Part shown: one piece after another, positions 1 through 64,000 of the stretch
How positions within the stretch are numbered: the first letter of the stretch is position 1
Layout of the letters: every line of letters begins with the position of its first letter
Virus genome (UHGV): UHGV-1376088
Direction: 5' to 3' (one strand)
DNA from: a virus
Length of the DNA stretch: 64,000 nt
The notes under the pieces: model-generated
Seen by the model: only the letters and a program-made list of their open reading frames with translations
What the model was told of the DNA's origin: nothing
The model's database searches: none
Made by a program: the position numbers and the translations under genes

Positions 1-216
1 TCCTCCAATTAGGTGGCTAGCATTAATTTATCTTTTAACATCTTATGATTGTTGAAGAAATAACACTTTATCGCACCTGCTAGCTGCCTATCCCCTATTG
101 TAAGATTGCCTCATAGAGTAGATTTTGTCTACACTATGGGGCTTTTGTTTTCGCTTTCTAAATAGAGCTGCGAACTATAGAACTTTAAATGGTTAATAAA
201 ATAAACGGAATATTTA

Positions 217-441
217 ATGAAAATTAAAATTTATGGCAAACCGTCTTGTCCTTATTGTGAAAAAGCCAAATCTTTAGCCTCCTCTTTTGGTGAATATGAA
301 TACGTTGATATTATTGCTGAAGGTATTAATAAAGAGAAATTGTCAGAGATTTGTGGCAAAGAGGTAAATCGAGTGCCTCAAATTTTTGTAAATGATATCT
401 TGGTTGGTGGCTATACAGAGTTTGCAGCCAAATATCAATAA
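217..441 (+). CDS. nrdC: glutaredoxin (NrdC-like, CPYC active site)
   Basis: 74 aa ORF. The N-terminal Y-G-K-P-S-C-P-Y-C motif and the C-terminal V-P-Q-I-F-V-N-D-I-L-V-G-G-Y are typical of glutaredoxin. Confidence 0.7.
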   Translation: MKIKIYGKPSCPYCEKAKSLASSFGEYEYVDIIAEGINKEKLSEICGKEVNRVPQIFVNDILVGGYTEFAAKYQ

Positions 442-623
442 ATCATATAGATTAATTACGGAGCATTTTAAATGAGCAAGCCTTGGATTAAAGATTGGAT
501 TTTAAGTAAGCAAGCTAAAAATCTTGGCACAGTATATAATAAGCCTACAGAAAGTAGTAAACGAATTGCGGCGGCACGTATTAAGCGCAGCATTGAACTT
601 AGATTCAAAGAGGAGGAAATCTA

Positions 624-1133
624 ATGTTTGCAGGAATGCATCTAAATATGATTGTCGCAATTGACAAAAAGACCGGCGGTATTGGATACAAAGGTAAATT
701 ACCTTGGCGCTGTCCTGACGATATGAGATTCTTCAGAGAGATGACTCTCGATAATATTTGTTTTTGTGGTTATAAAACATATAGAGCCATGCCGCCTTTA
801 AATAGAAGAACTGTTGTTCCGGTAAGTAGAGATGGTAGAGGAGTTTCTTTTACCATTGAAGATTTGGAATCTGATTTGGGATTTGCGAATGCATTTAATA
901 ATGGCAGATCAATGGGCGAACTATTCCTTATTGGCGGCGCGGAACTCTATTTAAAATTCCTAAAAGATGGCAAAGTGGATACAATCTACTTGTCAGAAAT
1001 AGAATTCAAAAATAAAGAATATGAGTATGATACATATCTCAAATATCCTTTTGATGAATTCGAAAAAGAAGAAATTCGTTCTATTTCAACGGACGATTAT
1101 GAACTGAAGATTTACAAATTAACCCTTAAATAA
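624..1133 (+). CDS. frd: dihydrofolate reductase
   Basis: M-I-V-A-I-D-K-K-T-G-G-I-G-Y-K-G-K-L-P-W and L-I-G-G-A-E-L-Y match DHFR signatures. A strong aggagg RBS lies upstream. The true start may be an internal Met near 651. Confidence 0.7.
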   Translation: MFAGMHLNMIVAIDKKTGGIGYKGKLPWRCPDDMRFFREMTLDNICFCGYKTYRAMPPLNRRTVVPVSRDGRGVSFTIEDLESDLGFANAFNNGRSMGELFLIGGAELYLKFLKDGKVDTIYLSEIEFKNKEYEYDTYLKYPFDEFEKEEIRSISTDDYELKIYKLTLK

Positions 1134-1143
1134 GGAGCCTGTT

Positions 1144-1752
1144 ATGTTGGCAAAACTTAAAGCTATTTTGATGTCATTTTTCCGCACTCAAACAAATGAA
1201 ATGATCTTCAATGATCCTGATCGTGCAAAAGAATATATCAACCAAAAGATTTCTGACGTAAGCAAAGCTATCAATCAGGCTTGTGTGAACCGGGCTTCTG
1301 TTCAGCAGTCTATTGAAGACCTCGGAAAAGAAATCGAAAATGAAGAGCCGAAAATTCAAAAAGAAGAAGAAGCTCTTCGTTCCAAAGCTGCTTCAGGAGA
1401 CTTGAATAAAGATGCCGCTTATCGTGTCTTTATGCGGAAACAAATTCTTGAAGAAAAGAAAAACTTGCTTTCAACTTACGTTGAGCAAGAATTGGACTTC
1501 GAACGACTTTGTTTCGATCTGAATTTGCAACGTGAAAAATTGCAAATGAAGAAAGGTGAAGTTGCATTGAATGTCTCTTTGGGCAAAACCTTTACTGTTG
1601 ATATCGAAGCTGATGAATTCCTTCGTGAAATTAAAATCAATACAAAAGGTAAGGCTGAAGCGGCTAAAATTATTTCCGGCAACAAGTCTGGCATCTCCGA
1701 TGCTAAATTCGATGATTTCTTTAAATCATTGAGCCCAGAAAATAAAGAATAA
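1144..1752 (+). CDS. PspA/IM30-like coiled-coil protein
   Basis: 202 aa, fully alpha-helical and charged with heptad repeats. The N-terminal pattern resembles the PspA/Vipp1 family. Only weakly supported. Confidence 0.3.
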   Translation: MLAKLKAILMSFFRTQTNEMIFNDPDRAKEYINQKISDVSKAINQACVNRASVQQSIEDLGKEIENEEPKIQKEEEALRSKAASGDLNKDAAYRVFMRKQILEEKKNLLSTYVEQELDFERLCFDLNLQREKLQMKKGEVALNVSLGKTFTVDIEADEFLREIKINTKGKAEAAKIISGNKSGISDAKFDDFFKSLSPENKE

Positions 1753-1784
1753 CTGGTATAGGCCCTAGAGTTAATCTAGGGCTA

Positions 1785-2003
1785 TTGTCTTATGGAGTAT
1801 ATATGAACTTTACTACATTTTATTATTTGGCAATTTTGATTGCTATTGCTGCTAAGTTGTTTGGATATCTGGCTGCTTCTTGGTTATGGATTATCGGGTT
1901 TGCCGTCCTGCCATTTTTCGTTGGGCTATTCTTAGTCTTTGTTGGAATTATTATGGCTGCTGTTTTTAATGTGAATTTATCCAATAACCGTTATCGCAGA
2001 TAA
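1785..2003 (+). CDS. small integral membrane protein
   Basis: 72 aa with two hydrophobic helices. Confidence 0.3.
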   Translation: MSYGVYMNFTTFYYLAILIAIAAKLFGYLAASWLWIIGFAVLPFFVGLFLVFVGIIMAAVFNVNLSNNRYRR

Positions 2004-2019
2004 TAGCAAGGAGAGCGGC

Positions 2020-2676
2020 ATGACTACATTCTTTATATATGAATTTAATAATAAATTTGAAATGTATCAAATGGGTCTTTCTAAATGGATTGATATTGTG
2101 AAGACCTCAACTAAGTACAAGTTCGTTTATTTGCTAGGTGCCGCTCTTTTGTGTTTGGCTATCTTTGCGCCTTGTTATATAGATATTGTCCCGGAATACG
2201 TTAAAGGCATAATTATACTTATTGAGCTTTTAGGTGCAATATTTGTTATTCCAACAATTTTGTCTGATGACAATATTATTGTGGATAATAGAGATTCAGA
2301 ACCTCAAAGAATAATAGAGTCTAAAACCCTTTATTTCTTAAAATATTGTGGACGTGTTACTGATGCTATGTCCTTGTTCGATATTTATTATGTTCAATGG
2401 GAAGATGGCGCCGGTATTATTATTGACACCAGCTATTATCTTATTAATGATTATAAGACCCTTAAGCCCATGAACATTGCCAAAGAGAAGAGAGATGTAA
2501 CACTAGTCGTAAGCGGCAATAAAGTCAGAGAAGAATATCCATTTAATATTGTGAATTCAGAACGAATTGTAGAAATCGTAAACGACTTAGGCATCATAGA
2601 TAAAATATTTGCAAGCTCTATAACAAAAGAAAAGATTGGTAGAAAATTACTTGAAAATATCATGAAGGGATATTGA
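2020..2676 (+). CDS. hypothetical membrane protein
   Basis: 218 aa with two predicted TM helices near the N-terminus. No motif recognised. Confidence 0.3.
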   Translation: MTTFFIYEFNNKFEMYQMGLSKWIDIVKTSTKYKFVYLLGAALLCLAIFAPCYIDIVPEYVKGIIILIELLGAIFVIPTILSDDNIIVDNRDSEPQRIIESKTLYFLKYCGRVTDAMSLFDIYYVQWEDGAGIIIDTSYYLINDYKTLKPMNIAKEKRDVTLVVSGNKVREEYPFNIVNSERIVEIVNDLGIIDKIFASSITKEKIGRKLLENIMKGY

Positions 2677-2677
2677 T

Positions 2678-3577
2678 ATGGACTTTATGAAGCTGCATAA
2701 ATATAATCCTAAGAAAGACTATTCGAGATGGTATTTACAGGAAAAAGTTGATGGAGTGTTCGCAGCCATTGATGTTAATACTGGTATTGCTTATAGTCGA
2801 ACTGGCAAACCTTTATTTATTCCTGAGGGCACAACATTAAGGTGCACCATGGATTATATTCGTATGTATTACTCAGTAAACAAGCAGCCGGCGAATACTT
2901 TTATTATTGCTGAAATTTTTTCTTTTGGTTTAACACTTGAACAGATGTCAGGATTGTTAAATCCGAATCGCAAAGAACCATGGGATAAAACTATCCTGAC
3001 AGATTGGTCCGTTTATGCACATGACTTTGTAACACTGGTTGATGGTGTTGATAATACACCTTATAGTGAACGCTACAACAAGATTATTCGTATGCCTCAG
3101 AATTGTGTGGACTTGCGCCGTGTGTATAACATTGTATTGGAAAATGCTAAAGAGGCAGCTGCTGCAAAAATCGAAGAAGAATTTAACGATCTTATGTTGT
3201 TAAATTGTGAAGGCATTGTACTTAAAGATCCAAATGGCATCTATCGTATGGGTAAACGCGTCAATACGCAGGTTAAACGTGTTCGTGAGCATCTTGAAGA
3301 TGTAAGAATCGAACAGGTTAAATACGGTACTGGTAAACGTAATGGACAAATAGGCTCAATGTACTGTAGGTCTATTGATAATCCTGAAATAGCTTTTTGG
3401 GCAGACTTCGGATTAAATTGGGATGACGCCAAAAGAATCGAATTGACCTCTAAATTCGAATTAGACAATAAGTCTCTTATTGGTACAATATGGACGGTTA
3501 AGGGATTGCAACAAAGTAGCACTGGTAAATCTATACGTTTGCCAAAATTAATGTATATGCGATTTGACAAGGAGTAG
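2678..3577 (+). CDS. ATP-dependent DNA ligase (small, Chlorella-virus/T7-like)
   Basis: Nucleotidyltransferase motif I K-V-D-G (QEKVDGVF) is present. Motif IV E-G-I-V-L-K-D and a basic motif V follow. The 299-aa size fits minimal ATP ligases. Confidence 0.6.
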   Translation: MDFMKLHKYNPKKDYSRWYLQEKVDGVFAAIDVNTGIAYSRTGKPLFIPEGTTLRCTMDYIRMYYSVNKQPANTFIIAEIFSFGLTLEQMSGLLNPNRKEPWDKTILTDWSVYAHDFVTLVDGVDNTPYSERYNKIIRMPQNCVDLRRVYNIVLENAKEAAAAKIEEEFNDLMLLNCEGIVLKDPNGIYRMGKRVNTQVKRVREHLEDVRIEQVKYGTGKRNGQIGSMYCRSIDNPEIAFWADFGLNWDDAKRIELTSKFELDNKSLIGTIWTVKGLQQSSTGKSIRLPKLMYMRFDKE

Positions 3578-3580
3578 ATT

Positions 3581-4201
3581 ATGGCGAATTTGTTTGTAGA
3601 TGCTAGTGGTAAAAAGCCGAAGTGCTACTGGGAAGGTTATTCCTGTCCAAAAGGTAAATGGTACAGCATTAAAACCGGCCCTGAACCCTTTTTTATATTC
3701 TTATTATTGTTTAAGCTTATAATTGGACTTTTGATATGGGCGCTTTTAGACGTAAGCTTATATATAATTGGCACTATTGTAATTATTGGTATGGCTGTCT
3801 CTTGTTTTACGTATCACCATAGGGAAAGTTATACAATTTTACAAAAGTCCAAAAGCCTTGATGATATCCTGATTGATGATTCTCCAATTTATATTACTGT
3901 TTCTAAGAGCCTAAGGGCTATTTGTTTTATTATACCAGAAAAGAAATATATGTTTTTCAGGACTATTGGATATGGCGATGACAGGATTAATGTCACCTCT
4001 TCTATGTGGTATGTATATAAAAATAAAGAACCATATGAGATCCGTAGTAGGTATTTTGAAGATCCTATTAAAGATCTAAAATCAAAATTGAACTATAATT
4101 GCAATTTGCATTCTGTTATTAATTTGAATAGTTCTCAATTAAGTAGAGATAAAGTTTTGAAATGTTTGCAAGATCTCTCTTTTTTTATTTTTAATAAATA
4201 G
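3581..4201 (+). CDS. hypothetical membrane protein
   Basis: 206 aa with two TM helices. No motif recognised. Confidence 0.3.
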   Translation: MANLFVDASGKKPKCYWEGYSCPKGKWYSIKTGPEPFFIFLLLFKLIIGLLIWALLDVSLYIIGTIVIIGMAVSCFTYHHRESYTILQKSKSLDDILIDDSPIYITVSKSLRAICFIIPEKKYMFFRTIGYGDDRINVTSSMWYVYKNKEPYEIRSRYFEDPIKDLKSKLNYNCNLHSVINLNSSQLSRDKVLKCLQDLSFFIFNK

Positions 4202-4209
4202 GAGCTAAT

Positions 4210-4800
4210 ATGGCTTATACTGACTTTTTCCATATTAAGAAAGATAAAGATGGTGTTGAGCTTCGTTTTCTTAAGACGTGTATAGATACCGTTGATTGCG
4301 TTATAAACAATAAAACTGCTTCAAGGGGCGATGAACCTGGTCACTATTATGATGATAGACATGATGAAGCTCCTACAATAGATAAGCATTTTAATATAGA
4401 GGATGGCGACGTTGTATATGTCTCTAAAGAGTATAGAAGAGATAAGTATCTGTCTGATCAAAAGCTGCTGGATAATGTATCGATCTTAATTATTATCGTT
4501 TATAAGCCTGGCAAAAGCGCGGAAGTGATTTACTCTTGCAACTATTCACATTCCTTTATATTTAAAAAGGTTGTGCCTGAAAAGTTTTGCCTTTATAAAA
4601 ACAGAGAAATGATTCCATTGGATGAGTCTATGTTTAAAGCCGATATTCCTCATATTGAAAATGCTAAACTGTATATGGACCTCTTGTATGGCCGTGTTTA
4701 TAGTGAAGGAATTTCCAGATATATGTGTGAATCGGTTTTAGAAAGAGCTGAAAAAATATATGATAAGCTTTTTCTGGAAATAAACGATAGCTGCATTTAA
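4210..4800 (+). CDS. hypothetical protein
   Basis: 196 aa ORF with RBS ggagc. No motif recognised. Confidence 0.3.
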   Translation: MAYTDFFHIKKDKDGVELRFLKTCIDTVDCVINNKTASRGDEPGHYYDDRHDEAPTIDKHFNIEDGDVVYVSKEYRRDKYLSDQKLLDNVSILIIIVYKPGKSAEVIYSCNYSHSFIFKKVVPEKFCLYKNREMIPLDESMFKADIPHIENAKLYMDLLYGRVYSEGISRYMCESVLERAEKIYDKLFLEINDSCI

Positions 4801-4828
4801 ATTGTTGTTATAATAAAAAGGAAAAGGA

Positions 4829-5050
4829 ATGACTCCAACGATTGTACTCCTGCTCAGTATTCCGATCTTTATATTGGCCTGCTTTATTATCCGTGTCAAA
4901 GATATTGATTTGCCAGGCCATGATAGAATAGATAATCTTCTCATTTTAATATTCCTATATGGAGTGTGTTTGATTTGGCCAATAAGTCTACCAGTAGTTA
5001 TTATTGGATTAGTTGGCTTAGTAATTACAGGGAAGCATAAAGATTTATGA
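4829..5050 (+). CDS. small membrane protein
   Basis: 73 aa with two TM helices. Confidence 0.3.
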   Translation: MTPTIVLLLSIPIFILACFIIRVKDIDLPGHDRIDNLLILIFLYGVCLIWPISLPVVIIGLVGLVITGKHKDL

Positions 5051-5203
5051 ATATCTATCGCGTATTAGCATTTCTTGCATATATCCTTGGAATTGGTTTT
5101 ACTGGAATCTGGGTATTTAATCATGCTCCATATCCATTTTTAGGGATTCTAATTGCATTTGCAATTCCTGTACTTGTCATTAAATTTATTAAGGATATAC
5201 CCA

Positions 5204-5989
5204 ATGATTAAAAAGCTTTTTATTGCATTGTTTGCTTTGGTATCAATCGCAGCATGCTCTCGAGTTGAACCAAATCAGGCAGGCGTCTTGATGGAAAATT
5301 ATGGACGCAATGGTAAATCAGACTTCACCATTGTTAGTGGCGTAATTTGGACGATTGCTCCCGGCACTGAATTGTATCAAGTTCCATTGTGGGAACAGCG
5401 TGGCAAGTTTGAAGAGGCCGTAACGCTGAAGGCATCAGACAATACGGATTTTGCCGCGACTCCTGTGTATACTTTCCGTGTTATGAAAGACCGCGCAGTC
5501 GATGTTGTGTTTGACAACAAACAGCTTGGCTATGGTTCTGAATTTATCCAGTCTTTACAGGACAATATTCTTGAGCCTAAAATCCTCGACCTCATGAAAG
5601 AGGAAAGCCGCAAATATACGACTGAAGAGCTAATGGCAAAAGGCGGAAGCTTGGCATTTGAACAAAAGGTCCAAGATGTTGTTAAATCAGAATTCAAAAA
5701 TCGTGGTTTAGAATTAATGACTTTTAGTTCACAATTGACATTCTCTAAATCTGTCACTGGGCGTATTGATAAACGAAATGAAGTTAATCAAAATATCGCT
5801 GTAATTGATCAACAGATTGAAGAGCAGAAGAAACGTTTGGAACTGGCACGTCTTGAAGCCGAAACTAATAAGCTGAAATCAGAAGGTATTACTGAGAAAC
5901 TTCTGCAACAACAGTTTATTGAAAAATGGGATGGTAAAACGCCTTTATACGGCACAACACCTGTTACATTATTTAAACAAACAAATTGA
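5204..5989 (+). CDS. SPFH/band-7 (prohibitin-like) domain lipoprotein
   Basis: Signal peptide ends in lipobox L-V-S-I-A-A-C. The segment A-G-V-L-M-E-N-Y-G-R-N through T-P-V-Y-T-F-R-V resembles an SPFH domain. A C-terminal coiled coil follows. Start chosen at the internal Met with an aagga RBS. Confidence 0.4.
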   Translation: MIKKLFIALFALVSIAACSRVEPNQAGVLMENYGRNGKSDFTIVSGVIWTIAPGTELYQVPLWEQRGKFEEAVTLKASDNTDFAATPVYTFRVMKDRAVDVVFDNKQLGYGSEFIQSLQDNILEPKILDLMKEESRKYTTEELMAKGGSLAFEQKVQDVVKSEFKNRGLELMTFSSQLTFSKSVTGRIDKRNEVNQNIAVIDQQIEEQKKRLELARLEAETNKLKSEGITEKLLQQQFIEKWDGKTPLYGTTPVTLFKQTN

Positions 5990-6000
5990 TGATAATAAGA

Positions 6001-6033
6001 CCGTCACGTTATATACGTGGCGGTTATTTTCTT
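6001..6033 (+). terminator. rho-independent terminator
   Basis: ccgtcacgt-tatata-cgtggcgg hairpin followed by ttattttctt. Confidence 0.5.
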
Positions 6034-6060
6034 ATATAAATTAGAATATCGGAGACATGT

Positions 6061-6645
6061 ATGAAATATGAAATTCATATAACAGTAGACTTGCCGTCTA
6101 AAGAAAAAATTAAAGAATTTGAAGACAAATGCAAAGAGCTCTATTGTAAGCCTTTGGTAATAGAATTGCCAAATGGAAATCATACTGTACAACCAATGCT
6201 GTCAAAAGTAATAGATTTTGACCTTATGGAAGATATGAAAATTTATGTAAGAGGATTGAATAATGCATTGAAAGATTCTGGCTTTAAAGTGTCCAGAAGT
6301 AAAATTGAAATTCCATTATTTGAATTTAATGCCTTAAGAGAAGACTACCCTCTATTTGAACATAAATATTTTGAATATCATACCAAGGTTAGATTCAGTG
6401 ATACCGATATCAAAGAGCTTGAGGATTACTGCAAGAGTAAGGATTCACATTTGTCTAGGAATTCTTTAAGAGGCGAAGAAAATGTTAGATTCGTAACAGT
6501 TAGAAGTTATTCTGATATTGATAATTTTCTTGGTAAGGTAGATTCTTTAATTAAGGATATGCCGGCTAAATTTAAAATTATTAAACATCAGTTTGAATGC
6601 TGCATCTTTGATAATAATATAGACTTAGATAAAGGATGGATTTGA
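6061..6645 (+). CDS. hypothetical protein
   Basis: 194 aa ORF with a gagac RBS-like site. No motif recognised. Confidence 0.3.
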   Translation: MKYEIHITVDLPSKEKIKEFEDKCKELYCKPLVIELPNGNHTVQPMLSKVIDFDLMEDMKIYVRGLNNALKDSGFKVSRSKIEIPLFEFNALREDYPLFEHKYFEYHTKVRFSDTDIKELEDYCKSKDSHLSRNSLRGEENVRFVTVRSYSDIDNFLGKVDSLIKDMPAKFKIIKHQFECCIFDNNIDLDKGWI

Positions 6646-6646
6646 T

Positions 6647-7105
6647 ATGCCTAAGCTTACAATTACAGTTGGCGTCTCTGCTTCTGGTAAAACAACCTGG
6701 GTAAAAAGTTTAGACGAAGTAGAATTTTTCAATACAGTAAATATCAATAAAGACGATATTAGGTTTAATATCATTAAGCCCGGCGCAAATTGGAAGACAT
6801 ATAATCCAAGGGGAAATGAAACGAAAGTTACCCAGCTCCAAGTTGCACTTGTAGAATCTGCTGTCTCATCTAGAGAAAATATTATTATTTCTGATACAAA
6901 TCTTAATCCAAAAGTTCGTAGCTTCTGGAAAGATTTTGCCCGTAAGAATTACTATGACTTTGAAATCAAAGAGTTCTCAATCTCTTTAGAAGAGGCGATT
7001 AAAAGAGACGCAAATAGAGAAAATAGCGTAGGCGAAGAAGCCATTAAGAAACAATATCAATTATGGCTCCATTATTTAGAAACCAAAGAATCTAAGGAAA
7101 TGTGA
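6647..7105 (+). CDS. P-loop kinase (polynucleotide/nucleotide kinase-like)
   Basis: Walker A G-V-S-A-S-G-K-T-T-W at the N-terminus of a 152-aa protein. A D-T-N motif sits downstream. Confidence 0.45.
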   Translation: MPKLTITVGVSASGKTTWVKSLDEVEFFNTVNINKDDIRFNIIKPGANWKTYNPRGNETKVTQLQVALVESAVSSRENIIISDTNLNPKVRSFWKDFARKNYYDFEIKEFSISLEEAIKRDANRENSVGEEAIKKQYQLWLHYLETKESKEM

Positions 7106-7106
7106 T

Positions 7107-8153
7107 ATGGGCGGAAACCTATTTAAAACAGAAAGAATGAGCAGACAGGAGCATCAAGAGGTCTGTTTATTTATTTCAGGAATTTTGAAAAATTTAAATT
7201 ATGCATTTCCTGCATCTTTCTTGGATAAAGAAGATTTTGGGGATGTAGATATTATTGTTAGCAGCACGGATGCTGCAAAATCTCTTTTCTATGAATCTGG
7301 ATGTGTAACTAAAATCGATGGAACTTCATTGCTTATTAATTGCAAAGGCAAGCCTGTCCAGGTTGACTTAATCGAAAGCTCCAATGTGCCATATTCAACT
7401 ATGTACTATTCATACGGAATGTTTGGTGCAATGGTTGGAAAACTTTTTAAATCTCAGGGATTCAAGCTGAGAGAAGACGGCCTATGTTATATTTATAACG
7501 GCAATGAAGTACTTGTTACTTCTGATTGGCAGCGGATTCTTTATGTAATTGGAATTCATAAATCTCAATTTTCAAGAGAAGAAGAGGCATTTCGGGCCAT
7601 TGTTAAGTCTTTGTTTTTTGCCAAAAGAATCTTTACTGATCTACCACAAAAGAAACTTGAAAAGGCAATGAAGCGCCCAATGTATTCTAGATTTCTTGAG
7701 TATATTAAAGACGCTCGTGATATTACTCCTACTACTGATATATTAAACCACTTTTATGCCGATAAAGATTTTATTCGCAGATTGCAATGTGAAGATATAA
7801 CAGCTAAGGCTAATTCTGCATTGAGCTCATTGATAAAGACACATTATCCTTATGAAGACTTTAAAGCAAGATGTCCAGATTTAACCCCAAGAGAAGTGGC
7901 TAGAGAGTACAATCTTCTCAAAGGATATCTTCGCTCAACACTTATGTCTTATTTTAATGATAGAAGTTCACAAATTCAAAGACCATTAAGTGATAGTCGA
8001 GAGCTTGATATGCATATTTTCTATTTTGGATATAAAGCTGACGGCGTTGATTTTAAATATTTACCACTTGATAATCTAATAAAATTTCAAGGCATTCAAC
8101 AATGTCGAGTTTACCAAGAGCGTTATATGAGCAACGAAGATAAGGATCAATAA
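7107..8153 (+). CDS. hypothetical protein, possible Pol-beta-type nucleotidyltransferase fold
   Basis: 348 aa. A G-D-V-D-I-I-V-S segment near residue 45 resembles the hG[GS]..DxD NTase motif. Weak. Confidence 0.25.
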   Translation: MGGNLFKTERMSRQEHQEVCLFISGILKNLNYAFPASFLDKEDFGDVDIIVSSTDAAKSLFYESGCVTKIDGTSLLINCKGKPVQVDLIESSNVPYSTMYYSYGMFGAMVGKLFKSQGFKLREDGLCYIYNGNEVLVTSDWQRILYVIGIHKSQFSREEEAFRAIVKSLFFAKRIFTDLPQKKLEKAMKRPMYSRFLEYIKDARDITPTTDILNHFYADKDFIRRLQCEDITAKANSALSSLIKTHYPYEDFKARCPDLTPREVAREYNLLKGYLRSTLMSYFNDRSSQIQRPLSDSRELDMHIFYFGYKADGVDFKYLPLDNLIKFQGIQQCRVYQERYMSNEDKDQ

Positions 8154-8154
8154 G

Positions 8155-8571
8155 ATGGCGAGACATAAACATGCAGATTTAATGAAGCAGTATGCTGAAG
8201 ACGCTTCAAAACATGAATTCCCATATATATTTTGGCAATGCAAGGTTATTGATAGATGGCATGATTTGACAAAGCATCCTGAATGGGATTACAACACAGA
8301 ATACCGTCGTAAACCATTGGAGCAAAACGAATTGATTAGTGTCAGTGTAAAATTTATGAAGCCATTGACTGCGTCTGATCTTGAATTTATGGATCCTGAC
8401 ACAACTGTTTATTATACTGGCTTTGGCCCTCGTGGCCGTTTTTATGCTGATAGCATGAAAATAAAAGATGTTAGCGAAAAATCAACATTCGTATATCATG
8501 CGACAGAATGGAATGCGATAGAACACATTAGGGCTTTAAATAAAGTTTATTTTGGAGAACAAAATGATTAG
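8155..8571 (+). CDS. hypothetical protein
   Basis: 138 aa ORF, tightly packed with its neighbours. Confidence 0.3.
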   Translation: MARHKHADLMKQYAEDASKHEFPYIFWQCKVIDRWHDLTKHPEWDYNTEYRRKPLEQNELISVSVKFMKPLTASDLEFMDPDTTVYYTGFGPRGRFYADSMKIKDVSEKSTFVYHATEWNAIEHIRALNKVYFGEQND

Positions 8572-8860
8572 TGCAAAAGAAGCATACGATATATCCTCAC
8601 CAAATTTGGACAAATATAAAGCATTCATCGAAAAACGTATTCGTGAAGCTGCAAATGTTGGTAAATTGAAAGTTGAAATTCGTGAAGATCCATATAGTAT
8701 GTGGTTGTATGACGAACAAAAATTGCCTAAACGAGACATGGATGGATTCAGAGTTGTAAAAGAATTGCGAGAATTAGGTTATAAAGTAAGTCAATATTAT
8801 AATAGTAGTTCGTATTTTGTTGATGTAGCTTTGGTTATCAGTTGGGATAAGGACAGCTAA
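8552..8860 (+). CDS. hypothetical protein
   Basis: 102 aa ORF overlapping the upstream gene by 20 nt. Confidence 0.3.
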   Translation: MENKMISAKEAYDISSPNLDKYKAFIEKRIREAANVGKLKVEIREDPYSMWLYDEQKLPKRDMDGFRVVKELRELGYKVSQYYNSSSYFVDVALVISWDKDS

Positions 8861-9727
8861 ATGAAACAGTATTTAGAATTAGTTAATGATGTTCTTGAAA
8901 ATGGGACACCTAAACCAAATCGTACGGAAATCCCTACACCATACACTGTATTTGGACGTCAGATTCGATTTGATTTGTCTGAAGGCCTACCAGTATTAAC
9001 AACTAAAAAGATGGCTATTAAAGCTTGTGTAGCCGAACTGCTATGGTTTATTGAAGGCGGCACAGATGAACGTAGGCTTGCTGAAATTCAATATGGTAAG
9101 GATCGGTCAAGATTGAAAGATAAACGAACCATTTGGTCTGATAACTATGAAGCATGGAGAGGCAAAAAAGTTAGTGAAGTTGATTATGGTTATCTTGGTT
9201 GCATTTATGGTGCTCAATGGAGAGAATTTGAAATCTCAGATTGGGGCGAGATTGCCGAATTCGATCAGTTAAAATGGCTGATTAATGAATTAAAGATAAA
9301 TCCAAATAGCCGGAAGATGATTATGCTTTCTTATAGTCCGGCGCAAATTGAAGACGCAGCACTGACAGCTTGTCATACACAAGTTCAATTCCAAGTACAA
9401 AATGGTAAATTGAATTGTATGTGGACACAAGCAAGTGTTGATTTATTTCTCGGTTTACCATTTAACATTATGTCCTACGCGATTTTGACCCATATGCTTG
9501 CCAAAGAAGCCGGCTTGGAAGTTGGCGAGCTTATTGGTTCATTGGGTGATGTGCATATCTATGAGAATGCTGTTGACAATTTAAAAGAACAATTGTCGCG
9601 CGAACCATTGCCATTACCCAAATTGTGGTTAAATCCTGAGAAAAATATTTTCTCTTACACTGTTGACGATGTGAAGCTAATTGACTATCAGAGTCATGAT
9701 GCACTTAAAGCGAAGATGGCCGTTTGA
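8861..9727 (+). CDS. thyA: thymidylate synthase
   Basis: 288 aa. The N-terminal Y-L-x-L-x-x-x-V-L-x-x-G and the R-x-I-W segment fit ThyA. The sequence A-A-L-T-A-C-H-T-Q-V-Q-F carries the catalytic Cys-His context. The C-terminal A-V is canonical. Confidence 0.85.
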   Translation: MKQYLELVNDVLENGTPKPNRTEIPTPYTVFGRQIRFDLSEGLPVLTTKKMAIKACVAELLWFIEGGTDERRLAEIQYGKDRSRLKDKRTIWSDNYEAWRGKKVSEVDYGYLGCIYGAQWREFEISDWGEIAEFDQLKWLINELKINPNSRKMIMLSYSPAQIEDAALTACHTQVQFQVQNGKLNCMWTQASVDLFLGLPFNIMSYAILTHMLAKEAGLEVGELIGSLGDVHIYENAVDNLKEQLSREPLPLPKLWLNPEKNIFSYTVDDVKLIDYQSHDALKAKMAV

Positions 9728-9728
9728 C

Positions 9729-10088
9729 ATGAACATAAGGGAATTCGCTAATTCTAATGGTCTTTCAACCAAAGATATATCTGACGGCTATCATACTTTT
9801 GGTGAGCTTTATGAGCATAGAAGAATATTGTTTTCAATTATATGTCATAACAATAGAGAATTGGCCTGGAAGTCATGGAAGCACAGTGATGGTACGATGT
9901 TTGACGATTCATTCATTGTTGGTATAGAAACGCCAGAAGGCCAATATACTTATCATTATAATTCAGAGTTTTGGAATGAGTTTGATGTAAAAGAACTTAA
10001 AAATGCTCCTGAATATGATGGCCATAAGCCAAAGGACATTAAGAGATTATTGTCCCTACCTTCAATTTTAGAAAAGGAAAAGAAATGA
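9729..10088 (+). CDS. hypothetical protein
   Basis: ORF-track frame 9681..10088. The likely start is ATG 9729, directly after the thyA stop. Confidence 0.3.
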   Translation: MNIREFANSNGLSTKDISDGYHTFGELYEHRRILFSIICHNNRELAWKSWKHSDGTMFDDSFIVGIETPEGQYTYHYNSEFWNEFDVKELKNAPEYDGHKPKDIKRLLSLPSILEKEKK

Positions 10089-10282
10089 AAAGTTTGATTT
10101 CAAAGCGCAAGGAAAAACCGGTATCTGTTAAGGCTCTTTCTATTAAAACCCTTAAGGAAATGTTGCCGAATTTGGCTCCTAAATATCGTATTAAAGCCGA
10201 AAAAGAATTGCGTCTTCGTGGTGTTGAAATTTAAAACAATCTAAGTGTTGCTAATTGAGTTTAGCCATTTATATTGAAAAAT

Positions 10283-10320
10283 AGCCGGCATATGTTTTCA
10301 TATGTCGGTTCTCTTTTATT
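10283..10320 (+). terminator. rho-independent terminator
   Basis: agccggcatatg-tttt-catatgtcgg hairpin then ttctcttttatt. Confidence 0.55.
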
Positions 10321-10352
10321 AAAATAAGAATAATAATAATAAGGACAAATTA

Positions 10353-11576
10353 ATGTCTTCTAAATACGATTTTGAGAAATTACTGACGGTTGCGACAACT
10401 GATGCGCAACGCGAAAAACTTGAAGCGATTATTGAAACTGGTAGCGTTCGTAAAGCTGCTAGAAAACTCGGTATTTCCACCGGCACAATTGGAAATGTAT
10501 TAACCTTTTTGAGTGAGAGACTAGCAAATAGTGTCGCAGTTGAGCAAAGAATTCCTGAAGATACAACTGACACCTCTGCTGTTCTCACTCTTCCTGTATC
10601 CAATGCAGAATCAGGGATTGTAGAAGAGCCAGCTAAATTATCTGTTGGCGACAGTACTTCAACCCTGTATGACTCTAAAGGCAATATTAAATTGCAATGG
10701 GTGAAGAAAGACGGCAAGAATAATGCTATTGCTGAAACAATCTATCGGGCTATGGAATCCTTTAAGGATATCATTCAGCCTGCACCATTTAATATGGCGC
10801 CAAGAGGCATTAGTGGCGAGGGGTTATTGGCTCAATATACAATCACAGATTACCATTTGGGTATGTTTGCATCTAAAGATGAATCTGGTCAAGAGTGGTC
10901 TACTAAAATTGCAACAGAAAAAATTTATCGTGTGATTGATTCTATGGTTGAAGCGACTCCTCATACTGAGCACGCGATTATTAATATTCTTGGCGATTTC
11001 CTTCATAGTGATTCACAGCTTGCTGTTACACCTGCTTCTCGACATATTCTTGATCAGGACTCCCGCTATTCTGATTTAATTTCTATTGCAGTTAGAATCA
11101 TTGCTTACTTTGTTCAACGTGCTCGCACTAAAGCAACGAATGTAACCTTGCTGATTGCACAGGGCAACCATGACCCTATTGGCTCTTTATGGCTGCAAGA
11201 GCTGTTTTCATATTATTTTGAAAACGATCAAAATATCGCCGTAATTAAAAGTTCTTATCCATTCTATGCAATTGAATTTGGCAAAACAATGCTTGCCTAT
11301 CATCATGGTGATAAAGTTCAATTTGCTAAAATGGCTGGCGTTATTCCATCCCTATTCCCTGAAATTTGGGGACGTACAAAATTCCGTTATGCACATATGG
11401 GCGATAAACATCATCGTCGTGTAGTTGAAAGCCTCGGCATTATTGTTGAACAACACCAAACCTTAATTCCAAATGACGCTTATAGTAGCTCTCACGGTTG
11501 GACATCAGAATCTGGTACTAATGTTATCATCTATTCTCGTGAAACCGGTGAATTAAGTAGAATGACTTTTAGATAA
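10353..11576 (+). CDS. HTH domain fused to calcineurin-like metallophosphoesterase
   Basis: N-terminal HTH V-R-K-A-A-R-K-L-G-I-S-T-G-T-I-G-N-V-L. Phosphoesterase motifs follow in order: D-Y-H-L-G, G-D-F-L-H-S-D, G-N-H-D, H-H-G-D and G-D-K-H-H. Confidence 0.5.
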   Translation: MSSKYDFEKLLTVATTDAQREKLEAIIETGSVRKAARKLGISTGTIGNVLTFLSERLANSVAVEQRIPEDTTDTSAVLTLPVSNAESGIVEEPAKLSVGDSTSTLYDSKGNIKLQWVKKDGKNNAIAETIYRAMESFKDIIQPAPFNMAPRGISGEGLLAQYTITDYHLGMFASKDESGQEWSTKIATEKIYRVIDSMVEATPHTEHAIINILGDFLHSDSQLAVTPASRHILDQDSRYSDLISIAVRIIAYFVQRARTKATNVTLLIAQGNHDPIGSLWLQELFSYYFENDQNIAVIKSSYPFYAIEFGKTMLAYHHGDKVQFAKMAGVIPSLFPEIWGRTKFRYAHMGDKHHRRVVESLGIIVEQHQTLIPNDAYSSSHGWTSESGTNVIIYSRETGELSRMTFR

Positions 11577-11587
11577 GGCAGACAAAT

Positions 11588-11785
11588 ATGGACGTACTAA
11601 CAACTCCTGAAGTCTATTGCTATGATGCCAAAGAAGTTCCACCTCCAAAAAACAAAGTGGTATGGGTTGTAAGTAAATTTGGAGTTGGCCGAAAAGACGT
11701 GTTCTGCGAAGGATTTGATGTCGCCTGGTATCCGCTTCCAAAAGTTCCATTGAGTGCAAAAATGCGTGGACTCGAAATGAGATAA
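11588..11785 (+). CDS. hypothetical small protein
   Basis: 65 aa ORF. Confidence 0.25.
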   Translation: MDVLTTPEVYCYDAKEVPPPKNKVVWVVSKFGVGRKDVFCEGFDVAWYPLPKVPLSAKMRGLEMR

Positions 11786-11907
11786 TATGCAATTTTAATT
11801 GCAGGGCAAAATAACAAAGATCTGCATCTTTTGTAGCATACCCATTTATGTTATCTTTGCCCATCTTTAATTTATCGCTTTAAAACAATATTAAACATTT
11901 AAAGGAT

Positions 11908-12396
11908 TTGATACTTATGAAAAAAAGACCAAATATGTGGGTTAAAGCGAACATTTCCTCTGGAAATACCTCTTTTATAAATAAAGTCTCTTACGGAAAT
12001 CCGGATCTATTTTTAAAAAAGATTTTGAAAATGAGATATGCAGACTTTAATTGGACAGATGGCGATCAACTTTTCCCGAATTGTATTAATGTAAGGAAGA
12101 TAGGAAATTCATTTAGAATTTTATTGCCATATGATCTAAATGGAAACCTATTTGATGATTCCATCATTGAGTTGATAAAGCTGAGATTTGATACAATCGA
12201 TTATTCTGAATTGACTAGTAATGGAAAGTCAAGGGTCAAATTTCTGTTTTTCGTTATAAAGAGTCTGCACGATTTTTTAAAACAGGGCAAAATTGATGAA
12301 GCCTTTAATTTATTCTCGATGATATTTGACAATTATGCGTATTGGCATAATATCGCGGAATCCGGCATGATTTCGTTAAATGAATATGGACAATAA
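11908..12396 (+). CDS. hypothetical protein
   Basis: 162 aa ORF. Confidence 0.3.
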   Translation: MILMKKRPNMWVKANISSGNTSFINKVSYGNPDLFLKKILKMRYADFNWTDGDQLFPNCINVRKIGNSFRILLPYDLNGNLFDDSIIELIKLRFDTIDYSELTSNGKSRVKFLFFVIKSLHDFLKQGKIDEAFNLFSMIFDNYAYWHNIAESGMISLNEYGQ

Positions 12397-12401
12397 AAAC
12401 A

Positions 12402-12830
12402 ATGAAGTTGTTAAATTTTAAAAGCAAAAATTCTTTGTTTACATTTATCTTTAAAGATCAAAGGGTCTTTAAAGTAGAGTCTCTTCTTTGGGACGATAGA
12501 TTTAAGACGATTGAAGTCAATTCTTTCGGTGCGAATTTGAATATACCCGAAATGATAAAGCCTTCTATTCCTGTCATAATGAATTTAGTTGGTGTAAAAA
12601 ATGGCCAGGAAATTATTCTCCATTCTATTAGATGTGATATTTTATTGACGGAGAACTTCGAAGTTAATACCTATGGTCTTACTGTTGCTATAAACAATAT
12701 GATGAATCTGGTTCAAAATGTCACCATGTATTCTTATATGTCAGGACGTAAGGTAAATGAAGATTCCTATTTTATAAAAATTGAATCTCCTGTTGATCTA
12801 TCAAATTGGATTCAATACAGACTTCATTGA
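12402..12830 (+). CDS. hypothetical protein
   Basis: 142 aa ORF. Confidence 0.3.
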   Translation: MKLLNFKSKNSLFTFIFKDQRVFKVESLLWDDRFKTIEVNSFGANLNIPEMIKPSIPVIMNLVGVKNGQEIILHSIRCDILLTENFEVNTYGLTVAINNMMNLVQNVTMYSYMSGRKVNEDSYFIKIESPVDLSNWIQYRLH

Positions 12831-13099
12831 AAGTAAGTAATATGAGTTACATTATTATTTTCGCAGCCATTGCCTTTATTCTTTATAAGACATATCAAAT
12901 GGCTCTTCTTCATGACGCCAAATTTGCCGTCGTTGATGAAGCTAAGGTGAGAAACATGATTGCCGATTTGCGATCTAGCATGGGCAGTGAAGATTTTGAA
13001 AACAAAACAAAAGTGTTTTTAAATGAACTGGAAGCTTCGATGCTCACTCACGAAGAGAGTGTGAAGCTAATAGTGAGAAAGAGAAGTAGTTCTCTTTAA
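12806..13099 (+). CDS. hypothetical membrane-anchored protein
   Basis: 97 aa with an N-terminal TM helix. Confidence 0.3.
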   Translation: MDSIQTSLKVSNMSYIIIFAAIAFILYKTYQMALLHDAKFAVVDEAKVRNMIADLRSSMGSEDFENKTKVFLNELEASMLTHEESVKLIVRKRSSSL

Positions 13100-13297
13100 A
13101 ATTTCATCCGGATGGCTAGGGAGCAAACTAAAGTAATCGCTTTAGAGGCTCTGTGTGTCTGGGTGACGTTAGAACCAAGGTTCTTGTATATCATGTGGGG
13201 CCCTTCCCCAGTAACGGTGTCTAGAATTCAACATCTAGTTATAGATAGACTTCGCTATAGACAACCGGCCTTCATCGGCAAATCTCCGAGGCTTTAA

Positions 13298-13624
13298 ATG
13301 GAAATTTACGATTATAACTTTGAACTCTTTTTTAATAAGAGTCACAATATATATCTAGAATATGGATATATAAAACGTTGCTCTGAGTTTATTTTATCTG
13401 AACTTGGTATGCAATGTGTAGGATATTCTGATTATGTTTTTGGTAACAGAACTATGTCTACAGGGGTTTTCTTGTTAAGCACAAGTCATTGGGCTTGGCA
13501 TACATTCCCTGAACACAAGAAGGTGTCCATATCTTTTAGCACATGTAAAGAAGAATTGGAAATTAAAGAATTTGGAAAACTTTTAAAAAAGGCGTTCGAT
13601 TGTTCTTTCGTAGTATTTAAATAA
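13298..13624 (+). CDS. hypothetical protein
   Basis: 108 aa ORF. Confidence 0.3.
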   Translation: MEIYDYNFELFFNKSHNIYLEYGYIKRCSEFILSELGMQCVGYSDYVFGNRTMSTGVFLLSTSHWAWHTFPEHKKVSISFSTCKEELEIKEFGKLLKKAFDCSFVVFK

Positions 13625-13661
13625 TGCCTTGTTTCGATAACTATAATAATAAAAGAAACAT

Positions 13662-14219
13662 ATGAAAAAACAAATTACACCCAAAAGAAAATCAGTATTA
13701 ATTGTATCAATGCTAAATGATCAGACAACAAATCCTTCTGGTCCTAAAGCAATTCCAAATGCTAATAAAAGTTTGGAAAAGTTACAAACAGCCTTTGCTT
13801 CAGGAAATATTAAACATGATGCCGTGATTGCAGTAGACTATTCTGGCAGTAAGAATAGCAAATGGAGCAGCGGTAAATTGATTCCGAATAGCAAAGTGAT
13901 TAAAGTAGAACTTCAATCTGACAATTGGTTTGGGAAAGAAAACCTTATGCACATTCCCGAGTCAACTGGTGAAGATACTACTGTTCAATACTTTGATAAT
14001 ATTGATTTTCTATTGCCGACACATGAATATGATTTAACCTTTGCTGGCATCGATTTCTTTGGAACAATGAGTGCTTCAATGAAAGAGTTGGCTAGTCGTG
14101 GTTATCGAATTCGCTATTATTCTGATTGCTCTCATTTTTATGGACGCAATCGTAAAGAAGAATTGGCTGAACTTGGAATCTATCGTCACTTCACCTCTTT
14201 TAAAAAGGAAAGTAAATAA
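13662..14219 (+). CDS. hypothetical protein
   Basis: 185 aa ORF. Confidence 0.3.
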   Translation: MKKQITPKRKSVLIVSMLNDQTTNPSGPKAIPNANKSLEKLQTAFASGNIKHDAVIAVDYSGSKNSKWSSGKLIPNSKVIKVELQSDNWFGKENLMHIPESTGEDTTVQYFDNIDFLLPTHEYDLTFAGIDFFGTMSASMKELASRGYRIRYYSDCSHFYGRNRKEELAELGIYRHFTSFKKESK

Positions 14220-14626
14220 TGGATATTCAAGTTACACTATGGGAAAATTCTTCTAATGGTTCTACATTAGCTCGTGGTTTTGTTAAAATTGGCGGATTCG
14301 TTCAGATTAATATTTCTATTTATTCTGGTCGAAATGGTCCATTTATTGCTTTCCCATCTTATAAAAAACAGGATGGAACATGGCAAGAAACTGCAGGTCC
14401 TGTAAGCAAAGAGTCCCGTGAAGCTATTACAGCGGCGGTATTGAATGCATACAATAAAGGTTCTGCGCCTGCTGGAGGAAACGGATATAACGTAGTTGAA
14501 CCTCCACGTACACAGTACCAAGGACAAGCAGCAGCCAGAAGCAATTATGACCCGAATGTAGGTAATGGTAACGGACAGCAACAAGCCAATCCGGATCATG
14601 CACCTATTGGCGGAATTCCTTTTTAA
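14219..14626 (+). CDS. SpoVG-like protein
   Basis: I-S-I-Y-S-G-R-N-G-P-F-I-A-F-P-S-Y-K-K-Q-D-G-T-W-Q-E-T-A-G-P-V-S-K-E-S-R-E-A-I-T-A-A-V-L-N-A-Y parallels the conserved SpoVG core (I-D-G-N-N-G-L-F-V-A-M-P-S-K-R through I-Q-D-A-V-L). A G/N/Q-rich C-terminal tail follows. Codon usage differs from flanking AT-rich genes. Confidence 0.5.
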   Translation: MDIQVTLWENSSNGSTLARGFVKIGGFVQINISIYSGRNGPFIAFPSYKKQDGTWQETAGPVSKESREAITAAVLNAYNKGSAPAGGNGYNVVEPPRTQYQGQAAARSNYDPNVGNGNGQQQANPDHAPIGGIPF

Positions 14627-14634
14627 GGTAAACT

Positions 14635-15108
14635 ATGTCTAATTATAATGTAGCAGAACAACCCTTGGAGTATGCAATTTATAAATCCAAGGCAGCGCTT
14701 CGTATGCGCTTAGTTAACCCTCGTATTAATAATTCTTCCGGAAGAGATATTCTGAATAAAGGTTTTGTTTATTTAGAAATTGCCCCTATAAAAGAAGGTT
14801 CTGGAAATCAAAAACAATACGAATGGGAAAATAAAAAAATCGGCGTAAAACTTGGGATGCCTGATTTGTCTCAGATTGTTTATTCCATGAAACGCGGACA
14901 AGAGGCCGAAATGTTTCACGAATTTGATGGTTCAACCAAAGTTATTAAATTAACTCGAACCACCGAAGGTAAGTCTCCTTATTTTATTTCGGTAACTCAA
15001 AACAATGGCGGTGTGAAATCCCAATATTCAATTCCTATCAGCGGACAAGAAGCTGAAGTGATTTTGAATTTGGTATCTTATGCTATTCCTAAAACCCTCA
15101 ATTGGTAA
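14635..15108 (+). CDS. hypothetical protein
   Basis: 157 aa ORF in the codon-usage-distinct cluster. Confidence 0.3.
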   Translation: MSNYNVAEQPLEYAIYKSKAALRMRLVNPRINNSSGRDILNKGFVYLEIAPIKEGSGNQKQYEWENKKIGVKLGMPDLSQIVYSMKRGQEAEMFHEFDGSTKVIKLTRTTEGKSPYFISVTQNNGGVKSQYSIPISGQEAEVILNLVSYAIPKTLNW

Positions 15109-15114
15109 AATATT

Positions 15115-15492
15115 ATGGCTCAAATCCAAATCGTAATTGCAGGCGAATCGACTACTGCCGAACAAATTGCTCAAGCTCTGTCTTCAGCATTTAGCACAGG
15201 TCTGGTTATTCCGAATGCTGCACAATCCGGTCCTCTGAGTGTGGATCAACTAACCCAAGCACTGGAACAAGATTCAAAAGAATTTGACGCAGAAGAAACT
15301 TTGCGTTATATCACCGGTGACACAGAAATGCACCCTGATGATGTTTCTGCTTTTGTATCAGGCGTTGATAATCGCCTGGTTTTCGAATCGTTGGAAAAAT
15401 TTAAAGTGTATGCCTCTACCAACCTGGTTAGTGGCGACAGTCTTATCATTTCCGATGTTAGTGGCCAAGTTGTAGCAACTTATCGTCGCTAA
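15115..15492 (+). CDS. hypothetical acidic protein
   Basis: 125 aa. Uses ctg/ggc/acc codons. Confidence 0.3.
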   Translation: MAQIQIVIAGESTTAEQIAQALSSAFSTGLVIPNAAQSGPLSVDQLTQALEQDSKEFDAEETLRYITGDTEMHPDDVSAFVSGVDNRLVFESLEKFKVYASTNLVSGDSLIISDVSGQVVATYRR

Positions 15493-15525
15493 AATTTTTA
15501 AACCTTATTACAGAAAGAAAAAACT

Positions 15526-15720
15526 ATGTCTCAAATTCGTGGCTATATTTACAACGGCGAAACCAAAACTCTGCCAAATGGCGGCACTACTACCGTTGAA
15601 AACATGTTGACTGCTTTGAAAACCAAATTTGTTGCCCTGCGCACCGACGGCTCATTCGACCATGTCGTAAACAGCGATGGCTATCTGGTTATCACAAACC
15701 GCACCGGCTCTAAAGCCTAA
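15526..15720 (+). CDS. ThiS/MoaD-like beta-grasp small protein (candidate ubiquitin-like)
   Basis: 64 aa. I-Y-N-G-E-T-K-T-L-P-N-G-G-T-T-T-V-E-N-M-L-T-A-L then V-N-S-D-G-Y-L-V-I mirrors the ThiS/MoaD pattern. It ends T-G-S-K-A rather than G-G. Confidence 0.3.
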   Translation: MSQIRGYIYNGETKTLPNGGTTTVENMLTALKTKFVALRTDGSFDHVVNSDGYLVITNRTGSKA

Positions 15721-15885
15721 GTAAGGTTTAAATTACAATTTGCTCTTATTGAACGCTTGATTGCGTAATATGGGTCAGTGGGGCCCAAATGATTATAGGA
15801 CTCCGTATTTTGCATTTATATGCAGCGGGGTCCATTTTTCTTTTTTGCCTTGATTGGCTGTTATATTTTTGTTGGAGAGATATAT

Positions 15886-16221
15886 ATGTCTTATGTTGAT
15901 GACGAGTTTTTAGCTATTCTTGGCAATGTGGAAAATACAGCAAAAGAAGCTAAAGACGAAATAGAAGCTGCTGGCGAAATGGGCGAAGATATTATTTTGA
16001 ACCTTCAAAATATCTTTGAACAAGGTGAAGATGTAGGCGTAGATGCCGAAGATTTAAAAATTATTATGGAAGCTCGTTCTACTGTCCATATTAAGCCAGA
16101 AATTATTGAACGTATTCTCAGAAATTTTAAACCCGAGTTTTGGACTAGATCTTCTGTAACTATTGATGTTGCTATGGAAGCCATTAAAAACTCTCAAAAT
16201 ATCCTGGACGATTATTATTAA
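15886..16221 (+). CDS. hypothetical acidic protein
   Basis: ORF-track frame 15820..16221. The likely start is ATG 15886 after a ggagag RBS. Confidence 0.3.
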   Translation: MSYVDDEFLAILGNVENTAKEAKDEIEAAGEMGEDIILNLQNIFEQGEDVGVDAEDLKIIMEARSTVHIKPEIIERILRNFKPEFWTRSSVTIDVAMEAIKNSQNILDDYY

Positions 16222-16236
16222 ATCGAAGGGATAAAT

Positions 16237-16815
16237 ATGATAATTGCTAACCAGGGCCAGGCTGTTATGAGAATCCTTTTTGCAAAGCTTGCAAATGAAT
16301 TGGGTTTAAAATACAAAATTCCAAAAAAGATTAAGCCTAGAAATTTTGATGTATTTTTTAAGAATCTGCGATTTAAGACTATAAATATTGGTCGTGATCC
16401 TTCAGGTAGATATTTTGTAGAAATAGATACCATGATTGATTTTAGAAAAACGGTTAGAGAGATTATTGATGATTATGGTTCTAGCCTATCGCTTTTATCA
16501 TATGATTGCAGTCTTATTCATGTCGCCGACAGGGGTCATTTTGTAGAAATATCTTTACCGAATAGGAATGCTGTTTTGTCTATATATGACCGAGATGTAA
16601 ATCAACTTGGGCAATTCAATAGAAGCTCTTATAATAGGGAAGATGGCGAGTATGGGATAAAAGGAATATTTAGCGAAAATGGTTCCTTATATATTCGCAA
16701 GTCTTTAATTGATGATATATACATATATTGTCGTTCCGCTGACTGTGTGCGGAGAGATCTTCTTGTTCTTCTTGATGGCAAAACTTTTGAATATATAGCA
16801 AGAAGAGGGCATTGA
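16237..16815 (+). CDS. hypothetical protein
   Basis: 192 aa ORF. Confidence 0.3.
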   Translation: MIIANQGQAVMRILFAKLANELGLKYKIPKKIKPRNFDVFFKNLRFKTINIGRDPSGRYFVEIDTMIDFRKTVREIIDDYGSSLSLLSYDCSLIHVADRGHFVEISLPNRNAVLSIYDRDVNQLGQFNRSSYNREDGEYGIKGIFSENGSLYIRKSLIDDIYIYCRSADCVRRDLLVLLDGKTFEYIARRGH

Positions 16816-16878
16816 TATTAATAAATATATCCTAATGATATTGAAATTAATATTTATTAAATATAAATGGAGTTTTAA

Positions 16879-17388
16879 ATGGATAGAAATAAAATATATC
16901 AGAGGATTATGTTATTAAAATTAATCGAAGGTTCTGGACTTAATACTCCATATGAGATGGACCTCGATCTAGTTGGCAATGCCTTTCTGGGCAAAGAGTA
17001 TAAAATTTTCTCAGATGATATAGATAATCTTGGAAGAGTTGTTATTGTGGGTACAATGAATCTTACCCCAACAGTGATACCTAAATCATTCAGTTCAAGA
17101 TTAAGAACATTCCTTTTCTTTTTCAGGAAAGAAAACGAATTGCATCTTGTGAGTATAAAAACGAGATACATAAATGCTATTACTTATAATTTTATGAAAG
17201 ATATCGGCGCTAAAAAGATATACTATACGACTGACGAAAGCGAAACAAGATTGGTGTCTAGCGACTTTAATGGTATAGAAAAGATCTATTATCATCCAGT
17301 ATCATCTATTCATAGAAGCGGCATTTCATATAAAAATGTTATGGATGATTTTAGCCTAAGGTGCTCCAGTTTGATAAATTTCTTATAA
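16879..17388 (+). CDS. hypothetical protein
   Basis: 169 aa ORF. Confidence 0.3.
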   Translation: MDRNKIYQRIMLLKLIEGSGLNTPYEMDLDLVGNAFLGKEYKIFSDDIDNLGRVVIVGTMNLTPTVIPKSFSSRLRTFLFFFRKENELHLVSIKTRYINAITYNFMKDIGAKKIYYTTDESETRLVSSDFNGIEKIYYHPVSSIHRSGISYKNVMDDFSLRCSSLINFL

Positions 17389-17389
17389 G

Positions 17390-18031
17390 GTGTCTTATAT
17401 GGATCTTATTAATTTGAATAAGCCCTTAAATAAATTGATCATATCTAAGATTTTATTAGATGGAAACTATAAGGCGGATATTTATAAATTTAAGGAAATC
17501 ATACCATATATTTATGCCATTCGTACTAACAATAGAGGGCAAATTTTTCTTGAATTCGTAACAGAAGTCGACATGGGATTTGATGTAATGGCTCGAGACA
17601 CTGGAAGGGCATTTATTAGTCGTTCCGTCTGGAATCTTTTATGTTATGGTGATTTAGGAAATTTTATAAATTTATCGTGTGAACTGTATAATGAAAATCA
17701 AAGATATCTTAGCTATCTTATGAGCCATCTGCCCAATCATTACAATGATATAATAGAGGTTCAATACCGAGAAGGGCAAAAATATTTTATTTATTACTTA
17801 GTTGAATTTATAGCCGGCTCGAAAGAAAATCTATATTCAAAAATTCATAATATAAGCTCCAATAAGATGGAAGCTTTTCGAACTATGCAAGGTGAAGTAT
17901 TTAATTCCCTTACATACAATATGAAGCGTAATGAAAAATACGATATGAAAATTTCAGGCAAGAGCTCGTATATAAGTCATATGGATGAATACACATTTTT
18001 CGAATTTTATGATAGATATCGAAACATTTAA
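17390..18031 (+). CDS. hypothetical protein
   Basis: 213 aa ORF immediately upstream of the E2-like gene. Confidence 0.3.
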   Translation: MSYMDLINLNKPLNKLIISKILLDGNYKADIYKFKEIIPYIYAIRTNNRGQIFLEFVTEVDMGFDVMARDTGRAFISRSVWNLLCYGDLGNFINLSCELYNENQRYLSYLMSHLPNHYNDIIEVQYREGQKYFIYYLVEFIAGSKENLYSKIHNISSNKMEAFRTMQGEVFNSLTYNMKRNEKYDMKISGKSSYISHMDEYTFFEFYDRYRNI

Positions 18032-18042
18032 AGGAAGTAAAT

Positions 18043-18762
18043 ATGCAAGGCAAAATTAATATTGAAGTTTTGAGTCAAGACAAAGCTATTATCCATGTTC
18101 AGGATCTGCAAGGTAAATGCACATCTAAAATGGTTACAACAAAAGCTGCCGCTGCGGCTCTGGCTGGCCCTAATGGTGAAGCTAAAGATTCTGGATTGAT
18201 CCCCCAAAACATTTTAAGAATTTGGGAGAATTCACAATACAAGGGCTATTTGATTTATCAGCCGTCTAGAATGTTTGGCATTAAATATGAAGGAAGGTCA
18301 TTGCGCCAAGTCAAACTTCCTGGAATTGTTATGAAAGCAGTTGTGAATTCAAGAGGGCAATTTATCGGCGATAGAAGCTCTATCTTTATTTGTAATGGCG
18401 ATGAAATCAAACCCGATACAAAACTTTGGCATTTACGAATGAACAATTATAGCTCCGGTTATGGTATTTGCTGGGGCGATAATAAGAATATTGCAAATTC
18501 GATTCTAGCTAGTGGAAACCTATTTGATATTGAGCAGCTCCCGCAATTATTCTTTGGATCAACATTTAACTCGGATTTGGATAATACATATATCTTTGAC
18601 AATTCCATGTTAAGAAGAATTAATGAAAATCCTTCAATTCCTAATCATAGAAATTTAACAGTTCAATTTTTTACATTGAAAGGGTTAGAGAATGAAGATT
18701 ATAATCTGGAATCCGAATTAATGACCGAATATGATGCGGTTCTTAGCGGCATTATGATGTAA
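18043..18762 (+). CDS. candidate E2/UBC-like conjugating enzyme
   Basis: 239 aa. W-H-L-R-M-N-N then G-Y-G-I-C-W-G resembles the HPN...G-x-I-C-L core of UBC-fold E2s. It lies directly upstream of the JAB and E1 genes. Confidence 0.35.
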   Translation: MQGKINIEVLSQDKAIIHVQDLQGKCTSKMVTTKAAAAALAGPNGEAKDSGLIPQNILRIWENSQYKGYLIYQPSRMFGIKYEGRSLRQVKLPGIVMKAVVNSRGQFIGDRSSIFICNGDEIKPDTKLWHLRMNNYSSGYGICWGDNKNIANSILASGNLFDIEQLPQLFFGSTFNSDLDNTYIFDNSMLRRINENPSIPNHRNLTVQFFTLKGLENEDYNLESELMTEYDAVLSGIMM

Positions 18763-18790
18763 ATTTGCGAAATAATTAAAGGAAAATATT

Positions 18791-20167
18791 ATGAGTTTGA
18801 GCGTTGCTGATCTGATGGGCGAAATGGATTTTCGTTTGCCGAAGGTTGTACAAAGCAAAGAAGAAGCAGAAGATGGCGATTCTATTGTAGCTGAAGACGG
18901 TATCTATAAATTGGTCCGCGCCATTATTGGTGACTTCTGGATTAAGGCAGAAAGCTTTAAGACTAAGATGGTTGGAATGCCGCAGCTGTCAGAAAGCTTT
19001 ACACAGTCATCTGAAATTCCTAAAATCCCAGGTGAATTGTTTTACGGTATTATCAGATTCTACCGTAAAATTTACGAAACAAATAAAAATGAAGTGATGG
19101 CCCAGATTTGGTGGGATAAAGAAGAGCGCAAATTCCTGGTTGAAGTTCCAGAACAAGAAGTTGCAGGTGCTTCTATTACTTATCAAAGAACCGGCGGATG
19201 GTATGATGATCCTAATAAGGTCCTTGTATTGACATCTCACTCACATCATACAATGGGTGCATTCTATTCATCCGTAGACAATTCAGATGAAAAAGGCAAA
19301 CATGGAATTTACTCATTTGTATTTGGCAATTTAGTAAATAAGCCTGACGGAACATTTACATATAAAACCGTTCAGCGCGTATGCTGTGCAGACGCATTAA
19401 TTCCATTACAGCTGGAAGATATTTTTGATTTTACCGAAGGTTGCGAATTTCTTTTCGAAATCCCAGAAGAGGATTACGCAAAAGTTAAAGCTAAAGTTTA
19501 TAACTATGGAGCTTATGCTAATTATGGCAAATCTAAATCAAAGGGGTTTCCTTACACGGGCGGCCAATCAACTCCCGCAAACGTCTCAAAAATCGAAGAC
19601 AACTATGAATTTTACTCAGGATATCTGGGTTATTCTTACGGGAGTTATGACAGCGCTTGGGATTCTGTGGATTATCCTAACAATGCTTCAACTGTAGGAT
19701 CAAGCGCTATAGAAAAACGATGGCAAACTGGTGCTGAAGCCACGGTTGACAGAGTTAAATATGGATATATTTCCTCTATACTGAGAGGAATGTCCAAGCC
19801 TGGCGATGAGCTCCTGTATAACTATTTTGAATTCAAAGAAATTGAATCTATTGTTTCTGATTTTGTAAATGCTGTAAGCCTGCCGGAAACACATCCGTAT
19901 TATATGTTCGCAGAGCTTCTGAACTCATTTATGTCTAATCTTTTGGAAGGTCTTTCAGATGTACAATATGGTGATCGTGAAGGGCTTAGCAAAATTGAAG
20001 ATCCATCAAAAGCATTTGCCGTTGTGATTGCATCTGCTATTAGTGGTGTGGAGGATTCTTTTAATAGTATGGCTTCTCCTAATAGCGCTGTTGACCTTAT
20101 GAAAGACCATAATTTGAGCTTTTTGTATCTACCAGAACGAATTGCCGCTTATTTAAAAGATTTTTAA
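18791..20167 (+). CDS. JAB/MPN+ (JAMM) metalloprotease domain protein
   Basis: An upstream Glu (E-V-P-E-Q-E) then S-H-S-H-H-T-M-G-A-F-Y-S-S-V-D gives an exact H-x-H-x7-S-x2-D JAMM motif. A long Y/G/S-rich low-complexity C-terminal region follows. Confidence 0.6.
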   Translation: MSLSVADLMGEMDFRLPKVVQSKEEAEDGDSIVAEDGIYKLVRAIIGDFWIKAESFKTKMVGMPQLSESFTQSSEIPKIPGELFYGIIRFYRKIYETNKNEVMAQIWWDKEERKFLVEVPEQEVAGASITYQRTGGWYDDPNKVLVLTSHSHHTMGAFYSSVDNSDEKGKHGIYSFVFGNLVNKPDGTFTYKTVQRVCCADALIPLQLEDIFDFTEGCEFLFEIPEEDYAKVKAKVYNYGAYANYGKSKSKGFPYTGGQSTPANVSKIEDNYEFYSGYLGYSYGSYDSAWDSVDYPNNASTVGSSAIEKRWQTGAEATVDRVKYGYISSILRGMSKPGDELLYNYFEFKEIESIVSDFVNAVSLPETHPYYMFAELLNSFMSNLLEGLSDVQYGDREGLSKIEDPSKAFAVVIASAISGVEDSFNSMASPNSAVDLMKDHNLSFLYLPERIAAYLKDF

Positions 20168-20179
20168 AGGAAATACCTT

Positions 20180-21082
20180 ATGCAAAATGCTGTACTTGGC
20201 AGAAAGAAAATTGAATTTATTTCAACTCAAGATGAAATCAATAAGCATCAGAAAGAAGTTGAAGATTACGAAATGACAAAATTAATGCAACGTCTTTCGT
20301 CCGCCGAAACTAATGCTCCTAAAAAGCCGCTTGACCGCATTGTTGTTGTTGGTTGTGGCGGAACTGGCTCTTGGTTAATTCCAAAACTTGCAAAAACCAT
20401 CAATGATATGAAGCGCAAGAAATTACTTGCTAATCATTTTTCTTTGATTCTTGTTGATGGCGACCAAATTGAACCTAAAAATTTGATTCGGCAGAACTTT
20501 GTTGAATCAGATATTGGTAAAAATAAAGCGGAAATCATGGCTCTTCGATATGGGGCAACGCTTAAAGATATTAATGTCCAATATATCGACAAGTATTTGA
20601 CCGATAAGTCAAGTTTTGACACTAATCACTTTTCCCATATCAATGTTTTGCAGAATATGATTTACGATGACAATTATTGTGTCATATTCAATCTTGTTGA
20701 TAACCAAAATGCAAGACGCGCGGTTCACTCATTACAGTTCTGCGGCTGGATTGTTGATATTGGTAATGAACTGGCACATGGCCAATTGTTTGCAACTCCA
20801 TATGGTTTGACTAGTGGCTTTATTGGATCATTAAGCTTCTTCACTATGTCTCCGGAAACGTTGACGGCAGATGAAGAAGTGAAAATTTATTCTTGCGCCG
20901 AAGCCGATGCGGATACAGAGCTGGAAGAACAGTTCTTGGTTGCCAACGATACAGCTGCTTTGGTTGGACATAACTGGCTATGCTCTTTAATGAGCGGTCC
21001 AGATGTAGTTCCTGCAAGAATTAATTTTACATGCTTGCCAATTCCGACCGTAGAAACAGTGTTGAAAACAATCCGGTTTTAA
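20180..21082 (+). CDS. E1-like ThiF/MoeB-family adenylyltransferase
   Basis: Rossmann I-V-V-V-G-C-G-G-T-G-S-W. D-G-D-Q-I-E-P-K-N-L-I-R-Q corresponds to D-x-D-x-V-x-x-S-N-L-x-R-Q. E-S-D-I-G-K-N-K-A-E and N-L-V-D-N-Q-N-A-R correspond to D-C-T-D-N-x-x-x-R. Confidence 0.7.
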   Translation: MQNAVLGRKKIEFISTQDEINKHQKEVEDYEMTKLMQRLSSAETNAPKKPLDRIVVVGCGGTGSWLIPKLAKTINDMKRKKLLANHFSLILVDGDQIEPKNLIRQNFVESDIGKNKAEIMALRYGATLKDINVQYIDKYLTDKSSFDTNHFSHINVLQNMIYDDNYCVIFNLVDNQNARRAVHSLQFCGWIVDIGNELAHGQLFATPYGLTSGFIGSLSFFTMSPETLTADEEVKIYSCAEADADTELEEQFLVANDTAALVGHNWLCSLMSGPDVVPARINFTCLPIPTVETVLKTIRF

Positions 21083-21089
21083 TGTATAT

Positions 21090-21124
21090 GGTCGACATTA
21101 AATATGTCGACCGTTCTTTACTTT
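21090..21124 (+). terminator. rho-independent terminator after the E1 gene
   Basis: ggtcgacat-taaat-atgtcgacc perfect 9-bp stem then gttctttacttt. Confidence 0.5.
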
Positions 21125-21137
21125 CAAGGAAGTTAAA

Positions 21138-22679
21138 ATGGAAGATAAAAATTTGTGTTTGAGCTTTTTAGCGCCTATGATGAATTTGTCTCAAACATTT
21201 TTAAATATTATCGAAAAAATTGAAAACGAAGAATGCTCTATTGACTCTTCGTTTCCTGAAAAGTTATTCAATAAGACGCCAAAAGAAGATGTTTTAAACG
21301 CGATTGAAACTCTCATTGATTATAATAATTTATTTTTGATTGACTTTGATGAGTATTCGAAAAAAGTAAAAACCTTATCAGATTTCGTTGGTAATTGTAA
21401 CAACACAATTCTTTTCAGAAACTTTAGAACTGATAAGGGTCGTGAAGTTTGCTATATCAATAAGCAGATCCCAGACATTTATTCAGATAGGATTAAAGAG
21501 ATCCATTCTAATATTAGACCCTTAATAGGCCGCCTAACTCCTAGACTGAATTTAATTAAAAATCAGAATTCTACAGATTCATATGTAGACATTAATTACG
21601 ATCAGATGGCCATCAAATCAGATATTTCTTCGTTCTTTCGCTCTGTAAGATTTGAAAATGTTATTAAATACCTCTCTAAGACTTTCCTTGTTAAAAATAT
21701 ACTTATGTATAGCAAAAGTCAAACTGAAAACAAAGAGCTTAGAGTATTTGAGCGAATTGAAATTGCTTTATGGGGATTTATTAGTTGTCTATTCCATAAT
21801 GGTATTATCCCTACTGGAGCTAGATATGCAAATGATTTAGCCGCCTGCTATTTGAATAATCTTGTTTTTAATACCTTTAGAAAGGACATGCTATATTCGA
21901 ATCGTGCAAGAATCTATGTATATGTAGATGACCTGCTCTTTCTCGGAGAGGAAGGCAATGTTAAAGAATTTTATGCGGAATTCGAAAAGGCTATCAATAA
22001 AGGCGGACTATATCTGAATTATAAGAAGACTCAATATTTTTATCCTAAAAATGGAATTCTTGAGTATTCTTCTTTGGGCAGAACTAGAAAATTTGACTTC
22101 ACAACTGGTTTTGTTTCTAAAGTTGATTCGAAAGCCCGCAAAAAATGTTTGGATATTATTAAAGAGCGCCGCGAATACGATGCCTCTGAGAAGGGTATCA
22201 TTAATTATGCATTATATATGAGGCATGGAGCCAATAAGATTGTCAATCCAGATATATTAATGCATTCTTATTTTAATGATAAATCCGAACTGTGGGATAA
22301 ACTTATAGCAGGTGAATTGAATCTGAAATTGAATAAGAGTATTTTTGATCCCACTAATCTGAAATATAAGGATATATGTATAATGTCAAAAGATATTGAT
22401 GTCGGTTTTCTTTCCGCTCATCAATTCCTTGACATTACAGATGCGATAGCAGAATTTGTAAAACTGTTTATCCTCGACAATCCTTTTGGTCTTAACCTAT
22501 ATGGAATTAATCTAACAGAATCCAATGAGGGTAATTATAATTTAATTCTGAATTTGGTAAGACAACGATCCAGAGGCACTGCGAATATAATCCCATGTCC
22601 TTTAATTTTCAGAAAAGATTTCCTAAACGGACTTTATGTAGAAGGCAAAGATGAAAGCGCTTTAAATGGATGGATATAA
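21138..22679 (+). CDS. reverse transcriptase (divergent; Abi/UG-like with C-terminal extension)
   Basis: RT motif A S-D-I-S-S-F-F-R-S-V. Motif B-like G-I-I-P-T-G-A-R-Y-A-N-D-L-A-A-C-Y-L. Motif C Y-V-Y-V-D-D-L-L-F-L-G. Motif D/E G-L-Y-L-N-Y-K-K-T-Q. About 230 aa follow the RT core. Confidence 0.6.
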   Translation: MEDKNLCLSFLAPMMNLSQTFLNIIEKIENEECSIDSSFPEKLFNKTPKEDVLNAIETLIDYNNLFLIDFDEYSKKVKTLSDFVGNCNNTILFRNFRTDKGREVCYINKQIPDIYSDRIKEIHSNIRPLIGRLTPRLNLIKNQNSTDSYVDINYDQMAIKSDISSFFRSVRFENVIKYLSKTFLVKNILMYSKSQTENKELRVFERIEIALWGFISCLFHNGIIPTGARYANDLAACYLNNLVFNTFRKDMLYSNRARIYVYVDDLLFLGEEGNVKEFYAEFEKAINKGGLYLNYKKTQYFYPKNGILEYSSLGRTRKFDFTTGFVSKVDSKARKKCLDIIKERREYDASEKGIINYALYMRHGANKIVNPDILMHSYFNDKSELWDKLIAGELNLKLNKSIFDPTNLKYKDICIMSKDIDVGFLSAHQFLDITDAIAEFVKLFILDNPFGLNLYGINLTESNEGNYNLILNLVRQRSRGTANIIPCPLIFRKDFLNGLYVEGKDESALNGWI

Positions 22680-22728
22680 TCTATTGAATTGCAGCTTTCA
22701 ATTAAATTATTAAAATAAGGATAATAAT

Positions 22729-23589
22729 ATGCATAATATGATTTATGTAGTGAGTAGACGTGTAACTTCTCAAGAGTCTGAAGCAATTAAACGTATTTTT
22801 TCTTTAGCCCATATTAGCCCAGAGTTTGTACGAATTATTGATATCGATTCTGAAGATCTGAATGTTTCTGGTAAATCTATTTTCCTATGCTTCAATGAGA
22901 CGTCCGGGAAAGTAACTATGCCGCTGTCTAAAGAACGAGGATATCCGGGATATGCATTTCTTAAAGACTTTACTGATGATGTACAAAAGGTTGCGGTTTG
23001 TATCTTATCAGAATCTATTTCCCATTATGCATTGCCACATTGCTTGGTATCTGATAAGGCTATGCTCTGGAATTGCGTCCAAAAGATTGCAGCTAAATTC
23101 TCCGAATGGTATCCGAGTTTAGTTCAACATAGTCAGCCTCAGCCTCAAGTCCAAGAGACTAAGCAAGTAGAGACCAAGCAGGAACCTGTTGATAATGTTA
23201 CCCATAAGGCGCCTGAGAATGTACAGGAACTCCCTAAAGAGGCTGAACCTGAGCAACCCTATGTCCGACCTGATAATGCTCCTACAGCATTCTCTGTAGT
23301 CCAGGAAACGGCAGATGGAACCGAAGTCTCATTTCAGGTTGACGAAATGATTGACCGTATGATTGACTCGATGAAGCTGAGCGACCCTGGATTAGGTAAA
23401 TCTTTAAAACTTATGGAATCTGTTGTGTTGGAATCCAACAGTGGTCAGCGGATTACAGTGTATCCTGGAAATATCGTTAAAGACCCAAGCGAAGGTGTAC
23501 ATATATCCTTTAAGGATGTTTGCTCATTAGTTAAGCTTGCATTAATTTCAGAGTCAGATAGAATTCGTTTTATTTTGAGAAGAGAGTAA
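22729..23589 (+). CDS. hypothetical protein with P/E/Q-rich linker
   Basis: 286 aa. Two domains separated by a Q-P-Q-P-Q-V-Q-E-T-K-Q linker. Confidence 0.3.
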   Translation: MHNMIYVVSRRVTSQESEAIKRIFSLAHISPEFVRIIDIDSEDLNVSGKSIFLCFNETSGKVTMPLSKERGYPGYAFLKDFTDDVQKVAVCILSESISHYALPHCLVSDKAMLWNCVQKIAAKFSEWYPSLVQHSQPQPQVQETKQVETKQEPVDNVTHKAPENVQELPKEAEPEQPYVRPDNAPTAFSVVQETADGTEVSFQVDEMIDRMIDSMKLSDPGLGKSLKLMESVVLESNSGQRITVYPGNIVKDPSEGVHISFKDVCSLVKLALISESDRIRFILRRE

Positions 23590-23590
23590 T

Positions 23591-23908
23591 ATGAAATACA
23601 AGAATCTAGAAGAAACAACAGAAAGCGAAGTTATGACCACTAGCGGGCCAGTCTTCAAAGAAAGATCAGATCCAGATAAGTTTAATGCTCCTATTTCTGA
23701 AGAAAGAGAAGATCCTGAACGGTCGGATGAAAAAATGATCGTAATTAAAGAAAAAGATGGTTCGATCTCTTTCTCTATTGACGATAATTGGGCCGCATAT
23801 GAAGTTATTGGCGCATTGGAAATGGTCAAGAGCACTGTTTTAAACAGAGTTAATCCACAGGCTCCAAGCATTATGGACAGAATCTTGATGAAATCTGGAA
23901 TCAAATAA
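23591..23908 (+). CDS. hypothetical acidic protein
   Basis: 105 aa. Confidence 0.3.
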   Translation: MKYKNLEETTESEVMTTSGPVFKERSDPDKFNAPISEEREDPERSDEKMIVIKEKDGSISFSIDDNWAAYEVIGALEMVKSTVLNRVNPQAPSIMDRILMKSGIK

Positions 23909-23948
23909 ATCTCATTTTTTATAATGAGCCATGTAAAGGATATTAAAT

Positions 23949-24497
23949 ATGGGACCCTATTTACTAAGACGCCTAATTTTATGTCTAATATCTCAAATGT
24001 CAGGAAAAGATTTTACATTTGATGAGGATAATTTTAGCTGGCGAATTAAAAATGAAATAGGGTCTTTCCTTGGCATGAACGAAATGGACGTAGTGGTAGA
24101 TAGAATAACATACGATTCTAGAAACATGAATATAGGTTTAAAGATTCCTGACTTCAAAATCTATAGGCATTCAAATGTTCCATCTAATATTATGAAAAGC
24201 TATTATTTTCTATATTTATGGTTAAAAGAGAATAATATGAACTTTGCTGAATGGAACAAATTAAATTTCAAAAATTTGGAAATGGTAAACTATATTCATG
24301 TTGATAAAAGCATGAAACATGATAGGGTTCATCCTGGTGAGTTTTTCTTACTTACGATGCCTTCTAGTCGTTTATACTTTCCTATTTATTTATTCTTTAA
24401 TAAAGACTTTTTGGAAATACTTCGTATATTGTACATCGATATTCATAACCAATGCGTTAGCGATTGTGACGATTTAGATTCATATCGATTAAATTAA
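23949..24497 (+). CDS. hypothetical protein
   Basis: 182 aa. Confidence 0.3.
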   Translation: MGPYLLRRLILCLISQMSGKDFTFDEDNFSWRIKNEIGSFLGMNEMDVVVDRITYDSRNMNIGLKIPDFKIYRHSNVPSNIMKSYYFLYLWLKENNMNFAEWNKLNFKNLEMVNYIHVDKSMKHDRVHPGEFFLLTMPSSRLYFPIYLFFNKDFLEILRILYIDIHNQCVSDCDDLDSYRLN

Positions 24498-24514
24498 AAC
24501 AGAAAGATATTAAC

Positions 24515-25276
24515 ATGTCCCCTTTGGAAAATGAAATTTTTTTGCGTGCAGCTGTTTCAAATGTTGCAGAATTGCGTAACACAAAAGTAAAATTTAAGGA
24601 TTTTACTATTGATAGTTATCGCAGATCTTTAAATACCCATCTCAGAAAACTCTTGCCAGGCACTACCGTAACATTTAATAATAATAGAATGAGAGTTGTT
24701 ATTCCTAATTTGAGGCTTTTCGATAAAGAGTATATGAATGAGGCTACAAATAGGGTTTCAGAAATTATCCGTGCTCCTTATTTAACCGGAGAAATAGATG
24801 TAAGATTTCATGCATTTTTTGCATATAATGCAAGCGAAATCATTTCGAAACTATTTAAGCTTCGTAATTATATGATTTCTAACAGCTATCTAGCTGACTC
24901 CGTAGATGGTATTGATGATTATGTTTTCGGTTCGTATTTGACCAATATAAGATATGAATTTGAAGAGGATGAAATCAAACCGCTAATGTCTACTGACAGA
25001 GAAGAGTATCATAAGTTTGTTAGATCTCTGGCATTTGAACATCCTGCAGGTCAACATATCAGTAATAACTATACCCCGATACTAACCAATCATAATACAT
25101 ATATTTATCATCATAGTGAAAATATGTTTTTGGTTAACTTGGCAACTACTGTGTTTGATCCTAATAGAAGATCTGGAAGATTCGTACTTTCAATTCCAAT
25201 TCAAGGGGTCCTTGATAAAAACTTTTTGACACTCCTTGCGGGTGTATTTGAAAGTTTAAATAATGATAACGGTTAA
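24515..25276 (+). CDS. hypothetical protein
   Basis: 253 aa. Confidence 0.3.
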   Translation: MSPLENEIFLRAAVSNVAELRNTKVKFKDFTIDSYRRSLNTHLRKLLPGTTVTFNNNRMRVVIPNLRLFDKEYMNEATNRVSEIIRAPYLTGEIDVRFHAFFAYNASEIISKLFKLRNYMISNSYLADSVDGIDDYVFGSYLTNIRYEFEEDEIKPLMSTDREEYHKFVRSLAFEHPAGQHISNNYTPILTNHNTYIYHHSENMFLVNLATTVFDPNRRSGRFVLSIPIQGVLDKNFLTLLAGVFESLNNDNG

Positions 25277-25278
25277 TT

Positions 25279-25854
25279 ATGAGCGTTTATTTTTGTGGTA
25301 TTGACTTATCTGTTACCAATACTGGATTAGCAGTTGTTGAGTACCTGGGTGATAGTAAATTTAATCTAATTGATATTAAGTCTATTACGCCCAATCCGAG
25401 GACAAAAGGTTTTAATAAGAAATTAGAATCTTTAGAATGTTTTATTTTTGCGACAGAGTCCTTTAGTTCAATTAAGGACTCTAAATTTTTTGTATTAGAA
25501 AACTATAGCTTTGGTTCACCAGGACGATTAACTGATCTTGCAGAATTGGCGGGATTGTATAAGGGACATATTATACGTGGACTTGGTAAAAGCTATGATG
25601 TAATTGCACCGCAAACAGTTAAAAAAATAATTACAGGCTCTGGAAGAGCCGATAAAAATGAGGTTCAAGAATCATTAAAAAATTTTGTTGTAAATATTGA
25701 GAATTTCACATTCAACAATTACGATGAATCTGATGCTGTTGCGGTTGCCGTGTCATACGGCTTGCAAATGGAAGAAATACAAAATGGAAATAAAGAAAAT
25801 AAAAAAGATATTAGCGAAGTTAAACAAAGTAATAGAAGAAGAAAGTCCAACTAA
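25279..25854 (+). CDS. RuvC-like Holliday junction resolvase
   Basis: The N-terminal C-G-I-D-L-S-V-T-N-T-G-L-A-V-V-E matches RuvC I-L-G-I-D-P-G-S-x-x-T-G-x-A-V. The C-terminal D-E-S-D-A-V-A-V-A-V-S-Y matches the RuvC D-A-A-D-A-L-A-I-A motif. Confidence 0.55.
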   Translation: MSVYFCGIDLSVTNTGLAVVEYLGDSKFNLIDIKSITPNPRTKGFNKKLESLECFIFATESFSSIKDSKFFVLENYSFGSPGRLTDLAELAGLYKGHIIRGLGKSYDVIAPQTVKKIITGSGRADKNEVQESLKNFVVNIENFTFNNYDESDAVAVAVSYGLQMEEIQNGNKENKKDISEVKQSNRRRKSN

Positions 25855-26077
25855 TGCCGAGTTTATTTTATCTGTTGCTAATTTGCTGCGAGTCTTTTCG
25901 CTTGCGCATATAGTATTAGATGCCAATATTCCTAAATTTAATTATAACGATAGCTTTGAAGTTGAAAAAATGTGTTTAACCTATCCGGATAATTTTGGAT
26001 TGCAACTTATGCTTCAGGTTCATGTTCTAATTAAAATGTCTGAACGTTTTTCCGATTCACCCGAAATAGAGAAATAA
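25784..26077 (+). CDS. hypothetical protein (overlaps resolvase 3' end)
   Basis: Internal Met of ORF 25697..26077. Overlaps the RuvC-like gene in another frame. Uncertain. Confidence 0.2.
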   Translation: MEIKKIKKILAKLNKVIEEESPTNAEFILSVANLLRVFSLAHIVLDANIPKFNYNDSFEVEKMCLTYPDNFGLQLMLQVHVLIKMSERFSDSPEIEK

Positions 26078-26078
26078 T

Positions 26079-26597
26079 ATGTCTGAAACTATTGAAACGT
26101 CCATGATTGGGTATCGCAATTATGATGAGTATGTTTCTTCTTTTATGGAAAATGTTCCATTTAGAGGAAAGTCTTTGACCGAATGGGAAAGGGAAGTTCA
26201 ACTTCCGATTGTTAATGAACATTCGGACACTGCTGATTTACGGGCTGCAAATGCAAGGTTTATAGAAATTCTTCGCATTGTTAACTCTAATTATGCTTAT
26301 GCAAAAGCGGCATACAAAACCTGTGAAGTTCATTATCAAGCTGCAATGCTGGCATCTAAAAAAGAAATTATGGAGCGTTTCGAAGCTCAAGAAGTTAAGC
26401 GCAGACCCAGCATTGAGGCATTGAACTCTATGGCTATGGAAGAATGCAAGACAAAATATATTGCAATGAATATAGCAGAATCATTTTTAGATTATTGGCA
26501 TATTCAAAATGAAAAAATTAAAATTTTCGATTCAAGACTTGGTGGTCTTGGATACTTGGTATCTCTAGAGGAGAGATACTCTACTAGAGGTCAATAA
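26079..26597 (+). CDS. hypothetical protein
   Basis: 172 aa. Confidence 0.3.
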   Translation: MSETIETSMIGYRNYDEYVSSFMENVPFRGKSLTEWEREVQLPIVNEHSDTADLRAANARFIEILRIVNSNYAYAKAAYKTCEVHYQAAMLASKKEIMERFEAQEVKRRPSIEALNSMAMEECKTKYIAMNIAESFLDYWHIQNEKIKIFDSRLGGLGYLVSLEERYSTRGQ

Positions 26598-26626
26598 TAA
26601 CTCTAATTTAAAAGGACAACGCAGAA

Positions 26627-27277
26627 GTGTCTAAAATAGAAATGAACGTTTCGCCCGACGTCAAAAGGGCAATGACTAACTTTAAGACTGCAATGAATAA
26701 GAAGTATGGAGAAGGTAGTGATATTTTTGCCAACGGGCAGTATCAGAATTTTGAGTCTATCTCTTCTGGTTCTGCCATTCTTGATGGTCTTCTTGGTAAT
26801 GGAGGATGGGTCAGGGGCCGTGTTCACGAAATCTTTGGCGCGTCCGGTTCTGGCAAATCCACTATTGTATCTTTGACTTGTGCAAATGCACGTCGACAAT
26901 ATCCGGATAAATACATTTTATATGTGGACGCCGAACAAGCGCAAAACCATGCCTATATGAAAAAATTGGGGCTTGATTGCGAGAACGATGAAGGTGTCGT
27001 ATTCCTCCAGATGCAGGAAGCTGAGAATGTCTTTGAAGTTATTGACGGTGCGGTTGCTACCGGCGCCTTTAGTTTGGTTGTCGTTGATAGTGTTCCAGCG
27101 TTAATGACTAAACGCGAATTGAATGGCGATTACGACAAAGAAACGATGGCCGAGAAAGCTCGCTTCCTGTCTAAAGCTTTGCCCAAGCTTTTGGAATCTT
27201 TGAAGAAAGCTAATACCACTATGATTTTTGTGAATCAGGTAAGGGACAAGATGGATATGTGGGGCGGAGTTACTACC
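26627..27277 (+). CDS. recA: RecA/UvsX-like recombinase, exon 1
   Basis: I-L-D-G-L-L-G-N-G-G-W-V-R-G-R-V-H-E-I-F-G-A-S-G-S-G-K-S-T (Walker A) and T-M-I-F-V-N-Q-V-R-D-K-M match RecA. Homology stops at T-T-P-G(N) and resumes in the next ORF. Confidence 0.7.
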
Positions 27278-27577
27278 CCTGGTAATAGTATCTATGGTTA
27301 CTATTTAGTAACTGTAGATTTCTGCCGTTCATAGTGGAAACATTATGAATCATGATAGCGGAATTAAGCGAGAAAATCCTCCCTCTTAGATAGGACAACT
27401 CGAACCGAAGGCTGGCCCTAACGGCCCAGTCAGGGGCAACGCATAGAAGCTGAAACTAATAATAGAATATAATGCTTCCACGAGGCCGCTACACCTAAGT
27501 CCTTTGGATATGGTGAAAAAGTATGCTGAACTGCATTGTAATGATGCAGAGGCAGAGATAAAAAGCTCTGCGATAAC
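27278..27577 (+). mobile_element. ORF-less group-I-like intron in recA (boundaries about 10 nt uncertain)
   Basis: About 300 nt interrupt RecA between T-T-P-G-N and A-I-P-F-Y-C-S-S-R-V. The sequence shares the core seen in the dnaE introns (the cacctaagt...atggtgaaaa...gataacaa motifs). It is GC-richer than flanking DNA. Confidence 0.55.
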
Positions 27578-28018
27578 AAAATGGGAAAAGCCATTCCGTT
27601 TTATTGCTCAAGTCGTGTTAAAGTAAATTCGACCCCGTCAATGCGAATTAAAAATTCAGCCGGCGATGGATTCATTGGTCAAACCGTGGACTTTACTATA
27701 ATTAAGAATAAAGTCGGTAGTCCTTTTGGTGTTGGTGAATCTAATCTTTATTTTGGTGTTGGTTTTAATAAAGTTGAAGAACTTATTGAAGCTGCTATTG
27801 CCAAAGATGTTTTTGAAAAGGGCGGAGCCTGGTACACATTACCTTATTGTACTGAAGATGGCGAAGTTTTAAAATTTCAAGGTAAAACTGGCCTTAAATC
27901 ATATTATGAAGCCAATCCTTCCGAATTAGATAAACTTCAAGAACTTGTTAACAATGCGGGACGTGATGATGAAATTCAAGTAGTTGGGGCGCCCGGTACA
28001 GTTGAGGATGGATATTAA
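27578..28018 (+). CDS. recA: RecA/UvsX-like recombinase, exon 2
   Basis: G-K-A-I-P-F-Y-C-S-S-R-V-K-V corresponds to RecA G-N-A-L-K-F-Y-A-S-V-R-L. V-G-S-P-F-G matches the RecA A-A-P-F-K region. Confidence 0.65.
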   Translation, partial: KMGKAIPFYCSSRVKVNSTPSMRIKNSAGDGFIGQTVDFTIIKNKVGSPFGVGESNLYFGVGFNKVEELIEAAIAKDVFEKGGAWYTLPYCTEDGEVLKFQGKTGLKSYYEANPSELDKLQELVNNAGRDDEIQVVGAPGTVEDGY

Positions 28019-28563
28019 TGTTTTTCTATCAAGTATGGATGATTGGTAATCTTATGATGTGTAAATTTGCAAAACTGTTTGGCATTAAAAGTCATACAGA
28101 AAAAGTTAAACAGTTTATGACTATTGCAGGCCAGACTGTAAACGAGAAGGCGACTATTCCGTCTTCTGCTGATTCTCTTCTTCGTGTCCAATTGACTCTC
28201 GAAGAAACAATTGAAATGGCCGAAGCTATCTTATCCGATGAGGCTAAGAATAATAATAATGCCAAAGAGGTTCTTGATACTCTAAATCTCGGATTGAAAA
28301 AGCTTAAAGATCTTTCTTTTGAATTGAAAGACAAGGATCTTAATGTTGATCTGGTTGGCGTCTATGATGCCATTGTTGATATCGACTACGTAAATACCGG
28401 CGCTGCTATTACATTTGGCCTGGACCTTGAATCTGGATTCAATGAGGTTCATGCCTCTAATATGTCTAAATTTGTTGATGGCAAAGCCGTCAAAAATGAA
28501 TTAGGTAAAGTCATTAAGGGTCCTAATTATTGGAAACCTGATTTGACCCAATATATTAAATAA
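28018..28563 (+). CDS. hypothetical protein
   Basis: 181 aa. Confidence 0.3.
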   Translation: MFFYQVWMIGNLMMCKFAKLFGIKSHTEKVKQFMTIAGQTVNEKATIPSSADSLLRVQLTLEETIEMAEAILSDEAKNNNNAKEVLDTLNLGLKKLKDLSFELKDKDLNVDLVGVYDAIVDIDYVNTGAAITFGLDLESGFNEVHASNMSKFVDGKAVKNELGKVIKGPNYWKPDLTQYIK

Positions 28564-28588
28564 CTGCTTAAGTAAGAAAGGACTATTA

Positions 28589-30346
28589 ATGGACTTTGTA
28601 TCCACTCCTGAAAATCCAAATGGTGATATTAAACCCGAAGATATCGGGAAGTATACGAATTTACATGCTCATAGCATTTATAGTCCTTTAGATGGCTTCG
28701 GTAAGCTTGAAGAATATTGCGAACGGGTAAAAGCTCTAGGGATGAAAGGCTTATGCCTTTCTGAACATGGCAATATGATTGGTCATCATGAACAGGCTAA
28801 GATTTGTGCTAAGCATGGCATTAAGCCTATTTTTGCTAATGAAGGGTATATGACTCTTCATGCCGGATCTATTAAAGAAAAGATAGAGGGTTATAAGGCG
28901 AACTATCATATTTTGCTTATTGCTATTAATGAGCAGGGTTATAGAAACCTTATGAAAGCTACATCTATTGCTTGGACACGTTATAAATATTATAAGCCAC
29001 GCTTTGATTTAGCACTTCTTGAAGAATGCAACGAGGGCCTGATTTGTACATCTGCTTGTCTTGGCGGACCAATTAATCAGTTATATTTAGATGGCCGACC
29101 TGAAGAGGCTGAACAGGTTGCGCTAAAGCTGAAAGAGATTTTCGGCGATAGATTTTATTTGGAAAAAACTTATACCGGCTTAGAAGAGCAAGATATTGCT
29201 AATAAGAATTTGGTTGAGATTTCTAAAAAGCATAATATACCTATGATTATTACTTGTGATAGTCATTATGTTTATCCTTGGCAATCTGATAGTCATGCAA
29301 AATTGGTTATGGTTAATACTGGCGGTCAAATCAATAAAGCGATTAAGGCTGCCGGCTTAACTGACTCTAGCAAAGAAGATGCTGACGTAGATAGCAACTC
29401 TATGTTCTATCAGCCTAGTCAGTATTATGTTAAACCACATCATGTATTGGTTGAAGAATATTATTCTAATCCTGAAGATGAAGAAGCCTTTGCCAATACT
29501 AATAAAATTGCAGATATGTGCAATGTGGTTTTACCTAAAAATGAAGACATCATTTTTCCTTCACCATATTCTGATCCCGATTCTGTTTTAAGAGGACGGG
29601 CAATGCAATGGTATTCGGAATACTCTAAAAAACTTTCTGATGAACAAAAAGCATTGTATTTAGATAGGCTGGAAGAAGAGCTGGATATGTATTCTAAAAT
29701 GGGCTTTAGTTCTTATCCTTTGGTGCTGCAAGAGATTCTTGATGAAGCCAAAGCGAAAGGCATTATGATTGGCCCTGGCCGAGGATGCCTATTTGAGGGA
29801 ACTAAAGTTCTAATTAATAGATCCGGATCCATATATTATTGTCCGATTGAATTTGTCAAAGTCGGCGATATGGTATGGACACATAATAGCAGATGGAAGT
29901 CTGTATATCATACCACTAAATATGTTGTAGACTATAGAGATATGGTTACTCTCGAGACAGAATATGGTATGATGCACCTCACAGAAGACCATAAAGTAAA
30001 AACAAAAAACCATGGATTTATCCCTGCTATTGAATTAGACGGACAAATACACACACTGGATAGAGGAACTTTATCCGATGAAATTCTGTCTAAAGTTGAA
30101 GATTATAAAACCGATTCAATCGAAAATTTTGAACTTTCTAGCTTCTATAATGAGGATGAACCTGTAAGGGTTTATGATCTTATGGTTGATGAAGATTGTT
30201 CTTTTAGAACTAATATCTGTATGGTGCACAATAGTGCCGCGGGGTCTTTACTCTCTTATGCATTAGGTATTACTGCTATTGACCCTATACCATATGGACT
30301 AATGTTCAGTCGTTATCTTAACGCCGGACGCGCAAAACTACCGGTT
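28589..30346 (+). CDS. dnaE: DNA polymerase III alpha (DnaE-type) exon 1, with PHP domain; contains mini-intein
   Basis: L-H-A-H-S-I-Y-S-P-L-D-G-F-G-K is the PHP N-terminus. G-P-G-R-G then intein then S-A-A-G-S-L-L-S-Y-A-L-G-I-T-A-I-D-P. F-S-R-Y-L-N-A-G-R ends the homology, which resumes at 37624. Confidence 0.75.
29786..30232 (+). mobile_element. mini-intein (149 aa) in DnaE at the GRG/SAAGS site
   Basis: Begins with Cys (C-L-F-E-G-T-K-V-L) and ends V-H-N, followed by Ser. The flanking exteins reconstitute the conserved G-R-G-S-A-A-G-S motif. Confidence 0.7.
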
Positions 30347-30403
30347 ATTGAAATTAAAGGCTACCCATTAAAAGAGTGGCTAACAACAGAAAGAAAATAA
30401 AAA

Positions 30404-30889
30404 ATGTCTTTACAATACCTTCAAAATGAATTGCTACCAAAATTAAATACTTCAACATTTGCATGCTATTCTGCTTATACCAACTTGTCGGTAAAAGAAA
30501 AGTATGAATTCATTAAAGAAGTAGTTAAATCCGGCTTTGATCATAATTGGATGTCCTTTATGGACACGTTAAATATTTCCTGTGATGAAGACGATTTGCT
30601 ATTAAGCTGTTTGCCAGAAGTAGTTAATCCGAGTGTTTATTTTACAGCTCGTAAAAATGGTAACATGAATTTAAATGAAATTACCAATATTTATGGACTA
30701 ACAGCCAGAATCCTTGAAATGGAAGACGGCGAAAAACGTTTAGATTCTCTTATTCTTAATGATAGGTTAAATGCAGGAATAGTGTGGCATGTACATCAAC
30801 CGGATTCCTTATTGGAATTAGCTGCGGTTTTATATTTTATGCTAGTGTCTAATGCTGCATATATACGAATTGAAGGTAGTAAAGGATAA
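30404..30889 (+). CDS. hypothetical protein (intron cargo)
   Basis: 161 aa. Confidence 0.3.
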   Translation: MSLQYLQNELLPKLNTSTFACYSAYTNLSVKEKYEFIKEVVKSGFDHNWMSFMDTLNISCDEDDLLLSCLPEVVNPSVYFTARKNGNMNLNEITNIYGLTARILEMEDGEKRLDSLILNDRLNAGIVWHVHQPDSLLELAAVLYFMLVSNAAYIRIEGSKG

Positions 30890-30954
30890 AATCTTATTGT
30901 AAAATATACTATACCTATAATGATATAGGTTGTTTTTTACAAGAAAGGATTTCT

Positions 30955-31167
30955 ATGCCAGAAACTAGTTCTCCTACAGGCTTTTCAGTTCCTCAATGGA
31001 CTAATGGCTCAGGACAGGAAGCTTTACCGTTTGGGAATGGTGTTTCTAGACGGGTAACTACAGATGATGATATCAGTGTACGTGACATTAACGACATTCG
31101 TCGTGTCATTGAAGCACTGATGATTCATACACATTCGCATCAAGACGTAGTTGGAGGTGGTTGCTAA
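30955..31167 (+). CDS. hypothetical protein (intron cargo)
   Basis: 70 aa. A promoter-like AT-rich element lies upstream at 30890..30954. Confidence 0.25.
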   Translation: MPETSSPTGFSVPQWTNGSGQEALPFGNGVSRRVTTDDDISVRDINDIRRVIEALMIHTHSHQDVVGGGC

Positions 31168-31766
31168 TGGCGATCAGCTTTTTTGAACTCAATAACACGA
31201 TGACGGTCGCCGAAGGCAATTATGATAAAGCGCTTGAAGTTCTAGAGGTTTCCGAAGTTGGATCCTTAGAAAGAGCAGAAAAGATTTTTTATTTTGCCTC
31301 CAACATTGAAGATGATGAATATTCTCTTTATGCTTATAATGCTCTTAAAGAGGTTATCGATAAAGAGCTTGAATTTATTGATGTTGAGTCTGAACAATAT
31401 CCGCTTCTGAGATTCTCTCAATTTTATTGTGAGAAATATGCATTGCCAAGAAATGATAAAGATTTGGCTGCGCTTGACCTTAGAGGTTTGCGAGAGTTTG
31501 TAGATCATTTGTATAAATGTTACGTTGCACTTGACGGAATTCAAGAGTCTGATTTTAAATATCTTAAATACCAATTCGCATTCGATTATGAGACAGATTG
31601 GTTATGGGCGTATATAAAAGATATTTACGAAAAGATTAAATCGTATAAAACCCGATTTGGTTATAATGATTATATTATGGGATTCTTTGATGTGGATGAT
31701 TCTGCTCGTAAAGCAATTCCATCTCAGATTCAAGCTTATTTTAGAGACAATCCGGTGAAAGATTAA
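31161..31766 (+). CDS. hypothetical acidic protein (intron cargo)
   Basis: 201 aa. Confidence 0.3.
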   Translation: MLMAISFFELNNTMTVAEGNYDKALEVLEVSEVGSLERAEKIFYFASNIEDDEYSLYAYNALKEVIDKELEFIDVESEQYPLLRFSQFYCEKYALPRNDKDLAALDLRGLREFVDHLYKCYVALDGIQESDFKYLKYQFAFDYETDWLWAYIKDIYEKIKSYKTRFGYNDYIMGFFDVDDSARKAIPSQIQAYFRDNPVKD

Positions 31767-31767
31767 A

Positions 31768-32883
31768 ATGTATATTCTTAGTATTGTATTCAGTAATCAT
31801 TGTGATTTGGATTGTTCTTATTGCTGCATACAGTCTAAGAATATGTCTCCTGTATTGGCGAATTTAGAACAGATTAAAGATTTCATTAGAAAATATGCAA
31901 AGACAGGATCCATTGTTGAATTTTATGGAGGTGAACCTACCCTTCATAAAAAAGAGCTATTTGATATCATCAATTTCTGTAGCTCTCTTGATATGGACAT
32001 TGGCACTAGGCTATATACTAATGGATTATTTGCTAACTGGACAGAGGAAGAGATTCTTTCTCTGTCTTACATTTTAGATGAAGTTCTCATTTCTCTTGAT
32101 GGATCTACATTTGAAGAGAATAAACAGCGCTTTGAAAATCAGGCCCAGTTTGATGCTGTCCTGAATAATATTAAAACAATGCGAAAATCTGAGGATTTGA
32201 ACATTACTTTAAGTTCTGTTTTATATGGTCGATCCAAATTTGAGAATATGTTCTCTAATTACAAATTCTTTTCGGCGCTTGGTGTTGATACCTTTAGCTA
32301 TGAGCCGGTCACTATATATAGGACAGACAAAGCTGTTATTATCCCTAGGGATTTCTTTGGTGCTTTATTTAAGGGCATTATGGAAATTTCTAGGGACATT
32401 TTTATTTCCGGAAAAGAGCGATCTTTGTTTGTAGCAAAAGAACTGTTAGCTGCTTCTTGGTATCATCAGGGAGACAAGGATTTATGTTCTAAGAACGTAA
32501 GAGCCATTTCTCCGCGCGGCAATATTTATATGTGTCGTGATCATGCAGCTAATGAAGAAGAGATGTTTTATTCTCCTAAAGTTATTCAGTTCTTTAATAA
32601 GAATAACCTGAAGTCAGATAATGAATCATTCCCACTAGTGGAAGAAAACGAAAAAGACTTAACGCATTGTCCTGTTAAAAATATACAATACAGACAAGCT
32701 GGTGTTGAAAAGGATCTATACTGGTTATCTGATTCGTGGCAAGATTTTGTAGTAAAACCTATGTATTCTACGATTCTTGCTGTAAACTCTCAGGCCGATA
32801 ATCTGTCTGAAATAATTGATTATTTTTATCCTAAAGTTGATGAGTTATTAAAAATAGCTATTAGTCAGGAAGGAATTAAATGA
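31768..32883 (+). CDS. radical SAM enzyme with extra C-terminal Cys (SPASM/anSME-like or activase-like)
   Basis: C-D-L-D-C-S-Y-C is the C-x3-C-x2-C cluster. F-Y-G-G-E-P-T-L-H is the SAM-binding GGE motif. Further cysteines near residues 245-300. Confidence 0.55.
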   Translation: MYILSIVFSNHCDLDCSYCCIQSKNMSPVLANLEQIKDFIRKYAKTGSIVEFYGGEPTLHKKELFDIINFCSSLDMDIGTRLYTNGLFANWTEEEILSLSYILDEVLISLDGSTFEENKQRFENQAQFDAVLNNIKTMRKSEDLNITLSSVLYGRSKFENMFSNYKFFSALGVDTFSYEPVTIYRTDKAVIIPRDFFGALFKGIMEISRDIFISGKERSLFVAKELLAASWYHQGDKDLCSKNVRAISPRGNIYMCRDHAANEEEMFYSPKVIQFFNKNNLKSDNESFPLVEENEKDLTHCPVKNIQYRQAGVEKDLYWLSDSWQDFVVKPMYSTILAVNSQADNLSEIIDYFYPKVDELLKIAISQEGIK

Positions 32884-33158
32884 AGTTGGAAGATATTAAA
32901 GTCGGCCAAATTGTTAAAGATAAGTTTGACAATGAATATATTGTCAAGGAAATTATTGAAGATGACTCAATGCCGGTTAAATTGAAATGTACTAAATTTT
33001 TGAAACCAATTAATGTTCAAAAAATTGGTGACATATATTTTAAGGAGGCTGGCATAAGTTTTTGGATTTATAAATCTGGAAAAGATGCACGAGTATGCGG
33101 CTGTGATGTTGATTGTATTACCGTTGAATCTCTCAAACTGAAAGGTGAATCAAAATGA
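32880..33158 (+). CDS. small protein, paralog A
   Basis: 92 aa. The N-terminal about 60 aa (M-K-L-E-D-I-K-V-G-Q-I-V-K-D-K-F-D-N-E-Y) are homologous to the N-terminus of the next ORF. Confidence 0.35.
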   Translation: MKLEDIKVGQIVKDKFDNEYIVKEIIEDDSMPVKLKCTKFLKPINVQKIGDIYFKEAGISFWIYKSGKDARVCGCDVDCITVESLKLKGESK

Positions 33159-33796
33159 AACTTGAAAATGTCAAAGTCGGTATGCTTCTTAAGGACAAAT
33201 TCGGCAACGAATATGAAGTTATTGAAATTAATAGAAATGACGACTTTCAACCTGTTCGAGTAAAATGTGTTAAATTTGTAAAAAGAGTTTGCTTCAAAAC
33301 TGAACGCGATGTCATTTATCGCGCCGGGTCTATGGCATGGCTATTAAAAGACCATTCACATGTATTGTCCATTGATGATGACTATGGAAGATTTATAAAG
33401 GAAACCTTTTATCCAGATCTTTCTGATGCAATGTTTAATGAAGCGGTATCTGTCAAATTAAGTATTTCTAATTACAATTATCGCAATTTTGTGCTCGGAA
33501 CTCAGGAAGCAATCAGCAGAATTGAAATCACACTAAGAGATTTGAGTCTTGCTGAAAACTTTTTGCATAGAGGTAATGTCAGCCTATATGATACTGTGTT
33601 TGATCAGGCTTATACTCCATATGAGGTATTGGCATTTACGGACGACAAAGTTTGCTTAAGGGTTAAGACGAGATTCCGTAACACTGACAATAAGACTAAA
33701 TACATGGAGTCTATGGCATGGATACCATTTTATGATGGTAAAAGTCCAGACAGTGATGATGTTACCACAAAAGATTTCATGATTATGAAAGGTTAA
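33155..33796 (+). CDS. protein with N-terminal domain paralogous to the preceding ORF
   Basis: 213 aa beginning M-K-L-E-N-V-K-V-G-M-L-L-K-D-K-F-G-N-E-Y. Confidence 0.35.
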   Translation: MKLENVKVGMLLKDKFGNEYEVIEINRNDDFQPVRVKCVKFVKRVCFKTERDVIYRAGSMAWLLKDHSHVLSIDDDYGRFIKETFYPDLSDAMFNEAVSVKLSISNYNYRNFVLGTQEAISRIEITLRDLSLAENFLHRGNVSLYDTVFDQAYTPYEVLAFTDDKVCLRVKTRFRNTDNKTKYMESMAWIPFYDGKSPDSDDVTTKDFMIMKG

Positions 33797-33800
33797 TTGA

Positions 33801-34394
33801 ATGGTTTTAGTGCGAAAAGCAACAGAGGCAGACTTTGAATGGCTCGTAGAGTGCTCAAATAAAGATTGGGTTATTAACGATTACAGCGGAACCTTTAGGG
33901 ACTGGCTAAAAAGCTTTGGTGTTGCAGACGAAGAATTGGATAAATGTTATAACTTTGATTGGTTTAAAAAATACATTTATCCAAAAGCTCCTCAGGATTT
34001 ATATATAGTAAATAACGGACAAAAGGACGTTGGATTTTTCTGTCAAGATTTGGATCAAACAAATTCAATTATTGGCGGAACCGTATTCTTACATCCTCGT
34101 TCATGTAAAATGTCTATCCTTAAAGCTATTAAGGCTATCTGTATTCGGGCTTGTTTAATCCAAGATGAATTCGATGCGTGTGAGGTAAATACATGGACTC
34201 CACTTATCGTTTCTACTGCCCAATCCGTTGTTCCTTGCTTAAAAGAGAGCATGATCGCTGAAGAGTACCGAATTCTTTACGGTGAAACAAGAAACTTCCC
34301 AACAAAGGAAGATATTATTAAAAAATATAACGTTACAGATATCGATAAGGATAACTGTTTTGTTTTTGATGAGGTAAGAAGACATGGAGCTTGA
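33801..34394 (+). CDS. hypothetical Cys-rich protein (intron cargo)
   Basis: 197 aa. Confidence 0.3.
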   Translation: MVLVRKATEADFEWLVECSNKDWVINDYSGTFRDWLKSFGVADEELDKCYNFDWFKKYIYPKAPQDLYIVNNGQKDVGFFCQDLDQTNSIIGGTVFLHPRSCKMSILKAIKAICIRACLIQDEFDACEVNTWTPLIVSTAQSVVPCLKESMIAEEYRILYGETRNFPTKEDIIKKYNVTDIDKDNCFVFDEVRRHGA

Positions 34395-35058
34395 ATTTAA
34401 AAAGGGTCCGGGCGGATCTTTCGGTTACTATATTGACGGTATGATCCAATGGGCTACTGGTCGCGATTATTTTAAATATCCACGAATGTTCCATAAGGTC
34501 TATCAAAGAATGTTCCCTGACAATAAGGCGCCAGAAGAATGGAACAATATCCTTGTTATTGGCGGCGGCGATTTTCAATTAATCAGTGAATGCACATTCC
34601 TGTCATATGATAACCGTATAACAATCGTAGATCCTAGTATCACAGAATACTTTACCAAGTTTAAACCTCATCACACTGCCGCCAATGGCCAATTTAAAAA
34701 GCAATATGCCGCTATGACTGGTAAAGCATTCCTAAATATTGTAGAAAAAGATATCCAAACCTTTTTGTCAGAACATAATGAACAATCTGAAACTTATGAT
34801 TTGATTGTCTGTGATTTGACAGACGAACTTGCTTTTGATCCTACGAATATTTATTCGACTCAAGTTTATGATAAACTTCTTCGTCCTGGCGGCATTATGA
34901 TTGGATACGGCGGACTTTCTACTAAAAGCTTCTTTGAAGAATTTCCACTATTGGCTATGGATATCACTGAGCTCCATGTTATTGCAGAAAAATTCCAAAG
35001 CTGGAATGGCGACACTGGAGTATTTTATGGTTTAGCAAAAGCTGGCCTGTACGAATGA
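34384..35058 (+). CDS. spermidine-synthase-like / class I SAM-dependent methyltransferase fold protein
   Basis: N-I-L-V-I-G-G-G-D-F-Q-L-I-S-E matches SpdS (V-L-I-I-G-G-G-D-G-G). L-I-V-C-D-L-T-D-E through F-D-P matches the SpdS D-x-x-D-P motif. Confidence 0.45.
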   Translation: MELEFKKGPGGSFGYYIDGMIQWATGRDYFKYPRMFHKVYQRMFPDNKAPEEWNNILVIGGGDFQLISECTFLSYDNRITIVDPSITEYFTKFKPHHTAANGQFKKQYAAMTGKAFLNIVEKDIQTFLSEHNEQSETYDLIVCDLTDELAFDPTNIYSTQVYDKLLRPGGIMIGYGGLSTKSFFEEFPLLAMDITELHVIAEKFQSWNGDTGVFYGLAKAGLYE

Positions 35059-35582
35059 TTATAACCGAACTGGTCTCCTCTTCTAGAAATAGACTATGGA
35101 GGAGATTTAATGAACGCTTTTTATACTCTGCGAAATTCGAAGATTTCATTGGCATAAAATGTAAACCAATTGCAGATATTATTTTTCAAGAATATGAAAA
35201 GCCTTATTTAGATCCTTCTTTATTTATATCTTTTGTTGTTCTTGGTGAAAATTTTTTAGATCATAATTTTGATTTTGTAGTCCGTTCTACTTGTATTCCT
35301 CCTGAGTATTTTTACATCGTTCCAGTTATAGATTCTAAATTATTTATAAACGATAAATACATAGAATTAAAGGAGGGTGAACTTATTCGGATAAAAAGAG
35401 GCTCAAAAATTCAGTCTGCGAATTGTATTAATATAGTCTCAATCATAGAGGCTGTGCCTGGAATCTCAAAATTATCTAGGATTCACGAAGTAAAAAATAA
35501 AGAAGAAGAGGTCGTATATATAACATACGATGAAATGATAAAGGAATTAGAAAATGAAAGACTCACCAATATACATGCTTAG
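35055..35582 (+). CDS. hypothetical protein (intron cargo)
   Basis: 175 aa. Confidence 0.3.
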   Translation: MIITELVSSSRNRLWRRFNERFLYSAKFEDFIGIKCKPIADIIFQEYEKPYLDPSLFISFVVLGENFLDHNFDFVVRSTCIPPEYFYIVPVIDSKLFINDKYIELKEGELIRIKRGSKIQSANCINIVSIIEAVPGISKLSRIHEVKNKEEEVVYITYDEMIKELENERLTNIHA

Positions 35583-36621
35583 AAGTGTGTATGCAGATAT
35601 TAAATATTCTGATCTCGGTAAATATGGGTACTTTGGAAATGTAAATGAGAAGCCTGGGGATTTTGGAATGAAGATCGCCCAAGAGCTTGCTGAAGGCTAT
35701 GAAGTCTGCGAAGAGGGTCTGAATGCCCTATGTGGAATTTGGATTCCTGGAAAATCCGGAGAACTCAAAGGTCATCCTTATGGTTATGAACCTCCAGGCA
35801 CTGTAAGTTTTCTGATTCCTTTATTTCAATCTTCTTTAAAATACAACGGCAAGCATTACGAATCAAAAGCTACTGAGCTTTGTTTTGAAATTAATCGTAA
35901 TACCGATTTTGAACATATCGGCGGCGCTGGTATTTATGCTTTTATTGTCGCTTGTCCTCCTGATAGAAGCTATAACTCAGGTTTCTTTAAACCAAATATG
36001 AGCTATACAGAAGTTATTGAAGGTAGCTTTATTTATACTGATAGTTGTGACTCTGGTCATGTTCGTGTTCCTGATTTTAAACTGTTCAAAAATCCAGGAC
36101 TTCTAGATTCTATTGTTGAGTCCATTGGTATGTATCCTAACAGTATGGATAAACTCTCCGGAGTTTGGAATACAAACTTCCTATATGCAGCAGGATTAGT
36201 TAATCCTAAAACACATAGAACGCCACTTTCTCATCTGACCATGGTCGGATTCGAAATGCAAATTGAACAATACAATGCGTCAAACGATTATATTGTTGCC
36301 GGTGTTGAGGTTGAAGAATTTGAAGATTGTGTGGTTTCTGAGCATACAGATACTATAAACTTTGACACTAGACGCATTCGTTTATTTGTTCCAGTTGGTG
36401 AAGTTCAAGATGGAAGCTACGTTAAGTTTGGCGAAAAGATAATACCTCTCGTATCGGCCGAGCCAATTGCTTTTGATTGCACCAAGCCCCATTCTGCTGA
36501 AATTAAAGGAAAGATGAAAGCTTTAATTGTAGATTTATTGCCAAAAGAATCGAATATTGAAGACAGAGTCGCTTATATTGTTCAGCCATTGATGTATTAT
36601 ATGAGCAAAGAAAATGGATAA
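35554..36621 (+). CDS. hypothetical protein (intron cargo)
   Basis: 355 aa. Confidence 0.3.
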   Translation: MKDSPIYMLRSVYADIKYSDLGKYGYFGNVNEKPGDFGMKIAQELAEGYEVCEEGLNALCGIWIPGKSGELKGHPYGYEPPGTVSFLIPLFQSSLKYNGKHYESKATELCFEINRNTDFEHIGGAGIYAFIVACPPDRSYNSGFFKPNMSYTEVIEGSFIYTDSCDSGHVRVPDFKLFKNPGLLDSIVESIGMYPNSMDKLSGVWNTNFLYAAGLVNPKTHRTPLSHLTMVGFEMQIEQYNASNDYIVAGVEVEEFEDCVVSEHTDTINFDTRRIRLFVPVGEVQDGSYVKFGEKIIPLVSAEPIAFDCTKPHSAEIKGKMKALIVDLLPKESNIEDRVAYIVQPLMYYMSKENG

Positions 36622-37114
36622 ATATGTCATAGACTGTTCTAGTCCTAGGCGAAAAACGCGAAATAGAATTAGAAGGTTTGAAAAATCTATTCTTATGCTG
36701 GAAGGATTGAGGTATTTTGCATTTCCTAAAGATTTGGCCAATATAGAAAAAAGAATTCAACAATATAAAGATAAGATCCGAGAAAAGGAACTTAGATATG
36801 GCGATTTTTTACACCTTTGCGGCATTAAAAAAGATATTAGCGAAACCCAAAGGAAGATACACTTTAATAAAATCCAATTTAGAGAGCTTAATGAAAAAAT
36901 TAACTCTATAAACAGCTATATCGAAAGTGCTATAAATCCCTTTGATTTTGATTATATCGAATTGAGAATTATCAAATCGAAAAAGGAAATGCAACGCCTT
37001 AAGGATTTGCGAATTGCTCTTGGAAAAGAACAATATGGTCTAAAGAAAAGGCTCAAAGAGGGTTATCGTTCTTTAGCAAATCTCCATAATGATACAGGTA
37101 AAGAAAATGGCTGA
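36614..37114 (+). CDS. hypothetical basic coiled-coil protein (intron cargo)
   Basis: 166 aa, K/R-rich. Confidence 0.3.
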   Translation: MDKYVIDCSSPRRKTRNRIRRFEKSILMLEGLRYFAFPKDLANIEKRIQQYKDKIREKELRYGDFLHLCGIKKDISETQRKIHFNKIQFRELNEKINSINSYIESAINPFDFDYIELRIIKSKKEMQRLKDLRIALGKEQYGLKKRLKEGYRSLANLHNDTGKENG

Positions 37115-37370
37115 ATATAAAACATTAAGAGAATTAGTTTTATCCTTTTCTGACACCGATTGGTTTAAAGAACATAGAGCAAATATTATGTTTGAATTAA
37201 ACCATTGTGAACTTCATCATATTGATTCCTATTATTTGAATTTATACAATGCAGGCGTTAAAGGTATAGAGGAAAATGAAGCTAATTCTTCTATTGCATA
37301 TTTACTCGGAATTGTAACAACCCCGCCAAATGGTAAAGTTCATACTGTTGGCGGAGGTTTCCCGGATTAA
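37089..37370 (+). CDS. hypothetical protein (intron cargo)
   Basis: 93 aa. Confidence 0.25.
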   Translation: MIQVKKMAEYKTLRELVLSFSDTDWFKEHRANIMFELNHCELHHIDSYYLNLYNAGVKGIEENEANSSIAYLLGIVTTPPNGKVHTVGGGFPD

Positions 37371-37623
37371 AGAAATAGTCCCTTTGTTAAGAAATTGACA
37401 ACAGAAAACTCTGTGAAAACGGTGGAACTCTCTAGAAGACAATGCCGTGCGAAAGTTTGCGAAAGCGAAAGACGTGTAACGACTATTATGTAGGGCCAAG
37501 TGGTTCGAAGCGCAGAGCACCTAAATCCTTATGGACATGGTGATGAGATAGTCTGGTCTCTATGGCGACATAGAGCTGGTTTTGTACCGGGTATAGATTA
37601 ACGACCTATACTGAACATAAACG

Positions 37624-38456
37624 ATTGATTCCGATGTAGAAAAAGAAAGACGCGCTGAAGTATTTGAAATGCTTAAAGATAAGTATGGAGAAGGATTTGC
37701 GCATCTTGGTACACTAACCTATACTGGCGGCAAAAAGGCATTTAAAGATGCTGCACGTATTCATGGTATGGGTTTTGATAAAGCAAATAAGATATCGTCC
37801 ATGATGCCTGAAATTGGATGTCCTCCACTTGACGTATTACTCAAAGAAGACGATGAAATCAAGGCATTGTATGACTCAGACCCCGAAGTAAAAGAGGTCT
37901 GGGACGATGCAATTAAGCTCAGTGACTGTTTATCCAGTCAAGGGGTTCATGCATGTGGAGTTGCATTGTCTGATCGTCCACTATGGGAAGATGTTCCACT
38001 TTGGGATAGCAAAGGCGTTCCTGTTATTCAGTGGGAAGGTAATAAAATTGAAGAAACGTCAAATGTTGTAAAATTAGATGTGCTTGGGTTAAAAACGCTT
38101 ACAGTTCTTAACTTTGCAAGAGAGCTAATTAGAAAGCGTCATGGTATTGACATTGACTGGTATAATTTACCAATGGACAATGAAGCGGCATATAAAGTTC
38201 TTTGGAACGAAAGAAACTATGGCATATTTCAATTTGAAGAAGCTGGTATGTCTGGATTCGTTAATGCTTGTAAGCCTAAAACTATTCATGATATTGCAGT
38301 AATTGTATCAACTTACAGGCCTGGGCCGTTAAACATTCCCGGATTGGTACAACGAATTATAGGAAAGATTTCTGGAGAACTTCCTCCAACGAAATTTAGA
38401 TTTCCTAAGTATGACCACATCTTTAGTAGTGCACATAACGAATTGATTTTTCAGGA
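37624..38456 (+). CDS. dnaE: DnaE exon 2
   Basis: I-D-S-D-V (catalytic Asp pair) E-K-E-R-R-A-E-V-F-E-M-L-K-D-K-Y-G-E-G-F-A-H-L-G-T-L-T-Y aligns with E. coli [33 protein letters not shown]. It ends at I-F-Q-E (E. coli I-L-Y-Q-E-Q). Confidence 0.65.
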
Positions 38457-39534
38457 AGGTTCGAATGGCCTTTGTCAAAGGTAACAAATTACAACAGAAA
38501 TATAGCGATGAGCTTATAAATAAAATAATCGAAGAATATCTTGGTGGCCTTACTGCCGTTGAGCTTGGCAAGAAATATAGTATTAAACCTGGAACCATAA
38601 ATTACCATCTAAGAAAAAGAGGGTTAAGCAGAGGGTCAGGCAAGCCTAGCTCGATAGCAAATAAGGATTACTTTGAAACTATAGATACAGAAGAAAAAGC
38701 ATATTTCCTCGGCTTTCTTATGGCTGATGGATGCATAAGCTCTTCTCATGTAAACTATCATATAAAATTAGTGCTTCAAGAAAAAGATGCAGACGTGATA
38801 AAAGCATTCTTATTAGCTATTGGAAGCAGTAATTCTATTACGAAAGTTATAAAGAATAACCATATTGGCTACTCTGTATCCTTAAGTTGCAAAAAGATGT
38901 TTTACGATTTAGTTAATCATGGGTTTTTGGAGCATAAATCTGGGAATGAAATTATTCCGAATACTATTCCAGATGAGCTTATTCGTCATTTTATTAGAGG
39001 TTATTTTGATGGCGACGGATGTGCATCCAAAGAAGGAAGAATAAGCATCGTAGGCGGAATAAAGATCCTTGAAGATATAGCCAAACACGCGATGATTGAC
39101 GATTATAGTATTTATGAGTTTAAAAATACTTCTGTTGTACGCGATTTGAGATACTCTAAATTAAGAAGCTCCAAATTGTTTTATAATTATCTTTACAAAG
39201 ATGCCAATATCTTTTTATATAGAAAGTGGATTAGACTTTTCAATGTCCACGGCCCTATATAAAAGAGGGACGTTTAAAGTGGAAACACTTTTTATTATGA
39301 CTGGCCAATATCGGTGGAGGGATTTTGCTTTTATCCTAATACCGAGATAACTCCGTATTTAAATGATGCGGAGCATCGTAGAGCATAGAATCTGAAACTC
39401 CAATGGAGAATATAATGATTCCACGAGTGGCCGGCACCTAAGTTGATTTTCAATATGGTGAAAATGTATGCCGAACTATATCGAGAGCAAAAGTAGATAT
39501 AGAGCCAAAGGATAAAAAGCCTTTGGGATAACAA
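38457..39534 (+). mobile_element. group-I-like intron containing a LAGLIDADG homing endonuclease ORF
   Basis: The intervening sequence sits between the exon 2 end and the exon 3 start. The 3' 270 nt (39263..39534) carry the shared intron core. Confidence 0.6.
38465..39262 (+). CDS. LAGLIDADG homing endonuclease (double motif)
   Basis: Two motifs, Y-F-L-G-F-L-M-A-D-G-C-I-S and F-I-R-G-Y-F-D-G-D-G-C-A-S. An N-terminal HTH-like segment is present. Confidence 0.75.
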   Translation: MAFVKGNKLQQKYSDELINKIIEEYLGGLTAVELGKKYSIKPGTINYHLRKRGLSRGSGKPSSIANKDYFETIDTEEKAYFLGFLMADGCISSSHVNYHIKLVLQEKDADVIKAFLLAIGSSNSITKVIKNNHIGYSVSLSCKKMFYDLVNHGFLEHKSGNEIIPNTIPDELIRHFIRGYFDGDGCASKEGRISIVGGIKILEDIAKHAMIDDYSIYEFKNTSVVRDLRYSKLRSSKLFYNYLYKDANIFLYRKWIRLFNVHGPI

Positions 39535-39612
39535 ATTGTCCTCCGTCTATCAAAAGAGATGTGCGGCTTCTCTGATATTAAAGCTGATGTTCTGAGAAAG
39601 GCTGTAGGTAAG
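39535..39612 (+). CDS. dnaE: DnaE exon 3 (micro-exon, about 26 aa)
   Basis: V-L-R-L-S-K-E-M-C-G-F-S-D-I-K-A-D-V-L-R-K-A-V-G-K aligns with E. coli [21 protein letters not shown]. Confidence 0.6.
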
Positions 39613-39852
39613 TTAATTGCCCCTTGTTTTAGTAATAAGACAATGTGCATCGAGCAAAATCGGTGAAGGCTGAGATGCTAATACCGAGGTAAGTTTGCAG
39701 GAACTGTAAACCACCGTAGAGCGTAGAGATTGAAAAGATATAATATCTCCAAGAGTGTTCGACATCCTAATGGGATGAAAATGTACGCCGAACTTATGCA
39801 AATATGAAGCATAAGAACTATCGGATAAAAAGCCGATAGGTTAACATAATTG
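39613..39852 (+). mobile_element. ORF-less group-I-like intron
   Basis: About 240 nt. Shares the aatcggtgaagg...aataccgaggtaagt...gtagagcgtag...atgtacgccgaact...ggataaaaagcc motifs with the other introns. Confidence 0.55.
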
Positions 39853-39984
39853 AAAAAAGATGCAGCCAAACTAGCATCACTCAGAGAAGACTTCATCAAT
39901 GGTGCAGTAGCCAATGGTGAAGATAAAAAAGAAGTAGCGCAATTCTGGGAAGAGCTCCTAGAGTTTGCGAGGTATGCATTTAAC
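39853..39984 (+). CDS. dnaE: DnaE exon 4 (about 44 aa)
   Basis: K-K-D-A-A-K-L-A-S-L-R-E-D-F-I-N-G-A-V-A-N-G-E-D-K-K-E-V-A-Q-F-W-E-E-L-L-E-F-A-R-Y-A-F-N aligns with E. coli K-K-P-E-E-M-A-K-Q-R-S-V-F-A-E-G-A-E-K-N-G-I through V-E-K-F-A-G-Y-G-F-N. The ORF-track TTG start is an artefact. Confidence 0.6.
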
Positions 39985-40263
39985 GCTTTGATTTATAAGA
40001 GAAAATCTGAGGCGTCTAGTATAGCAATATATTAGATTATCAGTGGGCAAAATCGGTGAAAGGATTTACCTTGTATTCCCAATACCGAGATAAGTTTAAG
40101 GTTAACATCTTAAACTATTGTAGAGCATAGGCGGTGAAACTCGTTAGAGAATATAATCCGCCCAAGAGTGTCCGCCTTCCCTATGGGAAGAAAATATATG
40201 CCGAACTATGGAGAGTGTAAAGTATCCATAGAACTAGAGGATAAAAAACCTCTAGGATAACAA
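39985..40263 (+). mobile_element. ORF-less group-I-like intron
   Basis: About 280 nt. Same core motifs, and the same ...ggataacaaTTG 3' end as the intron before exon 3. Confidence 0.55.
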
Positions 40264-41541
40264 TTGTCGCATGCGTACTCCTATGGTCATCTAACCTACT
40301 ATACTGCATGGCTTAAAGCCAATTATCCGGAAGAGTTTTATTGTTCTATTATTACTTGTGAAACTGATCCTCCAATGAAGAAGACTTATATGGAGGATGC
40401 TGTATCTAAGGGTATTAATATCTTGCCGCCGGATTTAAATGAATCTGTAGGTACTTTTGGTCTTAACCGTAATAATGATATCATTTACGGTTTGTCCGGC
40501 ATTCGTGGTATTGGTGATGGCGCCGTTAGCAAATTAATTGAACTTAGACCTTATAGTAGCTTTGGCGATTTTCTTCTTAGAACTTATCTTTTAACTACTA
40601 ATATTAATAAGAAGGTTTGTGATAGTTTAATTCTTTCCGGCGCGGTTGATTCTTTTGGATATAAACGAAGTGTTTTGATTCGCTCGTATTCGAAATTTAT
40701 TCTTGATTTTGACCCTAGAGGAACACTAAAAAAAGAATGCAGGGCAGCAAAAGGTTTAACGCCCGAAGCTGAAGAGAGAATTAAAGAGTTCTGCAAAATG
40801 GAACACAAATATTTTGTTGACCCATTGTTTAAAGAATTCACACTTCTTGAAATCTTAGAGGCAGAAAAAGAGCTTATTGGTGTGTATATCTCTGGAAACC
40901 CTATGGATGTTATAGCCAAAGATGTTAAAGAGATGCACCATGATTCTGTTTTTATTGAGAATCAAGTTGCCGAAACTGGCGTTTATCATGGTTCAACTAT
41001 ATGTCAGGTTTCTAAGGTTAGAGCTATCACAACTAAAACCGGTAAACCTATGGCTTTTATTGAGGCTAAAGATATAAATGGTAGAGATTATGGTTTTACG
41101 GCGTTTTCAAATGTCTATGAACATAATAAAGATCTATTTGTGGTAGGAAAATATTTACAATGTTTTATCACTGCCAAGCCTAGCTATAGGGGTACCGGTA
41201 TTGACTGTGTTATCAATTCTGTCTTAGATTTAACAGCCGATAATTCTGGATCGAATGAAGAGGCTGCATCAGTCTTTGAGGAAATTACCATCAATTTAAC
41301 TGGAATTCCTTCTCCGATTAAATTTAGAACTATCCTTAATAAAATTAGGGATAATAAGTCTGATGATGACAACAATACAAAAGTGTTTATAACCATGACT
41401 GATTTTGAACCAGAAGTTAGCCCTGGCGTCAAAATTAATAAAACAACTATACGGTTTGGTCCATTCTATATCAAGACTGCGGATATTGACGTTGTTAGAG
41501 ATTTTAATGGACTTAGAGATGTAACAATCTCTACAAGATAA
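40264..41541 (+). CDS. dnaE: DnaE exon 5 (C-terminal region)
   Basis: S-H-A-Y-S-Y-G-H-L-T-Y-Y-T-A-W-L-K-A-N-Y-P-E-E-F aligns with E. coli [24 protein letters not shown]. The G-I-N-I-L-P-P-D-L-N and G-L-S-G-I-R-G-I-G segments also match. Confidence 0.7.
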   Translation: MSHAYSYGHLTYYTAWLKANYPEEFYCSIITCETDPPMKKTYMEDAVSKGINILPPDLNESVGTFGLNRNNDIIYGLSGIRGIGDGAVSKLIELRPYSSFGDFLLRTYLLTTNINKKVCDSLILSGAVDSFGYKRSVLIRSYSKFILDFDPRGTLKKECRAAKGLTPEAEERIKEFCKMEHKYFVDPLFKEFTLLEILEAEKELIGVYISGNPMDVIAKDVKEMHHDSVFIENQVAETGVYHGSTICQVSKVRAITTKTGKPMAFIEAKDINGRDYGFTAFSNVYEHNKDLFVVGKYLQCFITAKPSYRGTGIDCVINSVLDLTADNSGSNEEAASVFEEITINLTGIPSPIKFRTILNKIRDNKSDDDNNTKVFITMTDFEPEVSPGVKINKTTIRFGPFYIKTADIDVVRDFNGLRDVTISTR

Positions 41542-41544
41542 TAT

Positions 41545-41577
41545 GTCGGGTCGGAAACGGCCCGGCTATTTTTATTT
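41545..41577 (+). terminator. rho-independent terminator after dnaE
   Basis: gtcggg...cccggc GC stem followed by tatttttattt. Confidence 0.5.
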
Positions 41578-41599
41578 ATAATAATAACGGAAAAAGAAA

Positions 41600-41962
41600 A
41601 TGTCTGAACACCCACTTTCTTCTGTCACAAAATTCCATATTGCAAATTGTTTACGAGTTGTAACTAATGAACAGCCCGGTCGGTTTATGACTGACAGGCT
41701 TCATGTAAAAATTAATCTTTATTTTAACAATACAGATGGTATTCGAAATGGATTTTTAAGACTGGTTGCAGAAGAACCTGCTGCAAATACTGTACATAAT
41801 ATTACTTATTGCTTTAAAGAACGCCATGTTAAGGAGAGCGTCTTAAAAGAGGGTGAGTTTAAATTAACACCAGACGCAATTGAATTGGTCGCCAATAAAT
41901 GGTTTTACGAATTTCAGGAAGCGGCCCGGAGAGCAAATAATGATAAAACAATTCTTCATTGA
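41600..41962 (+). CDS. hypothetical protein
   Basis: 120 aa. Confidence 0.3.
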   Translation: MSEHPLSSVTKFHIANCLRVVTNEQPGRFMTDRLHVKINLYFNNTDGIRNGFLRLVAEEPAANTVHNITYCFKERHVKESVLKEGEFKLTPDAIELVANKWFYEFQEAARRANNDKTILH

Positions 41963-42344
41963 TAGTCTTGAAAATATTAATATAAAGACGACCTTTTTCC
42001 CTGAAGATAAAGTGGATTTTAACGGCATTCCTCTTGACGGAGATGCTATTCCGGCAAAGGGAGTAAATCTCCATGTCTCTATTAAAAAGTCTATTCTTCT
42101 AGCATGTATTAATGCTATGGCAAATAATAAAAATGCTATCTATGAGTTAACACCTTATGCTGATGTTTCTCTTAGTGAAATAGGTGAACCAATAGGCGTA
42201 ATGATCCGTAGAGATGAAGACATGATGATTCGTCTTTATTATAAATGTCGGATCGAAGAGGATGGTATTGCGTATGAACACTTTTTCGATATGCGTCCAT
42301 ATATGCCAATGGACCTAATTCATTTTATTACTGAGTTTAAATAA
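41940..42344 (+). CDS. hypothetical protein
   Basis: Internal Met of ORF 41880..42344. Overlaps the upstream gene end. Confidence 0.3.
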   Translation: MIKQFFIDSLENINIKTTFFPEDKVDFNGIPLDGDAIPAKGVNLHVSIKKSILLACINAMANNKNAIYELTPYADVSLSEIGEPIGVMIRRDEDMMIRLYYKCRIEEDGIAYEHFFDMRPYMPMDLIHFITEFK

Positions 42345-43282
42345 TGAAATTTTTTAAAAGAATCGAAGATAATATACTGGCGCCTCCACCATTAAAGGGC
42401 AGTAGGTTAAAAACGCTTTATCCATCGTCTGCTTCATGTCGTGATATTGATGATCCAACTAAAATTCATGGCGGCTGTTTAAGAGCAACGTGGTACAGAT
42501 TGGCCGGATATTCGGAATCTGACCCGTCTGGAGCGTATAGTCAATACATCTTCGCCGCAGGTAAAATGTGGGAGGAATGGATTATTGAGCAATGTAAGCT
42601 CGGTGGATTCTTTTTGATGAATAATCTAAAATTCTCCATCCCAGAATATTATCTATCCGGCGAAATAGATATTGCCATTAAGGATCCAGATACCGGTGAG
42701 GTTATTATTGTAGAGTCTAAAACTTATAGCTCTGCTAATTATAGCGCTAAGGCCGAATATGCCGGCATTGGTGGAAGAGTTCCTATGCCTAAGCATCAAA
42801 ATGTAATGCAGGCTGCTTTGTATTTGCATTACTTTAGTGCACCGGAAAGGGGCGGTATCAATAGAGTTCTATTAACCTATTTTGATAGAGCCTGTGGCGG
42901 ACCTGAAAACAATAGGGAATTCTGGGTAACCTTAAGACCAGATGGCGGTAAAACATATATCCATATCGACACTGAAGATATCAAAGGTGTTCATCACTCC
43001 TATGATATGCCTGGAATTACACTAGAGGGTGTATTTGAACGATATGAAGAGCAGATTAATTCAGCTCGTGATTATAAAGATATGCCACCACCGCCCGACT
43101 ATGAGCATGTTTATTCTAAAGAGAAGGTAATTAAGCTTTGGAATGAAGGCGAAATAGCAAAAACTAAATATGAGAAATGGACGAAAAATCCAAATGCCAA
43201 TCCTATCGGTGATTGGCAATGTGCATATTGCAACTATAAGACTATTTGTAAACAACAAAAAGAAGAACAAGGATATACATAA
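42344..43282 (+). CDS. PD-(D/E)XK nuclease with C-terminal Cys cluster (Cas4/RecB-like)
   Basis: G-E-I-D-I-A-I-K-D then V-I-I-V-E-S-K-T gives the D...E-x-K core. C-terminal W-Q-C-A-Y-C-N-Y-K-T-I-C plus an N-terminal Cys suggest an Fe-S cluster. Confidence 0.45.
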   Translation: MKFFKRIEDNILAPPPLKGSRLKTLYPSSASCRDIDDPTKIHGGCLRATWYRLAGYSESDPSGAYSQYIFAAGKMWEEWIIEQCKLGGFFLMNNLKFSIPEYYLSGEIDIAIKDPDTGEVIIVESKTYSSANYSAKAEYAGIGGRVPMPKHQNVMQAALYLHYFSAPERGGINRVLLTYFDRACGGPENNREFWVTLRPDGGKTYIHIDTEDIKGVHHSYDMPGITLEGVFERYEEQINSARDYKDMPPPPDYEHVYSKEKVIKLWNEGEIAKTKYEKWTKNPNANPIGDWQCAYCNYKTICKQQKEEQGYT

Positions 43283-43677
43283 TGTCTGAACAACAAACAC
43301 AAGAAGTACCACAAATCGAAGTTAAAGATTTTTCTGAAGCATCTAAGCGCTTCACAGAAGTTTATTTTGCACTTGGAGCTTTCCAAAGTACTCTTGGTCG
43401 CGCGAGCCAAGCATTCGCAGAACAAGATGGGAAGTGGATGTCCAATTTCTTAATTTGCGAAGCAATCCTATCTATTCTTGAAGGCAAGAAATTGATTACA
43501 CGCGAGGAATTTGAAGAAGAAATGACTCGCCTTGGACAAGAATTAAAAGCACATCGTGATCGTCTTGAACAAGAAGCTGAGCAATCGGCTGCAGAGGCCG
43601 CAGAAAAACTTGCAGATTCCGCTGAAGCTGCAGTAAAAGCAGCAGAAGAAAAAGTGGCGAAGAAAAAAGCTAAATAA
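43282..43677 (+). CDS. hypothetical acidic coiled-coil protein
   Basis: 131 aa. E/A-rich C-terminus. Confidence 0.3.
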   Translation: MSEQQTQEVPQIEVKDFSEASKRFTEVYFALGAFQSTLGRASQAFAEQDGKWMSNFLICEAILSILEGKKLITREEFEEEMTRLGQELKAHRDRLEQEAEQSAAEAAEKLADSAEAAVKAAEEKVAKKKAK

Positions 43678-43698
43678 TAATAATTATAAAGGCGAGAT

Positions 43699-46224
43699 AT
43701 GTCTTACAGAAAAATAAGTGATTTTGAAAGTCAGCTTGACAGTATTCGAATGTTCTTACCTGCGTATTTACATGAGCATGGCCTTAATGTTGAAAACGGT
43801 AAGAAGATTTGTTGTCTAAATCCTGATCATAATGATCATCATCCTTCTATGTCAATGTTTATGGCAGAACAGGGTTATCCTCTAGTGAAATGCATGAGCT
43901 GTGGCTCAACTATGGATATATTCAATGCGGCACATGTACTAGAAGACAAACCTATGTCTGGTCCGGGATTTGTTGACAACACTGTTGCATATCTTGCTGA
44001 CAAATACGGTATTGAGCTTGTATATAGAAAATTATCTGAAGATGAAATATATGAGCTAAATATGTATCAGGCCTATGAGGCCACTTCAAATTATATTGTC
44101 TCTCAAACCGATTTAAATGATAAGCAGTTAGGAGAGATGGAGAAGCGTGGATTCAGTCGTGAATTCATGAAAAAGTATCGAATCGGCGTATGTAATGATG
44201 TCGTGGATTTAAGAAAATACCTAAATAATCTTGGATTTAAAAATACATTTATTGATGAAATTGATTTATGTAATCCAATGCTATTTAATCCTTCTAATTT
44301 TATTTATACCATTTGTGATGAATTTGGAAGACCGGTCGGCTTTCAGGCACGAAATCTTAATTATGATGGAGTGGTGAATGAAGACGGTAAGCTTATCAAT
44401 GGTCCTAAATTTATCGGGACTAAAAATGGTGTAAAGAAAAACATCTACAAGAAGAATGAAAGACTTTATCTATTGGATAAAGCGAAAAAGACAACTGATT
44501 CTATTTTCGTAGTAGAAGGTAATTCCGATGCATTAAGTTTGCATAACCATGGAATGACAAATGCCGTAGGTATTTGTGGGTTAGATTTTTCTGAAGCACA
44601 CTTAAATACATTGCGCCGTAATGGGTTGTATAATGTTACTATATGCTTAGACAATGATGAGGCTGGTAGACAAAAAGCAATAGACATGCTTGACAAGGTT
44701 GTCGCCAAAACTCATGATATAAAATTTTCATTTGTATTTCTACCTGATGAATATGTAGATGGCGTTAGGGTTAAAATAGACCCTGATGAATTTGTCCGCA
44801 AGTATGGAATCGAGAAGTTTAAAGAGATTCCAAGGGTTTCATCTTTCTCGTGGAGACTGTCCTTATTTGAAGATGAGGATATGGATCCTGCAGATATCTG
44901 TGAAAAAATGGTTCCAATTATAACTAGTGAACCTAGTTCTATTAGAAGAGAAAAGATGATTTCCGAATTGTCTATATTCACTGGTTACAGCGATAGGGTC
45001 ATTCGCGATGAGGTGAATAAATCCGAAAGAGAAAAAACTCGCAGAAGCGAAGACTCTAAAAGGGCAATTGTAGACAAGCTGATCAAAGATTTGAGTAATG
45101 ACTCGGGGAATCAATCTGAACTTTTACTCAGTGAAGCACTGTCTAATATAGGACAGATTAACCAAATGAATAGCACAGATATTATGGACACATCTGCTCG
45201 TGTTAATAATATTTTAGGAATCAAGGAATACCAAGAAGATCCGTCCAGTGGTAAATATACAGATTGGGGCGGGGATATGCCAATACTGTCTGCAACTACA
45301 GATGGCGATATTCAAGAGAAGGTTGTTTTCATTGGTGGTTCCTCTAACTCCGGTAAAACCTCATGGCAAGTTAATTTGTCTTGGCGCATAGTAGAAAATA
45401 ATCCACATGCAATGGTAATCTTTCTTTCTATTGATGATAGTGCAAAAGAGTTATTGCCAAGATTTATTTCTTATGATGCAGCAAAAAGAGCAAAAGACAA
45501 TGGCAATATGGATATTTTTAATGCTATTAATATTAATAAGTTCGCGAAACCAGAGCTTTATAAAGGTAGCAGAGAATACCCTATGATCTTAGAAGAGCGG
45601 GAGGTGTTTTTCCGTAAATTCTTAAGTTATGCCAGAGAAGATAGATTCATTATTTATGATAGTGTTGATGGCCGTTCCTTAGCCTTTATTAGGACATTAA
45701 TGTCTAATTATAGAGATAAGTATCCCGGTAGACATATCTATTTCTTTATAGACAATTTCCATTTGATTCAAGTCCCAACTGAAAAATCTGGACGAGAAAA
45801 ATTCCAACATATTTCACATGAATTAAAAGCATATTCTGTGGAGTTTGGGCTTACTGTTGTTTCTACTGTAGAATATACAAAAATGCCAGCAGATGTTCGT
45901 CCACACAATAATAACATTGCTGAGTCCAACAGCCTTGTGTATGATAGCAACTTGATTATGCATGGTTGGAATGAGCTACACGGCTTGCGAGAAAAAGCGG
46001 TAGCTTATCATATCGACTATAGCGAAGAGGATGAGGTTCATCGTAAGAAACCTCTTGTTATTTGGAGCATCGGTAAGAATAAGGTTGCATCTTTTAAAGG
46101 TGACATTCCAACTAGATTCTGGCCGGAGAAAGCTTATTTTGAAGAAATGGCGCCGCGTGAATTCGAGGCTTTAATTGCGCAAAATACAGCTATTGCTCAA
46201 GACGGTTTTAATCAAAATGTTTAA
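43699..46224 (+). CDS. DNA primase-helicase (T7 gp4-like)
   Basis: Zinc finger C-C-L-N-P-D-H-N-D-H-H-P-S through C-M-S-C-G. TOPRIM segments V-V-E-G-N-S-D-A-L-S-L and I-C-L-D-N-D-E-A-G-R. C-terminal Walker A G-G-S-S-N-S-G-K-T-S-W and a DnaB-like helicase region. Confidence 0.8.
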   Translation: MSYRKISDFESQLDSIRMFLPAYLHEHGLNVENGKKICCLNPDHNDHHPSMSMFMAEQGYPLVKCMSCGSTMDIFNAAHVLEDKPMSGPGFVDNTVAYLADKYGIELVYRKLSEDEIYELNMYQAYEATSNYIVSQTDLNDKQLGEMEKRGFSREFMKKYRIGVCNDVVDLRKYLNNLGFKNTFIDEIDLCNPMLFNPSNFIYTICDEFGRPVGFQARNLNYDGVVNEDGKLINGPKFIGTKNGVKKNIYKKNERLYLLDKAKKTTDSIFVVEGNSDALSLHNHGMTNAVGICGLDFSEAHLNTLRRNGLYNVTICLDNDEAGRQKAIDMLDKVVAKTHDIKFSFVFLPDEYVDGVRVKIDPDEFVRKYGIEKFKEIPRVSSFSWRLSLFEDEDMDPADICEKMVPIITSEPSSIRREKMISELSIFTGYSDRVIRDEVNKSEREKTRRSEDSKRAIVDKLIKDLSNDSGNQSELLLSEALSNIGQINQMNSTDIMDTSARVNNILGIKEYQEDPSSGKYTDWGGDMPILSATTDGDIQEKVVFIGGSSNSGKTSWQVNLSWRIVENNPHAMVIFLSIDDSAKELLPRFISYDAAKRAKDNGNMDIFNAININKFAKPELYKGSREYPMILEEREVFFRKFLSYAREDRFIIYDSVDGRSLAFIRTLMSNYRDKYPGRHIYFFIDNFHLIQVPTEKSGREKFQHISHELKAYSVEFGLTVVSTVEYTKMPADVRPHNNNIAESNSLVYDSNLIMHGWNELHGLREKAVAYHIDYSEEDEVHRKKPLVIWSIGKNKVASFKGDIPTRFWPEKAYFEEMAPREFEALIAQNTAIAQDGFNQNV

Positions 46225-47086
46225 TAATGAAATAGAGGAACTGGTTTTAACTGAGAGGGTAGAGATACCCTCTTGGGATAAAAGGACTAGGGCTGATGCT
46301 CCTTATATGGAGCTCAATGCAAATATGTTTAAATTGTATACTCAGTGTAGGTATAAGATTAATGCTCCCGACACTATTTATCGTAATTTAAACCAAATAA
46401 TTTGCTTTGAGGGATTGTCATCAGAAGATGAAAACCTTGGAATAAAAGAGCGTGCATCTTTAGCTTTATATGAAGCTATTAAGATCTATATGTCAGACTT
46501 AAATGGGCCTAGCAATGCGCCTATTCTTTACTTTGAACGTAAGATTAAGAAAATACTTACCAATGAGGATGAGAATATAGAGTCTTATAAGGCGTCTTTG
46601 CGCAGGTTCCTCACCGAAATTTTAGATAGAATTTCTGATAGGGTCTATAATTCCAAAGGGGCAATCAATGATGAACTTATATTCTGGTCTTATGGCAGAA
46701 AGCCGCGAAAAACATTTCATACATTTATAGATCTTATCCTGTTGATGGAAGATGGGATTGAAGTATTTCTATTGACCCCTTTCCATCAGGATAATAATCC
46801 TATGTATGCTTATAATAATTCAAGAGCCATGGCTGTAATTAAGCATATAGAAGATATGGGTATTAAGGTTAAAACCATACATGAAATTAGAGTTCCATTT
46901 GGTTGGACTCCCAATTCAAATACTGGTGTAACCAAAAGGCCCGATTTTTCAAACAATCCCTTGAAAAATATTGCTATTAAATTTATGAATTCTGATTCTA
47001 CTTCCGGAGGAAATCCCGGGAAATGCTCTGCTTGCCTTAATCATAGCCATTGTGGGATACAAAAAATGATACCTGATAATTTCTAA
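46217..47086 (+). CDS. hypothetical protein
   Basis: Start at an internal Met overlapping the primase stop (ORF-track 46175..47086). Confidence 0.3.
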   Translation: MFNNEIEELVLTERVEIPSWDKRTRADAPYMELNANMFKLYTQCRYKINAPDTIYRNLNQIICFEGLSSEDENLGIKERASLALYEAIKIYMSDLNGPSNAPILYFERKIKKILTNEDENIESYKASLRRFLTEILDRISDRVYNSKGAINDELIFWSYGRKPRKTFHTFIDLILLMEDGIEVFLLTPFHQDNNPMYAYNNSRAMAVIKHIEDMGIKVKTIHEIRVPFGWTPNSNTGVTKRPDFSNNPLKNIAIKFMNSDSTSGGNPGKCSACLNHSHCGIQKMIPDNF

Positions 47087-47096
47087 GGATTAAGAT

Positions 47097-47435
47097 ATGA
47101 CAGTTCGGCCCACCAAAAATAAAAAGAGAAAAGTTAAACTTGCTTTGGATGAAAAAGATTTTTCATTTGCACACTTAAAGTTAATCGGAGTTGGATTTAC
47201 CGCAGGAATTTTTCCAATGGTACTAATGAAGGTTGGCGGAGAGATTGCATTTATTCCATGGCCACTAATACTAATGGCCCCGGTTATGTTCATATTGGGG
47301 ATTTTAGCACTAGTAACTTTTCTCCTTCTTGTTGAACAGACATATATACTGATTAGATGTAAAGTAAAAAAAGATTGTTCAGAAAAGGATTCAGATGAAG
47401 ATTGTACACATGGCCCCGGAGAGGATGGGGTTTAA
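47097..47435 (+). CDS. membrane protein
   Basis: 112 aa with two TM helices. Confidence 0.3.
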   Translation: MTVRPTKNKKRKVKLALDEKDFSFAHLKLIGVGFTAGIFPMVLMKVGGEIAFIPWPLILMAPVMFILGILALVTFLLLVEQTYILIRCKVKKDCSEKDSDEDCTHGPGEDGV

Positions 47436-47724
47436 TGTAGAAGGTAGTCTTGATCATCAAGTCGTTGTAGCTGTTCTCGAAGACGATGGGATCGAAGTCG
47501 CTTTAATCGTAGATAAAGTGTATAACGCCTGCTATATTAATGAGCTAATAGATAAAAATGCTATTTGGAAATTTTCTGTCCATAATTTTAAACGAGTCGA
47601 CGACGACAAAGCCTTTGAGGCTTACCGAAAATTCTTTTATGATAACGGACTTGGAAGTATTCTCGATGGAATTGCAAATAGTCAATTAAACTCAATTCAG
47701 GGCATTGGCTATGTCAATGGATAA
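47395..47724 (+). CDS. hypothetical protein
   Basis: 109 aa. Confidence 0.25.
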   Translation: MKIVHMAPERMGFNVEGSLDHQVVVAVLEDDGIEVALIVDKVYNACYINELIDKNAIWKFSVHNFKRVDDDKAFEAYRKFFYDNGLGSILDGIANSQLNSIQGIGYVNG

Positions 47725-48193
47725 TAGAGGCTCGGAAGAGCAGCGTATTATCTATAAGTACCTTTGTCAGCTTTACCCTACTTGCAATGTCATATACGAA
47801 GCCTGCCTTCCAGACGGGACGAGATATGACTGTTTCGTCAAAGAAATGGGAATAGTTATTGAGCTCGATGGAAAACAACATGTTGAATTTATTGAACATT
47901 TTCACAAAGATGCCAATGGGTTTAGATGGCAGCAGTTTAAGGATAAAAAGAAGGATAGAAAAGCAGAAGAGTCTGGAATTAAGCTTATCCGAATATTGCA
48001 ATCTGAATGCCCTAAAAGCAAGGAAGAGCTAAAGGCCATTATAGACTCTGTGCCTTATCCTGATATTGAATATGATTTTAACTCTATAATGAAGGAATCC
48101 GAAAAGCCGATACTAAAAAAGGCAAGAGAGATTAGGGCAAAGCGTTATAGAGAGCAAAAACAAAAAAGTGTGGTTGATCGCAATGCTACATAA
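47705..48193 (+). CDS. hypothetical protein, possible DUF559/Vsr-like endonuclease fold
   Basis: Y-E-A-C-L-P-D-G-T-R-Y-D-C-F-V through G-I-V-I-E-L-D-G-K-Q-H resembles restriction-endonuclease-like D...E-x-D/K cores. Weak. Confidence 0.25.
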   Translation: MAMSMDNRGSEEQRIIYKYLCQLYPTCNVIYEACLPDGTRYDCFVKEMGIVIELDGKQHVEFIEHFHKDANGFRWQQFKDKKKDRKAEESGIKLIRILQSECPKSKEELKAIIDSVPYPDIEYDFNSIMKESEKPILKKAREIRAKRYREQKQKSVVDRNAT

Positions 48194-49041
48194 AAATAAA
48201 AATAATTGCGACATTGGATTAAGCTCCACCAGTATTTTTGATTTAAAAGTATACTGCATGATAATTTTCCTTTAACCCGGGCCGACCAGGGAAGAGTCGG
48301 CAAACAGCTCTAGGGTTGTTATAAAGGCTAAACATTTTCTGGTAGAAAATGTGCGCAAGGCTAGCGCCTTGCCGGCGACGGCGCCGGGCCCAGGAGATCT
48401 GGTCCCGTTGCCACGGAAGCTTGCCTTCCGATCTTTGTCATCCGAGGATGAATATACTTAGATTTTAAATATACGCTTATGGTATATTTAATTAAATGCA
48501 TTTTAAAGTGCCTTTAAAATGAAGGGTCCCTGTGGCTTGTTGTCAGTGAAGAACTGGCAGAATGATTCTAGGTGTTCCTATCTTAGATGAATCGAGGTTC
48601 ATTAATAATAATCATATTATTTCTTCCAAATAATATGAGAAGACCTGTGGTCTTCTCTGATGAGCTGAGCTGCAGTATGCACCTCCGCTCAACGAAAGTT
48701 TACCTTTCGACCTTTAAATGGATTCAGGTTCATTAATATCAATTTGCATTATTTATGCTAAATAATGCTCCCGCAACCTAGACCGCTTCGCGATCTATGG
48801 CCGGTTGCGTCGGATTTATCCGGGAACATGCTTCCCGGCCTTTAAATACATTAAAGTTTCTGAGAGTCAAGGCTCGTTATATCAGTGGTCTTAAATTTAT
48901 TCTAAATTTAAGAATTAAGCAATTATTTTATCACCTCCTTCCCGGCGGCCGGAGGTGAACGGTCTAATTCTAGACCGTCCTTTACGAACTATAGTTCGTT
49001 TTAGATGTTCCTATTACAATAATTACAGAAGGAATAGTAGT
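48194..49041. promoter_or_regulatory. about 850-bp noncoding region densely packed with perfect hairpins and repeated CTTTAAAT / AGGTTCATTAATA motifs
   Basis: At least 12 perfect 6-10 bp inverted repeats. Examples are gagaagacc-tgt-ggtcttctc, ccgggaa-catgc-ttcccgg, acggtcta-attc-tagaccgt and acgaacta/tagttcgt. Two 55-nt direct repeats each end in a 10-bp AT hairpin. No ORF with an RBS. Confidence 0.5.
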
Positions 49042-51066
49042 ATGACAGGCACAGTATTTGGGAATGAATTATTTCCCAAAACCTTATTCTTGGACCGCAG
49101 CCAGGGCGCTACGGTCCAGCGCTTTGATAATCCTAGATATAAAGTTATCTTGGATTTATTTACAATGCAGCTTGAGAAAATCTGGAGACCAGAAGAAATT
49201 GATATGACTAATGATAGAATCAATTTCCCTTTATTGACGAAAGCTGAAGAGCACATTGTTATTTCTAATATCAAGCGTCAAATTTTGTTAGACTCAATTA
49301 TGGGTAGGGCACCTACGGCTGTTTTTAATCCTGCAGTTGCAGACCCTAGTCTTGAATGTGTTATTCAGACATGGTCTTTATTTGAATGTTTGGCCGAAGG
49401 CACCGAGGTTCTTACTGATAAAGGATGGCTCGATATTAAAGATGTAACTATGGAAACTATGGTTGCACAATATCGTTCTACCAATCGAGGACTTTATTGG
49501 ACTCACCCTGAAAAAGTTCATGTTTACGATAAAGACGAAGAGCTTATTCGATTTAAATCTACTGATGGCTCTTTTGAGCAATTCGTGACAAGTGCCCATA
49601 GAATGCCATTTTTCAATGAGAACTTATTTGGCTTTGAAGAAGCAGAATTTTTTAATCCAAATGAATATATAAGAATCCCATTGACTGGTACTTCTTTTGA
49701 AGATGAAGAATTTAGTGACGAATTTGATCCTCTGACTTTAGCAAAAATTTGTGCAACAACCCTTGGTTATTATTTAAAAACTCAAGAAGGTATCCCTGAC
49801 GAAATTCATTTCTATGGAAGAAATAAATATGCGGCGAATTTGTTGTCAAATTTGGCACAGCCGACATATGTACTCGATGACCGTATTGAGTTTGAATTAG
49901 AAGGAACAATTGAAGATGTCTATCATAATCGCCTTACTGATATACTCCCTCTTTCTTCGATGACCTACTTGAAGGGCTATCAGCTTCTTGGTGTAATCAA
50001 GAATATGGTAGAAGCATCTGGAAGTAAAAATCTTTGGGTTGAACGGAAAGAAATCATTGATGATATCCAGGCATTGTTATTCATGGCCGGCATCCATTCC
50101 ACATACAAAGAAGAGGATGGCGGATATATCCTTCTTATTAGAGATGAAGATAGTATCTCTGGTGGTATTGTTGAAAAAACCCACGAGAAATATACTGGTA
50201 AAGTTTATTGCCTGACTGTCCCAACTGGTGCATTTGTTGTTCGATATAATGGTATTCCATCTGTAACGGGAAATTGTTTGCATTCATTCTCCTATACACA
50301 TATTATCCAACAGTCCTTTGTGAATCCAAAAGAGACATTGGATACTGTTATGGATATTCAAGAGATTGTCCAATGCAAGGATAGTATTTGTAAATATTAT
50401 GATGACGCTATTCAAAAGGTTCAAGATTATTATGAAGGTAGATGTGAGCGTATTGACGCTGTAAGATCCTTATGGCTTGCCTTACATACTGCAAATGCGT
50501 TGGAGTCTATTCGATTCCAGGTTTCCTTTGCATGTAGCTTTATCTTTGGACAAATGGGGAAATTGCCAGGACTTGCACGTATTATCAAGCTCATCAACAG
50601 GGACGAGAACATTCATGTTGCAATTACAAATAATCTTCTAAGCATTCTTCCTGTTGACGATATTGATTTTCTTATTGTGTCTGAAGAGGAAGATGTTAAG
50701 CGGGCCGTTGAAGGGATCTGGCGAGATGCTATTATGGAAGAACTCGACTGGTGTAAATACCTGTTTAAAGAGGGCGAGATCTTTGCATTTAATCAGTCTA
50801 TCCTTGAAGAGTATTTGCGCTATCTTGCTACATCAAGACTCAAAAAATATGGTCTGCCTCCATTAGAAGAATTATGTAATTTGCCTTCTGCTACTAAAAA
50901 TCCTATTCCTTGGGTTACTGCCTGGAATGGGGAAGAGAAAGAGCAGGTTGCTCCGCAAGAAGCGGAAAAAACAGATTATGAGCGCGGCATTATTGATAAA
51001 TCTCAAACAAACTATGGAGAGATTCTATCTGCGTTTAACAAATTTAGTGGGGAGAAAAGTCAATGA
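49042..51066 (+). CDS. nrdB: ribonucleotide reductase small subunit NrdB, interrupted by an intein
   Basis: True start is ATG 49042 after an aggaa RBS. The track start 48955 reads through the hairpins. Extein total is 379 aa with NrdB-like helices. Confidence 0.7.
   Translation: MTGTVFGNELFPKTLFLDRSQGATVQRFDNPRYKVILDLFTMQLEKIWRPEEIDMTNDRINFPLLTKAEEHIVISNIKRQILLDSIMGRAPTAVFNPAVADPSLECVIQTWSLFECLAEGTEVLTDKGWLDIKDVTMETMVAQYRSTNRGLYWTHPEKVHVYDKDEELIRFKSTDGSFEQFVTSAHRMPFFNENLFGFEEAEFFNPNEYIRIPLTGTSFEDEEFSDEFDPLTLAKICATTLGYYLKTQEGIPDEIHFYGRNKYAANLLSNLAQPTYVLDDRIEFELEGTIEDVYHNRLTDILPLSSMTYLKGYQLLGVIKNMVEASGSKNLWVERKEIIDDIQALLFMAGIHSTYKEEDGGYILLIRDEDSISGGIVEKTHEKYTGKVYCLTVPTGAFVVRYNGIPSVTGNCLHSFSYTHIIQQSFVNPKETLDTVMDIQEIVQCKDSICKYYDDAIQKVQDYYEGRCERIDAVRSLWLALHTANALESIRFQVSFACSFIFGQMGKLPGLARIIKLINRDENIHVAITNNLLSILPVDDIDFLIVSEEEDVKRAVEGIWRDAIMEELDWCKYLFKEGEIFAFNQSILEEYLRYLATSRLKKYGLPPLEELCNLPSATKNPIPWVTAWNGEEKEQVAPQEAEKTDYERGIIDKSQTNYGEILSAFNKFSGEKSQ
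49387..50274 (+). mobile_element. intein (296 aa) in NrdB
   Basis: Starts C-L-A-E-G-T-E-V-L-T-D-K-G-W. Block F/G V-Y-C-L-T-V-P-T-G-A-F-V-V-R-Y-N-G-I-P-S-V-T-G-N is followed by Cys. The penultimate His is replaced by Gly. A central region may hold a degenerate endonuclease. Confidence 0.6.
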
Positions 51067-51377
51067 AAATTTTGATTTATTCTAAATCCAATTGTCCACA
51101 ATGTACTCAAGCCACCTCTATTCTTGAGGGTCTTGGTACAAAATATATTGATAAGCACAAACGGTTTTATTTCGAAAAAACCTATGTCGACGCCGGCAAG
51201 GCTGAAATGGACGAAATGAAAAAACGATTTGAAGAAATGGGAAAACCAGAACCTCGTTCTGTCCCGCAAATCTTCATTGATCGTGACGATACAGGTTCTT
51301 ATGAACATGTTGAGTTTAAAGATCTTCGTGCTAAAATTATGGAACTGATCAAACATTTAAATCAACAGGACGCATAA
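51063..51377 (+). CDS. nrdH: NrdH-like glutaredoxin/thioredoxin-fold redoxin
   Basis: M-K-I-L-I-Y-S-K-S-N-C-P-Q-C active site. Lies between nrdB and nrdA. Confidence 0.6.
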   Translation: MKILIYSKSNCPQCTQATSILEGLGTKYIDKHKRFYFEKTYVDAGKAEMDEMKKRFEEMGKPEPRSVPQIFIDRDDTGSYEHVEFKDLRAKIMELIKHLNQQDA

Positions 51378-51378
51378 T

Positions 51379-53709
51379 ATGAGTTTCAACGTTACTAAAC
51401 GTAATGGTGACGTTGTCTCTTATAATCCTGAACGTATTAATTCTTTTCTTGGATTTGTATGTGAAGGGTTGGATAACGTTTCTGTTTCTGAGATTGCTGT
51501 TAATAGCAATATTATGTTTTATGACGGCATCACAACTGAAGAGATCAATGGGGCATTATTGACCAGTGCTAATAATTTGATTGATGAAGAGCATCCTGAT
51601 TACGCTATTGTGGCCGGCCGTATTCTTCTTTGTAATATGCGTAAATATGTTTATGGTGATTTCGAACCCAAACATTTACTTGATATAATCAAAAAGAATA
51701 CAGAGCTCGGAGTGTATGACAAGATTATTCTTGAAAAATACTCTGAGGATGAAATAGAGTGGCTAAATAAACAAATCGATCACAATAGAGATATGATGTA
51801 TTCTATCTCGGGCGCGGTCGAATGGGAAGCTAAATATCTGGCCAAGAATGCTAAAACCAAAGAGTATTACGAAACCCCACAGATTTCGTATATGGTTGCA
51901 GCTATGATGTACTTTATCAATGATGGTGGCGATGCCTATACCGATCGTCTGAGTTTTGTTAAAGAGCATTATGACAACATGTCTCTTGGTCGTGTTAATG
52001 TCCCTACTCCTCATATTGCCAATTTAAGAAAACCTACTCGTAGTTTTAGCTCTTGTGTATTAATTGAGTCCGATGATTCTATTGATTCTATTGGTGAAGC
52101 TGCAACTGCTGCTCGTAAATATGCAACACTGGGCGCCGGCCTTGGTATTGGTTCATCCAAGCTAAGAGAGCGCAATGCAGCAATCAGAAATGGTGCTGCT
52201 GTAAATAGTGGGGCACTTTATCATGCTAAATCCATTGAGTATAGCGCGTTGTCATGCAGTCAGGGCGGAATTCGCAAGGGCTCATTGACGTTTAACTGGT
52301 GGGGATTGCATCCAGACATTGAAGAAATTCTTCTTTATAAAAACAATATGAAGAAGGATTCTGAGTCTATGAAGCACTCTGACCATTCTATTTTCTTGAA
52401 CGGCTTTATATTGAAAGCAGCAGCAGAGAATAGAGATATTGGCTTATTCTCTCCACACATCTCTAAAGAGGTTTATGATGCTTTTTATTCTAGTCATTCT
52501 GATTCTTATTTTTGTGATGCTTACACCAGAGCAATAAATAAGGGTGAATCTGTAGGTACTATTAATGCTAGACATTTGATGGACCTATTGGTGGAAGAAA
52601 GATTTGGGACTGGTCGTGTTTATGTAGGGTTTGCGGATAATATTAACCGTCATTCTATGTATAATACAGATAAATATCCTGTTAAGCAGAGCAACCTCTG
52701 CCAAGAAATTGTTCTTCCAACTCAAGGACTTACCCGCATTTATGACCCTGTAAGTAAAACATATAAACAGGAAGGCTTAATTGCCTTATGTAATTTGAGC
52801 GGTATTAATTTTGGCGCTTTTGATAAGCCCGAAGATTTAAAGCGTGTAGCCTATGTAACTATGCGTGCTGTTGATAATTTATTGGATTTCCAAGAGCATC
52901 CTTTCCCGGCTGCCGAGGAGCACAATAGATTGTTTAGGCCTATTGGTATCGGTATTACTGGTCTAGCCTATTGGATGGCTAAGAATGATAAGAAATATTC
53001 CAATTGCTATGAACTATTAGATGAATGGATGCAGCATTTTTCTCATGCTGTTATTAGTGCTTCTGTTGCTCTTGCTGAGGAACGTGGTGCTTGTGATGCA
53101 TTCAAAGATACTAGATGGGCGGAAGGTAAACTTCCAAAAGATATGACTACGCCAATGTATGACTCTTTATTTGATTATGAAGAGAAATTAGATTGGACAA
53201 GTCTCCGTGCTAGAATTGCTAAGCATGGTGTTAGAAATGCTTCTATGATGGCTATGTTCCCTGCTGAGACTAGTGCTAAAATCTCTGGTTCTGGTACTAC
53301 TAATGGTATTGAACCAATACGGGAATTGATCATTTCTAAGGGCGGCAAGAATAGACAGGCTAAATTTGTAGTTCCTGAATTGGCCCGTCTTAAAGATAAA
53401 TATGACCGCATCTGGGATCATACGTCTAATGAAGCACTAATTAAAACTTATGCTATTATTCAGAGATATACCGATCAGGCTATTTCTGTTAATACATATT
53501 ACAATAAACAAAATTATCCTAATAATAAAGTTCCCGCGTCCGTTGTGTCTTGGGATATTTATCTCCACTATCTATTGGGAGGTAAGACCATGTACTATAA
53601 TAATAACTATGATGGTCAATCTTCTGAGATAATGGAAGGAAATACTGTTGAAATTCAGGATGATTCTAATATAGATGATGAAGACGATTGTGTAGCGTGT
53701 AAACTATAA
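51379..53709 (+). CDS. nrdA: ribonucleotide reductase large subunit NrdA (class Ia)
   Basis: 776 aa. N-terminal ATP-cone V-T-K-R-N-G-D-V-V-S-Y-N-P-E-R-I. Catalytic-region motifs N-L-C-Q-E-I and A-L-C-N-L-S. C-terminal Cys pair C-V-A-C-K. Confidence 0.8.
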   Translation: MSFNVTKRNGDVVSYNPERINSFLGFVCEGLDNVSVSEIAVNSNIMFYDGITTEEINGALLTSANNLIDEEHPDYAIVAGRILLCNMRKYVYGDFEPKHLLDIIKKNTELGVYDKIILEKYSEDEIEWLNKQIDHNRDMMYSISGAVEWEAKYLAKNAKTKEYYETPQISYMVAAMMYFINDGGDAYTDRLSFVKEHYDNMSLGRVNVPTPHIANLRKPTRSFSSCVLIESDDSIDSIGEAATAARKYATLGAGLGIGSSKLRERNAAIRNGAAVNSGALYHAKSIEYSALSCSQGGIRKGSLTFNWWGLHPDIEEILLYKNNMKKDSESMKHSDHSIFLNGFILKAAAENRDIGLFSPHISKEVYDAFYSSHSDSYFCDAYTRAINKGESVGTINARHLMDLLVEERFGTGRVYVGFADNINRHSMYNTDKYPVKQSNLCQEIVLPTQGLTRIYDPVSKTYKQEGLIALCNLSGINFGAFDKPEDLKRVAYVTMRAVDNLLDFQEHPFPAAEEHNRLFRPIGIGITGLAYWMAKNDKKYSNCYELLDEWMQHFSHAVISASVALAEERGACDAFKDTRWAEGKLPKDMTTPMYDSLFDYEEKLDWTSLRARIAKHGVRNASMMAMFPAETSAKISGSGTTNGIEPIRELIISKGGKNRQAKFVVPELARLKDKYDRIWDHTSNEALIKTYAIIQRYTDQAISVNTYYNKQNYPNNKVPASVVSWDIYLHYLLGGKTMYYNNNYDGQSSEIMEGNTVEIQDDSNIDDEDDCVACKL

Positions 53710-54083
53710 TGATTCGTAATATTTCGGAAGGCGATATCGCCAAAATCCTAGCAGCGCATCGTGCTGCTGAAAGAAGTAAAGCTATTGATGGACTGGGCTA
53801 TTTGCGTTCGGTCAAAGATGATGAACCAGTAGAGATTATTCCAACTCAGGTTTTTAAAGACGTAGAGTGTTCCTCTGGTAATGACAATGAGCAAAAAGAT
53901 TTTGAAAACTTTTTAAAACTCATTGGTGCAATTACCTTGGCAGGTATTCTCGATGAGGCGGAAAATAAAAATAAAGGGCCAGACATTTCTGTTTTGGAAC
54001 TTCATCAGGCGAAACTTGATGCTTATGAATCTAAGCGCAAGGCTTCTGAATTAATTCAATTGCTAAACGGTCTTATCGGATAG
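53709..54083 (+). CDS. hypothetical protein
   Basis: 124 aa. Confidence 0.3.
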   Translation: MIRNISEGDIAKILAAHRAAERSKAIDGLGYLRSVKDDEPVEIIPTQVFKDVECSSGNDNEQKDFENFLKLIGAITLAGILDEAENKNKGPDISVLELHQAKLDAYESKRKASELIQLLNGLIG

Positions 54084-54106
54084 ATAGTTTTTATACGGCT
54101 ACATTA

Positions 54107-54313
54107 TTGCTAAGGGTTAACATGCTAGTAAGATGCAAATATAAAATAGAAGAAGGGGAAATACCTCCTTTGGATCATTGCGCTGCTATGTTTAATGAAG
54201 AACAACAAGATGCAATACGTTCTGCTTTCGGAACTATTAATGTAGATATCGAAGTAGATGACACATGGGGATTCTGCAAGATTGTAGCCGTAGAAGGACA
54301 CCCTATTAAATAA
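54107..54313 (+). CDS. hypothetical small protein
   Basis: 68 aa. Confidence 0.25.
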   Translation: MLRVNMLVRCKYKIEEGEIPPLDHCAAMFNEEQQDAIRSAFGTINVDIEVDDTWGFCKIVAVEGHPIK

Positions 54314-54322
54314 GGACAAATA

Positions 54323-54748
54323 ATGGATAAAAAAGAATTACTGAAAAATTTGTCAAAAGAAGCAGATGGCGATATTGTCTTCAGAACCGAGGCCCTAAAA
54401 GTTATTTTAAATGATCCAAAGCGCCTTAACTCTGATGCCATTGAAACTTTGAAACATATGATTCGTTCTAATGGTATTCAGTTTAGCAGGCCAGAGGTTA
54501 TGAACGATAACCGAGTAGCGCTTCGTGAACTTAATGCATATATTGCTGAAAGAATTGGGTACTGCTATATTTTTGAACCCAATCAGTCCGACCATCGTGT
54601 CTATGATTCTGTTGTCCAATTCTGTAATTTGATAACAGAAGAAAATTTTCAGAATTTGCAATTTTATGCTATGGCAAATTTTCGTATACAACTTATTGAC
54701 ATTTTCGACTTGAAAGAAAAAATTTCTGCCAAGTTGGATAAGGTATAA
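54323..54748 (+). CDS. hypothetical protein
   Basis: 141 aa. Confidence 0.3.
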   Translation: MDKKELLKNLSKEADGDIVFRTEALKVILNDPKRLNSDAIETLKHMIRSNGIQFSRPEVMNDNRVALRELNAYIAERIGYCYIFEPNQSDHRVYDSVVQFCNLITEENFQNLQFYAMANFRIQLIDIFDLKEKISAKLDKV

Positions 54749-54753
54749 TAATA

Positions 54754-55317
54754 ATGAAGAGACCGTTTTTATTGGGCTTCGCAGGTAAAGCCCACAGTGG
54801 TAAAGATTTTTCAGCTGACTATATTGTTCAAAACTATCCCAATCTAAAAATCGCAAAGGTGGCTTTTGCAGATGCGGTCAGAGATATGGTTAGACCCATT
54901 TTTGATGTTGATGATATTTATCGTCGTGGCAGCAAAGAAGACCCAATAGACGGTTTTGGAGTTTCTTTAAGAGAGATTCTTCAAAGCCTAGGTACAGATT
55001 GGGGCAGAAATATGATTTCTGAAGACATCTGGGTTAAAGTTCTAGACAAAAGAATATCAGAACGTTATTCTGATTTTGATATTGTTATTGTTTCTGATAT
55101 TAGATTTAGCAATGAACGAGACTATATTATTGATAATGGTGGTCTTGTTATAAATATTTTAAGCTCTAGTGATAAGCATAAAAAATCTAAGTTCTCAGAA
55201 CATATGTCGGAATGGGGAATCGAGGATACTCCTGGAGTTATCGATTTAGAAAATGATTTTTCTGATCGCTATCTATCTTCTCTTAAAGAAATTTTTGATT
55301 CTATGGTATCTGTATGA
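54754..55317 (+). CDS. deoxynucleoside monophosphate kinase (T4 gp1-like)
   Basis: L-L-G-F-A-G-K-A-H-S-G-K-D-F-S-A-D-Y-I matches T4 gp1 I-F-L-S-G-V-K-R-S-G-K-D-T-T-A-D-F-I. L-Q-S-L-G-T-D-W-G-R matches gp1 M-Q-A-L-G-T-D-L. Confidence 0.65.
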   Translation: MKRPFLLGFAGKAHSGKDFSADYIVQNYPNLKIAKVAFADAVRDMVRPIFDVDDIYRRGSKEDPIDGFGVSLREILQSLGTDWGRNMISEDIWVKVLDKRISERYSDFDIVIVSDIRFSNERDYIIDNGGLVINILSSSDKHKKSKFSEHMSEWGIEDTPGVIDLENDFSDRYLSSLKEIFDSMVSV

Positions 55318-55565
55318 ACGCAGTTTATATAGACGCCGAAGATGGCGCCTTTTTCGATACAATAGAAGAGGCACTTTTGAGTTGTTGCCACATCTGTGGA
55401 ACTCCTCTTGAATGGGATTTGAAGTTGGCCTGGAATGATTCTGCAGATTTGAATTTCATAACTGGTTATGATAGATGCTGTGGATACGAATTTCGCATTG
55501 AGCCCGTCCTCTCAGCCCAAACTGATTTAGAAGGTTATAGGATTCGCCTTTCAAAATTGGCATAG
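55314..55565 (+). CDS. small Cys-rich (zinc-ribbon-like) protein
   Basis: 83 aa with C-C-H-I-C-G and C-C-G-Y pairs. Confidence 0.3.
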   Translation: MNAVYIDAEDGAFFDTIEEALLSCCHICGTPLEWDLKLAWNDSADLNFITGYDRCCGYEFRIEPVLSAQTDLEGYRIRLSKLA

Positions 55566-55767
55566 AAAGATATAAGTAAAGCAATCCTTGGTAATATTTT
55601 ATGTTGTCACTCTCTAAGTTTCTTGGAATCTTAGCATTCCAAAGTATGCTTATTTTGGCCAAAAGAATTGTCAACTTTGCATTGGATTTACTTACTCGTA
55701 AAGAGAAAACCTTTCAACGCAATTATGGCAAAAATCCTATGGGGTCATTACTTAGTTTTATGAAATT

Positions 55768-56493
55768 ATGAGCAATGTAGCGATTAATAGTACATATGAT
55801 GGTCAGATCCCATATATTACTGATTGGTCTGCATATTATAGAGCTCAGCGTCAATTTGAAAATAAAAGACGGAAGCGCCATAAGACTAGAATAGCCAGGA
55901 TTAAAAAGGGCCTAGATAAGCCCATTGGAGATGAACTGGTTTTTAAGTCCTCATTAATTAATGAGCTGTCTGATTTTACAGAAGAAGAATTAAAGATGGG
56001 GCTTAAAAATAGTCTGAAGATCAATCGAATGATGTCGAGACTGACAAGATCATATCTTGTTTTCGATAAGGTCTTCAAAAAAGAATGGAAAGGCTCTTAT
56101 AAATTAATAAGGGATGACATTCTATTTAGATTTGAATTAAGGATACATTTTAAATTAAACGCCAAATATTGGTCTATACTTGAAGACAATTGGCCTTTAC
56201 TTTGGAATAATGCCTTAAACAAATTTATGACTTGGTCTTTACCAAAGTACAACCATGATGCAAAATTTAAATTCAGCACATTCTTTATCAATCAATTTCC
56301 AGATTGTTTAGAATATGAATTTAGAGATTTTCTTAGAAGAGGGCCAGTGTATGACTCTCTTATATGGAGGCAGGAAACCATAGGCTTCGATGATGTGCCA
56401 GATGTGATATCATATGGAATAGATGACTGCATGTATGATCCGGCTTTGCCGCTTGCTGCAGAATTTATTAATAAATTTCACATTTGGGATTAA
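55768..56493 (+). CDS. hypothetical protein
   Basis: 241 aa. Confidence 0.3.
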   Translation: MSNVAINSTYDGQIPYITDWSAYYRAQRQFENKRRKRHKTRIARIKKGLDKPIGDELVFKSSLINELSDFTEEELKMGLKNSLKINRMMSRLTRSYLVFDKVFKKEWKGSYKLIRDDILFRFELRIHFKLNAKYWSILEDNWPLLWNNALNKFMTWSLPKYNHDAKFKFSTFFINQFPDCLEYEFRDFLRRGPVYDSLIWRQETIGFDDVPDVISYGIDDCMYDPALPLAAEFINKFHIWD

Positions 56494-56520
56494 TTCCCTT
56501 ACATTATAAGGAAAAAGTCT

Positions 56521-57237
56521 ATGAATATTTTTGATATTATTGGGGGACTACTGAATCAAGGTAGCAATAAAGCCCCCGAAGTTAAAGTTCCATACAGATT
56601 GGAAGAAGATTCCTTTGAAGAAGTAAATAATGAGGTGCCTTTAAACGCTCAAAATCCTATCAAGGAGAGCGTTACTCTTGCTCCTGAACCAATCCCTCCA
56701 GTAGGTGTTAAAACTCAATCTGAGAGCGGATATAAGCCATTGCCGGGCGGTTTCAAATGTCAGCCATTGAAGCATGGGTTAAATGTTCTAAGAACTGCGA
56801 AATTGTCCTCTGTTCGGTCGGCTGGATTTGGTATGGTTCGCAATGGAGGAACAAGACCTCATCAGGGCGTGGATTTAGCTGTGCCTAATAATTATCGTTG
56901 TTATGCGGTTGATGATGGCATAGTTTCATTTGTAAAAACTTCTGATGATAATGGCTACGGAAGAATGCTTATCATTAAACTTGATGGTGGCTTATTTGTA
57001 GCTTATGCCCATCTTAAAGACATTCTTGTAAAGGAAGGTCAAAGAGTTAAGGCTGGAGACGTTGTGGCGTTAACTGGTTCTTCTGGCAATGCTAGAACAA
57101 TGCGAGATATGCCGGGCGGCTCCCATTTGCATTTTGAAGTTAGAACTTCTCAACACCCTGGCAAAGGCCTTGCCGGCCGTATTGACCCTTTAAAATACTT
57201 TACTCCTGATACCTATAATAAATCTTTGTATCAATAA
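56521..57237 (+). CDS. M23 (LytM-like) peptidase, endolysin candidate
   Basis: R-P-H-Q-G-V-D-L-A is the H-x-x-x-D motif. G-S-H-L-H-F-E-V is the H-x-H motif. The N-terminal about 100 aa may be a linker or binding region. Confidence 0.6.
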   Translation: MNIFDIIGGLLNQGSNKAPEVKVPYRLEEDSFEEVNNEVPLNAQNPIKESVTLAPEPIPPVGVKTQSESGYKPLPGGFKCQPLKHGLNVLRTAKLSSVRSAGFGMVRNGGTRPHQGVDLAVPNNYRCYAVDDGIVSFVKTSDDNGYGRMLIIKLDGGLFVAYAHLKDILVKEGQRVKAGDVVALTGSSGNARTMRDMPGGSHLHFEVRTSQHPGKGLAGRIDPLKYFTPDTYNKSLYQ

Positions 57238-57243
57238 AAATAA

Positions 57244-57277
57244 CCCCGACACCTAACCGGTGCCGGGGTTTGTTTTT
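57244..57277. terminator. bidirectional terminator between convergent + and - blocks
   Basis: ccccgacacc-taacc-ggtgccgggg hairpin flanked by T-runs on both strands. Confidence 0.6.
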
Positions 57278-57279
57278 GC

Positions 57280-57807
57280 CTAATCATTAAGTAGATTTTC
57301 TACCTGTTTTACAACAGTAGGGGACAGGTCAAAAGTTCCGGATTTATCTTTTGATTTTTCGGAACCTTTAGTCTCTTGACGTAACTTAATATCTTTTACA
57401 ATTAGAGATAGAGACTCTTTAACTGGATACACTGCTGCATCCAGTTCTGAATATCCAACCTTGTCATATAAAAGCTTTTCTAAGTTATTCTGTCTTTCTA
57501 TGATATTGGTTAATATAACTATGATATCTTTTAAGGATGAGGATTTTATTCTCTCACCAAACACTGCCCGTTCTACTTTCTGCAAAGCTTCTAGGTCTGG
57601 AACTTCATATTCTAGATCCAATTTGAAGCCTACTGGTAACTCAGGTGTAATCATTACAAGGACGGTGCCCGAATTTGAATCCAAGCTACCGTCTACTTCT
57701 TGTACTTGATAGATATCATTAGTAGATCTAACTGACCCGCGTTTTGCTTTTGCAGGTATCTCATAGACAGATTCGCCAGTACCTGTGATGGTAATGGTTT
57801 CTATCAT
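57280..57807 (-). CDS. hypothetical protein (first gene of - strand block)
   Basis: 175 aa. Confidence 0.3.
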   Translation of the reverse strand: MIETITITGTGESVYEIPAKAKRGSVRSTNDIYQVQEVDGSLDSNSGTVLVMITPELPVGFKLDLEYEVPDLEALQKVERAVFGERIKSSSLKDIIVILTNIIERQNNLEKLLYDKVGYSELDAAVYPVKESLSLIVKDIKLRQETKGSEKSKDKSGTFDLSPTVVKQVENLLND

Positions 57808-57810
57808 GGA

Positions 57811-58008
57811 TTATTGTCCTTTAGATTCTAATTCTTCTACTTGTGATTTCTTCACATCAATGAGGAATTCTGCATCTTGGAGGTCGTCCATTAGTGCCAT
57901 TGCGCCGCCCTGGTTTTCATTTGCCAGCATCTCTTGGATATTATCCTGAAGATTTCGACAATGACGTTTCAGGTCTTCTATTTGCTGAAGTAATAGATCT
58001 TTTTCCAT
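57811..58008 (-). CDS. small coiled-coil protein
   Basis: 65 aa, acidic and helical. Confidence 0.3.
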   Translation of the reverse strand: MEKDLLLQQIEDLKRHCRNLQDNIQEMLANENQGGAMALMDDLQDAEFLIDVKKSQVEELESKGQ

Positions 58009-58017
58009 TAATAGTCC

Positions 58018-61000
58018 TTACTCTTCAATTCCATATTTAGTCATGAGTGCTTTAGCTCTTTCTTCAACTTTGGAGATATTGCCTTCTACAAATTCAACTC
58101 CTGAGCCAACTGCTACTAGACGTATAGTGTTGGCATGTTGGTTTGCACCAAATCTAATTTTGTTGAATTCTACGTCAGATTTAATCGGTAATGTGATGAC
58201 ATACCATTTATCGTATTCATAGACTTTGCTAGGGTCAATACCTTTGCCATTGATCTTAACATCTGGGTAATGACGAACTTTGAAGCCGTTTTCCTCATTA
58301 GTTGTAATCAATGCAGGAGCGATGATATTGGCATCTTTCAGCCCAATGATTGAGAATGCAGAGCCGTTAGATCCACCTTTAGATTGTCTAAATGGAACGA
58401 TTATAGCTTTAGATTTGCCAGATTCAGATACAAAGCCTTCTGTTTCTAAGTATCTAAATCCTTTGCCATCAGAGTAGGCTGTGATCATTGACTTGTGACC
58501 ATCAAACTCTTTTACTGCGCCGGCCCAATCAACTGGATCTCCTGCCTTAGTAGAAGAGTTCAGGCTTTTTAGTTTCAGATTTCCAGCTTCTGCTGTTTCT
58601 GCTGCGCCCTCTAGAGAACTAAAGTCGAAGGTTGTTACAACAGGCTCACCTTGATCTTCTGGAGCTGGAGTTGGAACTGCAGGTACAGCTGGCTCTGGCG
58701 TTACCGGAGCGGGGCTCTCATTGCCTGACGGAGGATTTCCTTCACCTGGTGTTGGAGCTACTGGTTGTCCTGGTGTTTCCTCTGGTTTTGCAACAGGAGG
58801 TACTGGCGTGCCAGTATTTTCAGTGCTAGGTGGAGTTGGAGCTGCGTTTTGGTTAGATGCAAGTTTTTTCTCTAGCTCTGTAATCTTAGCTGTTAATTTG
58901 GAAATTTCTTCCATATTAATAACTGACTGATAGTATGTTGGTACATAGCTTTTATGTACACTACCATTGCTATTTTTACCAGTCCAAGGGGTTAGGCTTT
59001 GTTTCAGCTGGTCGTATTCATAGTTACCAATTACTTCACATGTCTCTAAGTTACCACCATAGAATCCAAGACTTTGGATACCGTCTCGATATTTCATAGT
59101 GTTTGACACGTATGGGTCACCAAATGGAAGTCTTCCTTTTTCTACACTTGTATATGGTGTTACGTCAGTGTAGTTAAATGCAAGGCTAGATCCTTTTAGT
59201 CTACCAACTAGGATTTGACGAGCAAAGTTTCCCTCTGGAGAGTTTTGTACCCAGTTTTTGGAGATAACGCATCCAAGCATTTCACCGTAATGTGGTTCAG
59301 AACCTACTAGCATACCGTATGTTGCAGTATTAACAAATGCAGTTGCTTCTGCTCCTGAACCGCCACCGCCTTCAAATCGGATAGTAGGTGGTTCTGAGAA
59401 TCGGCTTCCCATACGGTCTAGTTTTAGGTTTATAACTTTGCCATCTTTTATTTGTGCTGTTACTTTAGCACCGAATGCTTCTGGGCCACCGCCCTCTACA
59501 ATTACTTTTGGAGGAGTAGTGTATCCTGAACCAGGGTTTGTAATGGTCAATGCAGAGATATATCTTTGTCCCCAGAATTCACCGAATGGAAGTGCAAATG
59601 TGAATTGGTTGTTTTCGATCAAGTAGTGGTTATGGCCAAAGTTACATTGCAAGCCGCGCGGAGCATATACGACATTATCTGCCCATACTTGGTGACAACG
59701 CAACCACCATTTTTTACCGTCGCGTCTAAATTTAACACCTCTTGCACCATTAATAGGATGCAATCCGTACTGACCAGACAGGATTGTATTTCCTCTTACT
59801 TCGATATTACTATCTTGGTAATAGAAGGAATGTGGGTCTGGAATATCTTTGCTACCTGGAGTGTCGCTAATAAGTTTACCTGCAAATAGCTCTTCGATTA
59901 CTGTTGATACACCGTAATATTGAGCTTCGCCTTTGTTATTAATAATACGAACATTGTTACCGGTGTGGATATCCATTACCTTACGCATACCTCTACCAAA
60001 TACGTTGTCATGGATAAAGATGTTATCCATAGGCAGATAGCGAGATGTACATTGTTGATAGCCTGGATCCAGAGATGTGCCGCCACCGATACCGCGTGTA
60101 TGCTCTAGGTGTGCATCTGGGTGACCTACTACTGAGTCTGGAGCATAAATGCCAGTAAGTTCAAAACCTGAAGCACGAATACATTCGATACCGCAGGTGT
60201 AGTTATGAGTGAAGTATCCACCTGTAATTTTTGTATTAGTAGCAACAATACCTGCTCTGAATGCAGCTTCAGAATCTCGAGCATCAACCGCTTCGCCTGA
60301 TGGTGTGCCATATAGGCCGCAGTTAATTGCTCCACCTGTTAATCCTCGAACATCGAAGTCTCTAATAACAGTATTACGAGTTCCGAATAAACGCCATCCA
60401 TATGCACGGCTACCATGTTGACCGCCGCGCCATGTTCCCCATTTTTTAGAGGTTGTACCATCATCTTGTGGGAATGCAGATTCACCCTGAGCATTGAAGT
60501 ATCCACCAGCACTACGGAAACGTAATGAAGCTCCGTCTCTCAGCAGTTGCATGATTTTTTCTTCATTGAAGCCTTCTGGCTGCTCAATGTCTTGCGCTTC
60601 ATAACCGTTGTTCATGTATCCTGCTAGGTCATGACGCTGGGTAGTTGTATTAAAGCCTGCTTCAGCTGTACCTTTATCACCCATGCCTGTACCGATGTGA
60701 GGATTTTCTTTTGTCCATCCATCAATAGGTGGGAATAACATTTTATCTAGGTCCGCGCCTTTTTTATAGCTAAACTCTTGATATGCACGAGACAGGATTG
60801 TACCACCGTGAATAATCTCATTGTCAACTGAATCGCCGCAAAGATGGAATGCATCTTGGCCTGCTTCTTCGATTATAAACTTAGCAAGTTTGAAGTCGAA
60901 TTTATTGCCGACTGATTTGTAGAATGAGACACATGGTTGTTGGCCGTGAACAACTAATGTCATTGGGTCATTACGGTTGCGTCTAATTGATCGGTTGTCT

Positions 61001-61905
61001 GCACCGTAGTATTCGGGCTTGTAACCTTTGTTTTTGGTAAAAGGGAATACGCCGCCGCGAGAAGAAATGTAGCAATTAGAAGGAAGTTTATCATACCATT
61101 CTTGAATCAAACGAACGATTTGTTTCGCATCTTCTTTTCCCTCGGCCTTCTTATCTAGAGGCTCGTAGTATCGTGACGTTACTTTCTTGCGAAGCTCTTC
61201 TGTTAACGCATCTTCGATGTAGAAGATATTAGCCTCTAATGCTAAGCGTAAAGGAGATTTTAATTTTTCTCCACCTGAAGATTGCTCAATTTGCTTGTTA
61301 AGAATTTTTTCACTGACATTTTCTGAACCTAAGGCTTTGCTCACTTCAGTTTCGACTGTACTTGGTGTTACTACTTTTACACCAGTATTCTTGTCGTTAA
61401 CCTTAATGTCACCCTCATCGCCGACAGTGATATCTACTTTAGGTTGAACAATAGACTCTTTTGCCTCTTTTGCTTTTTCTAAGGCTTCTTGTGCAGTTGA
61501 TTTTGCAGTTGCAACATCTTGAGCCATTTCGCCAGTTTTCCTAGTTACCTCTTGAGTAACTTGCTCACCTACGACTCTTTCTGCAGCCTGTGCTGCTGCT
61601 TGCGTAGCGGCCTGAGTCGCAGCTTGAGTAGCTGCTTGTGTTGCAGCTTCGGTTGCCGCAGTTTTCACTTCCTCTTTGGTTGCCTGGGCTTCTTGTTTGA
61701 TTTGAGCAATGGCTTGTTCTGCTTCTGTTACTTTACCGCTGACAGTATTAGCAGTCTGAATAGCTTCTGCTGCCTTTTTCTCTGACTGGGTTTGAGACTC
61801 TTTTACTTTATCTAAGGTCTCTTTGATTGTGCTTTGAGCAGCCTTATTGGCAGCAATTTTCTGGGCCATTAAAAGGGTTACTGCATCTAAATTTGGAGTT
61901 GTCAT
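58018..61905 (-). CDS. tail fibre / tailspike protein (1295 aa)
   Basis: N-terminal coiled coil with A-T-Q-A repeats. A central region suggestive of a right-handed beta-helix, G/N-rich. A Pro-rich T-P-x-P linker precedes the C-terminal domain. Confidence 0.5.
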   Translation of the reverse strand: MTTPNLDAVTLLMAQKIAANKAAQSTIKETLDKVKESQTQSEKKAAEAIQTANTVSGKVTEAEQAIAQIKQEAQATKEEVKTAATEAATQAATQAATQAATQAAAQAAERVVGEQVTQEVTRKTGEMAQDVATAKSTAQEALEKAKEAKESIVQPKVDITVGDEGDIKVNDKNTGVKVVTPSTVETEVSKALGSENVSEKILNKQIEQSSGGEKLKSPLRLALEANIFYIEDALTEELRKKVTSRYYEPLDKKAEGKEDAKQIVRLIQEWYDKLPSNCYISSRGGVFPFTKNKGYKPEYYGADNRSIRRNRNDPMTLVVHGQQPCVSFYKSVGNKFDFKLAKFIIEEAGQDAFHLCGDSVDNEIIHGGTILSRAYQEFSYKKGADLDKMLFPPIDGWTKENPHIGTGMGDKGTAEAGFNTTTQRHDLAGYMNNGYEAQDIEQPEGFNEEKIMQLLRDGASLRFRSAGGYFNAQGESAFPQDDGTTSKKWGTWRGGQHGSRAYGWRLFGTRNTVIRDFDVRGLTGGAINCGLYGTPSGEAVDARDSEAAFRAGIVATNTKITGGYFTHNYTCGIECIRASGFELTGIYAPDSVVGHPDAHLEHTRGIGGGTSLDPGYQQCTSRYLPMDNIFIHDNVFGRGMRKVMDIHTGNNVRIINNKGEAQYYGVSTVIEELFAGKLISDTPGSKDIPDPHSFYYQDSNIEVRGNTILSGQYGLHPINGARGVKFRRDGKKWWLRCHQVWADNVVYAPRGLQCNFGHNHYLIENNQFTFALPFGEFWGQRYISALTITNPGSGYTTPPKVIVEGGGPEAFGAKVTAQIKDGKVINLKLDRMGSRFSEPPTIRFEGGGGSGAEATAFVNTATYGMLVGSEPHYGEMLGCVISKNWVQNSPEGNFARQILVGRLKGSSLAFNYTDVTPYTSVEKGRLPFGDPYVSNTMKYRDGIQSLGFYGGNLETCEVIGNYEYDQLKQSLTPWTGKNSNGSVHKSYVPTYYQSVINMEEISKLTAKITELEKKLASNQNAAPTPPSTENTGTPVPPVAKPEETPGQPVAPTPGEGNPPSGNESPAPVTPEPAVPAVPTPAPEDQGEPVVTTFDFSSLEGAAETAEAGNLKLKSLNSSTKAGDPVDWAGAVKEFDGHKSMITAYSDGKGFRYLETEGFVSESGKSKAIIVPFRQSKGGSNGSAFSIIGLKDANIIAPALITTNEENGFKVRHYPDVKINGKGIDPSKVYEYDKWYVITLPIKSDVEFNKIRFGANQHANTIRLVAVGSGVEFVEGNISKVEERAKALMTKYGIEE

Positions 61906-61914
61906 ATTGGCCTC

Positions 61915-62298
61915 TTAAGCTAGGATTTTTTCTATTTCGTTTTTGGTGCTATTACTAATATCTACGATTTTTGTAACAGTAACCTTTTCTATGATTTTTT
62001 CTTTTCCATCAGGAGTTACTTCTGTTTTAACTTCTGTTGATGTAGAAGAATCAATGGTGGGTCCGTCCAATTTAATATTCCCGTTTCCTGAACCAATATA
62101 TGAATTACTACCGTCTGAAGTTTCTCCTGATAGCACTTCTATTCTGTTTTCGTTTTTAAGACGATTAAGTGTATTATTTACAGAACGAATTGTGCTTGGG
62201 TTGTCAGGAATGTTTATTTCAGTTGGTTCGTCTTTGATTGTCTTTCCTTCGAATGTAATGTAATCATTCTTTCGAAGTTTTCTAACTACCCATTTCAT
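61915..62298 (-). CDS. small protein, paralog of the next ORF (M-K-W-V-V-R/K-K...Y-I-T-F-E-G)
   Basis: 127 aa. Shares an N-terminal about 60 aa domain with the 62318..62683 ORF. Confidence 0.35.
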   Translation of the reverse strand: MKWVVRKLRKNDYITFEGKTIKDEPTEINIPDNPSTIRSVNNTLNRLKNENRIEVLSGETSDGSNSYIGSGNGNIKLDGPTIDSSTSTEVKTEVTPDGKEKIIEKVTVTKIVDISNSTKNEIEKILA

Positions 62299-62317
62299 AT
62301 TATGACGTTACCTTTGC

Positions 62318-62683
62318 TTATAATTGATCGCTTGGATTAACGGTTTTTGGGCCATCCTCTTCGCCTCTATTTTCTTCTCTGGCTGCTGGAGGTGGTTCTA
62401 CCGGAGCTGGCTCTACTGGTACTGCTGGTGATGCCGGTTTAGGTTTAGCCAGTTCCTGTCTTTCATCTCTTTTGGCATAGACAGTTGTAACTTTTTCTGG
62501 GACATCGCCAGATACAATTTCGATACGTTTTTCACGTTTCAATCTTGATAAAGTGTTTTTTACCGCGCGAATTGCCGAACCATTGTCATCGCTAACTTCA
62601 ATTTCTGTATCGGTTGTTCCGATATTCACACCTTCAAATGTAATATATTCGTTTGGATAAACTTTTTTAACTACCCACTTCAT
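62318..62683 (-). CDS. small protein, paralog, with Pro-rich C-terminus
   Basis: 121 aa. Confidence 0.35.
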   Translation of the reverse strand: MKWVVKKVYPNEYITFEGVNIGTTDTEIEVSDDNGSAIRAVKNTLSRLKREKRIEIVSGDVPEKVTTVYAKRDERQELAKPKPASPAVPVEPAPVEPPPAAREENRGEEDGPKTVNPSDQL

Positions 62684-62949
62684 TTACTTGCCTCTTTATT
62701 GTAACCTTCAATTAAGTTTACTAGGTATTGTTTCTCAAGTCTGCAATTATGAACTTTCTCAATAAGCGATAATGAATGTTCGATTAATGCTCTCGATGTA
62801 GTTCCTTGTAGCTCTTGTATTTCCTCTTCACATTGTCCGTGCCTTACTTCTTCTGCTATTTGTATTTGTTGTGCTTTTTTAGGTTTTTGTGCAAAGGTAG
62901 AACATGCGCTCATGGATAATACTATCAGAGCTGTTAATAGCTTTTTCAT
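62680..62949 (-). CDS. o-spanin-like outer-membrane lipoprotein
   Basis: Signal peptide with lipobox L-S-M-S-A-C. 89 aa. Overlaps the upstream i-spanin-like gene by 4 nt. Confidence 0.45.
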   Translation of the reverse strand: MKKLLTALIVLSMSACSTFAQKPKKAQQIQIAEEVRHGQCEEEIQELQGTTSRALIEHSLSLIEKVHNCRLEKQYLVNLIEGYNKEASK

Positions 62950-63305
62950 TTTTTCAGCCTTTTGTTATATTCATTTTTGAAGTCTTCAGAAACACATTCT
63001 TTGTCAACTATAAGAGATCTAATTTCAGCGTTATTGTCTGATAACATATCTCTTAGCCCTTTTCGGCCTTCTCTAAATTGGGTTAGCATCGTTCCCTCTA
63101 CTTCCCTGATTCTATTTGCAAGGTCAACTGATGTTTTAAGATACATAGCTTCGGCATCAGTTCGCCCGCGCTGATATTGGCTTTGCCCATATTGATATGC
63201 TAGAGCAATACTAAGCCCAAAGATAAAGACAGCAGGAAGAACTTTTACCCATAAAGGCATAGCATCTTTTACATATTCAATAACGCTTTCTTTACTCAAT
63301 TTCAT
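62946..63305 (-). CDS. i-spanin-like type II membrane protein
   Basis: N-terminal TM helix L-W-V-K-V-L-P-A-V-F-I-F-G-L-S-I-A-L-A-Y then a charged periplasmic coiled coil. Confidence 0.45.
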   Translation of the reverse strand: MKLSKESVIEYVKDAMPLWVKVLPAVFIFGLSIALAYQYGQSQYQRGRTDAEAMYLKTSVDLANRIREVEGTMLTQFREGRKGLRDMLSDNNAEIRSLIVDKECVSEDFKNEYNKRLKK

Positions 63306-63317
63306 TTTTATTCCCCT

Positions 63318-63869
63318 TTAAGATCCTGGCAAGACAGTAGGCCAAGGTTCACTAGTCAGATACAAAATAGGACTTACCCTAATATCCCCAATATCTCTAT
63401 CAGTAGGTACTGGGTCAGTAAATTGGAAACGTAGCATATTAGCATCTCCGGGTCCACCTAAATACCAAGTTCCATAAGGCGTACCTTTATCGTTGTAGAT
63501 GCCGCCAATCATACTAAATTCTGATCTAAACCCTTCCGGTATTCCACGCAAACCCAAAATAAAAACGTTCCGCTCCCTATCTGATGGCTGGATAGAATAC
63601 CCTGGCCCACCACGTCGCACGATACCGAACCAACCCCACGACAAACCACCGAATTGATACATAACAGTATCGTTTTTTCTGCGTACTTTTAGATATGACG
63701 CGCCCAGTTTTGAAGCAATAGTCAGCGTTCGCCAGCCAGTATCGCCAGTCAAGACTTCCCAACCTTGGTTATTATCTCCTGTTCGTTTTATCCACTTCAA
63801 AGCGCCGTTTGTAGCAGCAGTATCAACATAAGTCGTTCCAACTGGTGCAACTACTTTACCGTTCGGCAT
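63318..63869 (-). CDS. hypothetical G/W-rich protein
   Basis: 183 aa. The - strand frame remains open toward the window end. Confidence 0.3.
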   Translation of the reverse strand: MPNGKVVAPVGTTYVDTAATNGALKWIKRTGDNNQGWEVLTGDTGWRTLTIASKLGASYLKVRRKNDTVMYQFGGLSWGWFGIVRRGGPGYSIQPSDRERNVFILGLRGIPEGFRSEFSMIGGIYNDKGTPYGTWYLGGPGDANMLRFQFTDPVPTDRDIGDIRVSPILYLTSEPWPTVLPGS

Positions 63870-64000
63870 GCCTTGACCGTGGATTTCATACTCATTGGCA
63901 GGTGCGTTTGTCGCCGGTTGACTTGGAAGCGTAACGCTTCCGCCACCGTCTGATAGAGTAAGAACATTTTCAGATAATGTTAGCTTTTGCGGAATGCCTA

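What the first reader, a model, noticed from the sequence alone, without database searches (positions are those of the whole stretch)
18043..21082. Contiguous E2-like / JAB (JAMM) / E1 (ThiF-like) ubiquitin-like conjugation module in a lytic phage
Three consecutive co-oriented genes encode a UBC-like candidate (H-L-R-M-N-N...G-I-C-W), a JAMM metalloprotease with an exact H-x-H-x7-S-x2-D motif, and a ThiF/MoeB E1 carrying the Rossmann, D-x-D-x-x-x-x-N-L-x-R-Q and D-N-x-x-x-R signatures. The module ends at a clean terminator. Together they form a complete Ubl conjugation/deconjugation cassette of the kind found in bacterial Bil/Bub-type and Cap2/Cap3-type defence operons, here carried by a virus. 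No obvious GG-terminated Ubl gene lies adjacent. The Ubl may be unrecognisable, distal, or host-derived. The cassette could modify virion or host proteins, or antagonise host Ubl-based defence.
Basis: partly seen in the sequence, partly recalled or inferred. Interest (0 to 1): 0.9.

Follow-up and report, generated by a model that had tools for sequence, protein, structure and literature searches.

The report
Phage-encoded ubiquitin-like protein tagging system
A large bacteriophage carries its own four-part ubiquitin-like tagging kit: a small tag protein, an activating enzyme, a carrier enzyme and a trimming protease. This kind of kit was predicted from genomes in 2006 and I found no experimental test of it; here it turns out to be a conserved module in many big phages.

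Summary
18043-18762 is an E2-like protein (Prok-E2_D type; Asn135 and Cys143 invariant). 18791-20167 is a JAMM/JAB metalloprotease (E101, H150, H152, S160, D163 invariant). 20180-21082 is a ThiF-type E1 (Cys239 invariant). A 64-aa beta-grasp ubiquitin-like protein at 15526-15720 ends in an invariant ...TGSKA.

The cassette is not Bil, Bub or Cap2/Cap3. It is a divergent phage-borne branch of Iyer et al.'s 2006 "operon type 6d", also known as the TIGRFAM PRTRC cassette, with the same order: Ubl, rapidly diverging gene(s), E2, JAB, E1. It lacks the ParB, E and F partners.

The module occurs in at least 158 IMG/VR viral contigs, of which 80 fell into 36 lineages. It also occurs in the isolated phages Arash, D69, WH1 and ME3. 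In relatives the Ubl is often a tandem poly-Ubl of 2-6 repeats, each ending GTKG. All four genes are under purifying selection, and in relatives JAB carries a group I intron while E1 is split.

Most likely function: the phage conjugates its own Ubl to proteins during infection. Targets and biological role are unknown, and I found no experimental paper.

The parts
15526..15720 (+). Ubiquitin-like protein (Ubl), 64 aa, translated already ending in the family motif ...N-R-T-G-S-K-A
   Evidence: - Conserved in 9 relatives with an invariant C-terminal TGSKA.
- AF2 model pLDDT 84.8, beta-beta-alpha-beta-beta with a floppy tail.
- hhalign to PRTRC_C plus phage poly-Ubl repeats gives P=2.3e-4 over 55 columns.
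- It is the best of 967 six-frame segments of the window against an external Ubl profile (E=0.086; next best 3.6).
- It holds the same upstream position as the Ubl genes of other phages and of PRTRC.
- dN/dS is 0.06.
15886..16221 (+). Small acidic protein of 111 aa (the listed ORF starts at 15820, but relatives' gene calls are 110-111 aa). First of the rapidly diverging genes between Ubl and E2. Role unknown.
   Evidence: - Gene lengths in relatives are 110-111 aa.
- Found in only 6 loci of the window's own family.
- No family hit.
- Small genes (60-127 aa) also lie between Ubl and E2 in WH1, pAD3, D69 and Arash (sequences).
16237..18031 (+). Three rapidly diverging genes (16237-16815, 16879-17388, 17390-18031) filling the Ubl-to-E2 gap. 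Possible specificity or accessory factors. Membership in the system is unproven.
   Evidence: - No Pfam, NCBIfam, PHROG or PADLOC hits.
- Detectable only in the closest relatives (4-6 loci).
- No profile link to PRTRC_F or to the gap genes of other lineages.
- Iyer et al. 2006 describe a 'rapidly diverging alpha-helical protein' at this position in operon type 6d.
18043..18762 (+). E2-like (UBC-superfamily, Prok-E2_D type) protein, 239 aa. Candidate catalytic Cys143 (codon 18469-18471) lies 8 residues after Asn135. A downstream 'FNSDL' motif is also conserved.
   Evidence: - Pfam Prok-E2_D E=5.2e-5 (23.5 bits, cutoff 25).
- 8 of 12 aligned homologues hit Prok-E2_D (best 2.9e-52) and 3 hit PRTRC_B.
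- N135 and C143 are invariant in 62/62 unique homologues.
- dN/dS is 0.10.
18791..20167 (+). JAB/JAMM zinc metalloprotease, 458 aa. JAB-N plus JAB core occupy residues ~30-215 (E101, H150, H152, S160, D163). A ~250-aa C-terminal extension has unknown function.
   Evidence: - NCBIfam PRTRC_A 9.6e-13 (residues 32-205) and Pfam Prok-JAB 8.6e-5.
- The complete E...HxHx7Sx2D motif is invariant in 67/67 unique homologues.
- In relative L007 a group I intron with a LAGLIDADG endonuclease gene is inserted right after 'HSHHTMG'.
- dN/dS is 0.19.
20180..21082 (+). ThiF/MoeB-type E1 adenylating enzyme, 300 aa, with a single adenylation domain. Candidate catalytic Cys239 (codon starts at 20894).
   Evidence: - Pfam ThiF 2.5e-15 and NCBIfam PRTRC_ThiF 7.9e-18.
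- A profile hits E. coli ThiF (3e-10) and the Uba1 active adenylation domain (4e-10) in the PDB.
- GxGGxG, D95, N101, R104, Q105, K116, D174 and C239 are invariant wherever covered.
- dN/dS is 0.13.
21088..21114 (+). Terminator-like hairpin closing the E2-JAB-E1 block
   Evidence: 11-bp stem (5 G-C pairs), 5-nt loop, tail TCTTTACTTT. This is a pattern match only; function was not shown.
21138..22679 (+). Neighbouring reverse transcriptase (513 aa, YVDD motif). Recurrent neighbour of the cassette; a functional link is unproven.
   Evidence: - Pfam RVT_1 5.4e-9. PADLOC RT models match only weakly.
- Lies directly after E1 in the window's family and in L023 and L059, and about 0.5 kb downstream of E1 in L040. 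It is the fifth most shared neighbouring gene family (6 of 36 lineages).
- No match in isolated phage genomes or in the PDB.
- Homologues are confined to this phage family.

Best explanation
The window carries a four-component ubiquitin-like protein conjugation system encoded by a large (~170-190 kb) phage. The components are:
- a 64-aa beta-grasp Ubl (15526-15720);
- an E2-like carrier (18043-18762);
- a JAMM/JAB isopeptidase (18791-20167);
- a ThiF-type E1 (20180-21082).

It is a divergent, phage-borne branch of the bioinformatically defined '6d'/PRTRC family.

Inferred mechanism, none of it shown experimentally:
1. The E1 uses ATP to adenylate the C-terminal carboxylate of the Ubl (...G-S-K-A).
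2. The E1 takes the Ubl as a thioester on Cys239.
3. The Ubl passes to Cys143 of the E2-like protein.
4. The E2-like protein transfers it to lysines of target proteins.
5. The JAB protease reverses the modification. In relatives whose Ubl is made as a tandem poly-Ubl or with a C-terminal extension, the JAB also cuts after the G-T-K-G motif to expose the reactive end.

Because the module is syntenic within the replication/early-middle gene block, I think it serves the phage's own infection cycle rather than being a defence cargo. The targets, whether host or phage proteins, are unknown.
For: All four parts are identified:
- E1 and JAB by HMMs.
- E2 by Prok-E2_D, directly and through homologues.
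- Ubl by fold, profile and position.

Catalytic residues are invariant across 36 lineages: the JAB E/H/H/S/D motif 67/67, E2 N135/C143 62/62, and the E1 ATP-site residues and C239 60/60.

Gene order Ubl...E2-JAB-E1 on one strand holds in 51 of 81 loci. A further 20 show E2-JAB-E1. The order is the same as in the PRTRC cassette of a Ralstonia plasmid and in Iyer's type 6d.

Ubl genes end exactly at G[TSA]K[GA]-stop in 26 of 37 unique cases. The others are 2-6 tandem repeats or carry 1-66 extra residues, which gives a JAB a processing role.

All four genes are under purifying selection (dN/dS 0.06-0.19).

The cassette lies between SpoVG/Whirly and RuvC/RecA/PolIII-alpha genes with conserved synteny in relatives. 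In relatives the JAB gene carries a group I intron and the E1 gene is found in two pieces.

Products of the homologous genes of Salmonella phage Arash were detected by mass spectrometry.
Against: - No biochemical or genetic data exist for this family, and I found none in the literature.
- The window's proteins score below the curated cutoffs of every family model. Its Ubl gives no direct Pfam/NCBIfam hit.
- The Ubl-to-Prok_Ub link is weak statistically (hhalign probability 44%, P 2e-4; HMM E 0.086 within the window).
- The Ubl ends in Ala rather than the Gly usual for conjugated Ubls.
- No target, E3 or recognisable substrate gene is conserved nearby.
- The pro-phage role is inferred from genomic position only.
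Confidence: 0.75

Rival explanations
1. Counter-defence device. The cassette's main job would be to neutralise host Ubl-based immunity (Bil, type II CBASS). The JAB might strip host Ubl or CD-NTase conjugates, or the phage might tag and inactivate host defence proteins with its own Ubl.
For: - Host Bil and type II CBASS systems use the same chemistry against phages.
- The genes between Ubl and E2 evolve very fast, as host-interaction factors often do.
- PRTRC on plasmids sits beside ParB and an orphan methylase. From my own knowledge, that company is typical of establishment or anti-defence regions.
Against: - The whole writer machinery (Ubl, E1, E2) is conserved, not just the protease.
- The JAB and E2 give no hit to PADLOC models of defence-system proteins. 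The E1 resembles Cap2 only in the generic adenylation domain.
- There is no direct evidence of any interaction with a defence system.
- This rival overlaps the main explanation. It shares the biochemistry and differs only in the target.
Confidence: 0.12
2. Phage-carried defence or superinfection-exclusion cargo. It would be a Bil-like system that tags proteins of competing phages.
For: - Bil systems with the same four activities protect bacteria by tagging phage tail proteins.
- Many relatives sit on large Bacillus and Clostridium plasmids. I suspect these are phage-plasmids, but that was not checked.
Against: - The cassette sits in a syntenic core block among replication genes, not in a variable island.
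- In relatives it is interrupted by a group I intron and by E1 gene splits, as several core genes of this phage are.
- It lacks Bil's multidomain E1 and gives no PADLOC hits for E2 or JAB.
Confidence: 0.06
3. Sulfur-carrier pathway. The small beta-grasp protein would be a ThiS/MoaD-like carrier that the ThiF-type enzyme converts to a thiocarboxylate. A JAB would trim it (as in CysO/Mec+) to make a thio-cofactor or a modified nucleotide.
For: - The E1 is a single-domain enzyme as close to E. coli ThiF as to Uba1.
- A radical-SAM gene lies elsewhere in the window.
Against: - An E2-like protein with an invariant Asn-x7-Cys is conserved next to the JAB and E1 in 74 of 81 loci. Sulfur-carrier pathways have no use for one.
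- No ThiG, MoaE, rhodanese or cysteine desulfurase was seen among the neighbours scanned.
- The C-terminus is Lys-Ala or Lys-Gly, not Gly-Gly.
- Poly-Ubl precursors resemble polyubiquitin, not sulfur carriers.
- The E1 lacks the ThiF/MoeB Cys-x-x-Cys zinc motifs.
Confidence: 0.05

Closest known systems
Iyer, Burroughs & Aravind 2006 'operon type 6d', equivalent to the TIGRFAM PRTRC cassette (Pfam Prok_Ub, Prok-E2_D, Prok-JAB; NCBIfam PRTRC_C/B/A/ThiF). Computationally defined, function untested.
   Same: - Same four components and the same order: Ubl, rapidly diverging gene(s), E2-like, JAB with an N-terminal extension, single-domain E1.
- Best HMM matches of the JAB and E1 are PRTRC_A and PRTRC_ThiF.
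- The E2 motif N-x7-C-x-G is shared with PRTRC_B.
- The Ubl C-terminal G-x-K-G/A motif is shared with PRTRC_C.
   Different: - Carried by a large phage inside its replication gene block. No ParB, PRTRC_E or PRTRC_F is present.
- All scores fall below the curated cutoffs.
- The Ubl ends in Ala.
- The E2 has 'FNSDL' where PRTRC_B has the family's conserved His ('FTHPN').
- The JAB has a ~250-aa C-terminal extension.
- Relatives encode poly-Ubl precursors with 2-6 repeats.
Bil (BilABCD) antiphage systems
   Same: Separate Ubl, E2, JAB peptidase and E1 genes. Conjugation of a Ubl to lysines without an E3 (as summarised).
   Different: - BilD is a multidomain E1 (inactive plus active adenylation domains and a mobile Cys domain). 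Here the E1 is a 300-aa single adenylation domain.
- Bil is a bacterial defence system that tags phage tails. This cassette is a syntenic phage gene block.
- No sequence-family link was found.
Type II CBASS Cap2/Cap3
   Same: E1 adenylation domain, E2-like Cys and JAB protease chemistry. The window's E1 matches PADLOC 'E1-E2' models at up to 2e-10 in the adenylation domain.
   Different: - Cap2 is an E2-E1 fusion that conjugates the CD-NTase's own C-terminus, with no separate Ubl.
- Here E2 and E1 are separate, a dedicated Ubl exists, and no CD-NTase or effector is nearby.
Bub (6E/DUF6527) operons
   Same: Bacterial Ubl, E1 and E2-like operons on mobile elements with unknown biological role. 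Ubls can have several beta-grasp domains.
   Different: I recall from my own knowledge that Bub uses a serine-type peptidase and DUF6527-type E2-like proteins; neither detail is in the passages I read. Here the peptidase is a JAMM metalloprotease and the E2 is Prok-E2_D type.
ThiS-ThiF and MoaD-MoeB sulfur-carrier pairs (with JAB in CysO/Mec+-type pathways)
   Same: Beta-grasp carrier plus a single-domain ThiF-family adenylating enzyme. The Cys aligning with ThiF Cys184 is conserved.
   Different: - An E2-like protein is present.
- There is no Gly-Gly end, no sulfur-transfer or acceptor enzymes, and no Cys-x-x-Cys zinc site.
Lambda/T1 tail-assembly Ubl (TAPI) plus JAB/NlpC (TAPK)
   Same: A phage-encoded beta-grasp protein paired with a JAB peptidase.
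   Different: Those sit in tail gene clusters and have no E1 or E2. This cassette sits in the replication block with both.

Membership tests
Type 6d / PRTRC-type Ubl conjugation cassette | Small standalone beta-grasp Ubl encoded upstream of the enzymes | tested here: met
- hhalign to PRTRC_C plus phage repeats P=2.3e-4.
- Top-ranked segment in the window against an external Ubl profile.
- No direct Prok_Ub or PRTRC_C HMM hit for the window protein itself.
Type 6d / PRTRC-type Ubl conjugation cassette | Highly conserved Gly at the Ubl C-terminus | tested here: not met
   The window family ends invariably in G-S-K-Ala. Most other phage lineages and PRTRC_C have G-T/A-K-Gly. The motif and its position are conserved, but the last residue is Ala.
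Type 6d / PRTRC-type Ubl conjugation cassette | E2-like protein (Prok-E2_D / PRTRC_B) with a conserved Cys and without the classical E2 His | tested here: met
   - Prok-E2_D 5.2e-5, just under cutoff. 8 of 12 homologues match it and 3 of 12 match PRTRC_B.
- C143 and N135 are invariant in 62/62.
- His130 is not conserved among relatives.
Type 6d / PRTRC-type Ubl conjugation cassette | Absolutely conserved His C-terminal to the E2 Cys (Iyer et al. 2006) | tested here: not met
   Where Ralstonia PRTRC_B has 'FTHPN', the window and all phage homologues aligned have 'FN(S/N/D)DL'. At the flanking columns N176 is conserved in 61/62 and D178 in 60/62.
Type 6d / PRTRC-type Ubl conjugation cassette | JAB peptidase with a complete JAMM motif and an N-terminal JAB-N extension (PRTRC_A) | tested here: met
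   PRTRC_A 9.6e-13 over residues 32-205 (48 bits, curated cutoff 101.8). E101, H150, H152, S160 and D163 are invariant in 67/67.
Type 6d / PRTRC-type Ubl conjugation cassette | Single-domain ThiF-family E1 (PRTRC_ThiF) | tested here: met
   PRTRC_ThiF is the best NCBIfam hit at 7.9e-18 (64.7 bits, cutoff 144.75). ATP-site residues and C239 are invariant.
Type 6d / PRTRC-type Ubl conjugation cassette | Gene order Ubl, divergent gene(s), E2, JAB, E1 on one strand | tested here: met
   Seen in the window, the Ralstonia PRTRC plasmid, 51 of 81 viral loci, and the description.
PRTRC cassette in the strict TIGRFAM sense | Co-occurring ParB-family protein and PRTRC proteins E and F | tested here: not met
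   No NCBIfam or Pfam hits among neighbours. phmmer with Ralstonia ParB, E and F finds nothing in the window. This test used a single sequence each, so sensitivity is limited.
Bil (BilABCD) | Multidomain E1 (inactive plus active adenylation domains and a Cys domain) | tested here: not met
   The E1 is 300 aa with one ThiF domain at residues 53-185 plus a C-terminal part.
Bil (BilABCD) | Sequence membership of E2 (BilB), JAB (BilC) and Ubl (BilA) | not tested
   No Bil-specific HMMs or sequences were available. PADLOC v2.0 gave no hit for E2 or JAB, but I do not know whether it holds Bil models.
Type II CBASS Cap2/Cap3 | E2-E1 fusion protein next to a CD-NTase and effector | tested here: not met
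   E2 and E1 are separate genes with the JAB between them. Neighbours show no CD-NTase or effector domains. PADLOC 'E1-E2' matches cover only the adenylation domain.
Bub (6E/DUF6527) | DUF6527-type E2-like protein and a non-JAB peptidase (recalled from my own knowledge) | tested here: not met
   Pfam gives Prok-E2_D and Prok-JAB, with no DUF6527. One search confirms only that the family was previously termed '6E' or 'DUF6527'.
ThiS/MoaD-ThiF/MoeB sulfur-carrier systems | Gly-Gly C-terminus, sulfur donor and acceptor enzymes nearby, no E2 | tested here: not met
   The C-terminus is Lys-Ala. An E2-like gene is conserved. No ThiG, MoaE or rhodanese was found among the neighbours scanned.

The most novel reading that the evidence does not exclude
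Many large and jumbo phages run their own ubiquitin-like post-translational modification pathway. A phage-encoded Ubl, often made as a polyubiquitin-like precursor cut by the JAB, is attached by a phage E1/E2 pair to host or phage proteins as a required step of infection. This would be the viral mirror image of the bacterial Bil defence. In this phage family the pathway may work together with the reverse transcriptase encoded directly after the E1.
Probability: 0.4. Interest if true: 0.85.

Novelty: new variant of a known kind. Interest (0 to 1): 0.62.

Why it matters
Ubiquitin-like conjugation in bacteria has recently been shown to act against phages (Bil, type II CBASS). A complete writer/eraser set encoded by the phages themselves would be the reverse case. 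It is conserved in dozens of lineages and under purifying selection.

I found no assigned function for the 6d/PRTRC kind since its prediction in 2006. The same cassette is present in culturable phages: Salmonella phage Arash, Vibrio phage D69, Bacillus phage WH1 and Acinetobacter phage ME3. That makes the question directly testable by genetics and proteomics.

The Lys-Gly or Lys-Ala end of the Ubl predicts a simple tryptic remnant (+57.02 or +71.04 Da on Lys), which makes target discovery straightforward.

Tried and rejected
- **Near-identical DNA in isolated phages:** none.
- **Direct family hits for the Ubl ORF:** none in Pfam or NCBIfam. The link had to be made through profiles, fold and synteny.
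- **PADLOC and PHROGs for E2 and JAB:** no hits. Bil/CBASS membership rejected.
- **Profile of the E2 family against PDB sequences:** no hit.
- **Intervening genes (15820-18031):** I tried to link them to PRTRC_E/F or to the gap genes of other phages by BLASTP, jackhmmer and hhalign. No link was found.
- **'Structural protein' labels on the Arash E1 and E2 homologues:** rejected as evidence of virion incorporation. The same preparation contained RNA polymerase and ribonucleotide reductase. It shows expression only.
- **DGR-type repeats for the neighbouring RT:** none.
- **Rfam on the interruption of ThiF in relative L010 and of recA in the window:** no intron model matched.
- **The search for related loci with the E2 and E1 alignments:** failed for lack of a conserved stretch. 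The JAB core alignment worked.
- **afdb50 fold library:** unavailable.
- **Literature searches for a phage-encoded system of this kind or for PRTRC function:** nothing relevant.

Full report
**Observation**

They share the + strand and are separated by 28 and 12 bases. The quoted motifs are in the translations:
- 'LWHLRMNNYSSGYGICWG' in the first protein.
- 'HSHHTMGAFYSSVD' in the second, an exact H-x-H-x7-S-x2-D, with the upstream Glu at position 101.
- 'GCGGTGS', 'DGDQIEPKNLIRQ' and 'DNQNAR' in the third. The spacing is D-x-D-x5-N, not x4.

An 11-bp-stem hairpin with a T-rich tail lies at 21088-21114, just after the E1 stop.

HMM searches support the assignments:
- E1: ThiF 2.5e-15 and PRTRC_ThiF 7.9e-18.
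- JAB: PRTRC_A 9.6e-13 and Prok-JAB 8.6e-5.
- E2-like: Prok-E2_D 5.2e-5.

All are below the curated cutoffs, so these are divergent members.

**Context**

The window is part of a large phage genome. It holds a primase-helicase, class I ribonucleotide reductase, thymidylate synthase, RuvC, RecA, a PolIII-alpha-type polymerase in several pieces, and a tail or baseplate gene on the opposite strand at the far end. No isolated phage is close at the DNA level. Metagenomic relatives sit on 170-188 kb contigs. They keep the synteny SpoVG, Whirly, 124-aa gene, 65-aa gene, three to four small genes, E2, JAB, E1, RT, then RuvC, RecA and PolIII-alpha.

**The missing fourth part**

Translated searches found the JAB and E1 side by side in these phages:
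- Salmonella phage Arash
- Vibrio phages D69, D181 and D148
- Bacillus phages WH1 and KLEB27-3 (for Bacillus phage Edson only the E1 matched)
- Acinetobacter phage ME3, where the genes are dispersed
- a human faecal contig

In each record whose annotation I inspected, an E2-like gene lies upstream.

Just upstream of these trios I found genes made of ~60-aa repeats, each ending ...G-T-K-G:
- three repeats in D69 gene 0307
- four in the large Bacillus velezensis plasmid pAD3
- five in WH1 gp211
- a single unannotated 66-aa ORF ending ...RRTGTKG-stop in Arash

The PRTRC cassette of a Ralstonia plasmid has the order ParB, E, C, F, an unannotated B, A, ThiF. Its 72-aa protein C ends ...AGAKG-NHA.

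The window has a 64-aa ORF at 15526-15720 with the same layout, ending ...NRTGSKA-stop. Evidence that it is the Ubl:
- It is conserved in every relative with an invariant TGSKA end.
- Its AF2 model (pLDDT 84.8) is beta-beta-alpha-beta-beta with a disordered tail.
- Five of eleven aligned phage and PRTRC Ubl units match Pfam Prok_Ub. The window ORF itself does not.
- hhalign of the window family against the others gives P=2.3e-4 over 55 columns.
- An HMM built without any window-family sequence ranks this ORF first of 967 six-frame segments (E 0.086; next best 3.6).

Each statistic is modest. Together with fold, motif and position I put the Ubl assignment at about 85%.

**How general, and are the active sites kept?**

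A scan of IMG/VR with the JAB core motif gave at least 158 viral contigs, most on contigs over 100 kb. The 80 I fetched fall into 36 lineages at 50% JAB identity. Of 81 loci including the window:

| Genes found, in that order on one strand | Loci |
|---|---|
| Ubl ... E2 - JAB - E1 | 51 |
| E2 - JAB - E1, no Ubl detected | 20 |
| JAB - E1 only | 7 |
| Ubl, E2 and JAB present, no E1 detected (two of them at a contig end) | 3 |

The Ubl HMM included window-family sequences, so the 12 loci of that family count by construction.

Conservation across unique homologues:
- The five JAMM residues are invariant in 67/67.
- E2 Asn135 and Cys143 are invariant in 62/62, along with P93, G145, N176 and D178 in 60-61 of 62.
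- The E1 glycine loop, D95, N101, R104, Q105, K116, D174 and Cys239 are invariant wherever the column is covered.

Cys239 aligns with Cys184 of E. coli ThiF.

Against the closest comparator, dN/dS is 0.06 (Ubl), 0.10 (E2), 0.19 (JAB) and 0.13 (E1).

Ubl genes end exactly at G[TSA]K[GA]-stop in 26 of 37 unique cases. Four more end in GNKG. The remainder are tandem arrays of 2-6 units or carry 1-66 extra residues. That pattern is what one expects of a modifier whose C-terminus must be exposed, natively or by a protease.

**The E2 fold**

The family link is firmer:
- 8 of 12 aligned homologues match Prok-E2_D (best 2.9e-52) and 3 match PRTRC_B.
- The shared motif N-x7-C-x-G has the same Asn-Cys spacing as the HPN...Cys of canonical E2s. 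The canonical spacing is from my own knowledge.

**What it is**

Iyer, Burroughs and Aravind (2006) described an 'operon type 6d'. [quoted passage not shown] It also has a JAB with an N-terminal extension and an E1-like protein. It occurs in Ralstonia, Cupriavidus, Polaromonas, Bacillus cereus/thuringiensis, Anabaena and Bacteroides. That matches the PRTRC cassette and this phage module component for component.

The window's version differs in these ways:
- No ParB, PRTRC_E or PRTRC_F.
- Four fast-evolving genes, instead of one, between Ubl and E2. I could link them to nothing.
- The Ubl ends in Ala.
- The E2 has 'FNSDL' where PRTRC_B has the conserved His.
- The JAB has a ~250-aa C-terminal extension.

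It is not Bil (multidomain E1), not Cap2/Cap3 (E2-E1 fusion, CD-NTase as substrate) and not Bub.

**How it most likely works**

The presence and conservation of the parts are shown. The rest is inferred. The E1 adenylates the Ubl C-terminus, forms a thioester at Cys239 and passes the Ubl to Cys143 of the E2-like protein. The E2-like protein then modifies lysines of targets. The JAB removes the Ubl again and, in lineages with poly-Ubl or extended precursors, generates the mature end. In the window's family the Ubl is translated in mature form, so here the JAB would act mainly as an eraser.

The cassette's fixed place in the replication block argues for a role in the phage's own cycle rather than a cargo defence system. 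In relatives its JAB gene carries a group I intron and its E1 gene is split, as several core genes of this phage are. Which proteins are tagged is unknown.

The mass-spectrometric detection of the Arash homologues shows expression only. That preparation also contained RNA polymerase and ribonucleotide reductase.

**Rivals**

- A sulfur-carrier pathway is unlikely. The E2-like protein is conserved, the C-terminus is Lys-Ala or Lys-Gly, poly-Ubl forms exist, and no sulfur-transfer partners are present.
- A counter-defence role (tagging or untagging host immune proteins) shares the same biochemistry and cannot be excluded.
- A Bil-like defence cargo is disfavoured by the genomic position.

**Novelty and literature**

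Full-text searches found no paper on a phage-encoded cassette of this kind or on PRTRC function. In the papers I read, the bacterial Ubl pathways described experimentally are type II CBASS, Bil and Bub. GenBank already labels the ME3 genes 'PRTRC system protein A' and 'ThiF', so the homology is not new. The following appear new:
- the Ubl gene of this phage family;
- the mis-annotated Ubl of Arash;
- the poly-Ubl precursors;
- the breadth across large phages.

A pattern scan of 185,579 species genomes gave only 77 loci, mostly MAG contigs. This suggests the branch is mainly viral, though the comparison is rough.

**Verdict**

This is a real, coherent, four-gene phage-encoded Ubl conjugation system. 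It is a new variant of a computationally known but functionally unexplored kind. It is worth experimental follow-up in the culturable phages that carry it.

Noticed in passing
window 21138-22679 (+): A 513-aa reverse transcriptase (RVT_1, YVDD motif) lies directly after the E1 and its hairpin. Homologues are confined to this phage family, yet RT genes also follow the cassette directly in L023 and L059, and about 0.5 kb downstream of the E1 in L040. It is the fifth most shared neighbouring gene family (6 of 36 lineages). It has no DGR-type repeats and no match in isolated phages or the PDB.
   Followed up: partly
window 37358-37575 (+), with ORFs 28589-30400, 37669-38484, 38465-39262, 40264-41541: A group I intron (Rfam RF00028, 67 bits) and a LAGLIDADG endonuclease ORF lie inside a PolIII-alpha-type DNA polymerase gene. 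That gene is split into at least three pieces spread over 13 kb.
   Followed up: partly
window 26627-27334 and 27581-28018 (+): recA is split into two ORFs (RecA N-terminal part and C-terminal part) separated by ~246 nt. Relatives have one 362-364-aa gene. No Rfam intron model matches the gap.
   Followed up: partly
window 48955-51066 (+): The ribonucleotide reductase small-subunit gene is 703 aa and matches its family in two separate stretches. This suggests an intein or other insertion.
   Followed up: no
L007 11223-12284; L010 11263-11538; L017-L021: In relatives the cassette genes are interrupted. A group I intron (78.8 bits) with a LAGLIDADG endonuclease ORF sits right after the JAMM 'HSHHTMG' motif of the JAB gene. 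The JAB hit is also in two pieces in L020-L022. The ThiF gene is split after 'LVDGDTV' in L010 and is in two pieces in four other contigs.
   Followed up: partly
L002 (Salmonella phage Arash OQ632216) minus strand, about 10534-10731: An unannotated 66-aa Ubl ORF ending ...RRTGTKG-stop overlaps the annotated 'gp251c' hypothetical protein in another frame. The deposited annotation probably calls the wrong frame.
   Followed up: partly
L001 (Acinetobacter phage ME3) 6992-7642 and 9668-10102: The ME3 JAB gene is in two pieces. gp326 ends at '...MDIH', at the first His of the JAMM motif. gp131 carries the C-terminal part ~2 kb away. A tRNA-Met and three small genes lie between them.
   Followed up: no
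window 14219-14626 and 14635-15108 (+): The phage encodes SpoVG-like (Pfam 1.7e-12) and Whirly-like (6.3e-15) proteins just upstream of the Ubl region. The pair is conserved in the window's own phage family.
   Followed up: no
L004 (Bacillus phage WH1) 1789-2688: gp211, annotated 'virion structural protein', is five tandem Ubl repeats each ending VQAGTKG. I could not find the basis of the 'virion' label. If it is real, the Ubl or its conjugates may be in particles.
   Followed up: no

Follow-up and report, generated by a model that had tools for sequence, protein, structure and literature searches.

A predicted catalytically intact reverse transcriptase of a phage-only lineage within the replication/recombination module of uncultured phages

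The window analysed here, a stretch of 64,000 nucleotides from the virus genome UHGV-1376088, carries a gene that is predicted, judging by its conserved residues, to encode a catalytically intact reverse transcriptase (RT) of an undescribed, phage-only lineage (Table 1). The enzyme appears nearest to retron-type RTs in fold and HMM comparisons and fails membership in every described class (DGR, group II intron, CRISPR-RT, canonical retron, UG/Abi/DRT). Its lineage has acquired a helical domain at the N-terminus and a variable alpha/beta one at the C-terminus, and the accessory parts that retrons, DGRs and group II introns possess are all missing. In a deep clade of uncultured phages, the gene is a constant member of the replication/recombination module. 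The stand-alone prokaryotic RTs known so far either belong to mobile elements (group II introns, DGRs) or defend bacteria against phages (retrons, Abi, DRTs). The phage-only occurrence of the present RT, its fixed position among replication genes and its lack of RNA or effector partners rather suggest that it works for the phage, either within DNA metabolism or against the host.

Table 1. Features of the RT locus (positions are those of the window).
Feature	Position	Strand	Description
RT gene	21138..22679	+	513 aa; coordinates include the stop codon
RT N-terminal helical domain	21138..21413	+	aa 1-92; peculiar to this RT family
RT fingers and palm	21414..22067	+	aa 93-310; Pfam match to aa 109-309, invariant columns, clade-wide alignment
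RT thumb-like region	22068..22313	+	aa 311-392; S-L-G motif and conserved S-K-x-R-K-K...E-K-G-x-I-N-Y helices
RT C-terminal alpha/beta domain	22314..22676	+	aa 393-513; variable across the clade, without recognised fold
Terminator/attenuator-like hairpin	21088..21124	+	GC hairpin (11 pairs) and T-rich run between E1 stop and RT start
Partner gene	22729..23589	+	286 aa; N-terminal UDG-like fold, linker, conserved C-terminal domain
E1-like adenylating enzyme (ThiF family, PRTRC-like)	20180..21082	+	Pfam ThiF 56.7 bits; context gene
JAB/JAMM metallopeptidase	18791..20167	+	H-S-H-H-T-M-G-A-F-Y-S-S-V-D = HxHx7SxxD, read from the translation
E2-like protein	18043..18762	+	invariant G-(I/V)-C-W-G catalytic-Cys motif (six lineages aligned)
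Candidate ubiquitin-like modifier	15526..15720	+	64 aa; invariant C-terminus R-(T/S)-G-(S/A)-K-A in seven lineages

An earlier, sequence-only reading had called the gene an RT with an atypical motif B, and both observations were confirmed. The protein matches Pfam RVT_1 above the cut-off (36.5 versus 29.6 bits), its catalytic motifs are all invariant, including D162 of motif A and Y262-V-D264-D265 of motif C, and the confident AlphaFold model adopts the right-hand fingers/palm/thumb fold of RTs. Motif 1/2 reads N-T-I-L-F-R...K-G-R, motif A D162-I-S-S-F-F, motif C Y-V-D-D and motif E G-G-L-Y-L-N-Y-K-K-T, with K276 as motif D. Motif B, H-N-G-I-I-P-T-G, continues as P-T-G-A-R-Y-A-N and thus bears P-T-G in place of P-Q-G, a variant that it shares with type VI retron RTs. 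Thr instead of Gln gives this compact enzyme an uncommon residue in its nucleotide pocket. Conservation extends into the thumb-like region (S311, L313, G314, K332, R334, K335, G353, Y357). The C-terminal domain, composed of three strands (452-461, 466-476, 482-492) with flanking helices in the secondary structure, had no domain match in Pfam, PADLOC or NCBIfam profile scans and is unalignable in distant members of the clade-wide alignment.

Members of this rare RT family were met only on phage contigs of about 120-190 kb. None was found in 185,579 species genomes, where the scan returned only generic retron RT cores, and neither megablast with 7 kb nor tblastn with the RT gave a match among 50,697 GenBank phage records. 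DnaE matched only distant phages, at no more than 36% identity. Within the clade, the RT lies in a syntenic replication/recombination module (Whirly, Ubl/E2/JAB/E1, RuvC, RecA, DnaE), and the order E1, RT, conserved 260-290-aa protein with UDG-like fold was kept in all 27 distinct contigs examined. Loci seeded with E1 all carry the RT, the distant RT relatives all sit in the same synteny, and a homology search with E2 recovered in-clade proteins only. The RT is present in all loci examined yet evolves faster than the neighbouring genes; its identity falls to about 20% across the clade while its position stays fixed. Since tightly packed, conserved protein genes flank it in the 27 contigs, the RT is not a mobile insertion. 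The phage clade carries many introns.

The RT ORF is set off by spacers of 55 and 49 nt and is closer to the downstream than to the upstream gene. The upstream spacer contains a hairpin that is the strongest terminator-like site within 15-26 kb and whose stem shows compensatory changes among close relatives. A hairpin with T-run, yet with unrelated stem sequences, recurs in the distant lineages L018, L026, L028, L031, L032, L005 and L008, so that the structure between E1 and RT, not its sequence, is kept in most lineages. Because only structure and T-run are maintained, and both are lost where the genes overlap, we read the hairpin as a terminator or attenuator and rejected it as a dedicated RNA of the RT.

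Immediately downstream, the partner protein comprises a UDG-like fold (aa 1-133), a disordered acidic/PQ linker and a conserved C-terminal domain (aa 198-283) with the motif K-L-S-D-P-G-L-G-K-S-L-K-L, whose fold was not recognised. By sequence, the partner had no match in Pfam, PHROG, PADLOC, NCBIfam or PDB profiles, and it was the fold search that identified its N-terminal domain as UDG-like, with matches to Pol III psi and to a phage PolA structure. The partner alignment shows no evident counterpart of the canonical UDG active-site motifs. An Fe-S cluster as in family 4 UDGs was considered and rejected, the four cysteines being unconserved in distant homologs.

We infer that the RT, co-expressed with the UDG-fold protein, is an RNA-templated polymerase that takes part either in the DNA metabolism of the phage or in a conflict with its host. 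Our preferred, albeit tentative, reading is more specific: an intact, phage-only RT of retron-type kin, co-expressed with the UDG-fold protein, would copy RNA in trans for the DNA metabolism of the phage. Both proteins would be expressed together, from a transcript that arises by read-through of the conserved terminator/attenuator ending the Ubl/E2/JAB/E1 genes, and their amounts would therefore be reduced or regulated. During the replication phase, the RT would copy a trans-supplied RNA into DNA, be it a transcript of phage or host or a non-coding RNA encoded elsewhere, with the UDG-fold protein, by analogy, as a DNA-binding or polymerase-accessory subunit. The product may then serve phage DNA metabolism, e.g. 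in cDNA-based repair or recombination, in priming, or in erasing the many introns of the clade. Known stand-alone bacterial RTs, by contrast, act in abortive infection.

Alternatively, and in our view possible though doubtful, the RT and the Ubl/E2/JAB/E1 genes could form one conflict system for counter-defence or superinfection exclusion, in which Ubl conjugation activates, targets or regulates the RT, or in which the RT product is coupled to protein tagging. The sequence-only reading had already suggested that the two could make up one functional unit. There is a parallel in type II CBASS, where Cap2 (E1-E2) and Cap3 (JAB) control a nucleotide-synthesising enzyme. The phage E1 matches PADLOC Cap2-type E1-E2 models, and PRTRC families, known from mobile elements, are the best-scoring ones for E1 (NCBIfam PRTRC_ThiF, 64.7 bits, cut-off 144.75) and JAB (PRTRC protein A, 48.1 bits, cut-off 101.8); JAB and E2 additionally gave weak Pfam matches to Prok-JAB and Prok-E2_D, respectively. 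From its motifs, the cassette looks catalytically complete. Besides, E1 precedes the RT in all loci that include that sequence, across deep divergence, the two genes overlap in L009 and L033, and the fast evolution of the RT resembles that of arms-race proteins. However, the whole region is syntenic, so that the adjacency of E1 and RT is not independent evidence, and the two are parted by the structure-conserved hairpin in most lineages and by two ORFs (about 1 kb) in L006. The cassette moreover includes a candidate Ubl itself, which terminates in a conserved ...T-G-S-K-A, so the RT is not needed as 'modifier', and the RT C-terminus, being unconserved and without a terminal Gly, was rejected as a CBASS-like conjugation handle. 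A ParB-like or CD-NTase gene was not seen among the scanned neighbours. PRTRC cassettes and retron-type RTs are each known elsewhere without the other, for the RTs also from the species-genome scan, and to our knowledge no RT belongs to known PRTRC or CBASS type II systems. Our literature search (RTs with E1/E2/JAB, orphan and jumbo-phage RTs, PRTRC, anti-defence RTs, crAss-like/Whirly/SpoVG) found no precedent. The adjacency would reflect shared module organisation and possibly regulation. The locus offers a natural setting for the study of a complete phage-encoded Ubl/E2/JAB/E1 system.

The retron affinity of the RT raises a further alternative, which we consider rather improbable, namely a cryptic retron-like element whose RT copies a structured non-coding RNA, encoded at another site of the phage genome or within an adjacent CDS, into msDNA-like single-stranded DNA. 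This DNA could act as a decoy or regulator, e.g. against host nucleases, sensors of single-stranded DNA or recombination proteins. Retron RTs indeed provide the nearest folds and HMMs, with about 250 residues aligning to 308-aa retron RTs in the fold comparison, and the motif B variant is shared with type VI retrons. The latter employ a hybrid RNA of unusual kind and, at rest, yield little msDNA (10.1101/2025.10.22.683967), a precedent showing that retron RNAs can be non-canonical. The scores nevertheless stay below member level: the RT reached 35.8 bits on the PADLOC model RT_VI, versus 273-291 (about 280) for true type VI RTs, and 22.1 bits on the Ec107-like model, while its conservative relatives scored 51-97 bits on NCBIfam retron_St85_RT (cut-off 235). 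The V-T-G of motif 7, a signature of retron RTs, is replaced in this family by S-L-G, A-L-G, I-L-G or I-V-G, and retron RTs have no counterpart of its extra N- and C-terminal domains. The two short spacers leave no intergenic room for an msr-msd RNA with flanking inverted repeats beside the RT, and Rfam gave no credible match; nor did a repeat search of the 64-kb window reveal a suitable inverted repeat near the RT. Type VI operons carry a small toxin and an HTH protein upstream of the RT (10.1101/2025.10.22.683967), and neither effector gene was found next to the phage RT, whose immediate neighbours are E1/ThiF and the UDG-fold protein. In evolutionary terms, the family connects retron-type RTs with phages.

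The sequence-only reading had instead proposed an Abi/UG-type affinity, and this part of its interpretation was not supported by the comparison of folds and HMMs among RT classes, since matches to UG/Abi/DRT models in PADLOC were confined to the palm and low (UG17 35.3, UG36 30.6, UG33 26.8 and UG26 26.5 bits), no NCBIfam Drt model matched the RT, and folds and HMMs came out nearest to retron-type RTs, at member level in no class. The top PADLOC match was PDLC01607 (41.5 bits), a short generic RT-domain model. By the published definitions, UG/Abi/DRT RTs bear an alpha-repeat (class 1), an adjacent non-coding RNA (class 2) or a fused nitrilase or phosphohydrolase (class 3) (PMC9226505); the phage RT has none of these, its C-terminal domain being alpha/beta. 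We regard it as improbable that the enzyme is an Abi/UG-like polymerase that, independent of an RNA template or primed by protein, would make random, homopolymeric or repeat DNA against a competitor phage or a host process. AbiK, Abi-P2, DRT4, DRT9 and DRT10 synthesise DNA in such ways, and the stand-alone nature of the RT, its extra C-terminal domain, the lack of a cis-encoded non-coding RNA and the weak UG17, UG36, UG33 and UG26 matches would fit this scenario. So would the precedent of UG27, a UG-type RT of gut phages whose role is unknown and which is carried by whole phage families (PMC9226505).

That the RT belongs to a DGR or group II intron whose other parts were missed or lie outside the examined sequence is barely tenable and already largely refuted: as the sequence-only reading had noted, there are no TR/VR-like repeats (no repeat pair above 57 nt in the 64-kb window, none near the RT), no group II RNA domains (Rfam at gathering threshold and at E<=1, which also excluded other known non-coding RNAs at the RT) and no maturase/X or endonuclease domain (no GIIM or HNH match in Pfam; 25.4 bits on NCBIfam TIGR04416 group_II_RT_mat against a cut-off of 300), and, besides, an Avd gene was not found beside the RT, motif B is without the DGR (I/L)GxxxSQ signature, and the tight, conserved gene surroundings in 27 contigs do not resemble a mobile insertion. 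Features of CRISPR-RTs were equally absent, with no cas-like neighbour in Pfam and PADLOC scans and no repeat array in the window.

Taking our preferred reading of a trans-acting RT further, reverse transcription might be built into the DNA metabolism of a clade of large dsDNA phages, through an RT of retron lineage that has been domesticated and cooperates with a UDG-fold subunit and with RecA/RuvC; to this enzyme, Ubl control might apply. We deem this broader proposal unlikely. Possible purposes of such a built-in RNA-to-DNA step are replication priming, cDNA-templated repair and removal of the clade's introns. If true, an RT would for the first time be a core replication/recombination factor in a tailed phage, and prokaryotic Ubl signalling would for the first time be linked with reverse transcription.

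Among known systems, type VI retron RTs (retron clade 3; e.g. Retron-Vpa2 and Retron-Sen3) share the P-T-G motif B with the phage RT. They differ by their V-T-G in place of (S/A/I)-L-G, their far higher RT_VI scores, their msr-msd/hybrid RNA, small toxin and HTH gene, and their location in bacterial defence islands, whereas the phage RT adds a 92-aa N-terminal and a C-terminal domain of about 120 aa and is fixed in a phage replication module. The UG/Abi/DRT RTs, including phage-borne UG27 and UG17/DRT10, are likewise stand-alone prokaryotic enzymes with lineage-specific extra domains; their folds, however, resemble the phage RT less than those of retron, DGR or group II RTs do, and the phage RT lacks their alpha-repeat domain, adjacent non-coding RNA and typical partner genes, with HMM scores of about 35 bits or below. 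The phage RT is further set apart from G2L4, a stand-alone RT of group II intron-like type (profile match against PDB not significant, E 0.48, 12.2 bits), by being phage-encoded and by its Y-V-D-D, its motif B and its N- and C-terminal domains, and from DGR RTs (bRT/Avd/TR-VR) by the missing repeats, Avd and signature motif. As for the neighbouring cassette, the presence of E2, JAB and E1 as separate proteins, together with a small candidate Ubl, recalls PRTRC cassettes and the Cap2/Cap3 of CBASS type II, although its scores remain under the family cut-offs and it lies in a phage replication module. UDG-fold proteins are known as accessories of several polymerases, namely that of poxviruses, E. 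coli Pol III (psi) and certain PolA enzymes of phages. Compared with poxvirus D4, Pol III psi and the UDG-like domains of phage PolA, the partner has an extra conserved C-terminal domain; it shares with them the UDG-like fold, and its gene directly follows that of a polymerase, the RT.

The open reading frame of the 513-aa reverse transcriptase (RT), together with its ATG start, had been placed exactly by the sequence-only reading, and all motifs quoted there were found in the protein. Against Pfam RVT_1, the RT scored 36.5 bits over aa 109-309 (gathering threshold 29.6), and it was also matched by 12 PADLOC RT models and two PHROG polymerase/RT families; the assignment is a statistical match, beyond motif resemblance. 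A search of 5.8 billion proteins returned homologs in 15 clusters (37-99% identity), every one 502-525 aa long, in whose alignment K100-G-R102 (motif 1), D162-I-S-x-F-F (motif A), P225-T-G227...Y230 (motif B), Y262-V-D-D265 (motif C), K276 (motif D) and G289-G-L-Y-L-N-Y-K-K297 (motif E) are invariant. The AlphaFold2 model built on this alignment is confident (pLDDT 85.9, pTM 0.78). The RVT_1 match, the invariant motifs and this model thus exclude chance motifs on a non-RT fold, the refuting outcome named in the sequence-only reading. With high confidence, we take the protein for an active-looking RT whose lineage is new, retron-derived and phage-only; its gene is a core member of a phage replication/recombination module, and it belongs to neither diversity-generating retroelements (DGRs), group II introns nor canonical retrons. 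Both the RT and the way it is conserved are unusual and rest on good evidence; its function is read from genomic context only.

The phage is large and uncultured, and the window is its arm for replication and nucleotide metabolism. Besides SpoVG-like, Whirly-like, RuvC, RecA and PRA-PH/MazG-like pyrophosphatase genes, it encodes a split DnaE-type polymerase, a radical-SAM protein, a primase-helicase, both ribonucleotide-reductase subunits and a PD-(D/E)XK nuclease. No close relative of the phage was found among 50,697 GenBank phage records; relatives sit on metagenomic and IMG/VR contigs, the longer ones of ~120-190 kb, and their proteins appear in public records as 'hypothetical protein [Bacteriophage sp.]'. 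We compared 35 loci on 27 distinct contigs, seeded with the RT, the downstream gene, E1 and very distant RT relatives (profile E down to 2e-11). The order E1, RT, 260-290-aa protein holds in 35/35 loci, even where the RT is just 20-27% identical and 432-699 aa long, and neither an E1 lacking the RT nor an RT lacking the downstream gene was found among them. All 35 also share SpoVG, Whirly, a small conserved protein, E2 and JAB upstream, and RuvC, RecA, PRA-PH and DnaE downstream. This shows the RT to be an old, fixed gene of the phage clade; because all loci share the surrounding synteny, gene order does not reveal which neighbours it works with. Base composition is uniform and thus gives no hint of a recent gain.

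Features of the window and of the RT protein
Feature	Position	Strand	Remarks
SpoVG-like and Whirly-like (ssDNA-binding) genes	13662-15108	+	conserved core of the phage clade
Candidate Ubl	15526-15720	+	64 aa
Four-gene block	15820-18031	+	133, 192, 169 and 213 aa; between Ubl candidate and E2
E2	18043-18762	+	
JAB and E1	18791-21082	+	
Hairpin and T-rich run	21088-21124		11-bp GC-rich stem; separates E1 stop from RT start
RT	21138-22679	+	ATG start
RT N-terminal four-helix domain	aa 1-92		AlphaFold2 model
RT helical thumb-like region	aa ~311-392		after motif E; AlphaFold2 model
RT C-terminal alpha/beta domain	after aa ~392		~120 aa, without recognisable relatives; AlphaFold2 model
Partner protein gene	22729-23589	+	286 aa; begins 49 nt past RT
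Repeated ~230-250-nt element	27335-27580; 39300-39545; 39640-39860; 40020-40265		four copies, 67% mean identity
DnaE-type polymerase fragments	28589-30400; 37669-38484; 38465-39262; 40264-41541		
Radical-SAM gene	31768-32883		
Canonical group I intron	37358-37575	+	Rfam RF00028, 67.2 bits, E 7e-15
Probable module boundary	~57000-64000		
1295-aa ORF	58018-61905	-	no Pfam match

Two further aspects of the setting deserve mention. Relatives carry an AdoMet-decarboxylase-like gene further upstream; with the SpoVG, Whirly and radical-SAM genes, it hints at unusual DNA or nucleotide chemistry. Genes turn to the minus strand at ~57 kb, where both GC and AT skew also invert and G+C rises to ~0.42, probably marking a boundary with another genome module.

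The gene following the RT encodes a far more conserved protein than the RT on the same contigs (75% vs 43%; 62% vs ~40%). By gene calls and an ORF tally, it overlaps the RT by 8 nt in two related loci (L001 and L003), by 44 nt in L007 and by 1 nt in L031/L032. This partner was unmatched in Pfam, PHROG, PADLOC, NCBIfam and PDB profiles. Its model (pLDDT 68.6 overall, ~80-90 inside domains) comprises an alpha/beta N-domain with a predicted UDG-like fold, a disordered acidic/PQ-rich linker and a small conserved C-domain. UDG-fold proteins recur as polymerase accessory subunits (poxvirus D4, Pol III psi, phage PolA domains), and we therefore propose that the partner may be a DNA-binding or polymerase-accessory protein, either for the RT or for the DnaE replisome. 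When window proteins were compared with four relatives, RT identity was 42-60%, against 71-75% for E1, 55-78% for E2, 49-67% for JAB, 62-88% for the partner, 73-92% for RuvC, 84-94% for RecA and 87-94% for DnaE. The catalytic core of the RT is frozen, while drift affects its N- and C-terminal domains. That the RT is always present and yet changes fast is compatible both with a conflict-facing protein and with an enzyme whose peripheral domains are only loosely constrained.

How the RT operates can be sketched tentatively. It would be expressed together with its UDG-fold partner, downstream of an attenuator closing the Ubl-cassette transcript. Its template would be an RNA supplied in trans, since the spacers flanking the RT (55 and 49 nt) leave no room for an adjacent ncRNA and no credible one was found by Rfam. 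The DNA product might then feed phage DNA metabolism through cDNA-based repair/recombination, priming or intron removal, the last being considered because the phage clade is intron-ridden. Within the window, both recA and the latter half of dnaE are interrupted. One copy of a ~230-250-nt element interrupts recA, which is intact in the related locus L004, and the other three sit between short dnaE-like exons immediately before the dnaE C-terminal ORF. These elements behave like small introns and went unrecognised by Rfam even at E<=1, though the canonical group I intron nearby, just 5' of the ORF for the middle part of DnaE, was detected; they may constitute an unrecognised mini-intron or ribozyme family. 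The polymerase itself runs from an N-terminal PHP/pol3-alpha half in one gene, across ~7 kb of other genes, to the middle segment, a LAGLIDADG-like homing-endonuclease ORF, micro-exons parted by the mini-introns, and an HHH_6 C-terminal ORF; in the relative L018, DnaE carries an intein instead. E1/ThiF is intact in the window, but in many relatives (L001, L003, L011/L023, L012/L025, L014/L024, L018, L028, L029, L031 and L032) inserts of ~140-1200 nt break it into two ORFs, which suggests further intron or homing-element insertions.

The main rival, which takes up the functional unit suggested by the sequence-only reading and is in our view rather unlikely, joins the RT and the Ubl cassette in a single conflict system. 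This idea is favoured by the fast evolution of the RT and its invariable adjacency to the cassette; it is opposed by the conserved terminator, by the cassette's having its own candidate Ubl, and by the independent occurrence of both components elsewhere. The hairpin between E1 and the RT is the strongest terminator-like site within 15-26 kb. It is kept through compensatory changes in close relatives, and in distant lineages a hairpin and T-run built on wholly different stem sequences occupies this position; because structure is conserved without sequence, it appears to behave as an intrinsic terminator or attenuator. Only ~20 nt remain between hairpin and RT start codon, so read-through, or else a promoter inside E1, probably accounts for RT expression. 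Exceptions exist: E1 and RT overlap by 4 nt in locus L009 and by 1 nt in L033, L007 has a short spacer without hairpin, and L006 has two inserted ORFs. The evidence is thus mixed: the RT and its partner gene on one side and the cassette on the other are always neighbours, sometimes translationally coupled, and mostly split by conserved transcriptional punctuation. The cassette looks complete and active, with ThiF nucleotide-binding motifs in E1, an exact JAB motif (HxHx7SxxD, read off the translation) and an invariant G-(I/V)-C-W-G cysteine motif in E2. The upstream 64-aa protein is conserved across seven lineages, invariably ending in R-(T/S)-G-(S/A)-K-A, and is a plausible Ubl for these enzymes whose Gly would be exposed by JAB cleavage. 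The RT C-terminus is variable and not Gly-terminated, making a CBASS-like 'enzyme as modifier' arrangement unlikely. The best curated families for JAB and E1 are, below family cut-offs, PRTRC system proteins (the ParB-related, ThiF-related cassette of plasmids/ICEs), and E1 is also similar to CBASS Cap2. Here, a complete and apparently active Ubl/E2/JAB/E1 system forms a core feature of a phage replication module. The block of four genes that separates the Ubl candidate from E2 is hypervariable (23-46% identical or missing in relatives whose flanks are at 75-95%).

As to RT class, a profile search of 1.84 billion cluster representatives returned just 100 proteins at E<=1e-3. The top ~40 are more conservative in sequence than the window RT and share, as a diagnostic signature, H-N-G-x-(L/I)-P-T-G-x-x-Y-S-P-x-(L/I)-S-N and T-R-Y-A-D-D. 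They score best on PADLOC retron types I-B, II-A, III-A, VI and XII (100-128 bits), reach 51-97 bits on NCBIfam retron_St85_RT (cut-off 235), and 21-37 bits on the NCBIfam Drt2, Drt3a and Drt4 models. Motif B, earlier called atypical, is thus the canonical LPQGxxxSPxLxN with one Q->T, a change shared with, and standard among, genuine type VI retron RTs (P0049, P0052 and P0072, 273-291 bits on RT_VI). A cryptic retron-like system with its ncRNA encoded elsewhere appears improbable to us. We would give even less credit to an Abi/UG-like polymerase, untemplated or protein-primed. The resemblance suggested earlier is not borne out: the PADLOC UG matches (UG17 35 bits, UG36 31, UG33 27, UG26 27) span the palm alone and are no better than those to a generic CRISPR-RT domain model (41.5 bits) or to retron type VI (35.8 bits). 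We regard a DGR or group II intron as all but excluded, in line with the earlier impression: the entire 64 kb holds no template/variable repeat pair (longest direct repeats <=57 nt, unconnected with the RT), no Avd-like neighbour and no DGR signature in motif B; Rfam, applied both at the gathering threshold and at E<=1, turned up no group II domain, the group II RT/maturase model gave 25 bits (cut-off 300), and the ORF is packed amid conserved protein genes.

Scanning one genome each of 185,579 bacterial/archaeal species revealed no full-length family member; all that surfaced were generic RT cores of retron type, with 22-34% identity across the core. We conclude that the RT represents an undescribed lineage found only in phages and that it splits off from the retron-type enzymes in the RT tree, possibly close to retron clade 3. 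It falls outside retrons, DGRs, group II, CRISPR-RT, UG/Abi/DRT and G2L4. UG27, a known orphan RT group borne by phages (PMC9226505), was not among its PADLOC matches. The searchable literature described neither the family nor any RT linked to an E1/E2/JAB cassette, in keeping with the earlier remark that this neighbourhood is unusual. Compared with known systems, we rate the enzyme class as familiar, and the lineage, architecture and genomic role of this RT as new.

Follow-up and report, generated by a model that had tools for sequence, protein, structure and literature searches.

The stretch of DNA analysed here – 64,000 nucleotides of the virus genome UHGV-1376088, hereafter the window – carries a recA gene on the plus strand that is interrupted by exactly 300 nt. 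Alignment of the flanking peptides by tblastn places the inner ends of the two coding parts at 27283 and 27584, and thus the insert at 27284-27583 (+). The first part, exon 1 (26627-27283, +), starts at a GTG codon at 26627, comprises 219 codons and closes with ...gtt act acc cct ggt, so that its last base is T and its peptide reads ...M-D-M-W-G-G-V-T-T-P-G. The second, exon 2 (27584-28018, +), begins gga aaa gcc att ccg ttt tat (G-K-A-I-P-F-Y-C-S-S-R-V) and runs as far as its stop codon.

The gene lies within the order RuvC, a gene of unknown function, recA, a MazG-like gene and dnaE, an order kept in contigs of approximately 170-184 kb, at least one of which comes from a Human Microbiome Project sample. 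In the relatives (referred to, where they need to be told apart, by L numbers) a reverse-transcriptase gene (RVT_1) stands some 4-5 kb upstream of recA (in L014 and L015 at 4379-5932, and at the ends of L007, L009 and L012), adjoining ThiF-like and JAB-like genes. A blastn search of 50,697 phage records with the recA exons gave no match; the insert alone does find matches there.

The interrupted recA gene

When the two exons are joined they specify a protein of 363 amino acids that matches the Pfam RecA profile (PF00154) in a single stretch, residues 21-280 covering profile positions 8-261 of 262 with 185.4 bits; taken separately the exons score 148.1 and 24.5 bits. The joined protein matches E. 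coli RecA structures at E 1e-50 and aligns with E. coli RecA with no gap across the junction (...mwgg.vttpggkaipfy / mfgnpetttggnalkfy). Uninterrupted relatives show the same junction. A search of 5.8 billion proteins returned nine in which (T/I/V)TPGG(K/R)A(I/V)PFY is unbroken, six of them reading exactly TTPGGKAIPFY; identities among the uninterrupted relatives are 93, 91, 83 and 79%, plus one fragment at 99%. In six other relatives the protein is cut off at TPG|, in five of the six at TTPG|. The insertion point is therefore between two glycine codons, ...T-T-P-G|G-K-A..., at the end of DNA-binding loop L2.

The preliminary description had recognised a real break in RecA homology, although the span that it gave, 27278-27577, is shifted six nucleotides to the left. 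Homology does not stop at T-T-P-G-N (27277), as had been claimed: the N is the first codon of the insert, aat, and the exon ends ...T-T-P-G at 27283. Resumption at A-I-P-F-Y-C-S-S-R-V was the right region, but the match begins at G-K-A-I-P-F-Y, at 27584. As to the designation recA/uvsX-like, RecA is borne out by the profile and by the E. coli alignment, while nothing in the comparisons speaks specifically for T4 UvsX.

Past 27283 the exon 1 frame remains open for 16 codons unrelated to RecA and then meets a stop; in all, the insert holds nine stop codons in the exon frame and five and 11 in the other two. A reader of the annotation alone might conclude that the gene is truly split, with N- and C-terminal RecA fragments – one of 235 aa ending in 16 insert-encoded residues, the other starting from the ATG at 27581 – translated separately and perhaps associating, the spacer being retained. 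Gene callers do annotate two ORFs in all relatives that bear the insert, and the ATG at 27581-27583 is in frame with exon 2. That ATG, however, is not conserved (it is TTG in L012 and L013, and TCG at the L009 site), and no Shine-Dalgarno-like sequence is found upstream of 27581, whereas recA and the N-terminal dnaE gene do have AAGGA/AGGA. The break moreover falls within the conserved L2/TTPGG motif, and the spacer is a conserved, covarying ribozyme fold with an exon-pairing guide, as set out below. We consider separately translated fragments highly improbable. The reading that we prefer is that recA of this phage, which is large and uncultivated, is interrupted at 27284-27583 by what is very probably a functional group I intron, and that the exons are joined by splicing at a junction predicted to read ...CCCCTGGT|GGAAAAGCC.

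Fold and splice sites of the intervening sequence

The intron carries the terminal bases of its class: T (27283) precedes it, and its last base is G (omega-G, 27583). Near its 5′ end lies an internal guide sequence, UUUCU|GCCG (27319-27327, +), which was read from the sequence and is complementary to both exons. The GCCG part pairs with UGGU at the end of exon 1 to form P1, placing a U.G pair – T27283 with G27324 – at the splice site; the UUUCU part (27319-27323), directly 5′ of it, pairs with GGAAA of exon 2 to form P10. P1 is short, at 4 bp, and two of its four pairs are wobbles. Its loop (L1) holds a variable hairpin (27290-27319, +), paired by hand and occupying the position at which relatives carry an endonuclease ORF; the region differs among orthologues yet forms a hairpin by eye in each, and RNAalifold retained the inner stem only.

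Downstream of the guide the elements of a group I core follow in order on the plus strand. P2 (27328-27349) comprises 9 bp closed by a GAAA loop and shows compensatory changes in L005, L013 and L001. The 5′ strand of P3 (27356-27361) has its partner at 27486-27491, and four of its six pairs are changed on both sides. The P4-P5-P6/P6a domain (27369-27434) consists of P4 (27369-72/27399-402), P5 (27377-80/27392-95) and P6/P6a (27405-27434), P6a being fully compensated in L013. The 5′ strand of P7, GCAUA (27441-27445), pairs with UAUGC (27522-27526), making a pseudoknot with P3. Between P7 and P3′ lies an additional element, P7.1 with an inner hairpin (27446-27478), in which four of five outer pairs are compensated. 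P8 (27492-27515) contains the blocks cacctaagt and atggtg. The core ends with P9 and P9.1 (27531-27571; P9 at 27531-27549 and P9.1, with loop AUAAAAAG, at 27552-27571), after which comes the tail GAUAACAAAAUG.

Evidence that this structure is more than a drawing is of several kinds. In the window sequence itself every helix from P2 to P9.1 can be drawn by hand with standard pairs throughout. The minimum free energy is -88.8 kcal/mol (z = -4.75), lower than in any of 200 shuffles. RNAfold and RNAalifold each recover P2, P4, P5, P6a, P7.1, P8, P9 and P9.1. For covariation we aligned ten homologous cores, taken from recA, from dnaE and from three cultured phages. With the full structure, including the P3/P7 pseudoknot, paired cells amount to 92.0%; sliding the partners by one to three columns lowers the share to 33-41%. 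The former figure is conservative, since in L009 and L002 MAFFT placed P2 and the 5′ half wrongly and such cells were scored as unpaired. Changes on both sides are present at 36 of the 64 pairs. None of 500 shuffles of the ten homologues reaches any observed measure, a statistic that overstates independence because the sequences are related; the slid-partner control and the count of double changes are the more reliable guides.

The same evidence bears on whether the insert could be some other intervening element, such as an intein, a group II intron or a translational bypass region. Its length is a multiple of three, and one relative has an intein in the same gene (at DAEQA|C). Against an intein stand the nine in-frame stops; against all three stands the group I architecture supported by covariation. 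The insert is in addition of a length far below that of a group II intron, for which Rfam gave no match, and six times longer than the known bypass of T4 gene 60. Any such element we regard as next to inconceivable here. The relative in question, L013, carries in its recA region (2501-3631) both its intein, assigned by a precomputed Pfam Intein_splicing match, and a 299-nt intron at TTPG|G.

A group I intron of this architecture suggests a conventional course of splicing. The transcript would fold into the P1-P9.1 core, and GCCG of the guide would pair the last exon 1 bases, UGGU, so as to present the U.G wobble at the cleavage site. An external guanosine would then attack after U27283, UUUCU of the guide would align GGAAA of exon 2 through P10, and the terminal G27583 would be displaced. 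Ligation of the exons would yield an mRNA for the 363-aa RecA.

The hairpin between P7 and P3′ points to subgroup IA, and on the modelled fold the intron is an ORF-less member of the phage-type IA class. Introns of this class in phages (T4 td, nrdB and nrdD, and those of SPO1 and Twort) lie in conserved codons of genes for DNA metabolism. They share with the window lineage an extra P7.1/P7.2 and the placing of any ORF in a peripheral loop; in both, several introns may occupy one gene and presence varies among close relatives. The sequence lineage is nevertheless a different one: the usual P7 is GACUA/UAGUC, that of the window intron GCAUA/UAUGC.

The general Rfam model for group I introns, RF00028, aligns with the recA insert over its whole length (1-253) but at 12.4 bits (E=1.4), well below the gathering score of 50. 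Among members of the recA-intron lineage in seven related loci none reaches E <= 1. The same model finds a canonical intron in L015 with 106 bits and a td-like intron in the window with 67 bits. Given that the fold is backed by independent evidence, and that no relative in the lineage attains the threshold, we read the low score as a gap in the sensitivity of the model. A GEBRO match over the P8 hairpin (11.6 bits, E=0.54) was set aside as chance.

Occupancy of the recA site among relatives

Presence of the intron is polymorphic. The recA site is empty in L014, L015, L016 (99% amino acid identity), L020, L021 and L022; the intron-less site is ...ACTCCTGGAGGAAAAGCC.... Inserts of 295-302 nt occupy the site in L004, L005, L006, L013 and L018, and L012 and L017 have a 1419-nt insert with an ORF of 360 aa, seen in part in L007 and L008. 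Among the nine intron-bearing alleles (the window, L004-L007, L012, L013, L017 and L018) the last glycine codon of exon 1 is always GGT, as compared with GGA in four, GGC in one and GGT in one of the six intron-less alleles; T at -1 is accordingly found in nine of nine and one of six. The ligated sequence predicted for the window, GTTACTACCCCTGGT|GGAAAAGCCATTCCG, thus contains a GGT that is absent from five of the six intron-less DNA alleles, only L022 having it.

Identity of the intron core does not track identity of the exons. Compared with the window, the core is 99% identical in L004 (exon 1 88%, exon 2 98%), 97% in L006 (exons 71-77%), 95% in L005 (exons 80-84%), 88% in L012 (exons 56-68%) and 87% in L013 (exon 2 83%). 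The incongruence between the two rankings, of which L006 is an example, suggests lateral spread of the recA intron, with constraint on the ribozyme also contributing to the identity of the core. Spread was probably by homing.

Some relatives (L012, L017 and L007) carry an endonuclease ORF of 360 aa within the P1 loop, its stop codon overlapping the guide and P2. The predicted protein is Myb-like at its N-terminus, contains HTH repeats and shares a GDYWHCNP motif at its C-terminal end with a DUF559 protein. The intron of the window is without an ORF, and a search of the 64-kb window for homologues of these endonucleases found none; on both counts current mobility of this copy is doubtful. At the position of the ORF the window has its variable hairpin of 36 nt, as would be the case had the ORF been lost or had the ancestor never possessed one.

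Might the element then be a dead relic, and recA a pseudogene in this phage? Absence of a homing endonuclease gene, a P1 of only 4 bp and a very low Rfam score are what one would cite in favour. Yet all helices are intact, the core is 95-99% identical in three genomes and 87-88% identical in two more distant ones, the differences between orthologous introns are compensatory, and both exons keep open frames together with conserved RecA residues. Decay of intron and gene is on this evidence very unlikely, and a functional group I intron remains the reading that we favour. The exon junction, a covarying fold, complementarity between guide and exons, presence/absence polymorphism and homology to phage introns were all computed here; from these we infer splicing, the capacity to self-splice free of protein, and a history of homing.

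A related intron is present in recA of L009-L011 (about 3165-4392), 10 nt upstream of the site used in the window, at W-G-G-S-V|T-P-G-G (...GGA TCG GT|...GUCG|A ACT CCC GGA). It carries a DUF559/Vsr-like ORF of 324 aa. A search of PDB sequences with this ORF from L009 returned only a weak DUF559-like chain (E=0.29) and did not find I-Bth0305I, an endonuclease encoded within a known recA intron; we therefore make no claim of a close relationship between the two.

Introns of dnaE, of other phages and of known recA genes

The preliminary description placed the recA insert in one family with introns in dnaE. The C-terminal dnaE gene of the window (37089-41541) contains four introns within approximately 2.9 kb, each preceded by T and each ending in G, and residues 89-654 of the joined product can be aligned without a break to residues 459-1015 of Thermus aquaticus Pol III alpha. 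For comparison a covariance model was trained on the 3′ domain (from P7 onwards) of ten sequences, none of them a dnaE copy of the window. It scores the recA intron at 184.5 bits. In dnaE it recovers, at E 1e-30 to 1e-19, intron B (38462-39538, +; 1077 nt, with a LAGLIDADG ORF at 38465-39262; 113.1 bits), intron D (39988-40266, +; 279 nt, guide GGCG with exon ...GCU; 91.1 bits) and intron C (39610-39852, +; 243 nt, P7 GCGUA/UACGC; 75.1 bits). Intron A (37368-37623, +) scores 21.3 bits (E 3e-4) and belongs to a T4 td-like lineage, the one that RF00028 detects with 67 bits. Nothing else in the 64-kb window was found by the covariance model.

The proposed family thus holds for three of the four introns, those with 113, 91 and 75 bits in the covariance-model comparison that had been recommended, and, as far as the sequences can be aligned, for the 3′ domain (P7-P9.1). 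The short blocks on which it was first based are present as described – cacctaagt at 27492, atggtgaaaa at 27510 and gataacaa near 27572 – and the first two recur exactly in a dnaE insert, at 39435 and 39455. Taken singly such blocks are no commoner than chance (eight matches against 9.4 expected, one mismatch allowed). A profile of the recA-intron core finds two dnaE inserts by nhmmer (E=4.5e-17 and 6.5e-8), B and D aligning at model positions 121-264 only; their 5′ halves (P2-P6) differ in sequence from that of the recA intron and are of another sequence type. That the recA intron and dnaE introns B-D share one 3′ domain joined to seemingly unrelated 5′ domains may reflect assembly of the ribozymes by recombination between introns.

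A close relative of the recA intron over its full length occupies dnaE at K-L-D|V-L-G-L in L015 (~20013-20280) and L018 (13178-13412). In L015 its guide is AUCU|GGCG, of which GGCG matches exon ...GCU and AUCU pairs AGAU. The window has no intron at this dnaE site and L015 none in recA, indicating that the two sites are occupied independently.

Several features of dnaE deserve mention in their own right. The gene is present as two ORFs (28589-30400 and 37089-41541) separated by some 6.7 kb that holds unrelated genes, and a segment of the ...AY-LGI... type is found both where the first ORF ends and where the second starts. The same two-gene layout is seen in the intron-less L014 and is thus a property of the phage group rather than an effect of introns. 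The N-terminal ORF contains in addition an insertion of 149 aa (29786-30232; GPGRG|CLFEGTKV...ICMVHN|SAAGS) with the hallmarks of an intein – Cys first, His-Asn last and Ser following – that divides the Pfam DNA_pol3_alpha match in two. This insertion has no Pfam intein match at E<0.001.

The lineage extends well beyond the genomes related to the window. By blastn the same core was found in cultured phages too, between the parts of split genes for helicase, terminase and RNA polymerase, 50-80% of the core aligning at 68-77% identity. These copies mostly have the GCCG guide and follow a GGU glycine codon, and they share a 3′ tail comprising a hairpin with a AUAAAAAG loop and then GAUAACAAnnnG. 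Among the phages that carry them are Bacillus phage KLEB27-3 (helicase), Staphylococcus phage SpP (terminase), Aeromonas jumbo phage AhC3_1 (RNA polymerase), AR9/PBS1 and phiR1-37. They differ from the window intron in lying in other genes of other phage groups, are unannotated, and no match in the database was in recA. The claim that the family targets at least two genes therefore stands, and with related phages can be widened to helicase, terminase, RNA polymerase and SNF2 helicase.

Four members of the lineage are placed as follows. That of AhC3_1 (L003) lies in the metal-binding motif of RNA polymerase, GDFDG|DQ; those of KLEB27-3 (L001) and an IMG/VR contig (L019) interrupt the P-loops of helicases, at G|KS and G|KT; and that of SpP (L002) lies in the large terminase. 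Each follows GGU, two have ORFs in the P1 loop, none is annotated and none is found by RF00028.

GGU-glycine sites in catalytic or nucleotide-binding motifs recur across the lineage: TTPG|G in RecA, DFDG|D in RNA polymerase and G|K(T/S) in helicase P-loops. The GCCG guide is matched with ...CGGU in the RNA polymerase gene of the Aeromonas phage and with ...UGGU or ...AGGU in the two helicase genes. It may be that the lineage reaches new genes by change of the guide alone. The broader proposition – a widespread phage ribozyme lineage, undetected by Rfam, that retargets by guide change only and is modular in its 5′ and 3′ domains – is one we offer tentatively, as possible though on balance doubtful.

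Group I introns in recA are themselves established, in the Bacillus anthracis/B. cereus group and in the B. thuringiensis phage 0305phi8-36 (PMC2504315, PMC3239194, PMC3984707). The phage case, in a gene annotated as 'UvsX-like recombinase', has much in common with the window: the intron lies in the L2-coding segment, has U in front of its 5′ splice site and G as its last base, and is associated with Vsr/DUF559-like endonucleases, in the window lineage by way of its relatives. I-Bth0305I, encoded by the 0305phi8-36 intron, cleaves the L2-coding segment (PMC3239194). The differences are equally clear. The 0305phi8-36 intron is inserted at F-G-D|P-N-V-T-T-G-G, 18 nt upstream of the G|G junction of the window; it carries its own endonuclease ORF, which the window intron does not; its P7 strand has the canonical sequence AGAUAUAGUCC, where the window intron has GUAUGC; and it has no nhmmer match to the window intron core at E<=10 and is absent among the blastn matches. 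The window intron thus differs from that of 0305phi8-36 in lineage and in site.

The bacterial intron offers a parallel of another kind. It is small and still splices; the endonuclease gene is gone from most strains, one strain keeping the ORF. As in the window lineage, the exon bases that pair with the guide are conserved in intron-bearing alleles (PMC2504315). It differs in residing in a bacterial chromosome, and is reported to be similar to the 0305phi8-36 intron, which that of the window is not. In Acinetobacter phage ME3 (NC_041884 / KU935715, 93243-95141) a gene for a Vsr-like 'DNA mismatch endonuclease' lies directly upstream of a RecA-homologous region on the same strand, and this may be another intron-bearing recA.

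The element described here is of a kind already known, and does not change understanding of how group I introns work. What it confirms is that this uncultivated phage group is heavily colonised by self-splicing elements: within the 64-kb window recA has one intron and dnaE four, and there is probably an intein besides. Genes split by such introns are fragmented by gene callers, and a whole lineage of phage group I introns escapes the standard Rfam model, so that annotation pipelines will under-count them. Finally, the window adds a third intron insertion point within approximately 18 nt of the L2-coding segment of RecA; with at least three distinct intron sites, this reinforces the view that the segment is a hot spot for mobile elements.
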